A stretch of 60,298 bases of DNA, counting the filler, from Hausera hauseri (lineage: Eukaryota): NCBI GenBank assembly GCA_046269625.1. It is 10 parts of 10 records of this genome, joined end to end, with 100 filler letters (N's around TTAATTAATTAA, not from the genome) between each part and the next. Parts side by side here need not be neighbours in the genome. Positions count along the whole stretch, not along the records: positions 48,240 to 53,636 come from JBJURY010262621.1; positions 53,737 to 60,298 come from JBJURY010086657.1; 8 more parts are not named here. The stretch is one strand, 5' to 3'. A program made the position numbers and the translations under genes. This document shows positions 1 through 60,298 of this stretch, piece after piece (positions within the stretch are counted from its first letter, which is position 1; each line of letters opens with the position of its first letter). The notes below the pieces were generated by a model. It worked only from the letters and a program-made list of their open reading frames with translations, was not told the origin of the DNA and did not search any database.

Positions 1-1491
1 GTTCCAGTTAGCTTTTTAGAAATGATAGTGACACCCCTATTAGGTAAGCTAACCCAATCCGTTTCGCTACGTCTAAACACTGGTTTACCCAAACTTGCCT
101 TACAGTCTTTTAGGATTGTGGGTTGTGTTGCGTTGTCTAGCAACACCCTAGTGAGGAGCATGGCTAACCGTGGAGTATTCTGATAAATCACAGGAAGCTA
201 TTGTATACATCGTTTTTCTTCGATATTAATTTGTACATTTCTTTTCTCGCACTCATATGTCAGTAGAACTTCGCAAGTAACTCGACCAAAGATTCCTTCT
301 CTCATGGGAATAATCTGTGAGGTTAACTCAGGGTTCGCGTAAATAAAAGCTAATTTTGTCCTGATAATCTCCGTATCCAATTTTCAATCATTATTTATTA
401 TTTTATGGTATAGTTCGGCTATTCCGACTTGTCCTTTATACTAAAAATAATCTTCCCTGTTTTTCAGATAATCCTGGATTCGAATATCCTGCGTTTCTAA
501 GTTATACATTTTCGCGTTTATCTCCGTTTCTGCGACGAAAAACGCTTCGTATTTAGTGGTGAACATTACTACTTCACAACGTAAAATCATTTCTTTTTTA
601 ATGAATTTCAATCCATGTTGATCAGAGACTAGTATCGTAGGTGTGTGATGTTCTAATGAGTCTTTACGTGCTCTGAAACTGGCGTCAAATTTGTCTACGT
701 ATTGTTTCCCGGTAGTTTCATTAAATTTCAGTTCCTTCATCTTAATAAAATTACAGCCCTTTCCGGAGGGCGGTTCCCTTATTACGACAGAACTTCAAAG
801 GGGACATGTTCAGTCTTGTGTGTGGCATTTTTGATTCTCGGTTTATAGCTTTGTCACATTATGGAACATAACTTTCGTAAAAGTCTACTACTACTACAAT
901 TGCTTCCAATCCTTTTCCGGTGTCGTATTCTGCTCCACTACATTGCCTATTATGCATATCTAGCCTTCCCACTACTATCTTATATGCTGTAATTATCTTC
1001 CCAGGCTGCATCTCTAGTTCCATACTATCCCATTTCAGTCTTCCGGTTTCTCTGGCCTGTTTGCAGTGTTGTCTTTCCAAATTCATTGGGATCGGAGGGG
1101 TTGTTGGTTTAATTACCGAGGAGTGTCCGTGCATTAGTCCACAATGAAAGATACTACCAGATCGTCTTAGCATACATTCCATGCCATCCAAAGATATCAA
1201 CTCTTGTTGTTGGTATAGGAAATAGCTCTTCTCCTTTGTTTCCAATTTATGGGGTCTAGCATCCTCGCATGCGTCTAAGTCCATTAGTGAATATTTCAGT
1301 CCGAGTTTAAATCTATCGCAATCGTAAACGTTAACAGCGTCCATCTGTTTTATCAACATGATTATGGTAAGTAAACTTATTAACCAATTAGATTCATTCT
1401 TTCGGTTGTTGTTATCCGTTGTCGTCAAGTTTCGTATGATGTATCCTAGTCCATTATTACTGTTCCTTTTGTCTTCTTCCTTGTCAAACAA
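1..1491 (-). pseudogene. env: Chuvirus-like / gB-type (class III) envelope glycoprotein, N-terminal and central ectodomain
   Basis: A hydrophobic signal-like segment WLISLLTIIMLIKQMDA is followed by VYDC..YSLMDLDAC, FHCG..GHSS, C..A..TG.L and C.G..Y. Downstream 'RTKLAFIYANP...GIFGRVTCEVLLTYEC...C..LPV.Y' is recognisably homologous to 28325-29500. Confidence 0.8.
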
Positions 1492-4400
1492 TTATGGCCA
1501 ATTAACTTCACATGGTAGTTTTCTACATGCTTTTCGCGCCAAACTTGTAGCTAGATTTAGTTTATTTTCCCGATTTGGATTTGTCTTAATTGACAAGTAC
1601 AATAATACTTTTCTTAGCTCTTCTATCGTATTCTACACCATAATCTTTTCAACTACTGCGTCGTCAGTTAGGCTACTTTTTTACAGTTTGAAACGCGAAT
1701 TTCTCATTGCCCTAGCAGCGTTAAATATGCCTTTTCTTTATCGTCTAATGTATCTCCTCGAAGGCTTGAATAATTTACAATACATATTACATTCTTCATT
1801 AAGTCGTTTAACTCTTCATTGTCTGTGCTAAAAGTAGGGATCGACATCTGTCTTAACTCTCTAATCAGCTCTCCGTTATAGTCAATTTCTTCTCGGGACT
1901 TCCTAATACTGCCGATTTGGCGTTTCGGTCTTGGAGCATTAGCTGGCATTCCACTTAACTGTACTAGATTCTTGTCGTATTGTTCCTTGTCTTCGTCTGT
2001 CTAGATACTCGAAATACATTTCCGCATCTCGTACTATCATGATTTTTCCTCCACATTGTTCCGTTTTAGCCTTTTGAGTGGTTTCTTTTTTTGTCTGTTT
2101 ATTGGCTATTGTTACTATTATACTATTCGCTTTGTCGGGATAATTCTGACGTCTATTAACTGTTCTAAATCGTCAAGTATTCTTCCACTAAAGTAAAATC
2201 TGTAATTTAGCTCATTTGTTCCGCCACTGTTTAGTAACCATTTTCTTACGTCCTTTACGTAGGAATAAGTGGTTAGCTCACATTCTTTTTCTTCCATCCA
2301 TTCGGATGGTATCAATATTTTCATTATTATATCAGGTTTAGCCTTCAAGATGTTGGCATACTTCTTTATCAAAAGTTTTGGCACAATGTTGTAAATTATA
2401 TTTTCACTGGATAATTTAGTCAAAGTCAGAATGAGTTGCCTGAGCTTATTTTTAGTCATATTCACATTAATTGATTCCATCAAGTCCTTCTCGGTTAACG
2501 CTGAGTCTACGAGCATCTCCACATTGAATTTCCTGTTCTGTGGATACATTTCTATTTCCTCTAGGTGTACTGGAGCTACCGGATTTTCTGACGTTATTTC
2601 TTCTAAATAAGCATCCCATTCTGGTTTATTCCCAATATCTGGGTGTCCATAGTCTACTAGAGCTGTGTTCGTTCATTGCACATTTTCTCAAATTTCTTTC
2701 AGTCTTGGTTGTATTTCTTTCATCTGCGTAGTTCGGAAACCTATTTCGTTTCCACAGGCATACTGAATCATTTTCAGTAGTTTGAATAATTCGTTAGAAT
2801 TGATTAATCCTTTCTGATGATACTCGGTTAGTTCAATAATTACATCCCTTTGCCATCTCTGCAAGAACTCTCACTTATTTTTGATCTCTGATTTGGTAAA
2901 AGCGTATTTAATCCGATAGCTTTCAAAATCTTTTGCAAGTTCACTTAGCCTCGTTGCTCTTTGTTTTGTTCTTATGCACGTTTCTTCAACTTGTTGTAAT
3001 TTGGGCATCAATTGCCTCATCTTCTTATTGTTAATCTCCGCCATTTCTACCAATAAGTACATTTCATTTACAATTTTTGAGTCGGGATCCATTGCGTCCA
3101 GCAATTTCTTTACGAACTTGGATTCTTCAACACTAAGGGGTTGGTTGTTTCTTATTTTTATCAATTCGATATAGCAATTCTGGTCCGTATCGTCCATCCA
3201 TTCTCGTGGTTTGTGCAAGAATCCTACTGCTTCTATTAGTGCTGCTCTATGTTTTGGACAAATACCTAAAGTTTCGATATCCTGGATCGAAATCTCGTCG
3301 ATAGGTTTTTCTGTTAAATGTTGGATTTCTTCTCGTCGGATGCTTCTTAGCTTAGAGTAAAAATTGCAAATCATATTCTGCTTTTCTGTAAAATTCGTTT
3401 CTGCGATCATTTTATATATTTCTTCCAATATTGTCATTTCTTGCTTCTTCTTCTTCATAAATTTTAATTGTCGTAATGATTTGAATCGTGTCCGGATGTT
3501 AATTTCTGTGTGTATGGTTTTTAAGTTACGTTAACTTTTTCTAGTTGCTTTTTTACAGATGGTTCACTTTTCGGAAATTCCTCCTTACGGTCTTCTACTA
3601 ATGTACTTAATCTCCTTATTAGTTCGTACCATTTTGACATTTGATTGGCGATTATTGGCTTGGATAATATTGCTTTGTCTAGCATTTTGTATGCATCTTT
3701 CAATTCATCATCTGGGCCTTTTATGAAGTTTATAAATTGGCTAACGTAATTGAGCTCATCCTTATATTCGTCGAGTTCTATGATGCAAGCTTTTATTATA
3801 TATTTGGATTCTTCATTATTCACAAACATGATTCGATTTCTTAAACTATTGATCTGCGATCTTTTTTCATTTTCTATTTTGATGAGACTCTACGTCCGCA
3901 CATTGTCTGGTTTCGACAAAGGCAATTTTTATCATCTCCATTAACGGAAAAATATCTATCGGGTCTACACCCAATATTTCTAAATAAGTATCACTTCGAT
4001 TGCTAACCGGTTTTTCTTTAAGCCGATTAATCATTGCATGACGTACCTCATGCACTTTGCTCTGTAAGTTACGAGTCACTATTTTCAACTTATAATTAGC
4101 TTCTAAGGTAGATAGCAGTGTTTGCGCTTTAGCGACTTTTACGCCAATATTATCGTCGTCTTTACTCCATCTTTCTGAAAATTCTACTCCACTCTTAATC
4201 AATGACTCTAATTAATGGTTCCATTTCATCAACGTATCTCGTGGCACCTCTTCTGGTTGTCTTACTTCAATTGCTTCATCGAGTTTCCCTTTACTCCACA
4301 ATTTCAAACTTTTATATAATTTCTATGTAAATTGTTGTTCCTTACAGGATATATCTGTTTGTTTACTGATCTGTTTAAGTCTCTCTGAATTGTGTCGGCG

Positions 4401-4857
4401 TATCTCTGGATCGTGTCATGTAATTCTCATTCTCTTTAGTTCGTCGGCGTTCTTCCATGAACGTCGAACTTTCCATTTTCTCGCATCACGATCATTAATA
4501 TCGTCCGTTTCTTTCTCACTAGCGGGAAGCGGACAAATTTTATTGATTTCGTCATTAACATTTATTATTTCTGGTGTCTTCAAGACTTCTGGAATCCCCA
4601 TTGGCGTGATGGAAGTATCTGAGGACAAGTCTCCTCCCAGGATAGCGGTATAAAGATCTTTTCTTTCCACGTCTTTTTTTTACAGAAGGCCGTGAGCGGG
4701 TCTTGGATCTTCTCTTAGGCGATGGGCTTTTACGTCTATTCTTTGTTATTTTAAGGATTAATGGCCCGATAAATTCGCTTTCAACTTCCTTTGTTATTTC
4801 GTCTGGGTTATGCACTACGGCTTCTATTTCTGCGTTTAAGTCTACGTTTTGAGATGT
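1492..4857 (-). pseudogene. Roughly 1100-codon accessory region of unknown function, including a ubiquitin-like domain at ~2118-2330
   Basis: ORFs 4555-4815, 4416-4670, 3867-4202, 3521-3829, 2871-3458, 2118-2549 and 1704-1949 are separated only by point stops or shifts. ORF 4555-4815 is in frame with gag after one stop. 'VKDVRKWL..GG.NELNYRFYFSGRILDDLEQLIDVRI' resembles the ubiquitin pattern '[21 protein letters not shown]'. Confidence 0.6.
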
Positions 4858-6077
4858 TTATGGTTTCTCTGACTGAGCTATTCCTTGGAGAATCGATTTC
4901 TTGCGCTCCATATTAACATTGTTCGGTGCCAGTGCATATTCTGCTTCCGTTTGTGGTTCTCTTAATCCATGATAGACTTCCATTAATCGTAATTTCTCTT
5001 CATACTCTTTTCTAGCCTTCATTGCTTGAGGATCTGTAGTTTCGCCTAGATTCCTCACAGATCTGCGTAGATCTTGCATTTCAATGATCAGGCTTATATC
5101 GCCTCGTTTACCGCAAATGGTTTCTAAGTTATTTTTAATCATACTTGTTTTGTTCGGTTCAGTAAATGTGACGGTTCTAGGATTTGGACATGATCTAGCG
5201 ATGTGTCCTTCTTTGCCACATGTAAAACAGATTAAATTTCCATTCCGACCAATCCTTTGTGGGCCATCCTCATTCACTGGTGATTTTGAGCTGTTTATAT
5301 TCTTATTCTGGCCCTGTAACATTTGTCTATTATCTCCATTATATCTATTATCATTATTCCGATTATCCGTATATTTAACATTGGGTCGGTAACTACCTTG
5401 GTTTCTATCTGGATTGTAACTTAATTTATTATACGAGTTATATGCATTCCGATTATTACAAGAATTTCTATCGTTTCTTTGATTCCTATTATACACATTT
5501 TGATTCCTGTTATCAAAACCTCGGTTCCGGTTATTATTATTAAATCGTCTGTTGTCTTGATTATCGTTTCTATTCCGGTTATTACTGTCATTATTCCTTT
5601 CATATTTGTCGCCTTGTTGGGCATATTTCTCCAAAGCCATTTCTAAGTCTTGGGCTAATTGTAACGTCCTTTCAAAATTATCGGGCCTGGCCAGAATTAA
5701 CTGTTTAACTAGATCTCTTGATCATATGCCATTTATTAACTGAGTCGTCATCATGACGTCTAAGTCTGGCGGCGTCGCCTTTTCCGCGGCATCACGTTCT
5801 GCGTTTGTCTTAGCTTTTGCTACGTTGGCTATCCTTAAAGTACTTACATAACTATTAGCGAATTTCTTTAATGCAAATGCAAACTGGGTTACCGATTCAC
5901 CCTTTTATTGCACTCTGTTTTGAAATGCCATAAGTTTTTGTTGCAGCGTCACTGTTGGCAATAACTTACGGTTTAAAGCTCCTACTATGGAGAACCAAGA
6001 TTTCTTTTTATCATTAGTAAGCGTTTATCAATAGTAAACGTTTTATTGTTACTTCAGGAGTGAGACTAGAACCTTCC
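4858..6077 (-). pseudogene. gag: Retrotransposon gag with CCHC zinc knuckle
   Basis: Capsid motif 'Q*KGESVTQFAFALKKFA' (~5860-5910), an N/R-rich linker, and the knuckle CFTCGKEGHIARSC in ORF 4858-5640. Confidence 0.88.
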
Positions 6078-6177
6078 NNNNNNNNNNNNNNNNNNNNNNN
6101 NNNNNNNNNNNNNNNNNNNNNTTAATTAATTAANNNNNNNNNNNNNNNNNNNNNNNNNNNNNNNNNNNNNNNNNNNN
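6078..6177. other. Artificial contig spacer (44 N + TTAATTAATTAA + 44 N)
   Basis: The same six-frame-stop linker occurs at 6122, 16196, 20502, 28269, 32796, 37208, 41845, 48184 and 53681. The gaps at 29863-29872 and 56770-56906 lack the linker and are ordinary scaffold gaps. Confidence 0.97.
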
Positions 6178-6384
6178 CTCATCCTAGAACCACATCAATT
6201 TTTTTCTCTGCGGGGGGGGGGAGTTAGGTAATGTGCTCACATCGTACCACTCATGCATGCATTGAATTTCTTGCTACTTACATTATATCACCATACATCT
6301 GATATGAGATAATATATATGTCAAAAAATTGGTAAAAAACATTATAATTAAGAGGCGGCAAAACTTATGTTAGGTATGATGTAT

Positions 6385-6672
6385 GGATGATATATTGAAT
6401 GATTTTCTTCGACACATCAAATTATTCGAAGGATCATAGGAACTTGTCCTTGTCAAATAAAATTTTTGTGGAAATTTACGGACAAAGTAAACAGCAAAAT
6501 TATTACTGCTTATGTTGGACTTTGTTCGAAAATGTACGCTCTTAATGTGGATTAACGAATAAAGAAAATGGCCAAAGGTGTTCACAGAGCTACACTTGAG
6601 AAACATGTCGTTTCAAGATTATATCTGGGTCCTTAACAGGCAATCAACACTATTATCAGACATGAGGCGATT
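6385..6672 (+). pseudogene. Polinton/Maverick-type protein-primed DNA polymerase B remnant (C-terminal region)
   Basis: Across a frameshift it reads FDTSNYSKDH...NKI..(G)KFTDKVNSKIITAYVGLCSKMYAL...KKMAKGV...SFQDY. This matches the typical pPolB 'FDTSNYP.DH...GKFKDE....I.EFVGLRSKMY...KAKGV' block. Confidence 0.8.
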
Positions 6673-6840
6673 TGTAGTTAAATAAAATTTTGAATGTGTT
6701 GCATTACTTTTTTACTTACTTTTTGAATTTAAAAAAGTTCATAATGTAAAGTAAAAGGTGAAATAGTTTTTTATAAATTTTTACTTTTTTAGTAAGAAAT
6801 ACATAACACCAAATCTAATTACAACTGCAAATAAACTTAC
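6673..6840 (+). repeat. Interspersed repeat following a pPolB remnant; second copy at ~20831-21015
   Basis: Both copies start GTAGTTAAATAAAATTTT(G/A)AATGTGTTG, stay alignable to ...AAATACATAA...CAAATC...TACA(A/G)CTG(C/T)AAATAAA, and directly follow pPolB sequence. Confidence 0.75.
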
Positions 6841-7272
6841 AATCACTGTCTTCCGTCTTCGTTCTTCTACAGAAATACTTTTACATGCTTCATTTATCAT
6901 AATGTATGGACATATGAATTTAGCATTTAGATGAAATTTACATGATACATTTAATGAGGGTAAAAGTTTGTTATCACCTTTTACTCCATTTACAGAAATA
7001 TCTGCGAGCTTTTCAATATTTTTTTCAAACTTTTCTTCGCATATCGATTGACAATCATTATCCTCAAATTGTCTTCCAATCTTGAATAATTTGGAATTTC
7101 TCTATTGTACGTTTGTTGGGTTTTTCTTGTACGTAATCAAAATCATACAAAAAATAAATTATAAGGTGATTAAAAATAAACCCTAAGCATTACCCTTATT
7201 TCATAACAAGTAGGTAGAAGTGTATTCTTTACACCCAAAATCTCAAAAGTGCTCAGATCGGCCTGGAAACAA

Positions 7273-10200
7273 GTTTTCCCCACCTAACTCGCAATTCTGA
7301 GCATTTCATATCTCCTCGTCAGAAGACCCTCCTGGCCGGAAGCACATGTCATATGTCGCACATTTTACGAGCTGAAATCGGTAGAGCTTGACGAAGCGAG
7401 AAAAATTTCGTAGCGCGGCGAGAGAAAAAAATTTTATTGGGCGGCGCTAGAAGCAAAAGAAGCAAAACAGGAAATGTTTTACCAGAAACGAGACACGAGT
7501 TACGAAATGCGCAATGTTTGGTGCAAATGTCAAATCCATGTTAGAGAATCGAATGCGCAAAAATTCAACTTCGCCTGACCACGGGAACATTGGGAAAAAT
7601 TGATGGGAAAATTTAAAACCCTAAAAATTTCCTATTGTTCAAATGGATTGAGCACGTAGCGCAAAAGTAGTTCAGCATTTCATATTATAGCCGGCCCACC
7701 ATCAGACCAATGGATCCGGGTGAAAAATGGAACGGAACGAACCAACGAAAGAATCAACGAAGGAAAAAATGAAGGAAAGAACGAACGAAAGAACGAACAA
7801 AAGAATGAATGAAAGAACTAATGAAAGAAGGAACGAACGAGCGAAAGAACTAAAAAACGAAAGAACGAACGAACAAACGAATGAAAGAACGAACGAACGA
7901 TCGAACAAACTAAGGAACGAACGAATGAACGAACGAAAGAAAGAAAGAACAAACGAGAGAAGGAACGACCGAATGAACGAATAAAAGAACGAACGAACAA
8001 ACTAACGAACGGAAGAACGAATAAAAGAATAAACGATAGAACGAATGAAAGAAAGAACGAGCGAAAGAACGAACGAATGAAAGAACAAACGAAAAAAAGA
8101 ACGAATGAAAAAACTAATGAACCGAAGAACGAACGAAAGAACGAACGAAGGAAGGAACGAACGAACGAACGAAAGAAGAAAAGAACGAGCGAACGAACTA
8201 AGAAACGAATGAACGAACGAACGAACGAAAGAACGAACAAATGAAAGAACGATAGGACGAACGAACAAACGAACGAACGAAAGAAAGAAGGACAGAATTG
8301 ACGAACAAATGAACGAACGACAGAACCAATGAAAAAAAGAAAGAGCGAACGAACGAAAGAACAAAGGAACGAAGGAAGGAACGAACGAACGAACGAATAA
8401 AAGATCGAACGAACGAACGGAAGAACGAACGAAAGAACGAACGAAGGAACGAACGATCGAGCGAACGAATGAATGAACGAAAGAACGAATGAAAGAACTA
8501 ACGAAAGAAAAAACGAACAAGAGAAAGAAATAATGAACGAAAAAACGAAGGAAAAAACGAATAAAAGAACGAACGAAGGAGCAAACGAAAGAATAAAAAA
8601 ACGAACGAAGGAACGAACGAACGAACGAACGAACGAACGAACGGATGAACGAACGAACGAGCGAACAAGGGGACAAACTAAAGAACGAGAAAACAAAAGA
8701 ACAAAGGAAAGAACGAACCAACAAACGAACAAATGAACAAAAGGAAGAACGAACGAACGAAAGAAAGAACGAACGAAAGAACGAAAGAATAAATGAACGA
8801 ACGAAAGAACGAACTAAAGAACGAATGAAAAAACGAACGAAGGAACAAACGGACGGACGGACGAACAAATAAACGAACGAACGAACGAAGGAACGATTGA
8901 AAGAACGATCGAACAAATGAAAGAACGAAGGATCGAACGAACGAAAGAATGAAGGTATGAACGAACGAACGAAAGAACGAACGAAATAAACAATGAAAGA
9001 ACGAGCGAACGAACTAAGGAACGAATGAACAAATAAAAGAACGAATGAAAGAATTACGAATGGAAGAACGAACAACAGAACGAATGAAGGAACGAACGAA
9101 CGAACGAGCGAACTAACTAAAGAACGAATGAAAGAAAGAACGATCGAACGAAGGAAAGAAAGAATGAGCGAACGAGCGAAGGAACGAAAGAACGAACGAA
9201 ATAACGAATGAAAGAACGAGCGAACGAACTAAGGAACGAACGAATGAAGGAAGGAACGAACAAACGGACGAAAGAACGAAAGAAAGAATGGACAGTCGGA
9301 CGGACGGACGAACGAACGACCGAACGAACGAAGGCACACACTGACGGACGGACGGACGAACGAACGAACGAACGTTCGATCGAGCTAAGGAACAAAAGAA
9401 GGAACGAAGGAACGAAAGAAAGAACGAACGAGCGAACAAACGATGGAAAAAACGAGCGAACGAAAAAACTAGAGAACGAACAAACGAAAGATCGAACGAA
9501 CGAACGAAAGCATTAATGGTGGAACGGACAAAAGAACGAACGAGCGAATGAAAGAACGAACCAATGAAAGAACGAAAGAACGAACGAACAAAAGAACGAA
9601 CGAGAAAATAAAAGAAGGAAGTAAAGAACGAAAGAAAGAACGAAAAAAGACCGAACGAACGAGCGAAAGAACGAGCGAACGAACGAAAGAACAAACGAAC
9701 GAAAGAGCGAAAGGACGGACGGGCGGGTGGATGGACGAACGAAAGAACGAACGAATGAACTAATGAACGATAGACCGAAAGAACGAAAGAAGGAACAAAG
9801 GAACAAAGGAACGGACGAACGAAAGAACGAACGAACGAAAGAACAAACGAACGAAAGAGCGAAAGGACGGACGGACGGAAGGAGGGACGAAAGAAATATG
9901 GAACGAACGAACTAATGAAAGAAAGGAAGAAAGAACGAAAGAACGAACGAAGGAACGGACGAAAGAAAGAACGAACGAACGAAAGAAGGAACGAACGAAG
10001 GAACGACCGAGCGAACGAGAGCAGGAAAGAACAAAAGAACGAACGAACGAACGAACGAAAGAATGAACGATAGAACGAACGAAAGAACGAATGAACGAAT
10101 GAACAGTCAAACTAACGAAAGAACGAACAAAGGAAAGAAAGATCGAACGAACGAAAGAACAAACGAACGAAAGAGCGAAAGGACGGACGGGCGGGTGGAT

Positions 10201-13200
10201 GGACAAACGAAAGAACGAACGAATGAACTAATGAACGAAAGACCGAAAGAAAGAAAGAAAAAAAGAACGAACAAACGAACGAAAGAACGAACAAAAGAAC
10301 GAAAGAACAAACGAACGAAAGAAAGAATGATCGAACGAATGAGTGATCGAACGAACGAAAGAACAAACGAAAAAGCGAACGAAAGAGAGAACGAACGAAC
10401 GAACGAAAGAACGAAAGAACGAAAGAAAGTAGGAATGGACGGACGAACGAACGGACGGACGAAAGAACGAAAGAAAGAAGGAAAGAACAAATGGAGAAAA
10501 GAACGAACGAACGAAAGAACGATCGAGCGATCGAAAGAAAAAACGAAGAAAGGCGCGAACGGACAAAAGAACAAACGAAAGAACAAAAAGCGAACGAACG
10601 AATGAACGAACGAAAGAAAGAAAGAACGATCGAAAGAAATAACAAATAAACGAACGAACCAACGAACGATAGAACGAAGGAACGAATGAACGAACAAACG
10701 ATATATCGAACGAAAAAAGGAACGATCGAAAGAAAGAAAGAAAAAAGGAAAAAGAGAAGGAACGGACGAACGAACGAACGAACGAACGAATAAATGAACG
10801 AACGAGTGAACGAACGAACGAACAAAAGAGAGATCGAGCGATCGAAAGAAAAAAACGAAGAAACACGCGAACGAACGAAAAAACGAACAAAAGAAAGTAT
10901 GGTTGGACGGACGAACGGACGGACGGACAAAAGAACGAAGGAAAGAAGGAAAGAACGATCAAAATGACAAAAGAACGAACAAAGGATCGATCGAACGAAA
11001 GAACGAACAAACGAAAGAACGAACAAAAGAACGAACGAACAAAAGAACGAAAGAAAGAATGATCGAACAAATGAGTGATCGAACGAACGAAAGAACGAAC
11101 GAACTAACGGAAGACCAAAAGAAAGAAAGAAAAAAAAACGAACGAACGAATGAACAATCGAACCAACGAACAAACGAACGAAAGAAAGAACGAAGGAACG
11201 AAAGAAAGAACGAACAAAGGAGCGAACGAGCGAATGAATGAATGTACGAAAGAACGAAAGAAAGAAAGAACGAACAAAAGAACGAACGAAAGACCGAACG
11301 AAGAAACGAATGAACGAACAAGTGAACGAACGATCGAACGAATGAAAGAACGAACGAACGAACAAATGAACGAAAGAACGAACGATCGAACGAAGGAAAG
11401 AAGGAATGAGCGAACGAGTAAACGAATGAACGAATGAAGGAGGGAACGAACGAAAGAACGAATGAAGCAAGGAACGAACGAAAGAAAGAACGAGCGAACG
11501 AAGGAAAGAAGAAACAAATAAACGAGCGAACAAACAAAAGAACGAACGAGCAAACCAACTAACGAACACAAGAAAGAATGAAAGTACGAACGAAGAAACG
11601 AACGAAGGAAAGAACGAACGAAAGAACGAATGAAAGAACGAAAGAAAAAAAAGAAAGAACGAAAGAACGAGCGAACGAACTAAGGAAAGAATGAAAGAAC
11701 GAACGAAGGAAAGAACGGACGAACGAAAGAAAGAAGGAATTAAAGAAAGAACGAAAGAATGAACGAACAGACGAACGAATGAAAGAACGAACGAAGAAAC
11801 AAATGAAAGAACAAATGAACGAACGATCGAACGAATAAAAGAACGATCGAGGGAACGAACGAACAATTGAACAAAAGAACGAACGATCAAACGAAGTAAA
11901 GGAAGAATGAGCGAACGAGTGAACGAATGAACGAACGAACGAGGGAACAAGCGAACGAACGAATGAAGCAACGAACGAACGAACGAAAAAAAGAACGAGC
12001 GAACGAAGGAAAGAAGGAACGAGCAAACAAACAAACGAGCACATGAACGAATGAACGTAGGAACGAAGGAATAAACGAATGACCGAATGAAGGTATGAAC
12101 GAACGAACGAAGGAACGAACGAAAGAACAAATGAAAAAACGAACGAACGAAAGCATTAATGGTAGGACGGACGAAAGAACGAACGAGCGAATAAAAGAAC
12201 GAACGAGCGAAAGAAAGAAACAACGGAGAAATTAGAGAATAAACGAAGGAACGAACGAACGAACGAACGAACGAACGAACGAACGAACGAACGAACGAAG
12301 GAACGAACAAATGAAAGAGCGAACGAACGAACGAACGAAAGAACGAACGATCGAAAGAAAGAAACAACGGAGGAACTAGAGAAAAAACGAGGGAACGAAC
12401 AAAAGAACGAAGGAATGATCGAAGGAAAGAACGAAAGAACGAACAATCGAAAGAAAGAAAGAACGAAGGAATAAGAGAACGAACGAACGAAATAAAGTAC
12501 GGACGGACAGACGGACGGAAGAAAAAACGAAAGAAAGAAGGAAAGAAAGAAGGGACGAACGAATGAACGATAGAACGAACGAACGAAGGAACGAACGAAA
12601 GAACGAACAAGAGATTGAATGAAAGAACGAAAGAAAGTACGGAAGGATGGACTGACGGACAAAAGAACGAACGAAAGAAGGAAAGAACGAAGGGACTAAC
12701 AAACGAACAAAAGAAAGAACGAACCAGCGATCGAACGAAAGAATGAACGAAAAAAAGAAGGAACGAAAGAACGAACCAACGAAGGAACGAACGATCAAAA
12801 TGACGAAAGAACGAACAAAGGATCAATCGAAAGAAAGAACGAACGAACGAACGACGGAATGAACGAAAGACCGAACGAACGAAGGCACACACTTACAGAC
12901 GGACGGACGAACGAACAAACGAACGAACGTTCGATCGAGCTAAGGAACAAAAGAAAAAACGAAGGAACGAAAGAAAGAACGAACGAGCGAACAAACGATG
13001 GAAAAAACGAGCGAACGAAGAAACTAGAGAACGAACAAACGAAAGATCGAACGAACGAACGAAAGCATTAATGGTGGAACGGACAAAAGAACGAACGAGC
13101 GAATGAAAGAACGAACCAATGAAAGAACGAAAGAACGAACGAACAAAAGAACGAACGAGAAAATAAAAGAAGGAAGTAAAGAACGAAAGAAAGAACGAAA

Positions 13201-15390
13201 AAAGACCGAACGAACGAGCGAAAGAACGAGCGAACGAACGAAAGAACAAACGAACGAAAGAGCGAAAGGACGGACGGGCGGGTGGATGGACGAACGAAAG
13301 AACGAACGAATGAACTAATGAACGATAGACCGAAAGAACGAAAGAAGGAACAAAGGAACAAAGGAACGGACGAACGAAAGAACGAACGAACGAAAGAACA
13401 AACGAACGAAAGAGCGAAAGGACGGACGGACGGAAGGAGGGACGAAAGAAATATGGAACGAACGAACTAATGAAAGAAAGGAAGAAAGAACGAAAGAACG
13501 AACGAAGGAACGGACGAAAGAAAGAACGAACGAACGAAAGAAGGAACGAACGAAGGAACGACCGAGCGAACGAGAGCAGGAAAGAACAAAAGAACGAACG
13601 AACGAACGAACGAAAGAATGAACGATAGAACGAACGAAAGAACGAATGAACGAATGAACAGTCAAACTAACGAAAGAACGAACAAAGGAAAGAAAGATCG
13701 AACGAACGAAAGAACAAACGAACGAAAGAGCGAAAGGACGGACGGGCGGGTGGATGGACAAACGAAAGAACGAACGAATGAACTAATGAACGAAAGACCG
13801 AAAGAAAGAAAGAAAAAAAGAACGAACAAACGAACGAAAGAACGAACAAAAGAACGAAAGAACAAACGAACGAAAGAAAGAATGATCGAACGAATGAGTG
13901 ATCGAACGAACGAAAGAACAAACGAAAAAGCGAACGAAAGAGAGAACGAACGAACGAACGAAAGAACGAAAGAACGAAAGAAAGTAGGAATGGACGGACG
14001 AACGAACGGACGGACGAAAGAACGAAAGAAAGAAGGAAAGAACAAATGGAGAAAAGAACGAACGAACGAAAGAACGATCGAGCGATCGAAAGAAAAAACG
14101 AAGAAAGGCGCGAACGGACAAAAGAACAAACGAAAGAACAAAAAGCGAACGAACGAATGAACGAACGAAAGAAAGAAAGAACGATCGAAAGAAATAACAA
14201 ATAAACGAACGAACCAACGAACGATAGAACGAAGGAACGAATGAACGAACAAACGATATATCGAACGAAAAAAGGAACGATCGAAAGAAAGAAAGAAAAA
14301 AGGAAAAAGAGAAGGAACGGACGAACGAACGAACGAACGAACGAATAAATGAACGAACGAGTGAACGAACGAACGAACAAAAGAGAGATCGAGCGATCGA
14401 AAGAAAAAAACGAAGAAACACGCGAACGAACGAAAAAACGAACAAAAGAAAGTATGGTTGGACGGACGAACGGACGGACGGACAAAAGAACGAAGGAAAG
14501 AAGGAAAGAACGATCAAAATGACAAAAGAACGAACAAAGGATCGATCGAACGAAAGAACGAACAAACGAAAGAACGAACAAAAGAACGAACGAACAAAAG
14601 AACGAAAGAAAGAATGATCGAACAAATGAGTGATCGAACGAACGAAAGAACGAACGAACTAACGGAAGACCAAAAGAAAGAAAGAAAAAAAAACGAACGA
14701 ACGAATGAACAATCGAACCAACGAACAAACGAACGAAAGAAAGAACGAAGGAACGAAAGAACAAAAGAAGGAACGAACGAAGGAACGAAAGAATGTACGG
14801 ACGGACCGAAGAACGAACGAAAGAACGGAGGAACGATCGAACAAACGAACGAACGGCCGAACGAACGAACGAACGACCGAACGAACGGACGATAGAACGA
14901 ACGAATGAACGAACGAACGAAGGAATGAGCGAACGAGCGAACGAACGAAGGAACGAACGAACGAACGAATGAACGAACGGAAGAACGAACGAAAGATCGA
15001 ACGAACCAGCGACCGAAAAGTGGAACGGACAAACGAACGAAAGAAAGAACGGGCGGACGTAGGAATGGACGGACGGACGAATGAACGAACGATAAAACAA
15101 AGTAACGAACGAGCAAACGAATGAACGAAGGAACAAACAAAAGAACGAACGAGCAAATGACAGAACGAAAGGAAGAACGAACGAACGAAAGAAAGAACGA
15201 ACAAAAGAACGAAAGACCGAATGAATGAACGAAAGAACGAACGAAAGAATGAATGAAAAAAGACCGAGCGAACGAGCGAACGAACCAAAGAACGAACGAA
15301 CGATAGAACGAATGAATGAACGAACGAACGATAGAACGAAAAAAAGAAAGTACGAACGAAGCATCGTGAATTTTATTTTGTACGATGGCG
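7273..15390 (+). mobile_element. Interspersed non-coding element with an internal GAAC microsatellite (possibly Helitron/Helentron-derived, DINE-1/HINE-like), here massively expanded
   Basis: 7273-7740 aligns colinearly with 34360-34830 (GTTTTCCCCACCT; ATCGGTAGAGCT(T/C)GACGA; GGCGCTAGAAG; AACATTGGGAAAAAT(T/C)GATGGGAAAATTT; AGCATTTCATATT; GGATCC..GTGAA). After the satellite both copies resume with GCATCGT. The superfamily assignment is tentative. Confidence 0.55.
7730..15362 (+). repeat. About 7.6-kb degenerate (GAAC)n/(GAAA)n satellite
   Basis: Continuous GAAC/GAAA/GAAT/GGAC tetramers, with a nearly T-free plus strand. It explains all the SFVR/ERTN-type pseudo-ORFs in the ORF track. Confidence 0.98.
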
Positions 15391-15579
15391 TCGAACGCAC
15401 AAATTACCATGAGCTCATAATTGAGCACTACTACACACAAGAAGAATAATTGCGATCAAAAGTCACAATAATGAAAATATAATATTATTTCTCATAATTT
15501 GTTCGCTCTTCATTCTAATGTTCAATTTCGAAATATAGGATATTTGAAGTTGAGACTGTATTGGCTTGTTGTTGTTTGG

Positions 15580-15790
15580 AAGCGCACTGTTTTCAAAATC
15601 AGCAGTGCACGTCAATAAATGATGACCACTAACATACAAAATACCATGGCACTTAATTTATCGTCATTTCGAAAATTTGCAACAACCGAAGATGGATCAC
15701 CCAGTGAATGTTAATTTTTTTCTTTTAATAATTTTTATTTTTATATTAATATTTTAATATTAGTTTTAATGTTTTATTAATTTTTATTTT
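15580..15790 (+). repeat. Interspersed repeat module; second copy at ~35815-36020
   Basis: Shared AAATACCAT(G/T)GCACT(T/C)A(A/G)TTTATCGTCATTTCG...AAAATTTGC...GAAGATG...TGAATGTTAATTT, followed by a T-rich tract. Confidence 0.75.
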
Positions 15791-15817
15791 TATTATAAAA
15801 TTTTATTAGTGACCCAG

Positions 15818-16151
15818 AGTAGTTAGAAGTGAGGAGTTGGCCCCCCAACCCCCCCAGGGAAGGAAGGAAGCCAATGGGAGGACGACACGTCATTGTGGGA
15901 AGGAAGGAAGCCGATGGGAGTAGACGACCAATAAGAAGCAAAGCTGGGGCCAAGTGGGTTTCACTATTACCACCCCAGAACAAAGGCAACTGGGTCTCAC
16001 TATTCCCACCCCTTATTTATGAAAAAAGATGAGAAGAAATAAATATTTATTAATAACGTAAGTACAATCAAATAGAATAATGTCCATATGCGACACTATG
16101 GTTTTTATCAACCCAGTGTCGTTTATCGTCAAAGGGATCCAGTGCTTTCTT
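15818..16151 (+). mobile_element. Polinton/Maverick terminal inverted repeat (element continues past the contig end)
   Basis: Starts AGTAGTTAGAAGTGAGG (AGTAGT is a canonical Polinton terminus). Contains CCAAT/CACGTCAT subrepeats and TGGGTTTCACTATT repeats. Homologous to 41461-41800 and, inverted, to 37264-37382. Confidence 0.8.
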
Positions 16152-16251
16152 NNNNNNNNNNNNNNNNNNNNNNNNNNNNNNNNNNNNNNNNNNNNTTAAT
16201 TAATTAANNNNNNNNNNNNNNNNNNNNNNNNNNNNNNNNNNNNNNNNNNNN

Positions 16252-17165
16252 AGGCCCGGAGTTATTGGGGTTACAGATATTTTAAAGTATTTGGTATGAA
16301 ATGGATTTTAGGAAGTCAAATAAAATAGCAAAGAAATTTTCTTTTCGAATGCCAGAATATCAGACCTTATTTGATGCGTTAGGTGGTTCAAGAATTTTCA
16401 CAACAATTTTGTTTGAACCGAGTAACACTTTGCGTCTCAACGGCCTCGGGAACGTTGCAGCCACTGGTGAACACACTGTTCGAAGACTTACTGTTTGCGA
16501 GTGTTTTCACGTACCTGAATGACGTGCTGATTTACTCAAAGACGATTTCGGAACATTGCAAACTACTAGGAGAGGTGATGAAAAGATTGAAAAATAAAAA
16601 TCTAAAAGTGAATCCCAAAAATGTAGGTTTGGTGTTTCGGAGTTGATATTTCTCGGACATACTATTAATAATCAGGGGGTTTCAACAAATCAAGTAAAAG
16701 TAAAAGAGATCCAGAATTTTCCAGTCCCAAAGTGTACGAGTTATAGCGTTGTTTGGCTAAAAGAGTGTGAGGAAAGTTTCAAGTAATTGAAATTGAAGCT
16801 ATGTGAAGCGCCAATATTAACCTTCATGGATCCAACGAAGGAATTTATTTTGGATACAGGCGCATCGTTTGGCGCAATCGGAATAGTACTCAGCCAACAA
16901 ATAGGAAATAAAGAAAAGGTAGTAGCGTATGCGTGTAGAACACTCTTATCTTTTGAGGTGTTCTGCGTTACAAGAAAGGAACTGTTGGCATTACAAGAGT
17001 TTATGCTGCATTTTAAACAGTATGTGTATGGTAAGCACTTACGGCTAGAACAGATCATAAGGCGTTGGTATATATAAAGACCGCTATCAAAACAATAACA
17101 CCACAATTCCAGACGTGGCAAGAAAACATGACAAATTTTAATTTTACACTCGAATTCAAGTAAAA
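16252..17165 (+). mobile_element. pol: Decayed gypsy pol fragment (RT - RNase H)
   Basis: MDFRKSNK, 'VFTYLNDVLIYSKT', 'FLGH.IN..G', 'KLCEAPILTFMDPTKEFILDTGAS..AIG.VLSQ', 'VTRKELLA'. Confidence 0.85.
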
Positions 17166-17217
17166 TTCCGCTTTAGCGGATATACCAACTGGCAGGGAAT
17201 TTTCAATCCAACCTAAG

Positions 17218-20200
17218 ATGGGTGACGAAGTGGCCAGCGTGGACGAGCTCACAGCTAACATGGCGACTTACGCCACAATGGACATTTTCGCGAACCAATT
17301 GTTGCCCAACAAATTCAGGAAAGGAGACGACATGCAGAAGTTCATTAAATGATGTGAGAAATTCATTAAATATATGAATGCCCCGGAGGCGGAGCGGGAA
17401 ATCATGGTTTGATGTCTCTTGGAGAAAGAAGCATAAGAAAGATACGAGGCAGTAGATGTGAAGATAACGGGATATCAAAACCAATTACGAAAGACTTTCG
17501 CCCGACCATCAACACTGTGCGAAGATCTGAAAGAGGCACTCGAGTACAAAATAAATGGAGCGGAACCGGAGGCTTACTTGAAAGCAATCGAGAAACTGTT
17601 GGATAAAATTATGAAACACGAATTTTCACTCGAGATTCTAAAAGAGGAACTATTGTTCCAATGTCGTAACAATAGAGAGATGAAAAGATTGATATGCCTC
17701 AATGGCAAACGAGACGCGGAAATCATAAAAGAGGAAATACGAAAGATACACGAAGTAAAGTTTAAAACAGAAGAAATCAGTTATCCAGGGTTCGGTAGAA
17801 GAAGCTACCAGGAAGTAGCAACATAAAATATCAAGAAACCCGTTCCTAGAACCAACACTACGCCAATTAGATCACCAAATAGTGGATTAAAGTGTTGGAC
17901 ATGTCGGATTGAAGGACATACGACAAGACCTTGCACCACATGAAGACTGACTAAATGTCTGGATGCTGAAAAGAAGAACATATAAATTGGCAGTGTCCCG
18001 AAAGAAAACCAATAACATGCGACGGATGTGGTCAGCAAGGGCACATCAGACGAAATTGTATAAACCTTAAGTTGTGCAAGATGTTACCATAGAGGACATA
18101 CCGAAAAGGAGTGCTACACAAGGCTGGAGGGGGAAGAAAACCAGGATGAGACACATAAAACAATAAAAGAAGGTTTGGGGATAATTTGAACAGAAAACGA
18201 GGAAGTCGCAAATGTAAAAAAAGAAGAAACAGAATAGAAACATGAGTCAGTTGCCCCAAAAGGGAGAGCCTCGATAGAAGTGTAGCAAATCGGGGCATTT
18301 CAATAGATTCAGTCTCCAAAAATATCGTTATGTATAATAGTAGTAATATATCAAACAAAACGGGAAATTTCGATGAAATATCCTGCAGCGGAACAGAGGA
18401 CATGGAGAACGATACGCAGATCTTCATGCTAGAATTGTATGCCGAACATATATCATACGAGTAGTTTAATGGACGACCAGGAATCAAGTTAAGAATAGAA
18501 GATAGATGGGATGATTACTTATTGGACACAGGGGCCAGGGTAAATGTCATAAGCTAGAAGACCGTTGATAAACTGACAAACATACATATAGAGAAATCGG
18601 ATGCCACACTACGATATGAGAATAATAGCCCCTTAGATTGCCTGGGTACAGTGACAATAGACGTAGAAATCAAGGGACTAAGGAGACGCGTAACATTCCC
18701 GGTAGTGTCAGAATTACGCCTGGAAATAATAGGTGGTATAGACCTGCAAAAAGCATTCGGAATAGAACTGAGATGGAAATGCAAGGAACGGAAACATTCC
18801 AACAAGACATAAGCAACCTGGAAGCCAAATTCGGCCGGAAGGTGTCTAACCAGGAACGAGTCAACAGGGTGAATGAAACTCTTCAGGTCAGTGACAATAA
18901 GGACCTACGCAACATTATGCAAAAGTACCCAGAGGTATTCATGGGCGACAAGTGTCACATAGAGTGCACACCTCTCATCAAATGCCGAATAGACACGACA
19001 GGAGCGCTGATTAATATCAAACCTCGCATGCAGCCAGTAAACCTAGAGACCATCCGAAACCTGTGGGAAAACGACATTATCAAACCATGTAACTGAGCAT
19101 GGAATACACTAATGATATGGGTGTGAAAGAAAGACAAGAAGGATGTCAGAATCTGTCTGGACTTCAGACAGCTGAATCTTATAACGGAACAGCAGGCTTT
19201 CCCATGCCTAACGTGGTAGAGATATTGGACAGGTAATACGGGACCATGTTTTTCACGACAATCGACCTAGAGAATGTATATTACCAAGTGGAGATAGCGA
19301 AAGACTCCAAACTGAAGACGGCGTTTTCAACCAAATTATTGCAATTCTGTTTTAACAGAATGTCATTCGGGGACATTGAACAAACAGTGGTATAGCTAGA
19401 TAATATACTAATCTTCTCTAAGACTCTAAAAGAATATTATAGGATACTCAAAATGTATTGGAAAGGATCAGGGAAGCAGATCTCGGGGTAAACCCCGAGA
19501 AATATCATATTTTAGAGCATATTGTGAATGACAAGAGGATACAAGCAGGCATCAAAACTGGAAGAAATTAAGTCCTTGGAGAAACCAAAATGTGTCAAGA
19601 ATTTGAGAAGCTTCTTAGTGATCTGCAACTATTACAGAAGATTTATCTAAGGTTACGCAGCAAAGGCAGGTTGAATAACAAGAAATTAACATGGACCGAG
19701 CAATGTAACGAGATCTTAGAGTCAATGAAAAGATCCCTAGACACCCCATCAATACTAGGTTTCCCTGATTTCAAGAGAGAATTTAGCCTCGATACGGACG
19801 CAACCTTCGATACAATTTGAGCTGTACTGTCACAGAAGGATAGTTTGGGACGCGGGAGAGTGATTTCGTACGGATCACACGCAATGATCAACCGTGAAAA
19901 CGGATATTGTATGACTCGAAAGGAACTACTGGCCATGTATTATTTTTGTGAACATTTCAACCATCACCTATACAGGAAACGGTTCACACTGAGAAAGGAC
20001 CACAAGGCAATAACGTTCATGGTAAAGAAAAAAAAACAATATCTGCCTAAATTCAGACGTGGATCAACTACCTATCCAGTCTATACATCAACGTAGAGTA
20101 CAAAAAAGGCACCGATGATGCGAACGCAGATATGCTATCCCACACAAGTTACGAAACATGCAGCCAATGTCTACAACAACCCGACGACGCCAAAATGCAG

Positions 20201-20457
20201 AAAAGCAAGACTCGGAGGATAAACGTCCTAGAAACAGCAGAAACATACCAATACCAGAAAGACAGCAAAGAAATCGAAGAAATAAAAGAAAGCATTGCCC
20301 GAAGAAAACAAAGAAGATTTATGCTAGGAGATGGAATAATAAAAACACAAACAGGTAAAATTTGGATACCAACGAACAGACGAGTAGAAATGATAACGCA
20401 TAACCATGTCATGCTGTCTCACGCAGGATCAGAAAAGGTAATAAAATACATTGACAG
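17218..20457 (+). mobile_element. Decayed gypsy element: gag (several CCHC knuckles) - protease - RT - RNase H - start of integrase
   Basis: Knuckles CWTCRIEGHTTRPC and CDGCGQQGHIRRNC (~17890-18120), LLDTGARVNVI (~18520), CLDFRQLN, IDLENVYYQV, YLDNILIFS-like motif, FSLDTDA, TRKELLA, and an integrase H..LSHAG. Many stops and frameshifts. Confidence 0.9.
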
Positions 20458-20557
20458 NNNNNNNNNNNNNNNNNNNNNNNNNNNNNNNNNNNNNNNNNNN
20501 NTTAATTAATTAANNNNNNNNNNNNNNNNNNNNNNNNNNNNNNNNNNNNNNNNNNNN

Positions 20558-20695
20558 AAGACAAAGCTGGGATACGACGAGTTGACACGTGCAATGGTGA
20601 GGCGTGACGTGAAACAAGTGTGCGTTACGCGCTAGACATGCCTGCGTGAAAAACCAAATAATGAGTAGTGACGTAAAGCATGTGTGTGTATCCAC
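20558..20695 (+). repeat. Interspersed repeat module; second copy at ~35557-35694
   Basis: AAGACAAAGC(T/C)GGGATACGACGAGTTGACAC...GAGGCGTGACGTGAAACA.GTGTGCGTTACGCG is near-identical in both copies. ORF-track peptides 20510-20704 and 35431-35646 are homologous. Confidence 0.9.
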
Positions 20696-20744
20696 ATGAG
20701 GCAAATTGTGTCACATGATTATGTCGTGACAACTAATGTATTAC

Positions 20745-20822
20745 GAAAGAAAAGTCTGAGCTTCTCAGATGACAAACGATTTATTCAAGCAGATAAAATA
20801 TCAACATTGCCCCATGAACACT
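20745..20822 (+). pseudogene. Extreme C-terminus of a Polinton-type pPolB
   Basis: KKSLSFSDDKRFIQADKISTLPHEH, compared with the typical 'KKSLS..DDKR.I..D.I.TLPYGH' terminus. Confidence 0.7.
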
Positions 20823-21719
20823 TACTTTATGTAGTTAAATAAAATTTTAAATGTGTTGTTTTATTATTTTTTTTAATTTAAAAAATTTCATGTTTTACTT
20901 TGTAAAGTGAAAGACGGAATAATTTTTTATACATTTTTGTTTTATTTTGTTTTTTTTTGTTTTTATAATCAAAATACATAAAATCAAATCCAAGTACAGC
21001 TGTAAATAAATTTTCATCGACATAATTATCCAATCATGGTAATTAACAATAGATTTATACAGGGTGATTATAAATGGGCATTATATTTTTTCTTGACATA
21101 AGAACATGGTTCATGACTTACTTTATTTACTTGTGTTTATAGCTTATAAAATATTTATATAGTTATTGAAATTATAGTAAAAATCACTGAACGTGATAAT
21201 TACAAATATTCAGATGTAATAAAGGCTTTTCGATAAAATTAATCACGATAATAAATCCACCAAAAATGACTATAACGGACAAAACAGTAAGTTCCATAAC
21301 GTAAGACTGAACAGCAGTTGGTAATAATGATGTTAAGGTTATGCTCCATGTGCCAGTTGATTTTCAATTGTTTGTGCAAGACGAAGGCGCCATATTACAA
21401 AGTACCATAATTTTAAATTTTGAAACAAAAAATTTGGTCTACGGATCCTAAGATAATTCTTGAAGTCAGATTCCGTGTATTTGCTTTATCAACCCTTACC
21501 AAATAGGTCATTGCTAATAGGTTCACGACATGTTACTCTCAATGAAACACACTACTACTAGTCAGAGATTTAAAAGTTCTACAGGTTCAACAAATACAAA
21601 AATATATGCTGACTAACAATATGAAAACACTTTTTGCAAATAATGCTAAGATTATTCAATACGACCTTCTAAATGTTACTTCTTCAAATTGAACCCTAAC
21701 ACGCAGCATAAGTTTGCGA

Positions 21720-22160
21720 ATTAACAATTTTTTTCCATTTTGACGACTAACATTTGGCTAATTGGGTTTCTTGATGTTTTGTCAGGCTAATAAACATCCG
21801 TCTAATGTTTAGCTGAACGTCATCGTTCATGTGAAAAGTTAATATTTATGTAGATTGAAGAAATATTAGTGATGCAGTTGATAATTAGATGAATATCTTG
21901 TACTATGACATATGAACGAAAAACTTGAAATTAAACATTTTGTAAAATGTACAATGAAAGAAGACACAAAAATTATACAAAATTTCCAAATCCCTCTGTA
22001 TATTAATGGAAGAATTGAACAAGTGCGAAATGATGTAACATATAGATCATATTGCATCATCTTAATTTTCTTTGCAAATTTTTTTCATATTATTAATCAG
22101 CATAAAATTTTGTACTTTTAAAACCGACATGTAGAACACCGACTAGCAGTAAGGTGCTAT
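21720..22160 (+). repeat. Direct repeat, copy 1 of 3 (others ~23830-24200 and ~26095-26170)
   Basis: The core GAAGAAATATTAGTGATGCA starts at 21857, 23970 and 26126. Copies 1 and 2 align over ~400 bp (ATCCGTCTAAT, GTCATCGTTCATGTG, AGTAAGGTGCTATT). Confidence 0.85.
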
Positions 22161-22419
22161 TTCTCGACAGCAGAATGTTCAATACCTGAAATTTCTAACA
22201 TCCCGATATATAAATTATCGGTTTCATTACATGAACATCATTCCTATACTCCTTGACAATATGTCGAAATATTCGAGATGTCAGATGAAAATCTGTGCAC
22301 TAACCGACCATCATTAAAATAACAAAATAAAATATTATTAATAAAAGTATAAATGAAATATTAATTAAGTATAACATAACTAACATCGTTTGTGTGAGGT
22401 ACATAAGTGTGATTAGAGA

Positions 22420-23142
22420 AGGCAATCTTGAATAGAGTAACATACTGAATTTGATATGAGTCAAAATCAAGTTCAAAACGCATTACACCGCTCAGAACGA
22501 ATTCTTCATGATGGAACAGCCTTATTACCGGTTTTTGTTCGTGTCAATTAATTAAATAATTAGCAAGATGGCTGTCGTCTTCGTGACATATGATTAGGTG
22601 ACTGGGTTCTGGCATCAATGCCATCTTTTGTATTGGTCTTTTCTTACGAATTGTTCCACCACAAGCATGAATAAGATCTATACACACTTGTCTATGTTTT
22701 GCCCGAGGTGATAAGAAAAATTCAATGCCATCAAATAACGGCGATAAATGGTGATGTATTCGATTCCGAGCTCTGCGTAACGATATATCCAAAGAAAACC
22801 CAAACTGCTTTTTTCACCCTCTTTGTCTTCAAGTTTCCAGTATTTTTCATCTAAACATCGAGTACGAAATACTAATTTCAAACACAAAAATCATACGCAC
22901 CGACAAACTCATTTTTGATTTCGCACGCCTGGAGCCACATCATCGTAACGATGTGACAACCTCGCAAAAATACCGTAGTAAAACTTGGGTGTTCTGATAA
23001 TATTTCTCACAATCAAATGAGTACATTGATTCATGTCTTCGGTAACAGTACCACGAAGACTAATAACAATATCTGTAAGTTTATCTCTCTGTTCTGGAAG
23101 CAATCTAGTAAATGCCACGACAACATGCGTTTGATTTTCCAT
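22420..23142 (-). pseudogene. PAXIP1: PAXIP1/PTIP C-terminal tandem BRCT fragment, disrupted, with a 50-nt GT-AG intron at 22900-22851
   Basis: Reads VVAFT...GTVTEDMNQCTHLIVRNIIRTPKF, CHIVTMMWLQAC..KNEFV^DEKYWKLEDKEGE, SPLFDGIEFFLSP, IICHEDDSHL, HEEFVLSGVMRFELDFDSY, fitting the PAXIP1 C-terminal BRCT pair. Several frameshifts. Confidence 0.75.
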
Positions 23143-24685
23143 AGGTTGAAATAACTGCTCAATTTTTTCTTTTTTCTGGTGTTTCTCTTTTAATGATATT
23201 TTCGTTACTATTTATTTCACTGTTTTCAAATTTGATTTTTACTGGTAACTTATTGACTTTAACGACATGGTTCATAACGAATCGATGTTCCTCTTCAGAA
23301 AGATTTGGAATAATCCATCTAATTTAAATACAGTAATATAAAACTATTACAGATCGAAGTTAAACAATGTGCAAGCAAAATTCCGTTTCTGTAGAAATAA
23401 TAACAATCAACAGAAAAGCATAATTACATACTTTAAGGACTTCGGCATTGAATAATTTGTCTACATATATTTTAAGCTTAAAGCAATGTAATATACACTG
23501 GAAGAAATATAAAACTTAAAAAGTAAAAAGCATATTTTGAAAGAATATAGCTATCATGCGATTATTACGTCAAATTTTCAATCTTTCCAAAAATTCCGGC
23601 TAAAAATGTTTGATATAATATGATTTAAGTTGAATTTTAAATCAGTTGAATCCATTATTCGATATAGTTTCTTCAGTGTTCTTGAACGATGTTGCGTGTG
23701 ACAAAATTGGTGAAACTGCATTTCAGATGGTTCACGAATGTTAAAATTGCAATACATATTAAGAGATTATGTAGTGTCAATTCGCACTTCTTCAATATTC
23801 CCCCAAACATGCAGAAGGATTTTTAATAAATAAAATTTTTGCCATTTTCGAGCATTAATATTTAACTAATTATGTTTCCTTGACGTTTTGTCAACCTAAT
23901 TAATATCCGTCTAATATTTAGCATAAAACATGTCATCGTTCATGTGTAAAGTTAATATCTGTATAGAAGGAAGAAATATTAGTGATGCAACTGATAATTA
24001 GACGAATACATTGTACTTTGACATAACATGAATGACAAATTGGAAATACGAGTTTAGTAAAATATTGGTTAAAGAAATGCAAAATGACGTAGCATTTAAA
24101 ATCCCATATTGCATAAAAATATTTTTCATATTATTAATTACCATAAAATTTTGCACTTGTATAACTCCGATTAGAAGTAAGGTGCTATTCCTTGTTGGAA
24201 GCCTGTTGCAATTTTTAAATAATATTCTAAACATTATATAACATACTTCGGTTCTGTTTAGCCAAAGTTCTAAAGAAAGTTTTTACAAATATATTTTCCA
24301 TAAAGTAGATCGATCAGATTATAATAAGAAAACGATGTCTCGTTCTCCAAAACGAAATATCTATTCCAACATTATCACAGATTATTCAAATCTACTATCT
24401 CGTCTTTAAGTGCTATATTGACACTGTTTAAGTCAATCAAATTTTGAGCCAACAATTGGAGAAGTACTTTGACCAACAGTTCACCGAACAAAAACAAAAT
24501 AAAAGAACCAATAACGTACAATAATAGACATCAATTGGCTGTTTGAATAAGAATGAATAATAAATGCAATTGTAAACCGACGTACATTTCGTTAGAGCAG
24601 AAAATTTTAAACCCAACATCCTTAGTGTGCATTCACAATTTGATGATTAACAGTCAACGATCTAATAGAGCCAAACAGGTTGTTC

Positions 24686-25704
24686 TTAAAAAATCAAATG
24701 GCTCTCAGAACTCATGCCATATTTTAATTTGTTTTCTTCAAATAAATCATTGAGGCAATTAAAATATTTTTCATGAAGATGGTTCACCTCTTCCTCCGTG
24801 GGATTTTCACGTTTTTCAACAGAAATCGGAGTACCAACAACTGTTACCAATGGTTTCTTTATGGGGCATAAATCCAAACGTATAGTTGAATACTCCTCGA
24901 CCATAAAACAATGGCGGAGAATTGTGAAAACGCCGTTTAAACCATTCTTGAAACGAACGAAGATATGATCCTTGAGGATTCTTTACTTAAGTAAACAATT
25001 CATTTTCATGAAATCCAAAACATGGAACTAAATCGACACAATATTTTAGAGCCCATTTTGACGAAACCTTTACGGTCTTTCAGTTTAAGTTTCAAAGCCT
25101 CCGGACGACATTCCAATTCTTCTTCAGCACCCCCAATAACGATTATGACCGCATTTCCCTTACCGCATTTCGTAAACAAATATCCGATACTTTCCTTACT
25201 CGAATCACTAATCCCGAATGATAACAAATACGTTAGAATAAATGGATGATAATAATTATTAACCAAAGTTAATAAAATAGATTTAATCCCGGAAAACAAT
25301 TTCGTAATTCCTGTAGCCTCCATGGAAAAGTTACAAAATGCTCCACAAACCAAAATCCCATGGGGATGATAACCAAATAAATAATTTTTACTCGGATCCA
25401 AATCAGGAGTTTTCACCAAACTGATCGGAAAATAATCTCGATAATACGTCCATATTTTCCATCGTCGAACGCACTCAAATCGTCTTCCACCGGTTTTCTG
25501 AGTGTCCCGTTCGTAGACAATGACCCAGAGTACATACAGCAATGTCAACGGCCAGAAACTGGTAAACAAACTGTAAATTACAATCAATCAACAGATAATG
25601 GGACCAAATATAAAGAACCAAAACCTTTGGGCTACGACAAATGTTTGCAGTCGTCTCTCAAGTTGAATAAACAGCGGACAGAATTCAATTCCTAATATTT
25701 TCAT
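24686..25704 (-). pseudogene. DGAT2/MOGAT-family acyltransferase, full length, intronless, disrupted
   Basis: MKILGIEFCPL..LERRLQT, YYRDYFPISLVKT..LDP.KNYLFGYHPHGIL (HPHG motif), GGAEE, RKGFVK, TVVGTPI.V, LHEKYF..L..LFEENK. One in-frame stop (~25590) and frameshifts near 25050-24900. Confidence 0.9.
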
Positions 25705-26170
25705 TACTGACGATGTTTACGTACAAAGTTGAACTAATATTTCGATTATATTCATAATCCAATCATTTGTTTTTGAATGACTTGTCGATGACTTTAATGA
25801 TAAATACGGTCAAAGGTGAATTCGATGATTTACTTTATGTCAATTGATGAAATTTAAATTTCAGACAGACAAGTAATTGAAAAAGTGTTTAAAGTACTAG
25901 GATTTTGAAAGTAAAAGACCGGTAATGTTAATCGAAAATTAACCGAGTAGTTGATTTGTAAACATGGTAAAAAATCCGAACTTAAAATTTATAGCTTCGA
26001 ACAATTTGTAGTATATAAATCTAACTATCGTTGTTTATATTTTTGAGTAAAACTAAAGAAACTAATGTCCGAAAAATGCTTTCAATATCCGCATTGTGAA
26101 GGTAAAGGTAATATTTACGTAGAATGAAGAAATATTAGTGATGCAATTTATAATTAGATTGAATACATTG

Positions 26171-26722
26171 TAGGATTTTTTAAGAAATTCTCAGAGACGT
26201 TCACAACATAATACCTATCAATAATGTAAATTTTTTTGTCAACGAATTCAAAATAAAGCATTTGAAGCTTTCAAATGTGACAACTTTTCGCACTTGTTCA
26301 GGTCTCTCCCCACCATGTTTAGGAGTTTTGAAAATTTTCGAGTTTATGTTTTTTAAACATTTTATTTATTGCGTTTTCTTGAATTTCTGTAAATTCAAAA
26401 TGTATTCATTAGTACACGAGTAATCCCATAACATAGACTGAATATTAGATGTATATTTTTTATTTCAGTAGAACATCAAGCAAACACTATTAATCGAATG
26501 TTAAAAAATTTTTAATTCGAGATAATTAACGAAGATTTTGTCAAAATTTAAAATTTCTAAACGTAGTGGGGGTGGGGGTTGGGGGACTTGAACAAGTGCT
26601 AAAAGCTGTCGTATTCAGAAGCTCCAATAGTGTTATTTTGACTTCTTTGGCAACGTTTTTTTTATTATTAATCAGCACTATATCTTGCATGTTTCTGACA
26701 ATTTCATATTAAAATCCCTGTA
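26171..26722. mobile_element. Palindromic foldback/MITE-like element
   Basis: The left arm (e.g. TTTTCGCACTTGTTCA ~26285) is the reverse complement of the right arm (TGAACAAGTGCTAAAAG ~26589). The right end ...AAAATCCCTGTA resembles Tc1/mariner-type TA-CAGGG termini. Confidence 0.6.
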
Positions 26723-27240
26723 TAACAGCTAAAAACGTTCCCTTGTTAGTAAAATATAAAAATGAAAATTTTATGAAATTTCAAAATTCCTCTGAATATT
26801 ACGGAAAAATTGAAGAAGTGCAAAATTATGTAACATTTAGAATCCCATGTAATTACTCGCTATTTGTCGACACTGACTTCTAGTGTGATGTAAATAAAAT
26901 ACTTCATGGGAAAAATTGACGATTCCCAATGCATAGATTAAACCATTTTTTGTACACACCATTTCTATTAAACAATATTTTATCTGGTGTGCTAAACTAT
27001 TGTTGGGAAAAAATTGTTAAAACACAGCTTACGTAGGAAATTACACGCTTGATATGTTAATCAGTCCCAGTCTGTTTACTGACAAATAGTAGTATAGGCA
27101 ATATATTGGGAATGTCAGGAATATATGAGTATGATAGGGAATAGAGAGGGATTATATCAGGGGATTTGAACAAGCGCGAAATGCTGTTACATTTAAAAGC
27201 TCAAAATGCGTTTTTTGGAATTTTCAGCAAATGTTTCTCA

Positions 27241-28178
27241 TCGTCACAACAATTTCTAAAAATTTAAGATTCAAATTATCTTAGAGCATTCAAATCGAAA
27301 TATTCAGAGTCATGTATTCAACAAATTTAGTAAAACTATCATGAGCAGTTAGCTGGTCGCAAAAAATATTCACTAAAATTAGTAAAAATGCATTCAGAAG
27401 TTTCCTGTCGTAAACAACCAAATAAGACCATTTCACAGACTTTTTGTCACAACAATTTCTAAAACTTAAGATTCAAATTATCATGGCATTCAAATCAAAA
27501 TATTCAGACTCTTCTGCCCCTTAAAATTGCTAAAATTACCTTGAACAATTACTGGTCGTAAATATTTAAGATTCAAATTATGTTAGCATTCAAATCGAAA
27601 TATTTAAATTCTTGCACTCGTTAAAATTAGTAAAAATACATTGAGAATTTTCTGGTTGTAAACTACCAAATATGACCATTTTACAGACTTTTCGTTACAA
27701 CAATTTCTAAAAGTTAAAAACTAAATTATCTTAGCATTCAAATCGAAATATTTAGAGCCATATATTCAATAAAATTAGTAAAATACCTTGAGCAGTTATC
27801 TGGTTGTAAACAACCAAATAAAACCATTTAACGCACCTTTCGTCACATCAATTTCAAAAATTTAATATATTCCAGTTATATTGGCATTCAAATCAAAACA
27901 TTCAGATTATTGTACTCGTGAAAATAAGTAAAAATACCTTGAGCAATTTCTCGTCGTAGAAATTTAAGATTCAAGTCAGATTTGCATTCAAATCGAAATA
28001 TGCAGAGACATGTATTCAATAAAATTAGTAAAAATACCTTGAGCAGTTATCTGGTCGTAAAAATATTCATCAATATTAGTAAAAATACCTTGAGCAATTT
28101 CTGATCGTAAACAACCAAATAAAACCATTTTACAGACTTTTCGTCACAACAATGTCTAAAAGTTTAAGATTCAAATTA
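27241..28178 (+). repeat. AT-rich composite minisatellite with irregular ~100-250 bp units
   Basis: Recurrent blocks TCGTCACAACAATTTCTAAAA, TTAAGATTCAAATTA, GCATTCAAATCGAAATAT, TTAGTAAAAATACCTTGAGCA and GTAAACAACCAAATAA.ACCATTT occur 4-7 times each. Confidence 0.9.
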
Positions 28179-28324
28179 CACAAATGCTGAAAATCCCATT
28201 ATGAGCGTAATAAATAAACTAATGNNNNNNNNNNNNNNNNNNNNNNNNNNNNNNNNNNNNNNNNNNNNTTAATTAATTAANNNNNNNNNNNNNNNNNNNN
28301 NNNNNNNNNNNNNNNNNNNNNNNN

Positions 28325-29862
28325 TGATGATAACTATGAGTGAGTGCGAATATGATAATGGCGAATGTGATACTGGAGAATCGAAAATGACATGGGAAAC
28401 CTCGGCAAGTAAATGTCAGTTAACGCTGCTAAAAGAAGGAAAGTTTAACAAAACAGTAGGAAAACGGCGGAAAAAGAAACAGCTACATATAAAGAAGGAA
28501 CAAAGGAAGTCAAGATGGCAGAAGTGGCTACAATTGTATATTCGGAAAACCCAGAAGAAATGACGCGATTCAAAATCACTGGAGTAGCAAATAAGTGTAG
28601 CGAAGAAATATCAAAAACCAACTATAAGTGTATATTCTTACCGAGAAAAGAAATACCCCGTGCGAAAACCAAAATAGACAAGAAAGATATAAAGCTAACA
28701 CAATATTTCGATAACAAGATCGATTTTCTAATCAATTACGTAAGGAAAGAAATTAGAGGTTTATATCGAGAAATAATAATGAATGAGTGCAAATTGAACT
28801 ATAAAATAATGCGTAATAAAATGGCATTGGTAATAACGAATCCCGACATGGTAGCGCCAGTAATGCCCTTTGGCGATGGAATTATTGGAAGAGTGATGGA
28901 CTGATAACAATAGAATGCAAAAAGGTGGAAGGATCAATGAGGCCAGTAGACGAATGTACAATGGAATTACCCGTAGTTTATCACTCAGAAGCGCGATATG
29001 TTATGCCTGTGACTAGGATATTAATAGATATTAATGTAAAGTCTACTGTACTATACAATTGCACTTTTAATATGCCGCCAATGTTTAAGATCGACAACGA
29101 CAAATGGATTAGAATGCCAAAAAGAGAACTAGTGTCTAAACCGGAGATGTTAAGTTTGATTAATTTGCAAAGGAATCAGAAATTTGAACCGTTGACAGGA
29201 ATATCACAAGGAGGAATCTATACCCAACAAAATCTAGAAGACTATTGACGAATGTTGTTATTCCCACAACAAAGACAACTAGTTATAACAGAACTAACCA
29301 GGAGAGTAATGTGGGATGTCGAAGGATCACCACAATGGGAAAACCTAATGGGGAAGGATTATCTAAAGAAAGTAACAAGAAATATTATGGAGATGTGGGG
29401 AAAGTTCCTATATTTTGGCCAAGCAGCTTCCGGTTTTCTAGATATATATTTTTTATTAGCACCTTACGGACAATATTTACGGCACTAGCATATGGAATAC
29501 ATGCAGCAGTAGGATGCTCATGGAAAATTCTAATAGCCGTAACACCGGCAGTAGTCAGTTGTTTCCTAGCAAACCACGACACACTATGGAAAAGGAAGAT
29601 TCTACAAAGGAAAGATGGAAAAGATTCCCCGTATAGCATACCTGATGATAACGATATTGAATGTGATCAAGTAAAAGTAAAAGCTAAACATAGACGAATG
29701 ACCGGTATTAAACAAGTAGTGCTTAAGACACGAAAGCCGAAGTATAGACAGAAGTTAATAACTGATTTACCCCATCTAGATCCCGTAGATGAATACCATG
29801 GAGAGTTATATAACGAGCAACAATTAGTGAATCCTTCAGCTCCCCGATACGTAGTGCATACA
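28325..29862 (+). pseudogene. env: Chuvirus-like / gB-type envelope glycoprotein, C-terminal half, membrane anchor and tail
   Basis: CEYDNGECDTGESKMTW...C, YFDNKIDFL, C.L..KIMRNKMALVITNP, GIIGRV, C.KV....RPVDECTMELPVVY, P.TRIL, C....PPMFKI...W, GGIYT, LLFPQQR, WGKFLYFGQAASGFL plus a hydrophobic stretch, and a tail with PSAP. Confidence 0.85.
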
Positions 29863-29959
29863 NNNNNNNNNNAACAAAATTTTGACGAAAATGTGATACA
29901 CAATAAACGTGAATCTACGTATAAAACTTATGATAAAAATGAACAACAACAACCACCTA

Positions 29960-32751
29960 TAAGGCCAGAAAGGGAGATAGAGGTGAATTGATACCCAATG
30001 ACGGCTTTGCTAGACACTGGATCTACAACGACGATAATGGGAAGAAGCCAATTACCAAAAGAGTTAACAAAAAACTACGAAGACCGACAACTACCTTTGT
30101 GAATGTAGGAGCATTCGTCACAGAAGAGGAAATTAAGATGGTCTTAGATGCCAAAGTTAAGATCGGTGAACAGATTGTGAAACAAACTATACGGATAGCA
30201 CATAATCTGACTAACGAGATTCTAATTGGATGTGATATACTAAACCAATTGGAAAATGTTTATATAGGTGTGAAAACATGCCAACTTAAGACGTTCAATG
30301 GAGATCGTAACGAGAGAATGGTTTCTCTAACAAGAGACATCACGATTCCACCACGATCAGAGATAGTGGTACCTGGAGAAATAGAAAGTCGTGCATACCG
30401 GTGGTTACATATTTTCAACCATTCCCACAGGTTATGGAAAAATTTGAAGTCCTAATCGCCCGTCACGCAGACAAATTAAGAGACGGAAAAGTCCTCTTAC
30501 GAATTTGTAATACAACAAACAAAGAAAAACGATTACAGAAGGATATTAGACTGGAAAAAGTAACAATCACTGAAGAAATAATAAAAGAAGAAAATTGCTC
30601 AATAATTTCAGATGTAAATAAAATAGAAAAGATAATGACAGAAAAACTGAAAAGGAAATCAGACGGAGACAAAAGAAGAAAGAAAACCACGAACATCAAT
30701 TGGAATGAGAGGTTACAAAAATGTAAAATCTTAAATAAGAAAGAGAAGGAGATGCTAATCGAATTGTTGGAAAAGAATAACAGTCAATTTGCACAAACTG
30801 ATTATGATCTAGGCACAATGAAAATAATACAGCATACCATTAAGTTAAAAGAAGGGACAAGATAAACCAATTAAGAAAAGACCATATTGATTAGCATACG
30901 ATAAAAAAACAGGAAGCGAGTAAAATAATAAACGAAACGAGAGAAAACAAGATAATTCGACCAAGTTGTTCCCCATGGACAGCGCCAGTGGTAATGGTCA
31001 AAAAGAAAGACGGAACTATGATATTTTGCATAGATTATAGAGCATTAAACGAAATAACGGAGACGGATACATATCAATTACCAAGAATTGACGAAATACT
31101 AGATAAACTACACGGATCGACAATATTCTCAACCATCGATTTACAAAAGGGTTACTGGCAAGTGGAGGTGAAAGATGAAGACAAACCAAAGACAGCCTTC
31201 TCAATTAGAGAAGGGCTATGGAAATTTAATAGGATGCCATTTGGACTAAAGAATGGACCGCCAACATTTCAGAGAGGGACCGAACTCCTGCTGTTAGATG
31301 CCCCACATGCCATGGTATATATAGATGACGTAATAATAGTTCCACCAAATTTTCAACATCTAAGGGATCTACAAGATCTCTTCGATAGATGCGAAATAAT
31401 GGGTCCAAAAATAAACCCAAAATGTTCATTTGCTCAAACGGAAGTAGACTTTCTCGGGAACAGAATAGATAGAGATGGTGTAAAACTGCAAGACAAGCTG
31501 TTAGGAAAAATAAGAGATTTCCCAAAGCCAGGTACAGTTAAAGAATTACGTCAATTTTTAGGTTTGGCAAACTATTACCGAAGATTTATAAAGGATTTTA
31601 GCAAAATTGTGAAGCCCTTGTATGAATTAATACGTGTAGACTTAGATAAAGTTATTTAGACGAATGAATGTGAAAAAGCTTTTGAATATTTAAAAGATAA
31701 ACTGTTAACTGCTCCTATATTAATCTATCCTGATATGATCAAACCATTTATTTTAGCAACAGACGCAAGTGATTATGGTGTAGAAGTGTTGTCACAAAAG
31801 GGTGAAGACCGTAAGGAACATCCAGTAGCTTACGCTTCACAAAAAATCAATAAACACCAGAAGTATGCGGTAATTGAAAAAGAACTATTGGCAGTAATAT
31901 TTTTCTTGGAAGTATTTTCGTCCTATATTAGTGCAAATAAACCTTTGATAATCTACACAGATCATAGACCACTTCAATGGTTAAAACAACATGAAAATCC
32001 AAATAGTAGACTACTACGATGGACTCTAAAGTTGCAGCCATATACACTGAATTTCCAGTATAAGCCTGGAACACGAAACGCAAGTGCGGATTACCTATTC
32101 AGAATACCCAATAAACCAGAAACAGAGAAAGCAGTAGTCGCAGCCGTATGGAGGATGGATGGATCCGTAGAAAAAATCAAGGCAAATCAAAATGAAGATA
32201 CTGAAATAAAAGCCATTAGAAATATATAAAAGATAAAACCATGTCAGCTGACAGGGAATTAGCTCGCCATCTGGCCAGATTCAGTGAAGCTTATGAAGAG
32301 AAAGAAGGATTTTTATACTTCGTTCACCAAAACAGACCCGCTTTAGTAATTCACAAGAAAAATAGAACAGTTTTGTTAACTCAATGCCATAATGGACTAC
32401 TTGGTGGACATCAATCAGCAAACAAAACACTTAATAAGTTTGAACGAAAATACTTTTGGCCGACGATAACGAAAGATGTACAGGATTGGTGTGACAGTTG
32501 TAATTTATGTGCTATCCTGAAGAACACGGGAACCAAATACAAAGCACCTCTCAAAGTATAGGACAACCCTCCGGCACCATTTGAGTTTACCGCAATGGAT
32601 ATAACAGGACCACTACCGTTAACACGGAATGGAAAAAGATATATCCTAGACATTATTGACTATTTCACTAGATGGGTTGTTGTCCTACCAATGGCTTATA
32701 TGAAGGCAGATACAATCGCTAAAAAATTTGTGGAAAATATAGTATTTAATT
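29960..32751 (+). mobile_element. pol: Gypsy pol: protease - dUTPase-like spacer - RT - RNase H - integrase (truncated)
   Basis: RPEREIEVN*YPMTALLDTGS (LLDTG at 30007-30021), ILIGCDIL, ITIPPRSE, FCIDYRALN, MPFGLKNGP, YIDD (~31318), FLGLANYYRRFI, LATDAS, EKELLA, TDHRPL, integrase H..LLGGH..C..C and IIDYFTRW. Confidence 0.93.
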
Positions 32752-32990
32752 NNNNNNNNNNNNNNNNNNNNNNNNNNNNNNNNNNNNNNNNNNNNTTAAT
32801 TAATTAANNNNNNNNNNNNNNNNNNNNNNNNNNNNNNNNNNNNNNNNNNNNGGAAAAAAATCAGAGATTGCTTTAATAGACTTTTAGGGGAGGAAGTCTG
32901 AGAAATATGTAAATACTATATTATGAAGTTTGGACTTTCATATAAAGTTTAGAAGTACACTACATAAGAATATGATCTCCAAAATATATA

Positions 32991-34285
32991 TATTGCATGG
33001 TTATAAGTAAATGGACACTACAAAAATGTCGACAGTAGAGTTTTATAATAAAACACAAATTGTACAGTGACAGTTTACTTCACATGACGCATTATTGTGT
33101 GTATTGTATGTTGTAGGTGTTAATTAATTTTTACAAATGCAAATTTTGATTCCTTACTTCATTTTCGTATTGTCATTGTCATTATCCTTCCTTCATTTAA
33201 ATCCTTTTTTTATTCTGTCATTTCCATTTGCATTATGTCTCGCACAGCTGGTGCTAATGGAATATCGGATTTTATAACAGGTCGTATTGTTGGACAGTGG
33301 GAAACAGGAAGGTCTCAACACAATATTGTCGCTTCATTGAATATTCCTGTTTCCACAATTAACAATGTCGTTAGCCAATTTCGTCGTGGATGGCCAAAAC
33401 GAATTCAACGCTTTCTTCGAAACATCAGACGAAGTATTGAATGTAATCTTCGTCAATCTGCTACGCAAATCGCACAAGAAGCTTCTGTGTCTGTAAAAAC
33501 AGCTCGACGTTATTTGAAAAAATTTGGCGACAGCGGGAGAGTAGCAAAACGAAAGTCTTTACTGTCTGCAACGAATTTCACAAAACGTTTATCCTGAGCG
33601 AGGTAGGCGAGTCACAAACCTAACGCTTTCTGGCAAAGCGTCATCTTTAGTGATGAAAATTCCTTTCAGCAATACCCTTCTGGAGGCCGTACCTGAGTCT
33701 GACATCGTCCCAACCAAAAATTTCAAAACAAGCGTCTCCGGCCAACTGTGAAACACAGTTTTAGTGTTTTGGTGTGGGGAGCTATTTGTTGGAATGCGAG
33801 ATCAGATCTGATACGTTGTCCAGGTTCAATAAATTCAATAGCTTATTATCAACTACTTCAAGTTGGGCTTCTTTCCGCCTACCAAGTTGGAAGTATTGTA
33901 CAAGAAAATTTTCTCTTCATGCAAGACAGCGGGCCTTCCAACGCCGCTTGAGCAACCAATGCATGGCTGGGACACAAAAACATTTCATGCTTAAATTGGA
34001 CTGCTCAGTCACCGAATATAAATCCGATTGAGTCACTGTGGTTTATTTTGGATCAAGCAATGCCAAAACGAGAAGGCACGCCAAAATTTGCTGATTGTCA
34101 ATTCTATGCTCTTAAAAAGGAATGGGCAGCGTTCCCACAAGCCAAAATCACTAAGTTTATCCAGTATATACCAGAACGTGTATATGAACTGTTAAATGCC
34201 AAAGGAATATCAACTAAGTATTAAAGTATGCATTTTATGTCTGCATATTGTCATTTTCTAGGGTGTCCGTTTACTTATGATCAGC
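32991..34285 (+). mobile_element. Tc1/mariner DNA transposon with decayed transposase (33235-34224)
   Basis: TIRs ATAAGTAAATGGACAC (left, ~33003) and GTGTCCGTTTACTTAT (right, ~34263). Transposase motifs: HTH N-terminus, WQSVIFSDE, VLVWGAI, FMQDSGP, SPNINPIESLW, NAKG..TKY*. Confidence 0.9.
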
Positions 34286-34359
34286 TTCACCGCACTTTTC
34301 TGATTGGTCAGTTGACCAGTAAGCACTCCACTGCACTTCTCTTATTGGTCAGTTGACTG

Positions 34360-34880
34360 GTTTTCCCCACCTGATTGGCTATTTATAGCATTTCGAAAAT
34401 TTTCTCACGACCTCCCCCTCGGGAAGAAGCTTTGGACATCGGACCGACTCAGATCGGTAGAGCTCGACGAGCTGAGCAAAAGTTAATAGCGGTGCGGCTT
34501 ACAGAAATGTAAGTCAGAGGCGCTAGAAGAGGAAAAAGCAAAACAAGAAATGCTCCACGTGTAACGCGAAACATGTTGCTAGCACTGATAAAATGTGTAC
34601 AAAGAGTAAATCAATGTTGGCGAATCTAATGGATATAGTTGCAACTCAATTAGACAATGGAAACATTGGGAAAAATCGATGGGAAAATTTCAAATGCGGA
34701 AAATTTCCACTTACACAAGTCAAACGGCGGTGTAAATAGGTTGAACATATAGCCCATCAAAAGTTGAGCATTTCATATTCTACTCGCCACACGATTAGAC
34801 GAAAGGATCCAGGTGAAAATGGCAACCGAACGAACAAACGAACCGAAAAAACGCATCGTTAAAATTCTATATCATAGTAG
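34360..34880 (+). mobile_element. Unexpanded copy of the GAAC-microsatellite-bearing element
   Basis: Colinear with 7273-7740. Carries only CGAACGAACAAACGAACCGAAAAAAC before GCATCGTTAAAATTCTATATCATAGTAG. Confidence 0.6.
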
Positions 34881-34967
34881 GGGAAAAAAGAGCGCTCTGG
34901 GCCAAGAGGGGGTCCACCCACGCACCGATCGACTAATCAGAAGCGGCTCGCATGCTGATTGGTCAAT

Positions 34968-35560
34968 TCGACAACAGCCAGTTCAGTGGTGCGGTCGAAT
35001 TTTGCGTGTCACAAAACACAAAGCCGGAAAATGCAAAAGAAAAAAGTGAACTTTTTCCTTAAGCAAAATTTGAGCAGGGATGAATAGGAAAAAGTGTAGA
35101 ATAGAGTACGGGCGTTCGAATGATGTTGGAAACATGAGGTTCGCATGTCTACGAAAAGCGGGAAAGTCGGTGAAAGAGAAGAAGAAGAAGAAAATGTGGC
35201 GCCAATGGAAATGCAGGTGGAACCATTGATGTTAGCACCGGTTTGTGATCACATCGACAGCGGTGAGTTTAATGGTGCGGTCGATTTTTGCGTGTCGCAA
35301 AAGACAAAGTCGGGAAATGAAAAAGAAAAAAAGAAACAAAATTTGAGTAGGGAAAGTGTAGAGTAGAGTACGGGGGCGTTTTAATGATGTGAAAAACATG
35401 GGGGTGGTTCGTCTGTTTGGGAAAAGTTGGTCAAAAGAGAGGAAAAGGTGGCGCCAATGGAAACGCAGGTGAATCCATTGATGTTAGCGCCAGTAAATAA
35501 TCAAATCGACAACGGCCAGTTCTGTGGTGCGGTCGGATTTGCGTGTCGCGTCGCAGAAGA
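34968..35560 (+). repeat. Tandem repeat, ~250-290 bp unit, about 2.2 copies
   Basis: TCGACA...TGGTGCGGTCG.(A/T)TTTGCGTGTC at ~34968, ~35255 and ~35506. GTGGCGCCAATGGAAA.GCAGGTG and AAGTGTAGA.TAGAGTACGGG each occur twice. Confidence 0.85.
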
Positions 35561-36262
35561 CAAAGCCGGGATACGACGAGTTGACACATGCAATAGTGAG
35601 GCGTGACGTGAAACATGTGTGCGTTACGCGCCAAACATGCCTGCATGCAAAACGAAATAATGAGTTGTAACGTAAAGCGTATGTGTGTGTATCCAAAAGC
35701 TCATATTAATGGAAATGTTGTACTTTTTCTCATGATTCGTTCTATTACTAGTGGTGTAAAGGGCAATGTGTTGAAATAATGGACATTTGATTAGATGTGG
35801 TTTTATTTTGGAGTCATTGTTTTCGCAAAGTCAACAGTACTTGTTAGTAAAGTAATACCAAGATATACACTAACAAATAATTATAAATACCATTGCACTC
35901 AGTTTATCGTCATTTCGTCAAAAATTTGCGATGACAGAAGATGAATGTTAATTTATTTTTATTTTTCTAATAATAATAATGATTATATTAGTAATAATTT
36001 TAATTTCTTTTTATTTAATTTACTCACCATTTCCATACGTGACCTAGTTTTTGGACAACACCTTTCCACACCTACCTCGTTCTGAGTAATGAGAAAACAA
36101 AAAGTTCACATCAAACTTTTATTCTTTCTATATTGTACAATTACTACTACTAGTACTACTACTACTAAATCTTTCGAGTCAATTCGGATTACACAAACCA
36201 CAAGGATTAACCAATTACGGAGAAGAAGAAGAATGATCGAGACCGTCGGAATTAATCATATT

Positions 36263-36643
36263 TCAATATTGCTTCAAGCAACTTTCATCTGCTGACTGCC
36301 ACGTAGGAATGTAATCCGTCTGACTACTACCACTACGTTTGACAAAATGGGTCATAAGTTGACGAGGATTATTATTATCGTCCAACGTCGTCGTCGTCGT
36401 CGGCATTTTTCCACCAAATGGGCAAAAAATCTTACGGAATAAAAATTCCATATCACCAACAACCTGCTTAATATGGCGTAAGTAGGGTTCTCGTGCCCTC
36501 CAATTCTGCTCAGCAATTAGAAGTAGCTCTTCCGGAGACAAATGTTGAGCATTGTTTAAAGGTCGATCGAGATTGTACAGGTGGCTCCAGAGACGGTCGA
36601 ATGAGTGGTATAAGCTAATTAGTTGTGTCGTCAAGTGAGACAT
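36263..36643 (-). CDS. Small hypothetical protein (126 aa), probably virus- or Polinton-derived
   Basis: Intact intronless ATG-to-stop ORF with TATAAATA 39 bp upstream. No recognisable domain. Confidence 0.45.
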   Translation of the reverse strand: MSHLTTQLISLYHSFDRLWSHLYNLDRPLNNAQHLSPEELLLIAEQNWRAREPYLRHIKQVVGDMEFLFRKIFCPFGGKMPTTTTTLDDNNNPRQLMTHFVKRSGSSQTDYIPTWQSADESCLKQY

Positions 36644-36745
36644 TGTATAATCTCATGAGGAGAAGAAGAAAGAAGTACAAGTATTTATACTGAAATGTAG
36701 CTTGAACACACAATAAAAATACGTAACGAAATTATATATTTGTGG

Positions 36746-37024
36746 TTAAATACGATCAATCAACTTTTTCATTACAATACAAAGAGAAGCAGTAAATACA
36801 AATCCAATGAGGAAATTAATTTGTCGTTGTTGGCGTTGTCGTTTTTGTCTCATTTCATCCTTGATACGTTTTACGAAGAGAGATCTGACTAGCAATTCAA
36901 TATATTCTTGCCTGCTCATTATTCTCGTTTCTGACAGCTCACATAGGTATTGAACATCAAACATATGTCCGGTTAAAATATCATCGGTCAATTTCTGAAT
37001 CTCACTTTCTATGTACTCTTCCAT
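36746..37024 (-). CDS. Small hypothetical tail-anchored protein (92 aa), probably virus- or Polinton-derived
   Basis: Intact ORF with C-terminal hydrophobic INFLIGFVFTASLCIVM followed by KK, and TATAAATA 40 bp upstream. Confidence 0.45.
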   Translation of the reverse strand: MEEYIESEIQKLTDDILTGHMFDVQYLCELSETRIMSRQEYIELLVRSLFVKRIKDEMRQKRQRQQRQINFLIGFVFTASLCIVMKKLIDRI

Positions 37025-37263
37025 CTGTCTGTCTGATTTACTTGAGTGACATTGAGTGCTGAATATTTATAGTCGCCCTTAGACCACCACTACCACCATC
37101 CCACCCCACCATAGAAGTATTGTTTATTTTATTTAAAGTATTAATAAGTTAATATATTTTTACNNNNNNNNNNNNNNNNNNNNNNNNNNNNNNNNNNNNN
37201 NNNNNNNTTAATTAATTAANNNNNNNNNNNNNNNNNNNNNNNNNNNNNNNNNNNNNNNNNNNN

Positions 37264-37382
37264 CGATGACGTGTCCTCTTCCCATTCGCCAGTTTCACTT
37301 CCCCTCGATGACGTGTTCTCCTCCTATTGGCTTCCTTCCTTCCCTGGGGGGGTTTGGTGCCAAGTCCTCACTTCTAACTACT
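37264..37382 (-). mobile_element. Polinton/Maverick TIR ending ...CACTTCTAACTACT
   Basis: Reverse complement of 41461-41580 and of the TIR at 15818. Followed by TTCGTG (putative TSD, 37383-37388). Confidence 0.85.
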
Positions 37383-39570
37383 TTCGTGATTGTCATTTTA
37401 AAATCTGCCCAATGAGCCGGTATTCTGCACAGAAGCAATTCTGGAGTACAACGAAACATGGTTCGCACAACAATGGCGACGCCGTACTGATCAACAAACT
37501 GCATAGTGCTGCAGAACTTGAAAAAACGCAAATTAAATGGAATATAAAAAGCTTCCAGGAACTGTATTACAGTATGGTTCGATTATACAGCTTCTCCATA
37601 TCTAGAGTAACAAAATACTAACTGTCAATAAAAAGCTCCCGGCTTTGTTAGAAAAAACGCAATGCGGGTGTATTTAGACGTTAATGGCAACGAAGGATCT
37701 TGGTTATATGTTCAACCGTTTTATAAACACTGTTCAGTTGGCGATAATATTGTTGTTGGGGACAAAGCGATATTGAATCCCGTCAACGCTGGGCAACCAT
37801 TGCATGTTAGTCATTACGATTTATTAGATCATATCGAATGCAACGAAGTAAATGCTGTGAACTGTAGTACATCATCGTAAATCACACTTTTCATGGATTT
37901 CAAGGAAAATATTGACGATGTTTTAAAAGGGTGAAATCTTGTGAGACTGTTTCATACCGAACAAGAAAAGTTTTTGACCTGTGATGAATACAAAAAGGAA
38001 AGATACGTTTTCCTTCATACAATAGCTCGCGCAACTGTAACTCCTGCAACGGGTATTCCAATTGATAGGGATGCTGAAAAACCAATCATGCACAACGTAT
38101 GCTGTGCTTTGTTGGAGGAAGACAAAGAAGCTTTTGCAGTTGCACCGATATCTGCTCAAAAAGTTCCAGATTTAGATTTTTCTAACGATGCCAGTAAAGT
38201 ACTTTCTGTTGTAAAGCAAAAAATTATACAGCTCGCCGCCAATGATAAAATTGTCTATAACCTTCTTTCCTTAATTGTGCAGTTCCTTTGTTCACTGGAG
38301 GACACAACTGGGGACCCATTAGAATTGGAAGTAAAATGCATTACTAGATATCGTCGGAAATTATCAAAAGAAAAAAATATTTTGAAGCAGATTTTTAAAA
38401 TACTCGAAAGTCCACTGTTAACCGATTTCCCCATTAAAATGGAAGACTTATCTGATCAGAAAAATATCGCGTTTAAAAATATTTGCCGGCTTTGTTACAG
38501 AATTCTAAAACTATTCCAGCAAGACTCGGAAGAATCAGGAATACATTGCAAAGCAACTTCCGATGATGCAAAAAAGATTGGCTGCGGCATTTTGCCTGAA
38601 GATACTGTGACTGCTTTGTTGCATAATAATCGGAAACTGCTAGAAAAACACATTACAGTATCTGAAATAAATACTTTCATAAATTTAATACGGAAGGGAA
38701 CAGATAGCAGATTTTTGGATTACTTATCAGATTTATGTATATCAACAATATTGCCATCCCTGTGACACAGGAATTGATCTGCAAATGTATATTTAATGAA
38801 GAAAATCAGGATATTCTGATAAAGACATTTATATACAAGAAAATTGAAATTGAATATGAAGTTAAACCCGATTATGGATTTGAAGATGATTACGTATTAA
38901 ATATGGCTGAATATGATAAAATCAAGGAAGCGCAGACAATTTTATAAACCGAGGAAGAAGACACAATCATTTATTGGGAATGTGGAAAACATTCTAGAAT
39001 CTTTTAGAATTAGTTCAAGCAGCCAATAATGGCTCCAAAGATGATGAATCAATTCTAAGCTATTACAGATGTCAGTTTGTACTTTTCTCGAATCTTTGTT
39101 TGGACCGTCAGTATTTGGCCATAAATGACTTATCAAGAGAACAAAGTACAGATCTTATGTTAAGTGCATCTCCACTGATATGTTGCCACATAGTCTTCGT
39201 GCCTCATTTTGCCGTTTGTTGATACATTTACATGTGGATAGAGATCCACAAAATGTTACGCAATCTATTAAATTCGCAAGACTATAGGCTGACCTCCCGG
39301 AATCAATGGATATTGACAGTAACGAAACTACAGACTCGGAAGACGAAGTCAAGGAGGAAGTGAAACAAAATTTTACACCAGTTATCAGCTTTGTAGAAGA
39401 ATGACTAAATAATGTCGTCAATAACAATTTAATGCTCTCAATTCAGAACAAAATAAACTTACATTCGAGATTGAAACTGGTTTGACATCTTATATATTTT
39501 GGTTTCTACTCATTCCATGATTTACTTCAGTTAGTGAAAACTTTACTAAGAATTCTGGATTGTGTCATCC
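37383..39570 (+). pseudogene. ITPR: Inositol 1,4,5-trisphosphate receptor N-terminal fragment, intronless and disrupted
   Basis: [139 protein letters not shown]. No introns seen over ~2.2 kb. Internal deletion, stops and frameshifts. Confidence 0.93.
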
Positions 39571-39880
39571 CTTCAAAGACACCAACTTCGGACCTTTCGA
39601 TAACCTTTGCATATCCAATTTTGTATGGAAACAAATCGCTTCCAAAATCAGAAATGAAAAATTATTTAAACTGTGCCGATCAAATAATGCGTATTTCAAA
39701 CGAATATTTCGCTTCTACACACAAAATAAGCTTATTGATTACCAATTTCGGCGTGTTTTGCAACCTTACAGTCTCCGCTTTATCCGCTCCAGATATTTAT
39801 GTGCGACTGCCCATTAAGACTGACGAACCCCGATTCATTAAACGCAGTGAAACAAGTAAGAATTCGGCCACCCTGCATTT

Positions 39881-40563
39881 TGGTGCCCGCCCCGCCGGGG
39901 CGGAGGTCCCGACCGCCAACCCTGCGCCGGTTGGTCGGACGGTATCTTCGGCGTCGGCCCCACATCACGCCCCCAGGCGCACCACTTTCACTTCCATTTT
40001 TTTAACAATATACATATCACCACCTTCAATACAACACATCCACACATTCCCGCCCTTCAAACATGCGTTTCTTCCTTACTTAATTCTTCCGACTTTTACC
40101 TTACCCATAACAACGCTCTCATACATTTCAACGGAACTCTACCTTCTTTCTCAAATCACACTTGCTTCAACATACATCTCCGTATCAGCGGTGGCATGAA
40201 TTCTTCGGCAACCATTGACACCACGGATACAACCACTACAAAAAAGGCAATACCCATTCTCTACTACCCCAAACCAAACCATCTACCTACTTCAATCGAT
40301 GCAAATTCTTCTCACAAAAATCCTACCAATACTTCTCCACATTGCACTGAATACTTCATAGATAATGAAAAGTCCAGCAAAACTTTGCTCCACTTCCATC
40401 AACTCTGGTTATAGTCCAACGGTATCACAGACTCGTTATCCGAAGCCCATAACCTACTTTATCTTCTACCAAACTCTATAAAGGCCTCAATCCATAACCT
40501 ACTTGACATCTTTCAACACTCTGACCCTTATACCCAATTGTTCGATGCTGTGTTAAAACAGAC
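39881..40563 (+). mobile_element. CsRn1-like gypsy 5' fragment: PBS-like motif, GC-rich leader, truncated gag (ATG 40196)
   Basis: TGGTGCCC at 39881 is followed by hairpins (CCGCCCC-GCC-GGGGCGG). The gag N-terminus MNSSATIDTTD...DPYTQLFDAVLK is homologous to that starting at 50774. Confidence 0.7.
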
Positions 40564-40564
40564 A

Positions 40565-41065
40565 TAAGAAGACGATGCTTATCTTCGACGTCCAATCAGC
40601 ATGCGACCTGACTTTGTTGATGTATATCAAAACAGAGGAGACATTTTATAAAACTTGGCAAATCGGATGAAGCAAGAAATAAGTATATAACCGCACTTCA
40701 ATATAGGCAAAACAGTGCAGATTTGCACTACAATTTGGGTGTTGTAAATATGGAAATGAAAAGGAATGATGAAGCTATTAATTGCTTTTATGCATCGCTC
40801 AAAATTGATCCCAATCATAAACACGCACGGTTAAGTTTGGCATCGTTTTATTCTGACAATCCAGAGAAGCGAGAAGAAGCCAAAACAATATATTATGACC
40901 TAATAAAACTAAATTTCGAAGTCGAGAAATGTCATTTTGCTCTTGCTATGATGGAAACGGATGATAAAATTTCCAACTTGCTGAGAAACATTATCTTCAG
41001 TCGCTAAAGTATGATCCAACGTCTCGTGGATCATTATTCAATCTTGCCTTATTGCATAACAATGA
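40565..41065 (+). pseudogene. TPR fragment of a TMTC-family (TMTC3-like) protein, intronless and disrupted
   Basis: ISMRPDFVDVYQNRGDIL, ADLHYNLGVV..E....EA...F..SLKIDPNHKHA, LAMMETDDK, RGSLFNLALL follow the order of the TMTC3 TPR region. Confidence 0.7.
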
Positions 41066-41397
41066 ATTTATGACGTTTGTTTTAGTTGAATATTGTATTT
41101 ACTATCAGTTGTACAGAGTTGAATAAAAAATTGATTTTCTGCCATTTTTTGAACATTTATTTGACGTTTTTCAGAAATCAGGCAATTTCAACCGTTTGGA
41201 TTTTTTTTATTGCGGATATTAATCATACAACTATAAATTGGTGTCAGATTTTACCTCTAAATATTCGAAATTGGAGCTATTTGTTCAAGATGCAATCAAA
41301 GCAGAAAGCAGGATTTAAATTCAATTCCTTTAAAAAGAATCCAAGTACTAAAATAACTCCTAATGAACCGATCATTTTCCCAAACAAATCCAATACG

Positions 41398-41460
41398 AAC
41401 GACCGATGTATTGTTCAACCGTCAGATGGTGATCTAAGGAATCCGCCAAAAAGTTTTATG
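41398..41460 (+). pseudogene. ITPR: ITPR fragment that belongs immediately upstream of 37383
   Basis: NDRCIVQPSDGDLRNPPK corresponds to ITPR 'DDRCVVQP..GDLNNPPKK', whose continuation 'FRDC.FK' is at 37383. Confidence 0.85.
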
Positions 41461-41800
41461 AGTACTTAGAAGTGAGGACTTGGCACCAACCCTCCCCCAG
41501 GGAAGGAAGGAAGCCAATAGGAGGAGAACACGTCATTGAGGGGAAGTGAAACTGGCGAATGGGAAGAGGACACGTCATCGGGGGGGAAGGAAGTAAGCCA
41601 ATAGGAGTAGAGGACCAATCAGAGAGCATTGATGCCAATTGGGTTTCACTATTCCCACCCCGGAACAAAGCCAATTGGGTTTCACTATTCCCACTCCGGA
41701 ACAAAGTGGTTTCACTATTTCCACCCTTATTTATGAAAAGCGATGAGAAGAAATAAATATTTATTAAAATACAATCAAATAGAATAATGTCCATATGCGA
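41461..41800 (+). mobile_element. Polinton/Maverick TIR (element continues past the contig end)
   Basis: Starts AGTACTTAGAAGTGAGG, preceded by TTTATG (41455-41460). Homologous to 15818-16092. Confidence 0.85.
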
Positions 41801-41900
41801 NNNNNNNNNNNNNNNNNNNNNNNNNNNNNNNNNNNNNNNNNNNNTTAATTAATTAANNNNNNNNNNNNNNNNNNNNNNNNNNNNNNNNNNNNNNNNNNNN

Positions 41901-44177
41901 ACTCCGGTAACACGACCAAGTACATCAACTATGACACGTGAAATGATAACTAGTCCCATTATGGAACTTAAGAAAAGTATCAAAGAATTGGACATAATTA
42001 TCCAACCAACAACTTATTCATTGATTATCACAGTATCTGACTTAAAGAACACGAACATAAAATTTGAATGCCACCTTAACCACAAAATTATAAGCGAAGG
42101 AGTTTTAACTCCGGAAGAGCCCACATCAGCTTGTATGCCTTTGGAAGCTGATACGAATTACAAAGTAATCATAACGGAACTAGACGAAGATGGACAGACG
42201 TTACAGACTGTTAGGAAACTAGAGAAAACGTTAAGATTACCAATGGTTCTTACGACAAAAGTTATAAAAACCACTACTATACGAATCTCAACGGAAAATT
42301 CCAATAGATATCTCTGGATGATTATCACCCTAGGAGTTCTCTTAGTTTTAATAATTATACTACTACCAATTACAATTTATTGTTCTAAAATAAGACGTAA
42401 AACGCGTAAAACTAAGATAATGATGCAAAAATTAAAATTATTAAGAGAGGCATCCCAAGACGACGATTTAGTAGACGCGCCCCCTCAAGCTGAAATGCTA
42501 CCAGATTTTAAACGGCTATCTCAACCGTTAACAAATGTTGCACTATATATATGCACACATGTAAGAAATAAGGCTGCAAAAATATTAGCAACCTACCAAA
42601 GTAATAACTATAAACATTATAGGCTGCAAAGCTCTATGCGACCTAACATGTATTTATTTTTAAGAAGTTTCCCATGGCTATTATTGATTTGTTCTATTTT
42701 AGTTCAAGAAGGTGCCGAAACAGTAGAGAGGGCCAAGTCCTTCTACTACAATATATCCTCCAATCTAGAATCCACACAACACAAGGATTACCTTTATTTC
42801 GGAAAGGCCTCACTGATTCCTAATAATCTTAAAGGCCATTTGGTTACTCAACGATCAGGACTAATTATTAAATTGCCTAACACATCCACCTTACTATCCG
42901 ACTTAATCGACATATCCACAAAAACAACGTCCGTATATTTGTCAGTCATAAAAGCCAGTCTCCAACTAAAAAGTAGAAGCCACAGAAATAATATGACCGA
43001 CTTAATGGATATCGTTCCTTTTACTACCATCCGACTCGATCAGCGGTTCTATAAGAATGCCACAATCACGTTACGGACCTTTGGAGGACCTAGTCCTATT
43101 TTATACGTCGAAGTTACCAGACGTGAGACAATACCTCGCCCAGAATATGAAGTACCTATATACAATCTTCCTTTTCCTAACAAATCTCAACTCGAAGAAG
43201 GATGTTCCTTCTCCAGGATATCTCCAGTTTCAAGAAACCAAGTGATAATCTTATCCACCAACGTCGCCTACCTCATGAGAGACGCCCGTTCAGAAGCTAC
43301 TCTCACAGAAATTACTCTGATGGACCTAGAAGGCAAAGTTATTTTCGATCAATTTATCACTCCGAGAGACCGCGTGGATAATTATAACACTCAGATAAGT
43401 GGGATAAAAGAAGCAGATGTAATCGGCCAGGCCGACCAATATCAAATCTGGCCTACTATCCGGCGACAATTAGTGGGGAAGATGCTAGTAGGCATGACTC
43501 TATTCAAAATTAATTCTCAGTTAGCCCTCTTTAACATGGATCAAATAATGGGCCTACGTGATCTGTTCTACAACGAAAATATAAATCCAAAAAGAACATT
43601 GACCCAAAAACAGCTTTTCCTAAAGTACAACAACATCAAGTATCCGACTCGAACAAAAGACAAGGCCCAAATTATCTTGGATATCTATAACACCTTAAAG
43701 GAATACCAAAATGAAAAATCAAATTCGGATTCTATATCAATAGTACCAAAAATTTCGAACGAATTTTCAATCTTATCTGACAAAGACATTATCTTGCCTA
43801 CTAACGAATCCATGGATGTAGATCATATGGAAATAGAATCCCCATCAGAAGTACCTTTAGATTCTGCTATAATTTCAAATTCAAATAGTCAATTAAAACC
43901 ATCAACGAGCAATATCCAATCAACACCAATCGTTAGTTATAATGAGATCGCAACCACAGATTCAAAAAGAAAAAGAAAAAGAATTCCCAGAGACCAAACG
44001 ATTACATTAAAGCTCAAATTTAAAAAGAAAGGGCTGTGGCGACACTATGAATCCTCCAGCTATCGATTAGACAATGGCACCTTGGAAATCTATCCAGCAA
44101 TGCTGCGGACAGCATTGACTGAGGAGGGGGTTGTTGATATTACAGATTCTCAAGTTACAGACGTTGTAGACGATTAA
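41901..44177 (+). CDS. Retroelement 3' ORF (5'-truncated): beta-rich/FN3-like segment, TM helix, second hydrophobic segment, degenerate DEDDh (ISG20/REXO4-like) exonuclease
   Basis: Open from the contig edge for >750 codons without stops. TM at ~42309-42383 and a second hydrophobic segment at ~42648-42706. ~43240-43690 reads 'LTEITLMDLEGKVIFDQFITPRDRVDNYNTQISGI...IRRQLVGKMLVG...LRDL', the REXO4/ISG20 pattern. The ORF end overlaps the PPT. Confidence 0.75.
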   Translation, partial: TPVTRPSTSTMTREMITSPIMELKKSIKELDIIIQPTTYSLIITVSDLKNTNIKFECHLNHKIISEGVLTPEEPTSACMPLEADTNYKVIITELDEDGQTLQTVRKLEKTLRLPMVLTTKVIKTTTIRISTENSNRYLWMIITLGVLLVLIIILLPITIYCSKIRRKTRKTKIMMQKLKLLREASQDDDLVDAPPQAEMLPDFKRLSQPLTNVALYICTHVRNKAAKILATYQSNNYKHYRLQSSMRPNMYLFLRSFPWLLLICSILVQEGAETVERAKSFYYNISSNLESTQHKDYLYFGKASLIPNNLKGHLVTQRSGLIIKLPNTSTLLSDLIDISTKTTSVYLSVIKASLQLKSRSHRNNMTDLMDIVPFTTIRLDQRFYKNATITLRTFGGPSPILYVEVTRRETIPRPEYEVPIYNLPFPNKSQLEEGCSFSRISPVSRNQVIILSTNVAYLMRDARSEATLTEITLMDLEGKVIFDQFITPRDRVDNYNTQISGIKEADVIGQADQYQIWPTIRRQLVGKMLVGMTLFKINSQLALFNMDQIMGLRDLFYNENINPKRTLTQKQLFLKYNNIKYPTRTKDKAQIILDIYNTLKEYQNEKSNSDSISIVPKISNEFSILSDKDIILPTNESMDVDHMEIESPSEVPLDSAIISNSNSQLKPSTSNIQSTPIVSYNEIATTDSKRKRKRIPRDQTITLKLKFKKKGLWRHYESSSYRLDNGTLEIYPAMLRTALTEEGVVDITDSQVTDVVDD
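44121..44130 (+). promoter_or_regulatory. Polypurine tract
   Basis: GAGGAGGGGG followed after 1 nt by TGTTGA. Confidence 0.7.
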
Positions 44178-44952
44178 ATTCAACTTAATGCAAATACCAA
44201 ATTCGATGCACACATAAACTTGACACATAAACCTGACTTATTTAATTTAATTGTCTTCACTTGTTTTATTGTATTCATTTATTTTATTTATTTTAAATGT
44301 CCGTTTCTCATTACATGTAATCGTATTTATTTATCTGTCGTAAATTTATTGGTGCTATAAAATATCCATTGTGGAATTTTTAATTTGATACACTACCACA
44401 GAAAGGGTATATAAACCCGTGGTGTTGGAAAACAATATAGAAAATAGTTTATGATTAACTTTCTTCCCATGCTTGTCAGACAGTTCTCTTGTAAGTGTTT
44501 GTATTCTATCTCATTTTTGCTTATATTTTTACGCACTGTAAAGATTCTATATTGATTTTAATTATAATATTTTAGAGTATTCTTAATTGTGTTTTATTTT
44601 ATATTCCTATTAAGTAAGATAAGTAAAAGTAAACTTGAGTAGTAAGGTTATTAATTGGATAAAAGATACCCACTTTCTTACGGACATAAAAATCCGTATA
44701 AAGCTAAAATTTACCTAAAATCTGGGGAAAGACACCAGTGTTCCTCCTGGTGATCGAACTTACACATATATAAACTTAACTGTCAAGCCGACCCCACAGG
44801 CGGCTTTTAAGAATAAATAAATTACCTTGGTTTGTGGAGACACATACCACGAACTACCTTCCACTGATTGAAATAAGAATAAGTTTGAGGTTTAAGAACC
44901 CAAACTCTTTAAAGATCAATTTCATTTAATATCTTTTATCTCAAACTTATCA
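44132..44952 (+). mobile_element. Putative 3' LTR
   Basis: Begins TGTTGATA right after the PPT. TATATAAA at 44408, AATAAA at 44812, candidate end ...TTATCA at 44952. No second LTR in the window confirms the boundaries. Confidence 0.5.
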
Positions 44953-47900
44953 GTTTTAATTCTCTATTTAATGCACTGATTAGTCAATGGAATTGTTAGA
45001 GAATATTTTGCAGGTTAAAAATTAAAAAAAACTATTTTTGCGCAATTCCTAAAAAAATTTTGCTACTGTGCACTACTAACATTTTTGAAAGATTGGCATA
45101 GTGAATCTTCACCAACCTGAGAGTTTTTGTTTCTTATGGGCGCTTCTGTAAATTGGTGCGGCTTTTTCCCAGTGGAACCATCGCCTCCAATACTCCGGCC
45201 ACGTATAGATAGTGATGTTACTGTGGTTTGGTAAATGTATGTGGAGAAATTGTTAAGGAGACATCCATATTTGTCATGTTAACATGCGCATTTGAAAATT
45301 TCACATCACGATTTTTCATCATTTGTACATTCCATTTGTGGTTGTTCGTTTTTAATTTTTCATTTTGCAGCGAATTGCCGAAATGACAGATCGGGAATTT
45401 TATGTGGGAATAATCAACCGAAATAATTATTTCATCAATTCGAAAAGCCAAAGAAAATTGCATGACCAAAACCAGTAAATTCCACAAATAAGAACTGAAA
45501 AAATTCTTGTATTGTTAATTGATTTTGACATTTCAACTGTGGTGTCACCGTGTTTCGGGCCCCCTGATCCATTACGGCCGGGTGCGTTGGCTTTGCACCA
45601 ATTACACAGTTTGCTGGACCTGTTTGTCCTCCCTCAGGGAGTTTGGCTATGGTTGGACTATCCGACCACTCCGAGTTTATCGAACAAATCAGTAGCAGAA
45701 AATATCCCTCAACCAAAATTACAGAGTTTAAAAATGCACATTAACTGCAACGAATGGCAACTCCAATACAGATTATATCCTTTGTGACATTTTTGATCGT
45801 ATCACCGACATCAAACAATATTTGAAATCTTATGGTTGCTTCATTGTGTGATACCAAGCCGTGGACCATTGAATCAGTCGCATTTCATCACAATTCTGAA
45901 AATTTCGTGATTTCCACATAATATCGATAAAGTTTATTCGTCAGTCGTTTCATCGTTCGAGTTAATTGCTAAGCGATACAGTCAATTGATAAGTACAAAA
46001 TACACACGACGATCTAACTGATATTAAAATTTTCTTAAAGATATTATTTTTCGGAAAGCTAATGAAACAGTAATTCCGGCAAATTGCGTAATGGTGATGT
46101 CAAATTTACAGAATATATACGTTCAGAGTCAGTACAAATAATACGGTTCGTGCAACCTAATGTTGAAAACGTGTCAATTTCATAATCAAAAAAACAGTCG
46201 ATGCACATATTTGGCATCATTCCTGCACTTAGGAAGGGTTTCAGAAATTCAGAAAAAATCAACATATTAGATCCAATTTATGGACAAAATGTCATGAATA
46301 CCGATATTAATGAAATGGAAGCGGTTTACTTCCTACCTCCCATTTATAAACCATCAAATGTACTTGATATTAGCAGAATAATTGAATAACTAGACAGATG
46401 GAATAACGAAGAATCTTACCCAGTTATTGGAGCAAAAAGTGATATAGAAAATTGCAAGAAAAAATACGTATAGTAATAGGCTAATTAAATAAATTCGTGG
46501 CCCATTTTTCGGTATGTGGTCCCTTCAGGACGACTGTTTAAAATCAATGTGACTAAGGGGAAAGATCGTCAGTGTACCTCCTGACGGAACTTACTCATTA
46601 AGGCTAAGTAACCTAAATCAATTGTCTAGCAATCCCATAGGTTGCTATTTGAGCAATTAAATAAAGTTTAAGTTTGATGTCGCGAGACCCAAGCTCATCG
46701 CCGATCATTAAACTTAACAGTTGGATTCTGTGTAGATCGTAGAATAGCGAATTGGTAAAAGTATTGTCTAGCTGCTGACGACGTGAGGAATAGCTATAAG
46801 TATTTGCTGGATAATTACATCGTAGGATCAGTGGTATTACTGGTGTTATTCTTTGACCGATTGGTGATTTCTTCAAGTGATAGATGATGATGAATCTCCC
46901 ATCCGGAATTTCGAGTAATTTTTGCAGTAAATTGATGCATTCAAAAGAGTTTTATTTGTTTAAATAAGGAACCATATGTTTGAATAAGCATTGGTTTTCA
47001 GCATTTGCAGTAAAACATATTCAAAATATATGCTTGGTTAACACAGAACATGTTTTGAGCATGCAGGTCATTCTATCCTGGTTTTCCACTGTCTCTATGG
47101 TCGTGTAAGAAATTTCAGGTTAATCGTGTTTGTTTACCATGAAGTGTGCGAGGAATATACTGAGAATGTACCAGTGCATGGAAAGAAACAATTACGAGTG
47201 ATACCAAACCCTTTCAAGAGCTCTGAGAACATTCATTTATTGGAATATTCTGTACATTTATGAATTACGTATTTATAATTTATTCAAATTCTAGACTTCA
47301 GTTTTCATCTCTTCTTCTCTCTTTATGGCTGCACGCTGTTCCTCCCGTCGTTGCTGCAAATGATTACATAGAACAAAAAATATTACCTTAAATATATAGT
47401 CAAGGAAATATTTGTATAGATATACATGGCATACTAAACATTCTACTACCGGTACGAATATATAAAGCACACTAAACATTCCATCATAAAAAAATAGGCA
47501 ACAGAAAAGTATACAATATATAGCCAAAGAAATATTTTTTAATAAATATACATTTCATGACTGTTCCATTTCGCCAGTAAATTTTATAAATTCATTTTGT
47601 TAGAACCAAATATGTTAATCTGATTCCATTTGCAGTTTGAATTTTCTTTCAACACCATCAGCTCTCATGTGGTCTGGATATTATAGTATCAATAACCGTA
47701 AGACTTTTCTAATTAAGTACACAAAGTTGGAGTTATCTCCATTCCTCAAACTGGATCGCTACAATACCATTTATTTTTTTACCTGCAGACAGGTAAATAC
47801 GATAAAAACCTGAATGACTGTCAAAACTTGTTATCTGTGTGTGTGAAATCCTGCTAATAAAACGATGTATAAGATTTAAAGTCCCTGATAAGTTAACGAG

Positions 47901-48239
47901 CCAATGTAAAATAAATGCATTATAAACCATGATTTATACATTTTTCAAATTCAAAAGTCATATTTCAACGCATAGCCTATACTGTTAGACTGCATCATTC
48001 ATCGTGTTCTCCTCATAACCCATTCAAGAAACATTCTGTGAGGTCACGGTGATGTACACATGAAAATGTTTCCTCCAAATGAAATAACTTTTAGCACTGT
48101 TAATGCATAAAATGATCTCCAGAGCCATAAACATGAATGNNNNNNNNNNNNNNNNNNNNNNNNNNNNNNNNNNNNNNNNNNNNTTAATTAATTAANNNNN
48201 NNNNNNNNNNNNNNNNNNNNNNNNNNNNNNNNNNNNNNN

Positions 48240-48890
48240 GGTATTGTCACAGAAGGATAGTTTGGGGCGCGAGAGAGTGATTGCGTACGGATCACACACA
48301 ATGAACAGCCATGAAAGGGGATATTGTATTACTCGGAAAGAACTACTGGCCATGTATTATTTCTGTCAACATTTCAACCATTACCTATACGGAAAACGCT
48401 TCACATTAAGAACAGACCACAAGACAATAACGTTCATGGTAAAGACAAAAAAACCAATAACAGCCCAATTTCAGACGTGGATCAACTAACTATCCACTCT
48501 AAATATCAACCTGGAGTACAAAAAAGACACAGATCATGCAAACGCAGATATGCTGTCTCGCACAAGTTGCGAAACATGCAGTTAATGTCTACAACAACAT
48601 GACGATGCCAAGATGCAGAAAAGCAAGACTCGAATGATAAATGTCGTAGAAACAGCAGAAACATACAAATACCTGAAGGACAGCAAGGAAATTAAAGAAA
48701 TAAACGAAAGCATTGCCAGACGAAAATAAGAAAGATTTATACTAGAAGACGAAATAATAAAAACAGAAACAAGTAAGATTTGGGTACCAACGAACAGACG
48801 ATTAGAAATGATAACGCATAACCATGTCATGCTGTTTCACGCAGGATTAGAAGAGGTAATAAAATACATTGACAGTAACTATGACATGGA
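48240..48890 (+). mobile_element. pol: Gypsy RNase H - integrase start, same family as 19822-20457
   Basis: High nucleotide similarity to 19822-20457 (VLSQKDSLGR, TRKELLAMYYFC, TDHK, NADMLS, HNHVML.HAG). Confidence 0.92.
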
Positions 48891-48999
48891 CTCTGGTGCC
48901 CACAGCGGCCGGTGCTCTTTGGCATATTTGGTCGGACGCAGCCGGGCATCCGTCCCAGCTGCGTTCTGTCCATAGACGGGCCCCAAACTTCCTCTTCGA

Positions 49000-50330
49000 A
49001 AATTTTTGATTTTTGCTCAAATAGACCTTTTTCTTCGATTGCGACCAAATATTTTTCATGTTGCTGAAACATACGACACAGAACTTCTCGATTTCGTTGG
49101 AATGGCCATTGAAAAATGTCATGGAGTATGTGAAAGTACGTGGCAATTTGACTATAATGGAATTAATCCATCCCTTGACTATATGGAAAAGAAACTAGAC
49201 CCAATCGTAATGCAAACTAAAAAACCATCTCATGGTTTTCTCGATCACTACTCGCAGTTACCTGAAATAAGAGACATTCATCGACCAAATTTCAACTCAG
49301 TCAGTGCTCCAAGATCTGCTAGAACTGTAGGCAGTTCATAATTTGATTCAGGGGATTCTTTTAACATTACACCGCGCTCACAACTACCTCGAAGTATCAG
49401 TGCTGATACATTAACATCTATGAAGTTTGAATCGGATTTCCAGTTGGATCGTTGTCTTCACAAACTCCGGTACCCGGGCATTAAAAATATTCAGGAATAG
49501 AATTCTCGATATACAATCAGCTATAATATGCTTGAATTCTCCGGAAATGACGACAATGCCTCAACCAAAACGAGTGTTACATTGAACGACAAACTTGCGA
49601 AAATGGTTCAGTCCAACCCTGTGCCCGATTTATTATCATTATCCAATTCTGGAATCATTATGGATGACTTAGATAAAATAGCAAATTTCGAAAAACTCGA
49701 ATACTTTACATCGTCGCTTGAATCCATCCAGGTAAGCTCACGAATGCTTCGGTCTTGTTCATCTTCACTCGAAGAAGTTCTGACAATTATTTCTGACAGT
49801 CACCAAGTAAAAAAGGAAGATGAGTTACATCCATTGCGGCCTCCATCGCTGACAACATCAATCATGTAATTGCAGAGTATTATAACAATCGATGACAATG
49901 TTTCACCAAAAAATTCGTATATGGCTTTGAAAATGGTTGCCAATTATTACAGAAATCCAAAACTAACTAGACATGCTGTTGTTGGTCATCTCCCTGAAAC
50001 GTTCTTTGGGAAATTTGGACGTATGATACAAAATCAAATTCACATTAATATGATTTTCTCAAATATTCTGCTCACTCTTATGTCATATCCTCACCCGCTG
50101 TTGCACAATTATTTGGTTGGCTTTGCCAGGACTTGGCAGACGGCGTTGGTTCACCTTACTTTGCTTTTAAATCATACAGTTGAAATTCGCAGGATGCAAA
50201 ATAAAAACCAACATATCAAAAAGTGATGACAAATATTTTCAGATACTCGATATCGATGCTACACAAACTCTAGAGACGACTTCATTTATCGGCAGAGAAA
50301 ATTATTTCATGGAGCAATGAACCTGAAACT
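49000..50330 (+). pseudogene. FHIP/FAM160-family fragment, intronless and disrupted
   Basis: 'IEKCHGVCESTWQFDYNG' and 'GHLPETFFGKFGRMIQNQIHINMIFSNILLTLMSYPHPLLHNYL' resemble the FAM160A 'C..AC..W...YDG' and 'GPFL..LF.KLE.M..N...VN..LT......A.YPQPLLRSFL' blocks. Confidence 0.65.
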
Positions 50331-50439
50331 GCCGTAATCGTTGAGGCCGACTCATCGCCAATGGAATACGCGAACAATCCGTCATTGGTCCGTAAAATGG
50401 ACTTGTTGCGTAGTGAACATGGAGTGACAGATGAGGAGA

Positions 50440-52220
50440 CTACATGCGGAGACCGCGGCTACCCCGAAATTTGCGACCCTCCGCGGCGAGGCTAAAGCCC
50501 CGGCCGCCCATCCTATTCGCTGCCGCACCATGACACGCTCCCGGTTGCACGACCTCTCAATATTTCCTTTTCTTTTTTCTAAATAACAAACATGTTTGGA
50601 CAAATGCAGTTACACACCTAAACACTATAGCTATCTACAACTTCATCTCCACTTCTCTTCGCTCACCTGACTTATATCTCACACACCACGGCTCCACGTT
50701 ACCTCTCGTTGGGACCCTGAAATCTTCTTCATCTAATATCTATCTTCACATACACTTTTGCATCCGCGGTGGCATGGATTCATCACCCACTATTGATACC
50801 ACGGACAAACCCACCAAACCACCGATCTCCATCACTTACCTACCAAAACAAAGTGCTTCAAACACTCCGACACAGCACACATTCCCCGCTCATTCACCCT
50901 GCACAGAATAATTCCTCGACAGCCAAAATTCTACCCAAACATGGCTAAAACTGCATCAATTCTGGCTACAATTACGAAACGTCGTCGACCCATTATCCAA
51001 AGCCAACAGCATGTTTTTTGATTTAAATGCTTTTATCAAAACCAAAATTACAAACATCATCGACATCCTTCACAACACCGATCCATATGCTCAACTTCAT
51101 AATTCCGTTCTTAAGCTTACTGAACCATCAATCGACTCTATCATTCAAAGGTTCCTCAATGACAACGCCATGGGCCTACAGAAGCCTTCTGAATTCTTGC
51201 GAACATCTTTGTCTCACCTTAATACCCTTGGCGTAACATCTGGGCATAGTCTAGAACTTCTTCGTCGTTACTTTTTAAACGCACTGGAAAAGTTAGCCGA
51301 ACTGGCGGACAAAGCCTATGAAGTGCTGCACTCACACACAGCAACAACTGTCTCTGCGGCATTAACAACAAACCACCAACAACAAAATGCAGTTCTGCAG
51401 CAACAAATTGCGCAATTACGCACAGGCAACGAAATTTTGCAAAAACAATTAATAACATAAACGAGAAACTAAATGAGTTAACGCTGCCTCGACGAGGTTT
51501 TTCTAGGGCTGTTTCCCCTAATGTATTTCATCAACGACAAGGACGGTCGACTTCCTTCGGGCGGTAGTCTATTTGCTACTATCACAACAAATTTGGTAAC
51601 AATGCTCAGAAATGCTGCATCGGTTGTAAATTTTACTCCACTAATTTTAATACAAGCAATATCGTTTGCATCTATCACGCAAAATTTGGAACAAAAGCAC
51701 AAAAATACCTACCTGGCTGTAACTACAACACGCACAATAAAATCAACACTACTAAATTCACACAAAATGGCAGGCCAAACTCACCAGCTACAAAAAACTA
51801 ATTTCGCCGCTAGGACACACGGCAAGTTCTAGCGAAGGCAACAACCTACAAAAAGATAGCCAACACATTTCTTTGGCTGTATTCACGTTTGAAGCAGCAG
51901 TCGTCACTCAAACAAAGCAAAACATTAATTTTTTTATAGACAGCGGCGCAGCAATCTCTTTACTACCACAAACACAGCACATCCAAAACAATTTCACTTC
52001 AAAAAGCAACTGTTCACTGCGTCCGGTGAACCTTTACAAACTTTTAGTGTTACTAAATTAACTTTTACACTTCAAAATTTTCCAAACACATTTACAACGA
52101 AATTTACAGTAGCCAATGTACGCACACCTATATTGGGTCCAGACTTTCTTTCCCACTACAATTTACTTGTAGACTGCAAACGATGTTCCTTAAAGAGCAG
52201 AAATAATTTTAATCAAATTA
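50440..52220 (+). mobile_element. CsRn1-like gypsy leader - gag (two CHCC-type boxes) - protease
   Basis: gag from ATG 50774 with DPYAQL and MGLQKPSEFLR; CYYHNKFGNNAQKCCIGC and CIYHAKFGTKAQKYLPGC (~51575-51725); FFIDSGAAISLLP; VANVRTPILGPDFLSHYNLLVDC. Confidence 0.85.
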
Positions 52221-52399
52221 GCAGCATTTCGGTGACCACCCGGGCGATCGCTTCCAGCAAGTCAATACTAAAGGAAACTGTGGTGCCCGCGCCGATCGTC
52301 GTCCTCCGGCCCATTCTGCTGGGCACGGCCGGGTTTTCCGTTGCCGACGCGTCGAGCACATAGGCAGGCCCCGATTTTCTTTACTAAAAATGTTAACAT

Positions 52400-53500
52400 T
52401 TTTGCAAACAAATCCAAATTACCTGATATACATTTCGTTAATATTCGACTTTATGACAATGATCCTATCAGTCAACGGCCTCATCATGAATATATTTTCC
52501 AGCATAACATGATGACGGGTAATTTCAATGAAATCTCAACGTCTGTCACTTTAGTCACTGATTTAATTACCGAAATTAAGTCAAATCTACGGAATGTGAA
52601 AATCGTATTTTTCCCATCACAGATAGTTAAAAGAAAATCCGACGATTCATGGGCTTGATCCGTGAAATACTAAGTTCACAGATAACTGAGCTTCCATCAA
52701 ACCATTTAAAACAAAATAACTCTAGTCGATTGTCAGTTTATTCAGATATTTATCAGAAGTCCATCAAAACTTCATTTTCAGACGTAAAAATTGATGGAAA
52801 GGAAAATATTGTTAGTAAAAGATGTAAAACTCAGAACGATGACAATGAAATATACAGAGCACCTCTGTACAACAACAAGGAGGAAAACAGTATGGCTAGT
52901 GACAATTTTTTAAATCAATCCGATATATCAGTCAACCGAGTTCATTCCGATTTATCAGTCAATCGAATTCAATCCGATTATACTCCTGAAACAAATATGG
53001 AAATGGGATTTTCTAATAAAACGATTAAACCATATTTCCTCGAAACAAACTTTATTAATAACCTTTTGCGACCTCCGATTCACGACAATTCCAGATAGCG
53101 TCGATTACACTATTTAAATAAAGAGTGAATTGAATAAATTGGAGATTAAGAAAAATGAGGCTGAATTACTTGAAGATATCACGGATTACATTTGAGATTT
53201 ATCGAAGTCCATGGGTTTTGTTTCCTAGAATATTCAGAAAACGTGTGCTCCCTGAAATAACCGATGAAATGAAGGAAATGGTCAGATGTTGGGTTTATAC
53301 GGAGAGACAAGATACTGTTGCGATGGAGGCATTTAATTTATCGGTTATAGTTACGGATCTGATTTCATTGCAACCTAAACAGTGGCTGACGGATAATGTT
53401 ATAAATTTCTATTTGGAACTTATATATGAACAAATTAACAGTTCTACCGATAAACTAAATTTGCAGATTTTAATAACTTTCTTTTATACAAAATTGGTGC
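52400..53500 (+). pseudogene. SENP/Ulp1 SUMO protease fragment (N-terminal region and start of the C48 domain)
   Basis: LPEITDEMKEMV...QDTVAMEAFNLSVIVTDLISLQPKQWLTDNVINFYLELI...TFFYTKL. Catalytic residues are absent because of truncation. Assignment of the upstream part is less certain. Confidence 0.75.
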
Positions 53501-54552
53501 CTCATATTATTCAGGATACTCTGTATTGTTCTGGCGAATGTCAAAACGAGTTTGGGCTATGTTGAATTATGGTGTGGTGTGTTGTCAAATGCTACATATG
53601 TACAGGGATTAGACCTTTGTTTTGATGTATTAAATTNNNNNNNNNNNNNNNNNNNNNNNNNNNNNNNNNNNNNNNNNNNNTTAATTAATTAANNNNNNNN
53701 NNNNNNNNNNNNNNNNNNNNNNNNNNNNNNNNNNNNTATGCTTCGTGTTCCACCACTGGATTAACATGTCCGACAGACTTGTTTCGGAGTCCCAATTGGG
53801 ACGAGTAAACAGATTTTGCACAAGACATGTAAGATTGGGTACAAATGACGGATGCTTGTCTTATATATTTTCATGGTTTGCAAACAAGTTTTGACATGTT
53901 TGTCTGATGCAATGTTTGATCCTCCCAAAGTTGGAAATAATTTCTTCTGTTTCCAGGACGCACTATGAGGATGTGTTGAATGGTCATGTTCCCCTTTTCT
54001 GCTTTTCTGAAATTTAAAAAAAAATTGTTTCGTTTCTTTTTCCATTTTTACCTACTGATGTAGTAGCACAATTCGGGAAATTAAAGATAGGCAGGGTTGG
54101 TAGAAACAGCTACACCTGCAAACATACAAACCGGGAGATGGTGAATGCAATCATAAATGGAAAGTCAGTAAGCACATTTCCGTGGTGAACAAAAAACAGC
54201 AAAAAGCACCGAGATATACGTTTGCGTCACATGACAACTGGAGTCGGTCAAGGAAAAAAGTGTGGTGACACAAGACAATGGAGCTAGTCAGTCAGACAGT
54301 GGTGCGACACAAGACAAAGACAGTTGGCCATACAGATTCGCCATAGAGTTGGCCAGACCGAGGTTGATCCAGAAGTCGTGGAGTTGTTGATGCAATTGAT
54401 CACTCAGTTTGCCAGAAATTTTCCTTCTGCCCATATCGCCATCGAGTTGTCATCCCTTTATAATGCCATCCACGTTATTAATAACTTCCTTTTAATAACA
54501 TCATCGAATTTAAATAACTTGAATTTTAGATTAATTTAATTCAATTTATTTC

Positions 54553-54750
54553 AATGGAATTTTAGATGAATTGCAAGAAAAGAAACTTGGTCAAGAAGGA
54601 TCGCAGACAATCCTAAATTTTATCAACAAAACATCAGGAGAAGGCAACGTATCTATAGGATGGAAAACAGCCAACATTATACCCATTCTCAAAAGAGACA
54701 AACCACCTGGTGAAATGAATAGCTACCGGCCTATCTCCCTAACATCCAGT
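54553..54750 (+). mobile_element. Non-LTR retrotransposon RT N-terminal fragment
   Basis: WKTANIIPILKRDKPPGEMNSYRPISLTS. Confidence 0.85.
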
Positions 54751-56472
54751 ATTGGGTGGGCAATATATATGTGGGCACTCATGCAACCCATGCCAACAGA
54801 TTTTCCCATAAGTAGAACTAGTTACGATAATTTCAGCACCAAGAAGTTTAGTTACTACACCCAACAGAGTATGGAATGGTTATCTTGGGTTATCTTGGGT
54901 TTCGCATATTAATAACGTTAGTTTAAGAACACAGTACAACGGTCGCGAGAAACGTTTAGGTCTCAATGGTTATAGCGTAGATGGGTGGGATAAAGAATCG
55001 CGAACGGCTTACCAATTTCATGGGTGTAAGTTTCACCGCCATCCCGATTGCCGACTCACCCGTGGTAAGACCGTTAACTCCGTCAACAACAAACCATTGA
55101 TGGAGTTGTACGAGAAAACTCAAAATTCGAGAGCAGCTAGAGAAGGAAGCTAATGAAGTCGTGGAGATGTGGGAATGAAACTGGCAGGATCTGAAAGAAT
55201 CGGAGCCTACGATCATGGGCTTTCTCAGTACAACGCCTTTCTATGGGCGTTCTGCCTTCCAACATCCACCAACCGAAAAGCAGATTCTCACGGCGATTGA
55301 GAAAGGTACATTTTTTGGATTGGTAGAGTGTGGCATAAAGGTCCCCGAAAAGTTGGAAGCTCATTTCTTTGAAATGACGCCAATTTTCAAAAACGTTGAC
55401 GTCTCTAGGGACGATATCTGGGATTTTATGCGCGAGCACCTATCAAAAACAAGCTCTTGACGCGTCCACGTCGTACACTGGTAGGAAGTTACAAGGATGA
55501 AAAGATCCTTCTTGCCACACCGTTGTTAAAATGGTATCTGTTACAAGGCCTGGAAGTTACGAAAATCTACCAGATTATCGAATACCGCCCAATGGCTTGC
55601 TTCCAAACGTTTGGTGAAAGCGTCACGAATGCTCGGCGCAAGGGGGATCTGGACGACATGTACTCCATCACGATGAAATTGTTGGGGAATGCCGCTTATG
55701 GAAAGATCCTAGCAAACAAAGCCAAACATACAAAGGTGGCTTATTGTTCTGGTGAAGCTTCTTCGCTCTTTGTAAATAATCCTCGGTTTAAAAAGATGAC
55801 CGAGATTAACGAGGTCAAACTGTTTAAGGATAAAGTTGTTTGGGATATCCCTCTCCAAATAGGTTTTTCGTGTACCAGTACGCGAAATTGCGAATGTTAG
55901 CTTTTTATTATGATTTTATAGACGTTTATATAGATAGGTCAATTGTATGAGATGGATACCGATAGTCTTTATTTGGCCTTAAGTAAAGAGACTTAGCTGA
56001 CGCAGTCAAACCACAGGAGAGAAAGAATTTTTTTAGTACGTCCGACTCGTGGTTCCCAGCAAAGGCTTGTTCCGACCATACGTCGGAATTTATTCGTAAG
56101 GAGGATAAGGGGGTAGTAGATTGTCAGGCCTGTAGGGATAGACCGTTAAAAGATAAAAGAACTCCAGGGCTTTTTACGTTAGAGTACTCGGGTCGAGGGA
56201 TGATATCACACTGTCCCAAGACTTACTTCTGTTATGGCGACCACGACAAAATCAGCACAAAAGGATTAACAAAGGGACACAAAACATTAGATAAGGAAAC
56301 AATTTTGTCAGTTTTAGAAAAAGAAAAACCACAGGGAGGGACAAATATAGGTTTTAAAATACACAAAACATCGATTTACACTTACACCCAACATAGAAAG
56401 TCACTTTCATATTTATACATTAAAAGGCAGGTTCAGTCAGACAATGTTACTACACTTCCACTAAAAATTTAG
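54751..56472 (+). pseudogene. Polinton/Maverick protein-primed DNA polymerase B (type with an inserted Vsr-like FHGC..H segment), disrupted
   Basis: YMWALMQPMPT, VDGWD..SRTAYQFHGCKFH, EMTPIFKN, ILLATPLLKWYL..GLEVT, MKLLGNAAYGK, YEMDTDS, KRTPGLF.LE, KTYFCYG, STKGL, YTYTQ.RKSLSYLY.KR.V..D...T.PL.I*. Confidence 0.92.
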
Positions 56473-56936
56473 ACACTAGTTCTGGTAGCCCCTTTAATGT
56501 ATATGCCGTATTTTTGTACAGTTTGTAAATTGTAAAAAGTCAGTATTTTGTTAATTTTTTTCTATTGCCATTCAGTATTTTTTTATACATGTTCAAATGT
56601 ATATTTGTAAATATGTTCAAAGGCTGTGTTTTGAATATGCATTTTGTTGTACTGTTTTATGTCTCATACGACTTTTGTAATAAAAAGGGAAAATAAATCA
56701 TTTCAATGTATAAATTCTATGCGTCTGTTATTTATGTTGTCTTGTATGTTTTTATGTTTAATATTATATNNNNNNNNNNNNNNNNNNNNNNNNNNNNNNN
56801 NNNNNNNNNNNNNNNNNNNNNNNNNNNNNNNNNNNNNNNNNNNNNNNNNNNNNNNNNNNNNNNNNNNNNNNNNNNNNNNNNNNNNNNNNNNNNNNNNNNN
56901 NNNNNNTCACCTTTGTTGATGAAGAAATACGCCCAC

Positions 56937-57300
56937 TGAAGGTCTTGATCAGTGTAAAATCTTGTAGGAAGTGATTAAATGCGTCCACTGAAGTACGACG
57001 GCTTCTCAATACTGTCACTTGGGCATTACTAGCTATGGGTCTGTTTGTCACTCATCGGAAGGTGTTGAGCACTAATATACAGTGATGATGATCCACCGGT
57101 CTGCCCCTTTCAAAGCTCCTACAACGTCGGAAGGTCTTGGGCACTAGTGATGATGGACACTGGCCCCTTTCAGATTCGTACAGCTTTGGCAGGTGTTGCT
57201 CACTAATGATGATGATCCAACGACTCAAAGTTAGTTGCTCCCCTCCTATTGAAGGTCTTGATCACGATCAACCGCTTGCCGCTCAGAGCTCCCAAAATCA
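56937..57300 (+). repeat. Degenerate ~60-70 bp minisatellite
   Basis: GAAGGT(C/G)TTG..CACTA..GATGATGAT-like units at ~56937, 57057, 57128, 57188 and 57250. Confidence 0.65.
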
Positions 57301-58169
57301 GAAGGATACATGATGACGTTACATTGATTATCAACCCCCGTCATCTTGCTCCTGACTTGGTTCCCACCCCCCCTTGCTCCCATTTTTTCTTCTTTACGTT
57401 ATAGTCTCCAACAAGCTTTTCTGCTTCCTACATCAGAAGGTCTCGCTCACGTTATACCGATGAACACGCCACCACGTTTTTCGTTTCTTCTTTGCACTAT
57501 AGAAACGCCACTAGAGTTTTTTTCTTCTTTGCGCTATATTAACGCCACCATAATTAACGCCACCAACGCCACCAGGCAAATGCGGGGGGTTTTGTACCTA
57601 TAATACTACTCTCGTAGTCTTACAATGGGTTCTTGGCACTCTGAAAAGGCAAATTTGGCTGAATGTAAAGTTCCGGTAGCATTTTGTGATGTCCTCCTTT
57701 ATATAATGCAATGTCAGTCCTCCTAGAGATGTGCCCCACAACCTATGGGGACCATGGCGATCATCATGCTTTTGGTCAAAACGAATTCTGTCTCCAGGGT
57801 GCACAACTGGGAGGTAGCATGAGGTCTTTACCACTGTGTTAATCCTGGTCCCGATCTAGTCAGAGCCAGGACCAACTTTCTGGCCAAGACCTCTAAACAC
57901 TTAAACGTAGAGCGTCCTGGAAACAGAAAAAATTCTGGCCGACGTTGGGAAGATCGTCATGGTCCCCAGTTGAGAGATGGATCACTTCTAGCAGACTAAG
58001 CTCTGCGCTAAAGCCTGGACGTTCCCCGTGCACCGTCCTAGACACCACTGGGACAGCAGGACTGCTCAACGCCACTACTCCAGACTAACAAGGCCTAAGA
58101 AGGGCTCATCCAGAAGAGCTGAAGCTCGGTGATGTGGATATCAAACAAAAAACAACAACAACACAAGCA

Positions 58170-58519
58170 ATAAAGAAAAAGATAGACTCATTCGAAACCA
58201 AGTGCTACAGAATTCGTAAGAACAGCATTGACTAAAAAGAGAGAGGAAAAAAAAAGTATACGCCAAGAACTAAACATCACGAACTGCAGGCTCATCAAAC
58301 ATGTCTCGAAAACTTAAATACTTTGGCCACGTTAAACAGCATGATTACGTGGACAGAATAGTAATGGAAGTTACTGTTCCTGGCACGAAAGGCACACGGC
58401 GACGCTGGACACAAAACTTGAATTTGAACATGACAGAGCCGGGCGAGCTAACTAGAGACAGAGACTTTTTCCGACTAGCTGTGATGCGGGCGACATCCTG
58501 CAAAGGACACGCCACATAA
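58170..58519 (+). mobile_element. RTE-clade LINE 3' fragment
   Basis: KIDSFETKCYR, KLKYFGHVKQH, IVME.TVPG.K..RRRW, RDRDFFR. Confidence 0.8.
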
Positions 58520-59139
58520 ATATAAATACATATAGACAAAGAGACAAATAGACGTGCGGGAGGAACGACAGACAAACAGGATATCTGGCAGAGAAACAGC
58601 CAAGCAATTAGGTAAGTTGGACGGTGTGATGGGTGGTTTTGTTTTTATTCTGTGAATAGTTGATACGTAGTTTGCTTGGAGACAGACAGACAGGCAGGCA
58701 GGCAGGTGTTTATAAAGAGAATTTAGACAACGTTAAAAAAAAACTATTGATTTGCAAAAGAAACCAATATTCGTTTTGTAGTTTTATTTCATGTTAAACT
58801 ATTGACAGTCCATGGTTACACTGAGGAAGACGTAGTCAGTTTACGGTTAGTTATTGGATGTTAAACAAGGGGCGATCCAGGTGCTTAATCAACCCCTCAT
58901 TGTCAAAATCTGGTTCTAAAATGAAAGAAACAAAAAACAAATAACAAACAGTGAAATAAATTATACTTCAACATTCGTAAATAATGTGGTTATTTCAAGA
59001 TAAACTTCATTTTTAAATACTTAATTATAGTCACCTATTGTTTCACTTTTTTAATATTAAAGGGACGTTTGCTTGTTGTGTCTTTTAGCATAATGAATAC
59101 AATTACCTATGCTATTTAAGTTTTTAAAGTGCCGGAATT

Positions 59140-60298
59140 GAGTGGCTTACAGAACATGTCATAATTGTATTTATAATGATAAAAACAGCGGTGTTTCTAT
59201 GTAAAATAGTCTATTCGCTCGAATCCAGAATTCAAGAAAACATCAAAGTGTTGCCAGTCTCGTTTATTTCAATAAAGTCGGAAATTTTGGCTTTTTTTCC
59301 GGAAAAAAAAACAAGCTGCGATCAACAATGGAACTCTGCAGTTTTTTTCCTGGAAGAGCCACAAGATTGCTTCCTTATTAGTTGTCACATCTTGAGAGTG
59401 CTTCTGTCTTATGTATCTTTATAATGACCACTGATTATCATGCTTCCGGCCTGCTTTCTTCTTTGTTAAAGAAGATGTTCTACTTTGTTAAACGGATGCA
59501 CAATGCATTTGGCACTTATCCGAGAATCATCTTTGAGCATGTCTACTGTGATCTGTCCTTCCTCATGACCTCTGTTGTTGCTGGATGGTAGAATGGTTTC
59601 TTCTATTTCTGTAGATGTAACTAGTGTCTTCACTTCTAGACTTTCATGAGCAATCGGTCTGTATTTCTATTAGTGGGTCTTCCCTGTTAAGCACTGTGTG
59701 AAAATAGTGAGCCCATTTGTTTTGCCTATATTCCTGTTTGACAAGTGTCCAGCCATTTCAGTTTTTGTTATTATTGAACTGTTAGAAATTTATTGGGCTA
59801 TTTTTCTTCATTCTTACAAGGTCCAGTGGTTTCTTTGTCTGCGGTCTCTTGAGCTTCTTGTGTCCTTTCCTCTATATATTTCATCCTGTCATTTCGGACA
59901 CGTCTCTTTACATTTATGCTCTTATCTTTGTAAACATTTTGTAGAATTTCCCTTCTGTAAAGACTGCTGTCTAACAGTAACAGTTGCATTTTATTTCTCG
60001 TCTTTCTTGTGTAAGTCTCCACGAATAGTCTCATATCGACTTCTTGTTTTTCCTTGTTTTATATCCAAGGTATGTCGCTGTTTGAAAAAAAAAACTGATT
60101 TATGTACTTCACTATTCAGGCTGTCTGTGTCTTCCTAGATATATCACTCAGAACATGATCGTTCCAAGGCAAAGCACTCTTGTTGCTGTGTCTTTTAGTA
60201 TCTGATGGTTTATCATCTCTGACACATTTTAATTTCATCTGGATTTTGCTAAGAACATGGTGATGGTCACTGTTTCCACTCGCTCCTTTTTATTGCTT
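59140..60298 (-). mobile_element. Decayed RTE-like LINE ORF (linker and RT start)
   Basis: Minus strand reads VKRRVRNDRMKYIEE..QEAQE, then ITVDMLK and 'GVIIKIHKTEALSRCDN*..SNLVALPGKK' (cf. RTE G.I.K.PKKGDL..C.NWRGI.LLS.PGK). Confidence 0.7.

Follow-up and report, generated by a model that had tools for sequence, protein, structure and literature searches.

A probable decayed GAG-ENV-POL Ty3/gypsy element with a long coding region between gag and a chuvirus/gB-type env

Does a retroelement locus of Hausera hauseri that holds gag and env but no pol descend from a single reading frame, and where would its pol have stood? The window analysed is a 60,298-nucleotide stretch of DNA in which contigs are strung together with N spacers; positions 1-6077 are a single contig or the end of one, and the element is therefore seen without both of its ends. 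The assembly is fragmented. On the minus strand, this contig carries the 3' part of gag, a middle region, a hydrophobic stretch and env, in that order. A preliminary description had taken gag, the region of unknown nature and env for one ancestral open reading frame. We consider it probable that the locus is a decayed copy of a high-copy animal Ty3/gypsy LTR element with GAG-ENV-POL order, in which a long accessory region separates gag from a chuvirus/gB-type env. Both the env-before-pol architecture and the in-frame polyprotein are already published, as the available text of two papers documents (PMC13524379, PMC6431247), so the locus opens no new class.

The proposed single frame is supported by continuity of coding, although in this copy it is broken: the cheapest path through 1-6077 crosses 16 stops and 8 frame changes. 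The cost of that path is 40, compared with 117.9 +/- 5.7 in dinucleotide shuffles (n = 40, z -13.6); the controls gave z -2.1 for the opposite strand and z -2.8 for the next contig. Because the path method chose the wrong frame at the protease of a sister element (see below), break coordinates are approximate. An A-rich skew is uniform and the strand constant throughout. A motif scan of 1-6077 in six frames found no protease, RT, RNase H or integrase motif, and tblastn with five pol pieces of the sister element at 28325-32751 returned nothing better than E 0.87 there, in keeping with the earlier statement that no pol separates gag from env.

Related copies indicate how much of the damage is private to this one. 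In one public run, possibly close to the source, 15,313 of 15,501,002 contigs were related to 1-6077 at 80% or more (673, 2,131, 5,731 and 6,778 in four identity bands) and covered 30 of 30 bins, contig counts giving no copy number; no related loci were found in viral or metagenome contigs. Four of the five sites at which copies differ in length, the first frame change past gag among them, lie no more than 6 nt from a frame change here (P about 6e-5 over whole allowed ranges), with most of the depth at each site lacking the length difference. Among 40 listed substitutions, four fall within the 16 stop codons, against 0.32 expected (P 3e-4). Since several breaks are thus not common to related copies, 1-6077 belongs to a large family and has decayed; it is not a pol deletion. 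The description had allowed for a deletion derivative; against this, the middle region belongs to the family and none of 21 listed joints (15 of 85, plus 6) links gag to env. Four of the eight frame changes (near 6025, 2174-2120, 1739-1706 and 795) have no listed length difference and 12 of the 16 stops are missing from the 40 listed differences, so that the gag/middle and middle/env junctions are only partly cleared. One contig of the public run bridges 4723-5055, and none of those listed spans the whole of 1-6077.

The 3' part of gag (5230-6077, minus strand) comprises a capsid-like helical part, recognized by eye, and an Asn/Arg/Asp-rich low-complexity stretch. Its start lies past the contig end, it is broken by a frame change near 6025 and by stops at 5907 and 5724, and a Pfam search of 5725-6024 gave no match. 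It is followed by a single CCHC zinc knuckle of Gag (5182-5229; PF00098, E 3.3e-6, 27.4 bits, cut-off 20.8). The first stop past the knuckle, at 4858-4860 in the gag frame, may reflect decay or be the true end of gag. The preliminary description had gag continue through this stop into a charged region; the frame is indeed open beyond it, but closes by 4557 at the latest. In an alternative that we regard as unlikely, gag has a frame of its own ending at or shortly after 4860, and the middle region, env and pol share a second frame that ribosomes enter through read-through or frameshifting, with Gag in excess. Ty3/gypsy elements as a rule make Gag in excess through recoding, the stop is absent from the 40 listed differences, and the next break, a frame change near 4680, sits at an A run. 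However, the list covers just 40 of 1,310 differences between related copies, so this absence carries little weight; the A run is, like three other breaks, a site of length variation among copies; and 107 codons separate the knuckle from the stop, with a further ~60-100 codons open after it. Burro, a planarian giant gypsy element, lacks such a stop in the available text of its description (PMC6431247).

The middle region (1384-5181, minus strand) was put at about 1,100 codons earlier, and measures ~1,266 codons from the knuckle or 1,158 from the stop at 4860. It looks mostly helical, and its charged character is borne out by a K+R+D+E fraction of 0.31-0.35, compared with 0.28-0.29 for the pieces from gag and env. 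From the knuckle to the hydrophobic stretch it contains 10 stops and 6 frame changes (near 4680, 3890, 3532, 2174-2120, 2001 and 1739-1706), for a path cost of 28; 60 dinucleotide shuffles average 72.7 +/- 4.9 and never fall below 64 (z -9.1), and both halves are more open than shuffles (z -7.3 and -4.9). These data support the conclusion that the region is coding, belongs to the family, lacks pol and joins env without an intergenic gap.

Few relatives of this region were found. In-frame pieces had no Pfam match below E 0.035, and PDB sequence searches with five pieces or profiles gave nothing under E 0.2. Searching 1707-3530 against 1.84 billion protein representatives yielded two matches, of which P0001 aligns with 2610-3059 (minus strand; 150 aa, 38% identity, E 2.2e-19) and itself had no usable match in the ESM Atlas. 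The other, the repeat protein P0002 (E 6.5e-4), was dismissed as chance. A weak ubiquitin-like hint at 2142-2267 (minus strand; PF00240, E 0.079, 13.2 bits, below the cut-off of 25.4) came from a 70-residue piece picked by eye, and recurred neither in the PDB search nor in a single-sequence model (pLDDT 39.6). Just ahead of env, three helices are predicted at 1495-1680 (minus strand; single-sequence model, pLDDT 56.8), with a weak Bcl-2-like hint: Foldseek with this low-confidence half-domain model placed BHRF1 at rank 8 (E 2.9) and gave no match under E 0.5, and VIA-align scored Bcl-2 family chains at Z 2.7-2.8, ranked under unrelated rows. The top structural match of the model (Z 5.9, rmsd 3.2, 67 aligned) is a common helical arrangement. 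BIR, MATH, ankyrin and SMC-like Pfam domains were absent up to E 1 in six of six pieces and up to E 10 in further pieces, decay of the sequence lowering sensitivity. By analogy with Burro, the middle region most likely comprises several accessory domains in a row that may act on the host or on particle assembly.

The env ectodomain occupies 1-1383 (minus strand) and matches PF24664 twice, each time above the cut-off (E 9.1e-16, model 5-176; E 7.7e-15, model 251-424 of 653). About two thirds of env is present, the contig ending ahead of the membrane anchor, and the frame is interrupted by a change at 797-753 and by stops at 861, 443, 386 and 200. Because PF24664 is linked to Chuviridae, we infer that it corresponds to the HSV/gB type of PMC13524379. 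No env relatives emerged among longer proteins for either half (203 + 488 candidates, which is weak evidence), and 862-1491 had no usable match in the ESM Atlas. As the preliminary description had it, env starts at an internal signal-like hydrophobic segment (1351-1383, minus strand): the stretch starting at 1383, with a Kyte-Doolittle value of 3.05 over 11 residues, is the strongest of all six pieces, and the PF24664 match starts there. A small-residue site and a VYDC motif follow, and cleavage here is putative.

Upstream, the env frame extends to about 1737, so the end of the middle region (~1700-1492) is in frame with env as claimed, but three stops (1683, 1635 and 1494) lie within 1737-1492. 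In-frame ATGs near the start of env occur only at 1707, 1641, 1359 and 1344, with none from the last stop to the hydrophobic stretch. In Drosophila gypsy, env is made from spliced RNA. Were the same true here, the middle region would be a gag extension or an accessory frame ending at 1740-1490, a splice could provide the absent start codon, and the clustering of a frame change and three stops at 1740-1492, with no length difference listed for the change at 1739-1706, would find an explanation. We nevertheless judge this very unlikely: upstream of the hydrophobic stretch the env frame stays open for 37 codons, related copies differ at the stop at 1494, and there is no non-coding gap. Moreover, of 33 AG sites in 1800-1380, only 4 have at least 8 pyrimidines within 14 nt, and all 4 lie at 1586 or farther away.

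Evidence on the place of pol comes from a second, divergent element on another contig (28325-32751, plus strand), which comprises the C-terminal half of env, an anchor, a tail, protease, RT, RNase H and integrase (PF24664, E 1.4e-10 and 6.2e-33; RVP, 1.5e-5; RVT_1, 1.2e-24; RT_RNaseH, 5.2e-31; Integrase_H2C2, 1.4e-17). We take its RNase H and integrase families to be of gypsy type. By hydropathy, the anchor lies at about 29485-29590; env, anchor and tail are followed by a single frame with one stop up to the protease motif, a 10-base gap at 29863-29872 being crossed on an assumed frame. The two envs are 31% identical over 101 and 77 residues (E 8e-14 and 3e-11), alignable yet divergent as first noted. 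The polyprotein had also been put forward as independent support for env before pol. That order holds in the sister element, but at 31% env identity this is a different family, and the support for 1-6077 is indirect.

Could the family instead be non-autonomous, having lost pol by deletion or exchanged it for the middle region, and depend on copying in trans, with env running directly into an LTR? The contig ends inside env and any pol of this family is out of view, but we give the idea little credence: no pol remnant lies between gag and env, the related env at 28325 runs into pol, and the same gene order is published for intact elements in the available text of PMC13524379. An origin of the middle region by nested insertion, or by misassembly of unrelated repeats into a chimera, is scarcely credible: the assembly is fragmented and no listed public-run contig crosses the whole stretch, but strand, A-rich skew and coding are continuous, a related contig bridges 4723-5055 and no listed joint skips the middle region.

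On the preferred GAG-ENV-POL reading, a single frame in working copies would run from the middle region through env, most likely including gag and followed by pol. Env would be directed into the ER by the hydrophobic stretch acting as an internal signal, with signal peptidase cutting it; a membrane anchor would return the chain to the cytosol, where the protease would free Pol. The upstream product may stay tied to the membrane via the signal remnant, holding Gag near Env. One frame from gag to pol gives equal amounts of Gag, Env and Pol, which is unusual for such elements. This equal output counts against the preferred reading, as does the fact that no pol, LTR or primer site of this family is seen in the contig.

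Non-canonical nematode ERVs reportedly have one continuous gag-env-pro-pol frame, and we know of no long gag-env insert in them; they differ from 1-6077 in their nematode host and, by eye, in env subtype. As described second-hand, env precedes pol in a metavirus (Sacco et al. 2022, J Gen Virol, doi 10.1099/jgv.0.001739). GAG-ENV-POL Ty3/gypsy 'errantiviruses' with HSV/gB-type ENV are described from Platyhelminthes, Nematoda and Bryozoa (Chary and Hayashi, eLife 2026, PMC13524379). In gene order, chuvirus-like class III env and multicopy state, 1-6077 resembles these elements (for example Smed_errantivirus_1-6), and in the available supplement its env appears by eye closer to the six Schmidtea C1a ectodomains than to bryozoan or nematode ones. 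Listed spans are 16.9 and 18.0 kb for Smed_5 and Smed_6 and 14.5-14.9 kb for Smed_1-4; the hand-computed excess of 2-3 kb approximates the size of the middle region, a comparison of spans only. The available text of that paper gives no account of a long gag-env region or of frame fusion ('polyprotein', 'in-frame' and 'fused' are absent).

Burro/GYPSM1 offers a further parallel in organization: the available text describes a polyprotein of 4,873-5,140 aa with gag, accessory domains and env in frame, then protease (Arkhipova and Yushenova 2019, PMC6431247). Both have a long accessory region between gag and env; one frame from gag through env, with protease following, is likely for working copies of the present family, whose junctions are partly cleared. 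Burro carries ubiquitin-like then BCL2-like domains just ahead of env, matching the sequence in which the two weak hints above occur. Burro also carries the BIR, MATH, ankyrin and SMC-like domains for which no Pfam match was found here, has two or three CCHC knuckles against one (Pfam and by eye), and would exceed the 3,200-3,600 codons estimated for 1-6077 if pol follows. Its env is given as gypsy-Env-like with mononegavirus fusion protein matches, the type not being stated in the available text, whereas the present env is PF24664. BEL/Pao 'Anakin' elements likewise took up the chuvirus glycoprotein family (Dezordi 2020; PMC10084718, available text), but belong to another superfamily, the sister element having gypsy-type RNase H and integrase matches. 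The available text of PMC8532177 and PMC11410931 added nothing on structure. The literature searched describes no element with a gB-type env in which a long unnamed insert separates gag from env, although one may be described elsewhere, for instance in Grohme 2018 or Sacco 2022.

What is new is a family with ~1,270 codons of almost orphan protein between Gag and Env, kept across many copies. More speculatively, and we think improbably, the family could be a mid-sized link between GAG-ENV-POL elements of 8.5-9 kb and giant Burro. Its polyprotein of >3,000 residues would carry ~1,270 new accessory residues on Gag that end in ubiquitin-like and Bcl-2-like domains. Gag would remain held at the ER because a class III fusogen supplies an internal signal, in a flavivirus-like topology that couples capsid, envelope and anti-death function. 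If the middle region holds host-directed domains like those of Burro, it would show how env-before-pol elements became giants. The internal signal would provide a clear test case of how a single polyprotein can supply the cytosol with Gag and Pol and the lumen with Env, and of what controls the amount of each. As for the host, a DGAT2-like gene has best matches at 61-64% identity, and named ones, from many groups, at 44-52%.

The 1-6077 stretch is a single contig or the end of one, in a window of short contigs with N spacers between them, and both ends of the element lie outside it. On the minus strand the order is gag, a long middle region and env. Gag is marked by a CCHC knuckle (5229-5182 (-); PF00098, E 3.3e-6) and env by two pieces, on the same strand, that match PF24664 (Monjiviricetes_fusion) at E 9.1e-16 (model 5-176) and E 7.7e-15 (model 251-424 of 653); the env ectodomain is cut off by the contig end. 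Knuckle and env are 1,266 codons apart, or 1,158 when counted from the stop at 4860-4858. As the preliminary description held, no pol lies between gag and env: none of six pol motifs was found in any of the six frames of 1-6077, and tblastn with five pol pieces of a divergent sister element on another contig gave a best match of only E 0.87. Early in the middle region, a basic, Ser-Pro-rich segment (4750-4680 (-)) resembles a nuclear localisation or RNA-binding segment.

The contig is plainly coding despite its breaks. Its cheapest reading takes 16 stops (10 in the middle region) and 8 frame changes (6 in the middle region); frame-change positions are approximate (allowed ranges 10-125 nt), and the path method picked the wrong frame in one test, the sister-element protease. 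The path cost is 40 for the whole contig, compared with 117.9 ± 5.7 in 40 dinucleotide shuffles, and 28 for the middle region, compared with 72.7 ± 4.9 in 60; z is -7.3 and -4.9 for the halves of the middle region, against -2.1 for the opposite strand and -2.8 for the next contig. Gag had been described as continuing past one stop; the middle region is clearly coding, but the damage was understated.

Evidence from other copies comes from one public sequencing run, X1, perhaps near the source of the DNA (share of sampled words, 0.31). At 80% likeness, 15,313 of its 15,501,002 contigs match, in four identity bands and over 30 of 30 bins, so the middle region belongs to a large, diverse family. 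Length differences are listed at five places, carried at each by a minority of the depth; four of the five are no more than 6 nt from a frame change in the window copy (P ~6e-5 over the whole allowed ranges), the first frame change after gag being among those affected. Four frame changes, including that at 1740-1706, have no length difference listed in X1. Among the 40 of 1,310 substitutions listed, four hit the 16 stop codons (0.32 expected), one of them at the last stop before env. Because both kinds of difference coincide with breaks, at least some of the breaks are decay of the window copy.

What is new in the element is the middle region, which is conserved, near-orphan and about 1,270 codons long. 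A Pfam search of it gave no match above the cut-off, and its only clear relative among 1.84 billion representatives is P0001, an unnamed 150-aa protein (38% identity, E 2.2e-19). Two domains suspected by eye are hints only. A ubiquitin-like domain at 2330-2121 reached E 0.079 with PF00240, below the cut-off, and found no support from a PDB sequence search or a poor structure model. For a Bcl-2-like helical domain before env, a model of half the domain (pLDDT 56.8) had BHRF1 as its eighth Foldseek match (E 2.9). Three chains of the Bcl-2 family scored Z 2.7-2.8, under unrelated rows, and no such chain was within the top 50 of a wide structure search. No description of such a region was found in the literature, with key papers and published ORF sequences outside reach.

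The sister element (28325-32751 (+)) shows that its family has env before pol: it carries the C-terminal half of env, a hydrophobic anchor, a tail, protease, RT, RNase H and integrase. The two envs are, as proposed, alignable yet divergent, with 31% identity across stretches of 101 and 77 residues. Between a 10-base gap and the protease motif, a single stop interrupts one frame, compared with 4 and 7 stops in the remaining two; assuming the frame across that gap, env and pol are probably fused in this family. The env tail is apparently in frame with the protease, with one stop between, a direct sign of env-pol fusion. We infer that the family of 1-6077 also has pol; the parts sum to an estimated full element of no fewer than 3,200 codons, or some 10.5-11 kb.

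The most likely arrangement is one long frame that takes in gag, or else starts with the middle region, and passes through env into pol. Env had been said to open at a hydrophobic segment, and indeed the strongest such stretch begins at 1383, where the PF24664 match starts. From established polyprotein biology, this stretch would act as an internal signal: signal peptidase would release the Env N-terminus into the ER lumen, the membrane anchor would bring the chain back to the cytosol, where the protease would release Pol, and the signal remnant would keep the upstream product on the membrane. Under the main rival, gag is its own frame and the remainder is reached by recoding, which would remove the problem of Gag and Pol in equal amounts. 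In its favour, the stop at 4860 is absent from the 40 of 1,310 substitutions listed; against it, copies differ in length at the first frame change after gag. Env made from spliced RNA is less likely: upstream pyrimidine-rich sequence accompanies 4 of 33 AG sites (1800-1380), the nearest to env at 1586. In-frame ATGs lie only at 1707, 1641, 1359 and 1344, hence none between the stop at 1494 and the hydrophobic stretch; splicing could supply such a start codon. A family without pol is also less likely, as is a chimera; none of the 21 joints listed (15 of 85, plus 6) links gag to env, although no contig among those listed in X1 covers the entire 1-6077 stretch. For the one-frame polyprotein of the preliminary description, gene order and coding hold, but frame fusion is seen only in part, and the architecture was largely anticipated in print.

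Chary and Hayashi (PMC13524379) report that in Nematoda, Bryozoa and Platyhelminthes the ENV of Ty3/gypsy elements is of gB type only, in the order GAG-ENV-POL. By eye, both window envs are closer to the six Schmidtea ectodomains than to the bryozoan or nematode ones shown there. By hand arithmetic on their spans, two of the six Schmidtea entries are 2-3 kb longer than the other four, an excess that could, but need not, correspond to the middle region. The window element works like these published ones and agrees with the GAG-ENV-POL group in every testable feature, with pol pending. It is not classed as Burro, the giant planarian gypsy element: only one knuckle is present, and a BIR, MATH, ankyrin or SMC match is absent.

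Other contigs hold animal genes or remnants and other mobile elements. Pieces of an IP3 receptor (37935-38765 (+)), a TPR protein (40621-41004 (+)) and an Ulp1 protease (53134-53562 (+)), and a long DGAT2-like piece (25006-25587 (-)), are intron-free and partly decayed; such long intron-free pieces of host genes suggest many retrocopies in the genome. An intact, intronless 774-codon frame occupies the start of its contig (41853-44177 (+)), and by eye has a part that may be fibronectin-like, then a strong membrane segment; its Pfam search gave no match, and its later part matches an ISG20/REXO4-like exonuclease (1wlj, E 2e-5), the first acidic motif apparently lost. A large mobile element or a virus may have carried this frame as cargo. 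An A-rich array of ~7.8 kb (7650-15450), in 4-base-type units with spacings of 8 and 12, gives rise to long but spurious open frames on its minus strand. Two decayed gypsy-type elements stand head to tail at 16252-20457 (+), the first with RNase H and the second with gag and knuckles, protease, RT and RNase H, without env; the gag start resembles elements of microsporidia and planarians. Maverick/Polinton-type DNA polymerase B-like pieces were seen by eye at 54812-56472 (+), with no Pfam match at E 0.01. Two related, decayed gag-like leaders (50534-52360 and 39860-40414 (+); DUF7041, E 0.002), one followed by a protease-like piece, represent another gypsy family.

What the first reader, a model, noticed from the sequence alone, without database searches (positions are those of the whole stretch)
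28325..32751. Envelope gene upstream of, and in frame with, protease-pol in a gypsy element
Seen: a chuvirus/gB-like glycoprotein and its tail run into 'RPEREIEVN*YPMTALLDTGS' in the same frame. The single TGA is probably a mutated GGA, and the ORF track misses the protease active site. No gag or zinc knuckle lies between env and protease. Established: env-bearing LTR elements are normally gag-pol-env. Inference: with contig 1-6077 (gag - accessory - homologous env), the order is gag-X-env-pro-RT-RH-IN in one membrane-threaded polyprotein. Caveats: a 10-N gap of unknown true size lies at 29863-29872, and the two contigs are different families.
Basis: partly seen in the sequence, partly recalled or inferred. 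Interest (0 to 1): 0.8.

Follow-up and report, generated by a model that had tools for sequence, protein, structure and literature searches.

The report
Decayed gag-env-pol gypsy retroelement fragment
This is a broken remnant of an invertebrate retrovirus-like element whose herpes-gB-type envelope gene sits in front of, rather than behind, its enzyme genes; the layout is real but has already been described in flatworms, nematodes and bryozoans.

Summary
The order is real. Contig 28325-32751 runs env (PF24664, gB-like) - tail - protease - RT - RNase H - integrase, with no zinc knuckle in between. 'In frame' holds only for the last membrane segment, tail and protease start. The copy is decayed (8 frame switches, 5 stops), and one switch splits the env transmembrane helix.

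The 10-N gap is unlikely to hide a boundary. Env and RT independently group with the same uninterrupted polyproteins (P0009, P0010, P0016, P0216), and env-to-protease spacing (167 aa) lies within that of relatives. P0010 carries knuckle-X-env-PR-RT-RH-IN in one chain.

The architecture is published: planarian Burro (PMC6431247) and GAG-ENV-POL errantiviruses of Nematoda, Bryozoa and Platyhelminthes (PMC13524379). By eye, the nearest envs resemble the Schmidtea set.

Two residual leads:
- Env tails of this family are enriched in late-domain-like motifs (LYPxL, PSAP), suggesting budding driven by the env tail. I did not find this in the searches I ran.
- The host may be an annelid, which would be a new phylum for this layout; this is unresolved.

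The parts
28327..28898 (+). gB-like env ectodomain, middle part; two frames with a switch near 28462; 5' part of env cut off by the contig end
   Evidence: PF24664 E 7e-11 on 28449-28901; tblastn to P0004 317-511 and P0010 561-760
28901..29455 (+). env ectodomain C-terminal part and start of the transmembrane helix; in-frame stop at 29246; frame switch near 29455 inside the TM
   Evidence: PF24664 positions 380-561, E 6e-33; profile of relatives matches 29132-29458, E 4e-30; stop list
29458..29589 (+). end of env TM and conserved GxSWK hydrophobic hairpin, same frame as the protease N-half
   Evidence: profile of 10 intact relatives matches 29464-29589, E 3e-4
29590..29961 (+). env cytoplasmic tail / linker to protease; PSAP motif at 29833-29844; contains the gap
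   Evidence: sequence; motif scan
29863..29872 (.). 10-N assembly gap of unknown true size
29962..30390 (+). retropepsin protease; in-frame TGA 29989-29991, DTG 30013-30021, frame switch near 30090; the C-terminal piece runs into a region that aligns weakly to the PR-RT linker of relatives
   Evidence: PF00077 E 4e-5; tblastn
30413..30900 (+). PR-RT linker; Burro has a dUTPase-like domain between PR and RT (PMC6431247); no Pfam hit here; stop at 30892
   Evidence: tblastn to P0009, P0016, P0216 at 21-27%; no Pfam family at E 0.05
30904..32220 (+). reverse transcriptase (YIDD 31318-31329) and RNase H; in-frame stop at 31657
   Evidence: RVT_1 E 4e-24, RT_RNaseH E 3e-30; 46-50% identity to P0009, P0010, P0016, P0216
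32232..32750 (+). integrase zinc-binding domain and start of the core; stop at 32559; cut by the contig end
   Evidence: Integrase_H2C2 E 2e-17, rve E 3e-4
5182..6075 (-). second element (other contig, other family): gag-like region ending in a CCHC knuckle at 5229-5182
   Evidence: PF00098 E 3e-6; no capsid Pfam hit
1393..5181 (-). second element: accessory region X, about 1,260 codons, decayed, unassigned; weak ubiquitin-like lead near 2330-2140
   Evidence: no Pfam hit better than E 0.04; Atlas lead 0.82 only; not confirmed
3..1392 (-). second element: internal signal-peptide-like segment (about 1392-1342) and N-terminal two thirds of a gB-like env
   Evidence: PF24664 E 1e-15 and 9e-15; hydrophobic segment; env tree

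Best explanation
WHAT IT IS (shown). A decayed, doubly truncated copy of a Ty3/gypsy element of the GAG-ENV-POL kind with a gB-type (class III) envelope. HOW INTACT MEMBERS ARE BUILT (shown in relatives). One reading frame runs gag/knuckle - accessory X - internal signal peptide - env ectodomain - TM - tail - protease(s) - RT - RNase H - integrase. HOW IT WORKS (inferred). The internal signal peptide threads env into the ER, and signal peptidase separates Gag-X from env. One TM returns the chain to the cytosol, and the second hydrophobic segment lies along the membrane without crossing it. Pol is therefore made tethered to the env tail and is freed by its own protease once env clustering lets the protease dimerise. 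This tethering would bring the enzymes to the budding membrane in place of the usual Gag-Pol fusion. Late-domain-like motifs in the tail (LYPxL, PSAP) probably recruit ESCRT (more speculative). This copy cannot be translated as it stands.
For: ORDER. RELATIVES: 150 best of 350 hits were listed and 16 scanned with Pfam. Nine of 16 have env followed by protease in one chain, 3 of 16 go on to RT-RNase H and 2 of 16 to integrase. P0216, the 1 of 120 listed RT hits with PF24664, is env-PR-RT-RH-IN. A CCHC knuckle precedes env in 4 of 13 proteins checked, and P0010 has knuckle, env, PR, RT and IN in one chain. TREES: the RT tree of 99 rows puts the window in an 11-row clade with all four env-pol proteins (SH-aLRT 98). 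The env tree puts both window envs among the env-PR polyproteins (97). SPACING from GxSWK to DTG is 167 aa here against 90-173 in 9 of 10 relatives and about 350 in P0007. FOLD: the AlphaFold model of relative P0004 (39% identical to the window env piece; pLDDT 79.5) matches HSV-1 gB, E 1e-13. TOPOLOGY: a signal-like segment precedes env in 9 of 9 relatives checked and in contig 1-6077. The first C-terminal segment scores 0.5-2.6 against 4.0-7.7 for the second in 11 of 11 relatives, on a recalled insertion scale. The model of P0012 shows one long helix, a kinked hairpin, a disordered tail and a retropepsin fold. MOTIFS. LITERATURE: PMC6431247, PMC13524379.
Against: Neither contig holds the whole element: no LTR, primer-binding site or gag on 28325-32751, and no pol on 1-6077. 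Frame continuity in this copy crosses a gap and several lesions. Kyte-Doolittle windows flag the second hydrophobic segment in the window (1.77) and in P0013 (1.71), so single-pass topology is not proven; the insertion scale was recalled and is not a validated predictor. The window's RT has a long branch (0.82) and sits at the base of the clade. The word-index env search for longer proteins found nothing (0 of 184 candidates). No LYPxL motif is visible in the window's own tail. The relatives are unnamed predicted proteins, with no evidence of expression seen.
Confidence: 0.9

Rival explanations
1. The gap hides a boundary: env belongs to an upstream canonical gag-pol-env element and the pol to a second, tandem or nested element.
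For: The gap size is unknown; ten N can be a placeholder (recalled). Canonical IN-then-env proteins exist in this env family (P0147).
Against: Env and RT independently pick the same polyproteins. The contig is colinear with P0009, P0010, P0016 and P0216 across the gap. Spacing is normal. The protease begins 90 bases after the gap with no gag remnant.
Confidence: 0.04
2. The TGA before the active site is a programmed boundary (read-through), which would set the env:pol ratio.
For: One stop between a structural gene and the protease is where some retroviruses use read-through (established knowledge). A single polyprotein otherwise implies 1:1:1 stoichiometry.
Against: The stop lies inside the PF00077 match. 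Nine of 16 scanned relatives are annotated as one chain from env into protease. The copy has four other stops and eight frame switches.
Confidence: 0.04
3. The order is as described, but part of the lesions are sequencing or assembly errors and the element is younger or still intact in the genome.
For: By eye, two of the frame switches lie at A or T runs. P0003, a 203-aa fragment 77-87% identical, is open across the lesions at 28900 and 29246.
Against: There are five in-frame stops as well as indels, and the RT branch is long. Contig 41901-44174 holds an unbroken 758-codon frame, so errors are not pervasive.
Confidence: 0.12
4. Env crosses the membrane twice at its C-terminus, so Pol would be luminal in the full-length product and must be made by another route, such as splicing or failed translocation.
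For: There is a conserved second hydrophobic segment with Kyte-Doolittle 1.77 in the window and 1.71 in P0013. PMC13524379 notes gB-type ectodomains flanked by a signal peptide and a TM or by two TMs.
Against: The second segment is short, has Lys/Arg and a Pro kink, and scores worse than the first in 11 of 11 relatives. Stand-alone glycoproteins of the family also end in a long polar tail.
Confidence: 0.08

Closest known systems
GAG-ENV-POL HSV/gB-type errantiviruses (Chary and Hayashi, eLife 2026, PMC13524379), especially Schmidtea mediterranea Smed_errantivirus_1-6 (C1a)
   Same: Gene order and gB-type env. The supplement's Smed env rows share motifs, by eye, with the window's nearest relatives (YQES.F, TP.VLMS, KCG..V..TNY..IYVS) and, for the last two motifs, with the window pieces. 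This is an eye comparison, not an alignment.
   Different: This copy is decayed and truncated. Host is not determined and may be outside the three reported phyla. The main text has no occurrence of 'polyprotein', 'late domain', 'ESCRT' or 'Burro'.
Burro/GYPSM1 giant gypsy elements of planarians (Arkhipova and Yushenova 2019, PMC6431247)
   Same: Gag with CCHC - accessory domains - env - PR - linker - RT-RH-IN in one frame; called there the first case of in-frame env between gag and pol. Relative P0004 has a weak Bcl-2 hit just before env (E 1e-3), as in Burro.
   Different: Giant size and BIR, MATH, ankyrin or BCL2 domains are not shown here. X of contig 1-6077 gave no confirmed domain. No named Burro sequence was available for the tree.
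Nematode endogenous retroviruses, NERVs (Sacco et al. 2022, J Gen Virol)
   Same: Env placed before pol (as cited in PMC13524379); a continuous gag-env-pro-pol frame (recalled; paper not held).
   Different: All 36 nematode rows of the eLife table are Chromadorea. No named nematode is among the 120 listed hits of the window's DGAT gene.
Chuvirus-like glycoproteins in BEL/Pao elements of mosquitoes (Dezordi et al. 2020, as cited in PMC13524379)
   Same: Same env family (PF24664).
   Different: Pol here is Ty3/gypsy-like, env precedes pol, and the window envs group apart from the DUF5641-bearing P0116.

Membership tests
Ty3/gypsy (Metaviridae) | PR-RT-RNase H-IN order with gypsy-type RT and H2C2 integrase | tested here: met
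   RT hits named as 297/412/Ty3-type polyproteins
Ty3/gypsy (Metaviridae) | LTRs and primer-binding site | not testable with these tools
   both ends lie beyond the contig; no long direct repeat inside
GAG-ENV-POL gB-type errantiviruses | env of HSV/gB (class III) type | tested here: met
   PF24664 on the window; fold of relative P0004 matches gB; the window's own piece was not folded
GAG-ENV-POL gB-type errantiviruses | env upstream of pol on the same element | tested here: met
GAG-ENV-POL gB-type errantiviruses | gag upstream of env | tested here: inconclusive
   off-contig for this copy; knuckle present in contig 1-6077 and in 4 of 13 relatives checked
GAG-ENV-POL gB-type errantiviruses | intact ORFs (inclusion criterion of the published set, not of the lineage) | tested here: not met
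   8 frame switches, 5 stops
GAG-ENV-POL gB-type errantiviruses | cysteine-bridge class in env domains I-II | not tested
   domains I-II are mostly off this contig; only an eye comparison with the C1a rows
Burro/GYPSM1 | single frame gag-X-env-PR-RT-RH-IN | tested here: inconclusive
   met in P0010; this copy is broken and partial
Burro/GYPSM1 | accessory BCL2, BIR, MATH, ankyrin, Ubi/SUMO-like domains | tested here: inconclusive
   none confirmed in contig 1-6077; weak ubiquitin lead; X is off-contig for 28325-32751
Burro/GYPSM1 | giant size (internal region up to 25 kb) and RT grouping with Burro | not testable with these tools
   4.4-kb contig; no named Burro sequence among fetched proteins
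NERV (nematode) | chromadorean nematode host (recalled; consistent) | tested here: inconclusive
   DGAT groups with two annelids and unnamed rows; no named nematode or flatworm in the tree
NERV (nematode) | RT monophyly with NERVs | not testable with these tools
   paper not held; no named NERV protein fetched
BEL/Pao with chuvirus glycoprotein | BEL/Pao pol with env downstream | tested here: not met

The most novel reading that the evidence does not exclude
These elements are enveloped invertebrate retroviruses in which the env cytoplasmic tail has taken over two jobs that Gag does in orthoretroviruses: carrying Pol to the budding membrane and recruiting ESCRT through LYPxL and PSAP late-domain motifs placed just before the protease, like HIV p6. 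The slot between Gag-X and protease is a swappable type I membrane-protein cassette: P0179 has a signal-ectodomain-TM module there in place of env. If the host is an annelid, the layout also extends to a fourth phylum.
Probability: 0.35. Interest if true: 0.55.

Novelty: new member of a known kind. Interest (0 to 1): 0.27.

Why it matters
As found, little: it is one more, broken, copy of a layout in print since 2019. What remains open is how a gag-env-pol polyprotein threads the membrane, sets its stoichiometry and buds. Neither paper that I read addresses this in the passages seen. The tail motifs give a direct test. If they work as late domains, budding signals would sit on the fusogen and not on the capsid protein, in these elements and in many stand-alone glycoproteins of the same family.

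Tried and rejected
Searches and tests that led nowhere:
- Word-index search of the env piece among longer proteins: 0 of 184 candidates; the full HMMER scan then found 350.
- Sacco 2022 is not held. One literature search returned only noise because of the term NERV.
- Rfam: 0 matches in the window. No LTR-like repeats in either contig.
- Bcl-2-like domain in contig 1-6077: no support (no profile hit; hhalign score 8.4, below the best shuffles).
- Ubiquitin-like domain there: Atlas 0.82 lead, no PDB hit, hhalign 17.6 against a best shuffle of 17.35 of 20. Unconfirmed.
- Atlas on 2874-3530: nothing. dUTPase-like Pfam in the PR-RT linker: none.
- Host from DGAT: the nearest three hits are unnamed (60-63%), the best named is Owenia (57%). 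The tree clade with Owenia and Paralvinella has support 97/82, but no named flatworm was in the 34 rows, which I picked from the 120 listed. Not decisive.

Not run or not seen:
- No complex prediction was run.
- Figures of the eLife paper (trees, cysteine alignments) could not be seen and may bear on clade assignment.
Full report
1. Observation. The window is ten contigs joined by artificial spacers, and the finding is one whole 4,427-base contig with a 10-N gap at 29863-29872. Translation and Pfam give, on the + strand: PF24664 fusion glycoprotein (28449-28901, E 7e-11; 28898-29488, E 6e-33), retropepsin (E 4e-5), RT (E 4e-24), RNase H (E 3e-30) and the first half of integrase (E 2e-17). The quoted peptide is present, with TGA at 29989 and DTG at 30013. 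No CCHC knuckle occurs in any frame. The copy is decayed: eight frame switches against intact relatives and five stops. A profile of the env C-terminus from ten relatives matches 29132-29458 in one frame and 29464-29589 in another, so the break lies inside the TM helix. The piece that shares a frame with the protease is thus true env sequence, but only its last part.

2. Relatives. A full HMMER scan with the env piece found 350 proteins and listed 150. I scanned 16 with Pfam, chosen for rank or length. Nine have env followed by protease in one chain; three continue to RT-RNase H and two to integrase. One (P0147) has the canonical integrase-then-env order and one (P0116) is BEL/Pao-like; both rank low. 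An independent RT search (120 listed of 6,078) returned one protein with PF24664, P0216, again env-PR-RT-RH-IN. A knuckle lies upstream of env in 4 of 13 proteins checked, and P0010 has the whole order in one chain. The hosts of these proteins are unknown.

3. The gap. An RT-RNase H tree of the 99 sufficiently long rows out of 123 hits places the window with P0009, P0010, P0016, P0216 and six others (SH-aLRT 98, quick search; 56-row version). All eleven share a two-residue shorter stretch before YxDD; two distant long-branch rows also have it. The env tree (42 rows) puts both window envs among the env-protease polyproteins (97). So the two sides of the gap have the same nearest kin. The contig is colinear with those proteins. 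The distance from the GxSWK hairpin to the triad is 167 residues, against 90-173 in nine relatives and about 350 in P0007 (the first regex missed P0007's first triad, so I took it from the triad list of the same call). A hidden LTR or gag is unlikely but was not excluded directly.

4. The second contig. 1-6077 (minus strand) has a knuckle, about 1,260 decayed codons, a signal-like segment and env. The two envs are about 31% identical with no DNA match, so they cannot be joined as one element; the gag-X part of the model rests on intact relatives. Burro-type accessory domains were looked for and not confirmed.

5. Fold and topology. The model of P0004 (54-row alignment, pLDDT 79.5) matches herpesvirus gB throughout the listed hits (best E 1e-13, TM-score about 0.33). 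The model of P0012 (pLDDT 67.8) shows a long helix containing the TM, a kinked hairpin, a disordered tail and a retropepsin. An approximate insertion score with recalled values favours the first segment as the only crossing in 11 of 11 relatives. Kyte-Doolittle flags the second segment in the window and in P0013. Single-pass topology, with Gag-X and Pol both cytosolic, is inferred and is the only simple way for one chain to work. The steps of signal-peptidase cleavage, tethered protease activation and 1:1:1 synthesis are inference from established retrovirus biology.

6. Tail motifs (post hoc). A hydrophobic-Y-P motif occurs in 9 of 11 polyprotein tails (shuffled mean 0.71; 0 of 1000 shuffles as high). 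Strict [LIVM]YPx[LI] occurs in 5 of 11 and P[ST]AP in 2 of 11. In the last 60 residues of 68 glycoproteins of 600-720 residues (mostly stand-alone), the strict motif occurs in 18 and P[ST]AP in 9 (shuffled means 0.24 and 0.36). The motif precedes the protease in only 1 of 17 gypsy proteins outside the clade. The window has PSAP at 29833-29844 and no visible LYPxL; the gap lies where relatives have it. That these patterns bind ALIX and TSG101 is recalled retrovirus knowledge. The patterns were chosen after seeing the data, and the sequences are related. YxxL-type sorting signals are an alternative reading. Two searches (listings only) and the eLife main text showed no report of it for this family.

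7. What is known. [quoted passage not shown] PMC13524379 (abstract, passages, sections 14 and 22, and rows or parts of supplement files 2, 3 and 7 plus a few matched rows of files 5 and 6) reports GAG-ENV-POL elements with gB-type env in Nematoda, Bryozoa and Platyhelminthes, not monophyletic, following Sacco et al. 2022. That last paper was not seen; Grohme 2018 and Jurka 2007 were seen only as cited. By eye, the six Schmidtea env rows share motifs with the window's nearest relatives.

8. Host. A decayed DGAT2-like gene on another contig has unnamed nearest hits and Owenia as best named hit. It groups with Owenia and Paralvinella (97/82) in a tree lacking named flatworms or nematodes. An annelid or a flatworm are both possible. 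The eLife genome table lists raw ENV-POL hits in 9 of 22 annelid genomes, though its text reports curated GAG-ENV-POL elements only for the three other phyla.

9. Verdict. This is a new, broken member of a known kind. It works like Burro and the Schmidtea GAG-ENV-POL elements; formal membership in Burro or NERV could not be tested. Interest 0.27, carried mostly by the tail-motif lead.

Noticed in passing
window 41901-44174 (+): Unbroken 758-codon frame, open at the contig start: a small Cys-containing module, a TM, a second hydrophobic segment and a region that looks like a 3'-5' exonuclease by eye (no Pfam hit). The module matches a profile of the post-integrase ectodomain modules of P0009, P0010, P0169, P0170, P0173 and P0179 (9.3 bits, E 3e-4; best of 10 controls 5.1). 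It may be the 3' end of another element of this clade.
   Followed up: partly
P0009, P0010, P0169, P0170, P0173, P0179, P0181 (database proteins): After integrase the frame continues into a signal-like segment, an ectodomain and a TM: a second membrane protein in the same polyprotein. P0179 has such a module before the protease, where env would be.
   Followed up: partly
P0005-P0009, P0013, P0169: Tandem retropepsin domains, two to four per chain; P0009 has one after integrase.
   Followed up: no
P0004 9-70, P0007 N-terminus, P0017 about 1260-1325: Bcl-2-like segment just before the env signal peptide, as reported for Burro (PF00452 E 1e-3 for P0004 only; the others by eye).
   Followed up: partly
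window 24700-25670 (-): Intronless, decayed DGAT2/MOGAT-like gene (PF03982 E 2e-61), probably a retrocopy; used for the host estimate.
   Followed up: yes
window 37935-41004 (+) and 53134-53562 (+): Fragments of an IP3-receptor-like gene (RIH, MIR), a TPR gene and a Ulp1/SENP protease; apparently gene pieces among repeats.
   Followed up: no
window about 7800-15450: Long degenerate microsatellite-like array (GAAC/GAAA-type units), with identical frames repeated 3,555 bases apart; source of many spurious ORFs.
   Followed up: no
window 16252-20457, 48240-48630 and 50912-52360: Other decayed gypsy-like pol and gag fragments; 635 bases at 88% identity are shared between the ends of two contigs.
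   Followed up: no
window 33124-34230 (+) and 54812-56469 (+): Decayed Tc1-like transposase (PF01498), and fragments that look like a Polinton-type DNA polymerase B by eye (no Pfam hit on the two pieces scanned).
   Followed up: no

What the first reader, a model, noticed from the sequence alone, without database searches (positions are those of the whole stretch)
37264..41800. Circularly permuted Polinton insertion site: one ITPR coding stretch split across opposite ends of the contig
Seen: the contig starts with a Polinton end (...CTAACTACT) followed by TTCGTG and ITPR 'FRDCHFK'. It ends with ITPR 'DRCIVQPSDGDLRNPPK', then TTTATG and the other Polinton end (AGTACTTAG...). Joining 41454 to 37383 restores the continuous ITPR peptide apart from a 1-nt indel, and TTCGTG/TTTATG match at 4 of 6 positions. 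Established: Polintons have AGTAGT-type termini and 6-bp TSDs. Inference: both flanks of one insertion lie inside the contig in swapped order. Either the Polinton inserted into a ~4.1-kb circular DNA, or the unit (4.1 kb + Polinton) is tandemly amplified so the two ends belong to neighbouring copies. Either way a chimeric retrocopy is topologically tied to a virus-like element.
Basis: partly seen in the sequence, partly recalled or inferred. Interest (0 to 1): 0.85.

Follow-up and report, generated by a model that had tools for sequence, protein, structure and literature searches.

The report
Polinton ends flanking a permuted pseudogene
Two facing ends of an abundant, probably Polinton-type DNA element enclose a 4.1-kb dead patchwork gene whose two halves lie in swapped order, most likely because an old insertion was later duplicated head-to-tail, though a direct reshuffling by the element's own integrase is not excluded.

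Summary
Contig 37264-41800 begins and ends with arms of one inverted repeat (116 of 120 columns alike). Their termini (AGTAGT / AGTACT) face a 4,078-bp unit. The ITPR reading that stops at the right arm resumes at the left arm, at the same residue in 52 of 56 homologs, with a 6-bp overlap (TTCGTG/TTTATG). Both flanks of one target site therefore lie in swapped order.

The unit is a decayed chimera: ITPR pseudogene, an unidentified piece, a high-copy retroelement-like fragment, a TMTC3-like piece and another unidentified piece. In run X1 the repeat is about 3-4 orders of magnitude deeper than the unique pieces, and a second, internally deleted copy keeps the permuted order. Run X2, with another organism label and study, holds two pieces at 99%. 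This points to heritable chromosomal DNA rather than a free circle.

Best reading (about 0.45): a head-to-tail duplication after insertion. No Polinton gene is linked to these ends, and no long reads or genome were available.

The parts
37264..37382 (-). Left inverted-repeat arm of a Polinton-type element; terminus AGTAGT at 37382, element body runs off the contig start
   Evidence: motif as in PMC8097293
37383..37388 (+). Target-site copy 1 (TTCGTG), in ITPR frame (F-R-D)
37383..39570 (+). Piece B: ITPR pseudogene, residues about 53-905, no intron-sized inserts, 8 in-frame stops, at least 5 frame changes, one internal deletion of roughly 100 codons near 38040-38050
   Evidence: tblastn; Pfam PF08709, PF02815, PF01365
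39571..39859 (.). Piece x: unidentified, low-copy; open in one plus frame but with no family match
   Evidence: no significant hit; depth
39860..40564 (+). Piece R: truncated fragment of a high-copy retroelement-like repeat, homologous to the gag-like region in contig 9; candidate crossover or misjoin site; LTR status not established
   Evidence: tblastx 37-42% identity, E 2e-28; weak DUF7041 hit on the contig 9 homolog, E 0.002, below cutoff; X1 bin depth 982-5,904
40568..41066 (+). Piece T: frameshifted TPR-protein fragment, TMTC3-like
   Evidence: Pfam TPR families; Atlas first hit Tmtc3-like, score 0.98; boundaries read by eye from the frames
41067..41396 (.). Piece U: unidentified, possibly genomic continuation of the TMTC3-like locus; joined directly to the start of B in a second copy (joint 37418 to 41072)
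   Evidence: no family; tables 5 and 8
41397..41454 (+). Piece A: ITPR residues about 33-52 (DRCIVQPSDGDLRNPPK), the natural upstream neighbour of B
41455..41460 (+). Target-site copy 2 (TTTATG), 4 of 6 identical to copy 1
41461..41800 (+). Right inverted-repeat arm; terminus reads AGTACT; internal 28-42 bp repeats; body runs off the contig end
   Evidence: boundary supported by another flank at 41460 in X2 (table 7) and by the contig 2 copy
15818..16151 (+). Third copy of the same repeat end on contig 2, with an unrelated flank (96 of 122 columns alike to the left arm)

Best explanation
The contig is most likely the spacer between two neighbouring copies of one Polinton-type insertion, left by a head-to-tail duplication that probably happened after the element inserted into an already dead, chimeric ITPR pseudogene. 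Steps: (1) a chimeric, intron-free ITPR/TMTC3-like/retroelement patchwork forms and decays (decay shown; RNA origin inferred). (2) A Polinton-type element inserts at TTCGTG with a 6-bp duplication, giving A-P-B (ends and overlap shown; identity as Polinton inferred). (3) A block containing the element is duplicated in tandem, A-P-B..A-P-B, with the breakpoint at one of the four internal junctions or by unequal crossover inside the high-copy piece R (inferred). (4) A short-read assembler cannot cross the abundant repeat and emits P-end/B..A/P-end as a contig (shown for the contig ends). (5) Later decay and a 3.65-kb deletion affect one copy or allele (joint seen in one X1 contig).
For: Same-residue overlap in 52 of 56 homologs, so one target site. 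X1 has a contig joining the start of B (37418) to U (41072), depth 10.9. U therefore lies downstream of B in a second copy, without passing through R, so the permuted order is in DNA (table 5). The 29+1 letter side equals a k=31 fork overlap, and record 1 begins at the same place, 37390 (my reading). Sub-pieces of the unit have near-identical extra copies: 38528-39095 with 0 differences at depth 13-16, against 6-10 for 37390-38011 and 39066-39807 (table 8). This suggests a duplication-prone locus. A high-copy repeat sits mid-unit as a ready recombination substrate. NAHR is called the prevailing model for tandem duplications in PMC3744419 (abstract passage). X2 carries 37482-37643 (1 difference in 162, across pseudogene lesions) and 41006-41266 (2 in 261), so the DNA is probably heritable.
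Against: No read spans an element, so no second A-P or P-B junction was seen. The summed depth at the start of B (6.3+10.9) fits one long and one deleted allele of a single-copy locus as well as two tandem copies; single copy would favour reversed-ends transposition or circle reintegration. The tool warns that contig depth is not copy number. The key joint rests on one contig with a 29-letter side and 'between: not known'. The right junction has 4 changes in about 17 bp against 5 listed differences in the rest of the arm, and CpG observed/expected in the unit is 0.9-1.07, so plain ageing explains the 4-of-6 match poorly. X1 may be the window's own source and is not independent.
Confidence: 0.45

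Rival explanations
1. Reversed-ends transposition: two separate elements sat about 4 kb apart, the integrase cut their facing ends from the chromosome, the segment between them closed into a circle, and the ends re-inserted into that circle. This permutes the segment and leaves one 6-bp duplication on both facing ends in a single step.
For: It predicts exactly this layout. PMC3470690 describes circularisation of the inter-transposon segment and cites 13-kb permutations in maize (passages); PMC3744419 and PMC4270019 list permutations among the products (passages). The repeat is very abundant in X1 (34,548 at 41493 against 6-10), so close pairs should be common. Depth is compatible with one copy per haplotype.
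Against: It needs a Polinton integrase that cleaves chromosomal ends. I recall this as proposed but not shown; the source papers were not held. I found no Polinton case in searches. The C. elegans eri-6/7 rearrangements are attributed to ectopic recombination (passages). Near-identical duplicates of sub-pieces show that ordinary duplication acts here.
Confidence: 0.2
2. Partial duplication plus assembly collapse: the true order is U-A-P-B-x-R-T-U' (or two copies of R flank the block), and the assembler joined the duplicated copies into a circular path.
For: Fragmented short-read assembly. No listed X1 piece identical to the window spans R or the U/A junction, and the longest pieces over R are other family members at about 86% (table 8). 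T and U have depth 20-35, so several copies exist.
Against: A misjoin through R between exactly the two copies of one locus, among hundreds, is unlikely. The 37418-41072 joint places U after B without R. This reading still needs a real local duplication of U.
Confidence: 0.15
3. The element inserted into a free DNA circle (eccDNA or a one-LTR-type cDNA circle carrying host cargo), which then re-entered the chromosome by recombination with another copy of the element.
For: It gives the same order. Circular intermediates that reverse block order are reported (PMC7450558, abstract). All three identifiable pieces are on the plus strand, as expected for LTR-mediated chimeric retrocopies (PMC5131818, abstract).
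Against: It needs two rare events. The ITPR piece is much more decayed than the arms, so it was not a fresh cDNA at insertion. I saw no clear polypurine tract or second LTR before R (by eye). Three co-oriented pieces arise by chance 1 time in 4. Presence in a second study argues against a still-free circle.
Confidence: 0.12
4. Two independent insertions hit the same site in two pre-existing tandem copies of the pseudogene.
For: It would explain the 2-of-6 mismatch as older divergence between copies; the family is abundant.
Against: Chance co-location is about 1e-3 (my estimate). Other copies have unrelated flanks (contig 2; X2 loose end at 41460), so there is no sign of a fixed target.
Confidence: 0.05

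Closest known systems
Polinton/Maverick elements (PMC8097293, passages read)
   Same: 5'-(AGT)2 end motif, 6-bp target duplication, long inverted repeats
   Different: No integrase, pPolB or capsid gene is linked here; the ends face inwards onto host DNA; one terminus departs from the motif at position 5; copy number appears very high
Reversed-ends transposition of maize Ac/Ds with permutation of the inter-transposon segment (PMC3470690, PMC3744419, PMC4270019, passages; Zhang and Peterson 2004 and Huang and Dooner 2008 seen only as citations)
   Same: Two facing element ends, one shared target duplication on both, intervening DNA circularly permuted
   Different: hAT transposase and 8-bp duplication there; progenitor alleles known there, none here; the mechanism here is not shown
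Polinton-associated reshuffling of C. elegans eri-6/7 (PMC11414722, passages)
   Same: Several Polinton ends around host exons, with inversions, duplications and deletions among alleles
   Different: A functional gene, inversion rather than permutation, ascribed to ectopic recombination; no shared target duplication discussed in the passages seen
Segmental duplications through circular intermediates (PMC7450558, abstract; tilapia vasa PMC3245284, search listing only)
   Same: Block order A-B turned to B-A
   Different: There the circle opens at a microhomology breakpoint; here the opening is a transposon target site
LTR-mediated chimeric retrocopies (PMC5131818, abstract) and Pack-TIRs (PMC8277862, passages)
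   Same: Host gene fragments from several parents fused to a retroelement piece, or lying between TIR sequences
   Different: No pair of flanking LTRs was found; the TIR termini point at the host DNA, so it is flank and not cargo

Membership tests
Polinton/Maverick | Terminal motif 5'-(AGT)2 or (AG)3 | tested here: met
   Left arm and the contig 2 copy start AGTAGT; right arm AGTACT; motif from PMC8097293
Polinton/Maverick | 6-bp target-site duplication | tested here: inconclusive
   Overlap is 6 bp if the 1-nt deletion is accepted, 5 bp otherwise; only 4 of 6 letters match
Polinton/Maverick | Long terminal inverted repeats | tested here: met
   At least 119 bp shared between the arms, cut by the contig end; family similarity runs over the 340-bp right arm. 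It is not shown that both arms bound one element
Polinton/Maverick | pPolB, retroviral-like integrase, ATPase, protease and capsid genes between the TIRs | not testable with these tools
   Element bodies run off the contig; no genome held. A broken pPolB-like gene is on unlinked contig 10 (2 of 30 homologs carry PF03175), possibly from another element or organism
Reversed-ends transposition product | Shared target duplication on two facing ends and a permuted inter-element segment | tested here: met
Reversed-ends transposition product | Single copy of the segment; far ends carry two different older target sites that meet at one internal joint | not testable with these tools
   Needs reads spanning the elements; depth is ambiguous
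Tandem duplication | Two copies of each element junction in head-to-tail order | tested here: inconclusive
   A second copy of the start of B exists in X1, but allele and tandem neighbour cannot be told apart
Retrocopy (processed pseudogene) | Loss of the parent gene's introns | tested here: inconclusive
   No intron-sized insert over about 750 aligned codons, but the parent gene was not available
Retrocopy (processed pseudogene) | Poly(A) tail with target duplication, or flanking LTRs | tested here: not met
   Longest A run is 7, inside coding sequence; no long direct repeat in the contig. Permutation or deletion could have removed them
Pack-TIR / Pack-MULE | Host fragment inside the element, termini facing outwards | tested here: not met
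   Termini abut the host DNA
Helitron tandem array | CTRR/TC head-to-tail junction with hairpin | tested here: not met
   The 3 CTRRTC matches all lie inside colinear ITPR sequence, none at a junction; motif recalled

The most novel reading that the evidence does not exclude
This is a fossil of reversed-ends transposition by a Polinton integrase: two neighbouring elements had their facing ends cut out of the chromosome and re-inserted into the circularised DNA between them. It would be direct genomic evidence that Polinton integrase excises ends from chromosomal DNA and rearranges host genomes as Ac/Ds does, and a genome with thousands of such ends would allow a census.
Probability: 0.2. Interest if true: 0.75.

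Novelty: new variant of a known kind. Interest (0 to 1): 0.4.

Why it matters
Under the leading reading it matters little: a dead pseudogene in a repeat-rich, duplication-prone region. It matters if the reversed-ends reading holds. How Polintons leave the chromosome is, to my recall, modelled but not demonstrated, and facing ends that share one target duplication are a signature that can be counted in any long-read assembly. The same signature, with the copy number of the enclosed segment, separates integrase-driven rearrangement from ordinary duplication.

Tried and rejected
No whole genome is held, so no search for the parent ITPR, an empty site or full elements was possible.

A 23-base repeat-end pattern gave 0 matches in viral contigs and 2 in metagenome contigs. 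Both matched only the 23-24 bases, in GC-rich unrelated DNA, and are chance. A viral-contig search with the contig 10 pPolB-like piece gave 1 locus of 10 candidates, a 17-residue match and uninformative.

No RNA holder was listed; this is no evidence on expression. No 41454-to-37383 empty-site joint appears among the rows shown, but the tables were cut (1 joint, 26 between-letter rows, 451 loose ends and 8,936 pieces not shown), so absence is not established. Low depth at 37495-37941 was not used to infer absence of the parent gene, because the tool filters human-like contigs.

Pieces x and U: no family in Pfam; for x also nothing in PHROGs (within a longer frame), PDB or Atlas (best 0.87). 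TPR piece: the homolog and representative searches returned only generic TPR proteins; the TMTC3 name rests and recall.

A one-LTR-circle reading of R was examined and LTR limits could not be fixed. CpG decay as the cause of the TSD mismatch is not supported. Helitron junction not found. The bacterial promoter scan was irrelevant. The search of earlier findings returned nothing in 4 of 4 answered look-ups. Four papers were not held. No supplements were read; none is known to bear on the claims.
Full report
SETTING. The window is 10 short contigs joined by artificial spacers. The finding is contig 7 (37264-41800, 4,537 bp). The assembly appears to be from an invertebrate animal: the ITPR piece is 40-52% identical to bilaterian ITPRs. 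No genome is held.

THE OBSERVATION. The two contig ends are arms of one inverted repeat: 116 of 120 columns match, and their termini face each other across 4,078 bp. The left terminus reads AGTAGT, the right AGTACT. A third copy on contig 2 starts AGTAGT with an unrelated flank. In run X2 another flank leaves the sequence at 41460, which fixes the boundary. ITPR residues about 53-905 follow the left arm and residues about 33-53 precede the right arm. Of 120 homologs, 56 hit both end pieces, and in 52 of them both pieces meet at the same Phe. The flanks are TTCGTG and TTTATG, with one A missing just upstream on the right. The 4-of-6 match alone has P=0.048. The co-location within 5-6 bp is what excludes chance (about 1e-3, my estimate). 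PMC8097293 gives (AGT)2 ends and 6-bp duplications for Mavericks (passages).

ANATOMY. Left to right the unit is B, x, R, T, U, A. B is the ITPR piece, with 8 stops, at least 5 frame changes, a deletion of about 100 codons and no intron-sized inserts. x is unidentified. R is a truncated high-copy repeat homologous to a gag-like region on contig 9. T is a TMTC3-like TPR fragment. U is unidentified. A is the short ITPR piece. B, R and T are all on the plus strand. ITPR decay far exceeds the 3% difference between the arms, so the element probably landed in a dead gene. Similar decayed copies occur on contigs 4 and 9, so chimeric pseudogenes are ordinary here. 'Retrocopy' remains inferred without the parent gene.

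OUTSIDE EVIDENCE. Two runs hold the stretch: X1 (0.83 of words, possibly the source) and X2 (0.09, another organism label and study). Both were laid on 37346-41800 at 80% likeness (contigs only, tables cut). (i) Depth at 41493 is 34,548 against 6-10 for unique ITPR pieces. The tool says this is not copy number, but it points to a very abundant family, so similarity of the two arms does not prove they come from one element. (ii) One X1 contig, depth 10.9, joins 37418 to 41072. Its 29+1-letter side is what a k=31 fork gives, and record 1 begins at the same position. In an unpermuted layout U lies upstream of B, and a deletion could not make this joint. The B-to-U order is therefore probably real and independent of R. 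Caveats: one contig, short side, 'between: not known'. (iii) 38528-39095 is matched with 0 differences at depth 13-16, and T and U reach 20-35, so sub-pieces have further near-identical copies. (iv) X2 holds 37482-37643 (1 difference in 162) and 41006-41266 (2 in 261), which suggests inherited DNA. X2 also has 40568-40676 with a different upstream sequence. (v) No empty-site joint is among the rows shown; this proves nothing.

MECHANISM. Four routes give P-end/B..A/P-end. Tandem duplication after insertion (0.45) needs one common event, has a recombination substrate in R, and fits the local evidence of duplication and deletion. Reversed-ends transposition (0.2) also needs one event and predicts the layout exactly. 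It is documented for maize Ac/Ds (PMC3470690, PMC3744419, PMC4270019; passages) and fits a one-long, one-deleted allele reading of depth. It requires chromosomal end cutting by a Polinton integrase, for which I found no report in searches; the library lacks most subscription papers, and the two main Polinton mechanism papers were not held. A partial duplication collapsed by the assembler (0.15) and insertion into a free circle followed by reintegration (0.12; precedent for order-reversing circles in PMC7450558, abstract) are less likely. Independent hits at one site get 0.05.

AGAINST MY READING. No second element junction was seen. Depth is ambiguous. The right junction carries 4 changes in about 17 bp with no CpG depletion in the unit to excuse them; no model explains this cleanly.

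COMPARISON. The ends look like Polinton ends (motif met, long TIR met, duplication imperfect), but membership is unproven because no gene is linked. A broken pPolB-like gene on contig 10 is circumstantial. It is not a Pack-TIR, since the termini face the host DNA, and no Helitron junction was found. Polinton-linked reshuffling of a host locus is known in C. elegans and ascribed to recombination (PMC11414722, passages).

VERDICT. A real and neatly diagnosable permutation around one target site, most likely an ordinary post-insertion duplication in a dead pseudogene. Interest 0.4; new variant of a known kind. There is a 0.2 chance that it records reversed-ends transposition by a Polinton integrase (interest 0.75), which long reads would settle.

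Noticed in passing
window 41901-44177 (+), contig 8: Open frame of at least 758 aa (P0314) with a hydrophobic, transmembrane-like stretch near residues 137-160 and a weak exonuclease match later (RNase_T, E 0.092, below cutoff); no Pfam hit for the whole protein at 0.01. Odd architecture, possibly virus-derived.
   Followed up: partly
window 54812-56469 (+), contig 10: Broken protein-primed PolB-like gene; best homologs about 60% identical, 2 of 30 carry PF03175. Not linked to the repeat ends.
   Followed up: partly
window 862-1491 (-) and 28449-29485 (+): Two retroelement contigs carry Monjiviricetes-type fusion glycoprotein fragments (PF24664), an env-like gene in Gypsy-like elements.
   Followed up: no
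window 22350-23300 (-), 24689-25700 (-), 49501-50226 (+), 53134-53562 (+): Other frameshifted host-gene copies without evident introns (BRCT, DAGAT, DUF5917, Ulp1 protease). Decayed gene copies, some fused to the same retroelement family as piece R, look common in this assembly.
   Followed up: partly
window 7800-15400, contig 2: About 7.5 kb of purine-rich simple repeat (AT skew about 0.85) with what looks like a 3.55-kb internal period in the ORF list, ending about 400 bp before the third repeat end.
   Followed up: no
window 37728-37748: In X1, record 1 has 78 letters that do not fit the window and overlaps record 2 by only 21 letters (table 8); possibly a small insertion or duplication allele.
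   Followed up: no
window 41449-41465: Cluster of 4 changes in about 17 bp at the right junction, denser than in the rest of the arm; could mark error-prone repair when the rearrangement formed.
   Followed up: partly

Follow-up and report, generated by a model that had tools for sequence, protein, structure and literature searches.

At the 3' end of a multi-copy LTR retrotransposon of Hausera hauseri, we identified a reading frame whose product, P0001, is very probably an element-borne double pseudo-enzyme, in which an AlkB-fold domain devoid of iron ligands is joined to an ISG20/REXO4-like exonuclease domain with all five catalytic residues replaced. As judged from the sequences, a whole mobile family is defined by this two-domain module. 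The family is strictly bimodal, its members being either active-type or dead nucleases.

Reading frame and 3' end of the element

The window, that is, the whole stretch of DNA analysed (60,298 nt), consists of 10 unrelated contigs parted by 9 artificial spacers. P0001 is encoded on the plus strand (41901..44177) by an intronless frame without stops, and the odds of 757 stop-free codons arising by chance are approximately 6e-25. The protein comprises 757 aa counted from 41904 (residue 1 in the numbering used here), and the first ATG lies at 41931. Among the 72 listed ORFs of at least 120 aa in the window, this is the longest non-satellite one, followed by an ORF of 287 aa, which bears out the sequence-only reading that had singled it out as the only long uninterrupted non-satellite ORF. 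The same reading called the ORF intact and described its setting as a window of pseudogenes. However, the frame is open up to the very start of the contig (base 41901), directly after a strandless 100-nt contig spacer, N44-TTAATTAATTAA-N44 (41801..41900), where the element is cut off, and the pseudogenes sit on other contigs and are not the genomic context of P0001. Because the frame is open beside the spacer and the repeat depth is maximal at that edge, the gene is 5'-truncated by the assembly, and what remains of the ORF probably formed the tail end of a longer polyprotein or FN3-TM ORF.

The 3' fragment of the Gypsy-type element spans 41901..44952 (plus strand), with a read depth of hundreds to thousands over most of this region compared to 3-7 in the unique flank (run X1), and the repeat stops sharply, exactly at 44952. 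The polypurine tract GAGGAGGGGG (44121..44130, plus strand) is followed by a 3' LTR of ~820 bp (44132..44952, plus strand), which starts with TG at 44132 or with TGATA at 44135, ends in TATCA and contains, on the same strand, a TATA-like element (44408), an AATAAA (44812) and a terminal hairpin (44879-44951; z -2.45, with 5 of 200 shuffles folding equally well). The stop codon of the ORF is located inside this putative LTR just past the polypurine tract, as noticed previously. The retroelement origin proposed at the same time is corroborated by the multi-copy status, by the polypurine tract with its adjoining LTR, which has TG...CA ends, and by homologues encoded downstream of RT-RH-INT in two metagenomic loci (see below). 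At 44952 contigs stop or diverge, the 12 loose ends examined out of 27 revealed no conserved PBS, and the 5' end is absent. No further copies of the element are present on the other 9 contigs of the window, and a scan of 13 loci of the family within 400 nt of the respective ORFs, several of these loci ending early, revealed no adjoining polypurine tract or LTR. The fragment represents the truncated 3' terminus of a multi-copy LTR retrotransposon, likely a giant Burro-like Gypsy.

Upstream of the polypurine tract, the frame encodes an S/T/N-rich low-complexity linker (43728..43958, plus strand) that differs between copies; read depth drops there to 43, compared to 338 and 1182 in the bins on either side, with 36 letters at a repeat skipped. 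It is followed by the NLS-like basic run KRKRKR (43965..43982, plus strand), found where it had been reported. K/R runs of at least four residues are present in the tails of many relatives. Another C-terminal motif, spotted by eye in 11 relatives, was rejected as a feature of P0001, whose tail does not match it (rank 727).

Two enzyme folds without catalytic residues

An AF2 model of residues 245-620, built from 39 sequences (pLDDT 88.9), contains two domains. The C-terminal one (43239..43727, plus strand; motifs at 43254, 43488 and 43647) adopts a DnaQ-like fold in the predicted model and matches ISG20 with a Z score of 18.2 (rmsd 2.4 A, 159 aa). Pfam alone is weak on this domain of P0001 (RNase_T, E 0.067), but the family profile matches ISG20L2 with an E value of 6e-31, so that profile and structure searches both recover the DEDDh fold recognized earlier from the sequence alone. 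The replaced motifs STNVA, VGMTLFKI and TRTKDKA were found as claimed. At the catalytic positions D, E, D, H and D, two of which we take to correspond to E13 and H149 of ISG20, P0001 carries S, N, I, T and K, retaining none of the five. The catalytic residues of ISG20 include D11, D94 and D154 (PMC7756014). The domain is barely basic, with 21 K/R against 18 D/E.

The N-terminal domain of the model, residues 266-409 (42699..43130, plus strand), is an AlkB-family (2OG-Fe(II) dioxygenase) fold without the HxD...H...R ligands. This whole domain, which precedes the exonuclease and follows the second hydrophobic segment, was missing from the earlier list of domains. The predicted model shows a DSBH fold with an AlkB-type N-terminal extension and matches AlkB-family structures with Z scores of 11.5-12.8 (rmsd 2.6-3.1, 137-141 aligned residues), including Ofd2 (Z 12.8, rmsd 2.6, 137 aa) and ALKBH6 (Z 12.8). 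AlkB enzymes are characterized by an HxD/E...H iron triad and an RxxxxxR motif. With the strands placed via profile alignment rather than superposition, HxD/E occurs in the expected segment of only 2 of the 42 family rows, P0001 not among them, and RxxxxxR in none; the HxD...H...R signature is absent across the family, active-nuclease members included. A dUTPase reading of residues 285-430, suggested by eye from an RSGL motif, was ruled out because this region folds as the AlkB-type domain.

It is very unlikely that a new active site has arisen in one of the two folds and that the protein is still an enzyme. Family-wide conserved residues do persist in both, namely IPN.LK, a His in the third barrel strand (36 of 42 rows) and an E/D in the last strand (41 of 42) of the AlkB region, and PR, D, G and GxRD in the nuclease, and Glu occupies the Exo III position in 8 of the 17 dead rows. 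However, P0001 itself has Ser at the conserved His and Lys at Exo III, and the replacements differ among the dead members, without a common new motif.

The family, its selection and its linkage to Gypsy pol

Among the 48 family rows in which all five catalytic columns are filled, 31 retain five of the five residues and 17 retain none or one. Because the family has many active-type members, the dead state appears to be that of a derived paralogue. The family loci number 17, three of 20 loci (L018-L020) having been set aside as non-members. In quick and fast trees, from which rows with over 25% or 20% gaps were left out, the family forms one clade, distinct from the REXO4-like proteins of hosts (SH-aLRT 99 in the quick tree), and P0001 groups with the dead copy encoded directly after pol in loci L015 and L017 (support 92). 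The dead rows are long-branched and their grouping received SH-aLRT values of 66-80, with P0011 placed outside; their monophyly is neither established nor rejected (p-AU 0.195). A word-index protein search with residues 10-620 retrieved no relative among 7953 candidates, the same type of search with alignment A2 retrieved one among 7997, and 1817 longer proteins (1326-3785 aa) gave no match, which is weak evidence on other fusions. No relatives were detected in viral contigs (4 scans) or in prokaryote genomes; viral matches to the AlkB-fold region include AlkB domains in the replicases of plant RNA viruses.

In the metagenomic loci L015 and L017, a dead and an active-type ORF lie in tandem after a giant Burro-like Gypsy polyprotein with the order PR-RT-RH-INT-ankyrin-FN3-TM, comprising PR, RVT_1, RT_RNaseH, rve and ankyrin domains plus FN3-like repeats, preceded by a signal-like segment, and TM. 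Only these two distinct loci of the 17 (L015 having a near-duplicate, L016) reach RT. The expected link of the ORF to pol is thus an indirect one, via the RT-RH-INT region upstream of homologues, since the P0001 contig is cut before that region.

The substitution pattern indicates that purifying selection acts on the dead copy as it does on the active one. Between L015 and L017, dN/dS is 0.20 for the dead core and 0.24 for the active core, values that are rough given that dS is near saturation (1.5-2.1). Among the copies of the P0001 element, 19 of the 23 listed core changes are synonymous, compared to an expected fraction of 0.29, the 23 coming from the 40 best-supported of 805 differences, which are a filtered, non-independent subset. 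That P0001 is a neutrally evolving relic, or else a normal gene of the host, is hardly credible and already largely refuted: the contig does lack an RT, but the sequence is multi-copy with a sharp LTR end, intronless and rich in synonymous changes, and its homologues adjoin pol and stand apart from the host REXO4-like clade.

The tandem arrangement in both L015 and L017, with equal rates of evolution, might also point to a dead module that works together with the active-type paralogue, either as a non-catalytic subunit or in a regulatory capacity, through heterodimer formation or substrate hand-over, with the partner of P0001 supplied in trans by other elements of the genome. We regard this as quite improbable because in the P0001 element the dead ORF runs straight into the LTR, whereas in L002, L011 and L014 an active-type ORF (truncated in L011) follows the TM ORF without an intervening dead copy, so that the pair is not obligate in cis.

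Membrane segments, proposed role and relation to known systems

The N-terminal part of P0001 includes a putative fibronectin-type-III-like domain containing two Cys (residues 25-115; 41976..42248, plus strand). It was assigned as fn3 by Atlas (0.90, from 158 of 256 features) and resembles a repeat of the L017 polyprotein (BLASTP E 2e-6, 21/68; 13.3 vs 11.6 bits, a score that none of 1000 shuffles reached), which itself matches Pfam Fn3_Dep-1 at E 0.0016, under the cut-off; a single-sequence fold of residues 10-619, the FN3 region included, gave no usable model (pLDDT 35). The sequence-only reading of this segment as ectodomain-like agrees with its predicted luminal or extracellular location, its FN3-like character having been missed. 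A Thr-rich stalk (42249..42308, plus strand) leads to the transmembrane helix (residues 137-160; KD19 maximum 3.12, Kyte-Doolittle) and its basic stop-transfer cluster KIRRKTRKTK (together 42312..42419, plus strand). Next comes a second, weaker hydrophobic segment (Kyte-Doolittle 1.9), predicted to be signal-peptide-like, with a 12-residue core (42669..42704, plus strand); both segments had been correctly recognized. The fusion of a membrane protein to the exonuclease holds for P0001 but is not the rule, a stop separating the TM ORF from the nuclease ORF in all five informative relatives.

Our working reading of the role, held tentatively and by analogy, is that of a non-catalytic RNA-binding protein acting in the cytosol or nucleus. 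Dead DEDD folds that offer a precedent for nucleic-acid binding are PML PXL (PMC13659232) and Maelstrom and EXD1 (PMC5408684); these host-encoded proteins, some of them anti-transposon, could serve as a model for P0001, which is transposon-borne and for which RNA binding is proposed. An ancestral element would have acquired a nuclease of the REXO4/ISG20 type that was linked to an AlkB-fold domain, duplication would have given rise to active and dead paralogues, and in the P0001 lineage the dead paralogue would have been joined in frame to the membrane-anchored tail. The dead module would then face the cytosol from ER or particle membranes; alternatively, proteolysis might free it, or it might be translated from a subgenomic RNA that begins at Met245/249, and KRKRKR could direct it to the nucleus. 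It may shield the RNA of the element from host 3'-5' nucleases or compete with them. Most dead relatives lack a hydrophobic N-terminus, and K/R runs occur in many tails of the family, both in keeping with a role in the cytosol or nucleus.

Alternatively, the second hydrophobic segment may represent an internal signal peptide or signal anchor. The module would then be translocated and either cleaved off or anchored, and it would serve as a decoy or bind RNA extracellularly, whether in the lumen, at the cell surface or on an enveloped particle. The net charge is +2 before the core and -1 after it, a bias that would place the dead module in the lumen if the segment inserts; a bias of like direction is seen in P0002 (+3/+1) and P0011 (+1/-3), and L015 and L017 place a signal-like segment ahead of the FN3 repeats. 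We nevertheless consider export, although the main rival reading, unlikely: there is no excess of sequons (5 vs 3.6 expected; 1 vs 3.0 in P0002), the core of P0001 holds a single Cys, KRKRKR is kept, and P0002 and P0011 are the only other family rows with such an N-terminal segment, the remaining dead relatives lacking it. Less likely still is a broader scheme of two-component RNA handling in giant Gypsy elements, with an AlkB-fold reader and an ISG20-type nuclease in active and dead versions, the dead one being attached, in the P0001 lineage, to the membrane cassette of the polyprotein behind the internal signal and exported or displayed as a non-catalytic RNA-binding decoy against RNA silencing outside the cytosol.

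The P0001 family is a variation on the already known capture of nucleases by LTR elements. The Juno/Vesta LTR elements and Terminons of bdelloid rotifers carry a DEDDy ORF3 (PMC5408684). Here, too, a Gypsy-like element has captured a gene for a DEDD 3'-5' exonuclease, which is located downstream of pol and ahead of the 3' LTR. ORF3 is described there as RNase D-like, with intact DEED and without TM or coiled-coil domains (PMC5408684), whereas the P0001 family is DEDDh, with His in the active-type members and P0001 dead, and has the AlkB-fold domain, active and dead paralogues and, in P0001, the FN3-TM fusion. Burro/GYPSM1, a giant planarian Gypsy of over 30 kb (the LTR of the P0001 element being ~0.8 kb), is summarized in a review as encoding a pol polyprotein of great length that contains ankyrin repeats, an in-frame env situated between gag and pol, and MATH, BIR and BCL2 domains, its accessory ORFs possibly being polyprotein subdomains instead (PMC6431247). 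Ankyrin repeats in a giant polyprotein recur in L015 and L017; the P0001 contig does not reach that far, and the review's description of Burro, on which this comparison is based, gives no exonuclease, AlkB-fold or FN3-TM module (PMC6431247). Within the window, env ahead of RT is seen only on the contig at 28325-32751, in an element unlinked to P0001.

ISG20, ISG20L2 and REXO4 share the fold of the P0001 exonuclease domain and are its nearest sequence matches, but P0001 has replaced catalytic residues and extra domains and is element-encoded. The AlkB region shares its whole-domain fold with Ofd2, ALKBH6 and ALKBH7, at 6-10% identity to AlkB-family enzymes. The ExoN of the arenavirus NP, a DEDDh nuclease turned by a parasite against host RNA sensing, is a possible analogue of the active paralogues; unlike P0001, it is active, has a zinc finger and was captured independently (PMC7968707). 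Our literature searches found no Gypsy element reported to carry an accessory gene that is ISG20/REXO4-like or has an AlkB fold, although the extended data of Grohme et al. 2018 or Repbase may already annotate these ORFs, and no instance of a non-catalytic AlkB fold partnering a DEDDh nuclease.

How large invertebrate retrotransposons survive under small-RNA and nuclease defence is a largely open question, and the rotifer study assigned the captured nucleases no function (PMC5408684). The P0001 family provides natural active and dead paralogues of one two-domain protein, at times within one element, which makes the question directly testable. The putative FN3-TM surface modules are an addition to the cargo of Burro-like elements, and a transposon-encoded pseudo-nuclease would mirror the dead-nuclease defence factors of the hosts.

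Open reading frame and 3' LTR

The window is an artificial concatenation in which nine spacers (N44-TTAATTAATTAA-N44) separate 10 contigs, and the ORF encoding the 757-aa protein P0001 lies at the start of the contig 41901-48139. No stop occurs from 41901 to 44177, a length far above chance expectation, and among the 72 ORFs listed this is the longest non-satellite one, in line with the sequence-only reading, whose positions for the transmembrane helix TM1 (residues 137-160), the basic cluster, the second hydrophobic segment (42669-42704), the replaced nuclease motifs, KRKRKR (43965-43982) and the PPT also agree with ours. That reading had called the ORF intact, which it is not, since the frame is open at the contig edge. 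Moreover, the TM helix, with basic residues on its C-terminal side, follows an FN3-like domain that has a conserved Cys pair, an arrangement that would need an upstream signal, which is missing here. The ORF is real, but 5'-truncated.

DNA of this contig is present in three public sequencing runs. In run X1, 1460 assembled contigs aligned to it, and their depth, summed per bin, is 338-6392 in the ORF bins, the linker bin excepted (43), vs 3-7 in the unique flank, where the pieces are about 500 nt long and show no difference from the window; this contrast of two to three orders of magnitude is one of depth, which does not equal copy number. Resolved more finely, the depth stays at about 770-800 as far as 44951 and is zero from 44961 on; of the 16 listed pieces, six stop at the repeat boundary 44952, and three contigs continue past it into unlike sequence. 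In addition to this boundary, there are the PPT (44121-44130, plus strand), a TATA-like box, AATAAA and a TG at 44132 or TGATA at 44135 (plus strand) that corresponds to the TATCA at the terminus; together they identify a 3' LTR some 820 bp long downstream of the PPT. No PBS was seen beyond the LTR end among the 12 loose ends listed, out of 27. Both LTR ends are abundant, and the interior (44189-44604) has low depth with eight listed joints skipping parts of it, so that the interior differs among copies. Near the LTR end, 36 nt (44871-44906) overlapping one arm of a terminal hairpin reach about six times the depth of their neighbours, and a separate short repeat with an X1 depth of about 500 lies in the element flank (46477-46684).

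Elsewhere in the window, the contig 37264-41800 holds intron-free fragments of IP3-receptor and TPR genes and, near both ends, a 120-nt inverted repeat that recurs at about 15820-16090. A GAAC satellite occupies 7.6 kb (7730-15360). Fragments at 55409-56472, which by eye we take to resemble a Maverick/Polinton-type protein-primed DNA polymerase, gave no match in Pfam.

Two predicted folds and their catalytic residues

A phmmer search of P0001 against solved structures returned ISG20 (E 1.2e-4). An exhaustive protein search produced 61 hits, 39 of them members of a family combining an AlkB-fold with an ISG20/REXO4-like DEDDh domain (defined by about 150 common residues upstream of the nuclease, or by grouping with the family); the remainder are host-like REXO4 proteins or fragments. 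The host-like P0030, P0040 and P0061 carry four tandem REXO4-type domains, most without catalytic residues. The model of residues 245-620, built from 39 sequences (pLDDT 88.9), contains two predicted domains: in model numbering, 193-362 aligns with ISG20 (Z 18.2, rmsd 2.4 over 159 aa), and 22-165 aligns with dioxygenases of the AlkB family (Ofd2 and ALKBH6, Z 12.8; ALKBH7, 12.3; AlkB, 11.5). Foldseek agrees on ISG20-like and AlkB-like domains in the P0001 model.

The five catalytic positions of the nuclease read S, N, I, T and K in P0001. Of the family rows, 48 have a residue in each of the five columns; 31 of these retain all five catalytic residues and 17 (16 distinct) retain none or one, with no intermediates. 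HxD/E and RxxxxxR, which we take to be the AlkB iron and 2OG motifs and scored as such, occur in 2/42 and 0/42 family rows, respectively; this absence across the family makes it likely that, even in the active nucleases, the AlkB-fold domain acted as a binder.

In a quick tree of 72 rows, the family forms one clade apart from host-like proteins (SH-aLRT 99). P0001 has P0002 as its partner (99) and groups with L015a (the dead copy directly after pol in metagenomic locus L015), P0007, P0051, P0027, P0009, P0038 and P0049 (92). Dead rows form long branches, and their single origin is neither demonstrated nor rejected (p-AU 0.195). Of the 40 best-supported differences out of 805, the two-domain core holds 23, and 19 of these are synonymous (expected fraction 0.29); the synonymous share is 6/8 in the N-terminal part and 4/9 in the tail. 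All 12 indels shown, out of 65, are in the LTR. Between L015 and a second locus, L017, dN/dS is 0.02 for RT and integrase, 0.16 for ankyrin, 0.33 for FN3, 0.20 for the dead core and 0.24 for the active core, with dS near-saturated and similar across ORFs, as expected if the accessory ORFs were inherited with pol. In these comparisons, constraint is not relaxed by catalytic loss.

Relatives beside pol and the predicted membrane anchor

Our metagenome scan yielded 20 loci, 17 of them with family members; L015 has a near-duplicate, L016. In the 5'-open polyproteins of L015 (2368 aa) and L017 (2220 aa), protease, RT, RNase H and integrase are followed by another protease and by ankyrin repeats; a signal-like segment then leads into three FN3-like repeats, with a TM helix after them. 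Past the polyprotein stop lie two tandem family ORFs, the dead one first and the active-type one second. The second protease, after integrase and before the ankyrin repeats, is of retroviral type (L015:3-7106; L017:1-6660). Both loci have short direct repeats between their accessory ORFs, and in L015 a third downstream ORF (L015:10906-11517), whose C-terminal part is ubiquitin-like by eye, gave no Pfam match. In L002, a retroviral-type protease, an ectodomain and a TM precede an active-type ORF, and in L011 and L014 ectodomain-TM ORFs precede the family ORF.

The N-terminus of P0001 matches the first FN3-like repeat of L017 (E 2e-6; against L015 only E 0.011), and beats 1000 shuffles against a nine-repeat profile by a small margin; its best Atlas matches are FN3 clusters (0.90). 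Judging from these matches, the window shares the L015/L017 gene order, FN3-TM and then dead module, but in fused form: in 5/5 informative loci a stop and a gap of 173-1960 nt split the TM ORF from the nuclease ORF. Gap-free alignments of divergent contigs from a further public run, X2, cover stretches of the junction (42178-42445, 42508-42746 and 42717-43027), which points to a shared fusion without proving it.

Two further elements lie in the window. In a decayed Gypsy element (28325-32751), a fusion glycoprotein of mononegavirus type (PF24664) precedes the protease-like, RT and RNase H regions, a Burro-like env-before-pol order; the RT of this element shares 55-57% identity with the RTs of L015 and L017. 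The minus strand of 1-6077 carries a fragment of a second env-bearing element, with a gag-like ORF of CCHC type, coiled-coil ORFs and part of a PF24664 glycoprotein.

L015 and L017 resemble planarian Burro elements, in which the giant pol bears ankyrin repeats and accessory ORFs may be joined to the polyprotein (PMC6431247). A flatworm host seems plausible. Nuclease capture by LTR elements is already known in rotifers; however, the captured nucleases described there (PMC5408684) are intact DEDDy enzymes without a TM, whereas P0001 is dead and TM-fused. The Gypsy literature covered, including PMC11410931, contained no ISG20/REXO4-type, AlkB-fold or FN3-TM cargo. The novel points are the pol linkage of a doubly dead module, the tandem pairing of active and dead copies, and the fusion to a membrane segment.

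Possible RNA binding by the dead module

Catalytic relatives with the AlkB-type or the DEDDh fold bind nucleic acid. Dead DEDD folds act as binders in PXL (PMC13659232), Maelstrom and EXD1 (PMC5408684, PMC7968707), and an exonuclease-dead ISG20 mutant retains some anti-HBV activity (PMC7756014). By analogy, our preferred reading, held tentatively, is that P0001 is a non-catalytic RNA-binding accessory protein. The main doubt comes from topology, since the second hydrophobic segment, which shows an N-in/C-out charge bias in P0001, P0002 and P0011, might export the dead module; yet the segment is common only to these three proteins, sequons are not enriched and KRKRKR is retained, and export is the less likely reading. 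A regulatory partnership of the dead module with its active paralogue seems quite improbable. As an RNA binder, P0001 would hold RNA without cutting it and would shield the element RNA or compete against host 3'-5' nucleases.

What the first reader, a model, noticed from the sequence alone, without database searches (positions are those of the whole stretch)
48240..53636. Same-strand mosaic of host-gene and gypsy fragments joined at LTR-less PBS-like motifs
Seen: the contig reads gypsy RH/IN | TGGTGCCC GC-rich leader | FHIP fragment | GC-rich leader, CsRn1-like gag-protease | CGGTGACC and TGGTGCCC leaders | SENP fragment. Every piece is on the + strand and no introns are visible. The PBS-like motifs (48894, 52230, 52281) follow retroelement coding or leader sequence, not an LTR. 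Established: in LTR retroelements, minus-strand synthesis runs to the PBS because RNase H has removed R-U5, and co-packaged cellular mRNAs can be copied by template switching. Inference: RT repeatedly reached the PBS end of one template and jumped to another RNA, building multi-gene concatemers. This would be a retroelement-driven gene-shuffling system. Contig 37383-41460 shows the same design with the same gag family.
Basis: partly seen in the sequence, partly recalled or inferred. Interest (0 to 1): 0.85.

Follow-up and report, generated by a model that had tools for sequence, protein, structure and literature searches.

The report
Decayed retroelement and host-gene cDNA mosaic
This 5.4 kb contig is a decayed, multi-copy patchwork of two retrotransposon fragments and two intron-free host-gene copies, all on one strand; it was most likely built by reverse transcriptase jumping between RNAs, a known process seen here in an unusual retroelement family whose capsid gene carries a ubiquitin-like domain.

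Summary
On the + strand lie a gypsy RNase H/integrase remnant (to 48891), a 98-nt GC-rich module (A), an FHIP-like pseudogene in one frame, a second GC-rich island (B), a CsRn1-clade gag-protease, a third GC-rich module (C) and a SENP1-like fragment.

A and C are homologous. Both begin T(C/G)TGGTGCCC directly after truncated retroelement coding sequence, with no LTR.

Corrections:
- B is not related to A or C.
- The "leader" before gag encodes a ubiquitin-like domain ending RGG.
- That TGGTGCCC is a primer-binding site is unproven. It could also be an LTR start, or the fixed end of a 1.8 kb high-copy unit.

Short-read contigs from two runs show every segment is repeated, at very different copy numbers. 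Diverged copies carry the FHIP-side|B and protease|C0 junctions, so an assembly chimera is unlikely.

Two independent relatives of this gag in public assemblies are single ORFs joining host fragments to the ubiquitin-like domain and gag: CARM1 in one, DIS3L1 plus CNOT1 in the other. The design therefore recurs.

Best reading: RT template-switch chimeras that were later amplified and decayed. I rate this a new variant of a known kind, of moderate-to-high interest.

The parts
48240..48891 (+). Remnant of a very high-copy Ty3/gypsy pol: the RNase H domain and the first part of integrase. It is cut at 48891 and has 3 in-frame stops.
   Evidence: Pfam RT_RNaseH E 1.3e-22. Depth is 1.7e5-4.8e5 against about 7 for unique sequence, and 26 contigs of other copies diverge right after 48891. 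Stop count.
48892..48989 (+). Module A: a 98-nt, 63% GC module beginning TCTGGTGCCC. It is homologous to module C.
   Evidence: Self-BLAST 48890-49016 against 52277-52405: 63% over 130 nt, E 4e-6. Shuffle z = 18. The GC parts alone give z = 7.8. Identity is 61%, with 25 transitions and 13 transversions.
48990..49016 (+). AT-rich hairpin-like tail after module A. It is weakly similar to the tail after module C.
   Evidence: Tail-only alignment p = 0.016. A hairpin is predicted in both tails.
49017..50229 (+). FHIP-like (FHF complex subunit) processed-pseudogene fragment covering the C-terminal half of the CDS in one frame. It has 3 in-frame stops and ends at TGA TGA (50224-50229).
   Evidence: Frame from 48976. 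DUF5917 E 1e-8. Human FHIP1B residues 738-800, E 7e-4. Atlas neighbours carry DUF5917. Summed depth of 50-120, against about 7 for unique sequence, means about 8-16 copies at 90% identity or more.
50230..50434 (+). Sequence between the FHIP stop and island B. It is either FHIP 3' UTR or the 5' non-coding part of the gag element. It holds a weak tRNA-Trp-PBS-like string (ATGGAGTGAC) at 50419.
   Evidence: Read directly from the sequence. Depth rises from 87 to 205 to 315 across 50040-50579. The boundary was not resolved.
50435..50559 (+). Island B: 125 nt and about 65% GC, lying upstream of the Ubl-gag ORF. It is not homologous to A or C. One contig of the second run joins 50434 to 50560 without it.
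   Evidence: Composition. No similarity to A or C. An X1 contig at about 91% identity spans 50291-50490, and an X2 joint runs 50434 to 50560. Translated similarity to relatives starts at about 50525.
50561..50773 (+). Ubiquitin-like domain remnant, in frame with gag and ending ...CIRGG directly before the gag Met (50774).
   Evidence: All relatives have a conserved RLxGG before gag (alignment A4). The AlphaFold model of relative P0005 matches ubiquitin (Foldseek probability 0.96-1.0, TM to target about 0.6, rmsd 2.1-2.5 A over about 60 residues). Pfam gives a sub-threshold ubiquitin hit in P0008 (E 1e-3). Translation.
50774..51795 (+). CsRn1-clade gag: a DUF7041-like/capsid-like domain plus two CHCC knuckles (about 51574-51627 and 51667-51720). 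It has one in-frame stop and one frameshift near 51460.
   Evidence: Translations. The CX2HX9CX3C definition comes from PMC2582038. Relatives P0001-P0013 share 42-47% identity. Depth is 5.6e3-1.5e4.
51796..52229 (+). Aspartic protease (DSG at about 51939-51947, ILGPDFL...LVD) with a frameshift near 52000. Coding stops shortly after the protease and there is no RT.
   Evidence: Translations. Weak Pfam RVP hit.
52230..52278 (+). C0: begins CGGTGACCACCCGGG, which resembles the CsRn1-clade tRNA-Trp PBS with a 2-nt insertion, and ends with the purine run AAAGGAAA (52270-52277). It is joined to the protease in other copies too.
   Evidence: PBS consensus TGGTGA(G/C)CCCG(T/A) from PMC2582038. An X2 contig spans 52158-52273, and an X1 joint runs 52188 to 52244. 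Purine runs of 8 nt or more occur 14 times in 5.4 kb.
52279..52379 (+). Module C: 101 nt, 67% GC, beginning TGTGGTGCCC. It is part of the high-copy gag-protease unit, whose depth drops sharply after 52379.
   Evidence: Homology to A. Depth is about 1e4 in 52200-52379 and 154 in the next bin, and an X2 contig diverges at 52379.
52380..52405 (+). AT-rich tail holding an 18-nt perfect palindrome (52386-52403).
   Evidence: Read directly from the sequence. Self-BLAST inverted match. Predicted fold.
52406..53494 (+). SENP1-like fragment: a non-conserved N-terminal region plus the first 83 or so residues of the C48 catalytic domain. The frame is broken twice (near 52650 and between 53098 and 53155). 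Homology stops after FFYTKL.
   Evidence: Peptidase_C48 E 7e-5. SENP1 catalytic domain residues 6-88, E 3e-10. Translations. Depth of 20-37 means about 3-5 copies.
53495..53636 (+). Unidentified AT-rich tail starting TGGTGCCT. It is not related to A or C. A 45-nt stretch (53556-53601) matches a high-depth repeat.
   Evidence: Motif search. No homology. Loose ends at 53556 and 53601 in both runs.

Best explanation
The contig is a genomic fossil of chimeric retro-copies.

Inferred origin: reverse transcriptase copying one RNA switched templates several times. The templates were a CsRn1-clade Ubl-Gag-protease retroelement RNA, a second gypsy RNA, FHIP and SENP1 mRNAs, and a roughly 100-nt GC-rich RNA or leader that begins T(G/C)TGGTGCCC. 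Every copied piece therefore lies on the same strand, without introns and without LTRs between pieces.

Shown:
- The products, or parts of them, were then multiplied. The gag-protease-C0-C unit has about a thousand or more copies, the FHIP-bearing part about ten, and the SENP part a few.
- They have since decayed through stops and frameshifts.

Inferred: the template switching itself. These could not be told apart.

Why fusions may be tolerated: the ubiquitin-like domain ending RGG directly before Gag suggests that host deubiquitinases release Gag from whatever is fused upstream. That would explain why relatives carry host fragments in frame.
For: - All coding remnants are on the + strand and identified.
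- FHIP is one uninterrupted frame of 416 codons.
- The gypsy copy is cut at 48891, where 26 other copies continue.
- Homologous modules A and C start within 2 nt of truncated retroelement coding sequence.
- Two junctions are present in diverged copies: an X1 contig at 91% identity across 50291-50490, and an X2 contig across 52158-52273.
- Copy numbers differ by orders of magnitude between neighbouring segments, as expected for pieces of independent origin.
- The design recurs in relatives of the same gag. P0013 is CARM1 (E 4e-80) + linker + Ubl-gag. P0010 and P0002 are DIS3L1 (E 4e-25) + CNOT1 (E 1e-16) + Ubl-gag. Each is one ORF, and P0010 and P0002 are two slightly different copies.
- The Ubl fold and RLxGG motif are supported.
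- Known precedents for RT template-switch chimeras exist (PMC1950507, PMC2104539).
Against: - No junction shows clear microhomology, a poly(A) tail or target-site duplications.
- The FHIP left edge is mid-CDS, so at least that switch did not happen at an RNA 5' end.
- Both A and C end at about the same place and are followed by unrelated host sequence. That needs an extra assumption: a short RNA, a splice donor or an element terminus.
- The gypsy|A junction itself was not seen in an independent contig.
- DNA-level rearrangement of a repeat-rich region could give a similar picture.
- The relatives are known only as predicted proteins.
Confidence: 0.55

Rival explanations
1. Inside virus-like particles, minus-strand synthesis ran to the primer-binding site of an RNase-H-trimmed template and then jumped to a co-packaged RNA, repeatedly. 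Each segment therefore starts with a PBS (TGGTGCCC, CGGTGACC) plus a GC-rich leader. It is a sub-case of the best explanation.
For: - A and C start with TGG...; 2 nt upstream lies truncated retroelement coding sequence and no LTR.
- C0 resembles the CsRn1-clade tRNA-Trp PBS.
- GC-rich sequence follows each motif.
- In P0010 the residues right after the CNOT1 fragment (GDADR) are what a tRNA-Trp-type PBS would encode in one frame. This is an inference from the protein only.
Against: - No tRNA or tRNA-like sequence matches beyond about 8-12 nt, and ARAGORN and Rfam find nothing.
- A and C are followed by host sequence, not by gag, so the 'leader + host' RNAs would already have to be chimeras.
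- B has no such motif.
- FHIP is cut mid-CDS.
- Depth stays at about 1e4 through C0 and C and drops at 52379. C therefore behaves as the 3' end of the gag-protease unit, not as the 5' end of the low-copy SENP piece.
- The string at 52230 needs a 2-nt insertion and a first-base change to fit the PBS, and it fails a 3-mismatch search.
Confidence: 0.2
2. This is a DNA-level mosaic: ordinary nested insertions, deletions and end-joining in a repeat-rich region. A and C would be 5' parts of LTRs, or small solo LTRs starting TGT, of an abundant family. FHIP and SENP would be ordinary processed pseudogenes that happen to lie beside them.
For: - C begins TGT, as CsRn1-clade LTRs do, and is preceded by the purine run AAAGGAAA, which looks like a polypurine tract.
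- A possible 4-bp duplication AAAC flanks 52279-52405.
- Module C is high-copy and copies diverge after 52379, like an element end.
- Every segment is a repeat with its own copy number.
Against: - A lacks a polypurine tract, and its flanks are not contiguous gypsy sequence; the gypsy continuation seen in other copies is nowhere in the piece.
- A and C are only 61% identical, so they are not the LTR pair of one element.
- No second LTR copy lies upstream of Ubl-gag.
- All six or so pieces share one strand, about 1 in 32 by chance for independent events.
- The same host-upstream-of-gag design recurs in P0010 and P0013.
Confidence: 0.25
3. This is an assembly or library chimera. Repeats shared between unrelated loci, or in-vitro template switching during library preparation, joined pieces that are not neighbours in the genome.
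For: - The piece is a short contig made almost wholly of repeats.
- Only 52% of its sampled 31-mers are in the best run, and no contig spans the whole piece.
- The gypsy|A and C|SENP junctions were not seen bridged in the rows shown.
Against: - Diverged copies (about 90-92% identity) carry the FHIP-side|B and protease|C0 junctions, the latter in a second organism's run.
- Host fragments carry stops and frameshifts and are multi-copy, so they are not transcripts of the working genes.
- Independent public assemblies show the same design.
Confidence: 0.06

Closest known systems
Gene transduction by LTR retroelements: maize Bs1 and retroviral oncogene capture by read-through plus RT template switching (from my own knowledge; plant cases reviewed in PMC13317346)
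   Same: Intron-free host gene fragments lie on the same strand as gag. In the relatives P0010 and P0013 they are fused in frame with gag. Non-homologous RT template switching between co-packaged RNAs is the accepted cause.
   Different: No LTRs flank the mosaic here. Several unrelated pieces are chained. GC-rich roughly 100-nt modules sit at two joins. The host is an AT-rich invertebrate-like genome with a CsRn1-clade element. The copy studied is decayed.
Complex LTR retrotransposon insertions made by template switching in Triticeae (PMC1950507)
   Same: Abnormal arrangements of LTR-element parts are explained by RT switching between templates during one replication cycle rather than by later DNA recombination.
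   Different: Those cases join element to element and keep LTRs. Here host mRNA copies are included and LTRs are missing.
LINE-mediated chimeric retrogenes: U6-L1 chimeras and the tripartite WEIRD/MGL pseudogenes of Magnaporthe (PMC2104539, PMC4476161)
   Same: Two or three RNA copies are fused head to tail on one strand. One partner is a short abundant RNA copied to its exact 5' end. The upstream partner is cut at an arbitrary internal point. Modules A and C could play the part of the short RNA.
   Different: No poly(A), LINE tail or target-site duplication was found. The partners are LTR-element RNAs. The module matches no known small RNA family.
CsRn1 clade of Ty3/gypsy elements (CsRn1, PwRn1, AgCR; PMC2582038)
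   Same: The gag carries the clade's CX2HX9CX3C (CHCC) signature, twice. A degenerate tRNA-Trp-type PBS string lies at 52230.
   Different: The published descriptions read here do not mention a ubiquitin-like domain before gag. Here there are no LTRs, no RT, RNase H or integrase belonging to this gag, and no intact PBS next to an LTR.
Ubiquitin-fusion release of viral proteins: host ubiquitin inserts upstream of NS3 in cytopathic pestiviruses, and natural ubiquitin-ribosomal protein fusions (from my own knowledge)
   Same: A ubiquitin fold ending in GG lies directly before the protein to be released, so cellular deubiquitinases could free it whatever lies upstream.
   Different: Cleavage is untested here. 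The domain is a diverged ubiquitin-like fold (about 20% identity), and it is a standing feature of a retroelement gag family rather than a sporadic insert.

Membership tests
CsRn1 clade (Ty3/gypsy) | Gag with the CHCC signature CX2HX9CX3C | tested here: met
   Two copies sit in the frame from 51463. The first is intact. The second has its third Cys position changed. Definition from PMC2582038.
CsRn1 clade (Ty3/gypsy) | tRNA-Trp primer-binding site TGGTGA(G/C)CCCG(T/A) directly after the 5' LTR | tested here: not met
   Only degenerate strings occur (52230 CGGTGACCACCCGG, 50419 ATGGAGTGAC), and neither lies next to an LTR. The 13-mer search with 3 mismatches hits only 52281.
CsRn1 clade (Ty3/gypsy) | LTR pair with TGT...ACA termini and a 4-bp target duplication | tested here: not met
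   No long direct repeat pair is present. A and C are 61% identical roughly 100-nt modules.
LTR-retroelement gene transduction (Bs1 or oncogene type) | Host-derived sequence without introns, on the same strand as the element's genes | tested here: inconclusive
   Same strand, and long single frames are present. The parent genes could not be read, so intron loss is not shown.
LTR-retroelement gene transduction (Bs1 or oncogene type) | The chimera is bounded by the element's LTRs, so it can be replicated and integrated | tested here: not met
   No LTRs occur in the piece. The contig ends may hide them.
LINE-type chimeric retrogene | A 3' poly(A) or LINE tail, and target-site duplications around the whole chimera | tested here: inconclusive
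   There is no poly(A). The AT-rich tails after A and C share ...TTTTTGC..CAAAT (p = 0.016), which could be a tail or a short duplication. Nothing is clear.
LINE-type chimeric retrogene | One partner is a defined short cellular RNA copied to its 5' end | tested here: inconclusive
   A and C share exact 5' starts at the joins. However, they match no tRNA or Rfam family, and no transcript data were found.
Primer-binding site of an LTR retroelement | About 18 nt complementary to the 3' end of a host tRNA, 0-5 nt after U5 | not testable with these tools
   The organism's tRNA genes and full-length elements are not available. Only TGGTGCCC (8 nt) is conserved between A and C, with 13 of 18 positions shared.
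Ubiquitin-like domain | Beta-grasp fold ending in a (R)LxGG tail | tested here: met
   The model of relative P0005 matches many ubiquitin chains (probability 0.96-1.0, rmsd 2.1-2.5 A). RLxGG is conserved in 10 relatives, and the piece has IRGG. Sequence-only evidence is weak (E 1e-3 to 0.15).

The most novel reading that the evidence does not exclude
A lineage of CsRn1-clade retroelements, found in several animals, carries a ubiquitin-like 'self-releasing' domain in front of Gag. It habitually picks up host mRNA fragments upstream of that domain by RT template switching at or near its primer-binding site. The resulting LTR-less chimeras can still multiply (here to a thousand or more copies of the gag-protease-module unit). 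Some stay open as host-Ubl-Gag fusion genes. That would be a retroelement-driven exon-shuffling system in animals.
Probability: 0.2. Interest if true: 0.8.

Novelty: new variant of a known kind. Interest (0 to 1): 0.6.

Why it matters
- Outside retroviral oncogenes, gene capture by LTR-type retroelements is well documented mainly in plants. A recurrent animal case would give a second, testable route to new chimeric genes besides LINE-made retrocopies. It is seen here in one decayed locus and in two intact fusion ORFs from other assemblies.
- The ubiquitin-like domain ending in GG directly before Gag may be of interest in itself. It predicts that host deubiquitinases mature the capsid protein, and it explains how N-terminal fusions can be tolerated. 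I found no description of it in the literature searched.
- If the 1.8 kb LTR-less gag-protease-module unit really has a thousand or more copies with a fixed 3' end, how it multiplies is an open question.

Tried and rejected
- **tRNA or known RNA identity of the GC-rich modules.** ARAGORN found none and Rfam nothing relevant at E up to 1. Folding is not clearly better than shuffles (A z = -2.6, C z = -0.5). Two-sequence covariation is too thin to count.
- **B, or the 53495 tail, as further members of the A/C family.** No similarity, also not in purine/pyrimidine coding.
- **A and C as the LTR pair of one element carrying FHIP and gag.** Rejected: 61% identity is far more diverged than the coding parts allow, and CpG is not depleted (o/e 1.04), so fast CpG decay cannot explain it.
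- **A as a simple insertion into the gypsy copy.** The gypsy continuation seen in other copies is nowhere in the piece.
- **TIR transposon or MITE (A...B as inverted ends), or Helitron capture.** No inverted homology and no matching ends.
- **Homology of A/C translations to the linkers of P0010, P0013 or P0001.** Not significant, so the idea that those linkers hold the same module rests only on reading back from protein.
- **Searches that found nothing.** A protein search with the ORF spanning the protease-C junction. Metagenome scans for relatives of the gag.
- **P0007**, a 4579-aa hit, is a coiled-coil false positive.
- **No RNA run** holds the piece. This says nothing about expression.
- **Organism.** The source organism could not be named, because the runs are coded.

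Full report
**What is in the sequence**

The piece 48240-53636 has no Ns and is about 37% GC. It holds three sharp GC-rich islands at about 48892-48989, 50435-50559 and 52230-52379 (61-67% GC). All recognisable coding remnants lie on the + strand.

- **48240-48891: gypsy pol remnant.** It is an RNase H domain (Pfam RT_RNaseH, E 1.3e-22) followed by the first part of an integrase, with three in-frame stops.
- **48976-50229: FHIP-like fragment.** It is a single reading frame of about 416 codons with three in-frame stops and no frameshift, ending at TGA TGA. Its last part is an FHIP family C-terminal domain (DUF5917, E 1e-8; human FHIP1B residues 738-800, E 7e-4; Atlas neighbours carry DUF5917).
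- **50561-52229: a gag-protease unit.** The gag has two CX2HX9CX3C knuckles, the signature of the CsRn1 clade (PMC2582038). The protease has a DSG motif. No RT follows.
- **52406-53494: SENP1-like fragment.** It covers a non-conserved N-terminal region and the first 83 or so residues of the C48 catalytic domain (SENP1, E 3e-10; Pfam). The frame is broken twice.

**The junction modules**

- **A and C are homologous.** The island after the gypsy remnant (A, 48892-48989) and the one after the protease (C, 52279-52379) match by self-BLAST (E 4e-6), with shuffle z = 18. Identity is 61%, with 25 transitions and 13 transversions.
- **Both start at a cut in coding sequence.** Each begins T(C/G)TGGTGCCC, immediately after truncated retroelement coding sequence.
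- **The gypsy cut is exact.** Twenty-six contigs from other gypsy copies match up to 48891 and then continue with different sequence that reads on as integrase.
- **The AT-rich tails are weakly similar.** This holds for the tails after A and C (p = 0.016). The C tail holds an 18-nt perfect palindrome (52386-52403).
- **B is unrelated.** Island B is not similar to A or C in either orientation.
- **The third near-match is unrelated too.** TGGTGCCT at 53495, where SENP homology ends, starts sequence unrelated to A or C.
- **No known RNA family fits.** None of the islands is a tRNA or a known RNA family, and none folds clearly better than shuffled sequence.

**The "leader" is partly a gene**

I aligned the gag with its few relatives in public protein sets. 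There are nine at E < 1e-3, the best at 42-47% identity. All of them have a conserved block ending RLxGG directly before gag.

An AlphaFold model of one relative matches ubiquitin chains over this block (Foldseek probability 0.96-1.0, rmsd 2.1-2.5 A, about 20% identity). The rest of the model matches retroviral and Arc/PEG10 capsid domains.

In the piece this domain is 50561-50773 and ends ...IRGG just before the gag Met. Only island B and the sequence before it are candidates for a true 5' non-coding region.

**Evidence from sequencing runs**

Two runs hold parts of the piece, both as short contigs. Contigs identical to the piece have depth about 7. Summed depths give rough copy numbers at 90% identity or more:

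| Segment | Summed depth | Approximate copies |
|---|---|---|
| gypsy remnant | 1.7e5-4.8e5 | very high |
| FHIP part | 50-120 | 8-16 |
| 50400-50579 (includes B) | 315 | not estimated |
| 50580-50759 | about 1.8e3 | not estimated |
| 50760-52379 (gag, protease, C0, C) | 5.6e3-1.5e4 | a thousand or more |
| SENP part | 20-37 | 3-5 |

Depth falls to 154 in the bin after 52379, which belongs to the SENP part. Three points follow.

1. The host-derived pieces are themselves repeated and broken, so they are not the working genes.
2. Two junctions exist in diverged copies. An X1 contig at about 91% identity spans 50291-50490. An X2 contig from the second organism spans 52158-52273, and an X1 contig joins 52188 to 52244. 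An assembly chimera is therefore unlikely for these joins. The gypsy|A and C|SENP joins were not seen bridged in the rows shown.
3. Depth stays high through C0 and C and collapses at 52379, where an X2 contig also diverges. No well-supported alternative continuation is listed at 52229 or 52278. Module C thus behaves as the fixed 3' end of a 1.8 kb gag-protease unit whose 5' side fades gradually. This is an inference from binned depths, not a direct count.

**Recurrence elsewhere**

Searches with the gag region found very few long relatives, and the two independent long ones that carry recognisable domains upstream of gag are both fusions.

- **P0013 (900 aa):** CARM1 (residues 136-398, E 4e-80), then a linker of about 80 residues, then Ubl and gag.
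- **P0010 and P0002 (1051 and 996 aa, two slightly different copies):** DIS3L1 from its N-terminus (45-361, E 4e-25), then a CNOT1 fragment (439-544, E 1e-16), then Ubl and gag. Sources.

The host parts are over 1 kb without interruption and lie on the same strand. These cases are in frame.

Three caveats apply. These are predicted proteins from assemblies of unknown organisms. Finding them through ORFs favours in-frame cases.

**How it most likely arose**

Reverse-transcriptase template switching best explains the combination of same-strand order, intron-free host pieces, sharp cuts inside coding sequence, missing LTRs and recurrence with one gag family. This is the known cause of retroviral and Bs1-type transduction. 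It is also the cause of complex LTR insertions (PMC1950507) and of LINE-made bi- and tripartite chimeras (PMC2104539).

I could not decide which RT and which intermediate were involved.

- The modules start with TGG.
- C0 resembles the clade's tRNA-Trp PBS.
- The sequence after each motif is GC-rich.

- A and C are followed by host sequence, not gag.
- FHIP is cut mid-CDS.
- B lacks the motif.
- No tRNA match could be tested.
- The depth profile ties C to the upstream unit.

*The alternatives:*
- A short-RNA or 3'-tail reading, as in LINE chimeras, explains the shared 5' and 3' limits of A and C and the fixed 3' end. It lacks a poly(A), clear target duplications and a known RNA.
- An LTR-start reading has some support. 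C begins TGT and follows a purine run; such runs occur 14 times in 5.4 kb.
- That reading fails for A. A and C are also too diverged to be one element's LTR pair, and CpG is not depleted, so fast CpG decay is no excuse.

**Function**

The copy in the window is dead. It has stops in every coding part, and the gag, protease and SENP parts also have frameshifts. I give no account of how any frame could be restored.

The intact fusion ORFs of the relatives, and the GG-ended ubiquitin fold before Gag, suggest a working logic in living members. Whatever is fused upstream could be removed by cellular deubiquitinases, so upstream captures are tolerated. This is inferred and not tested.

**Verdict**

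- It is a new variant of a known kind.
- Its interest is raised by the recurrence in other loci and by the ubiquitin-like domain before Gag.

Noticed in passing
window 50561-50773; relatives P0001, P0004-P0006, P0008-P0013: This CsRn1-like gag family has a ubiquitin-like domain ending RLxGG (IRGG in the window) directly before the gag Met. The structure model matches ubiquitin (Foldseek probability about 0.99). I found no description of it in the papers searched.
   Followed up: partly
proteins P0013, P0010 and P0002 (ENA assemblies; DNA not available): These are single ORFs joining host fragments to Ubl-gag of the same family: CARM1 in P0013, and DIS3L1 plus CNOT1 in P0010 and P0002. P0010 and P0002 are two slightly different copies of the same mosaic, which suggests it multiplied after it formed.
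   Followed up: partly
window 48240-48891: The gypsy RNase H/integrase family has summed contig depth of 1.7e5-4.8e5 against about 7 for unique sequence in run X1. That is an extraordinarily abundant family, if depth can be taken at face value.
   Followed up: no
window 50580-52379: The gag-protease-C0-C stretch behaves as a 1.8 kb high-copy unit with a sharp 3' end at 52379 and a gradually fading 5' side. It has no LTRs and no RT. How such a unit multiplies is unexplained.
   Followed up: partly
window 52386-52403: An 18-nt perfect palindrome (AAAAATGTTAACATTTTT) lies just after module C. A similar hairpin-forming stretch follows module A (about 48997-49016).
   Followed up: partly
window 48240-53636: CpG observed/expected is 1.04 over the piece, and CpG is not depleted in the GC-rich modules. 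There is thus no footprint of CpG methylation in this genome region.
   Followed up: no
window 52915-52968: A 27-nt unit is repeated twice in tandem (85% identity) within the non-conserved N-terminal part of the SENP-like fragment.
   Followed up: no
window 53556-53601: A 45-nt TG-rich stretch matches high-depth contigs in both runs, with unrelated sequence on both sides. It is a short repeat or low-complexity match, not an element.
   Followed up: no
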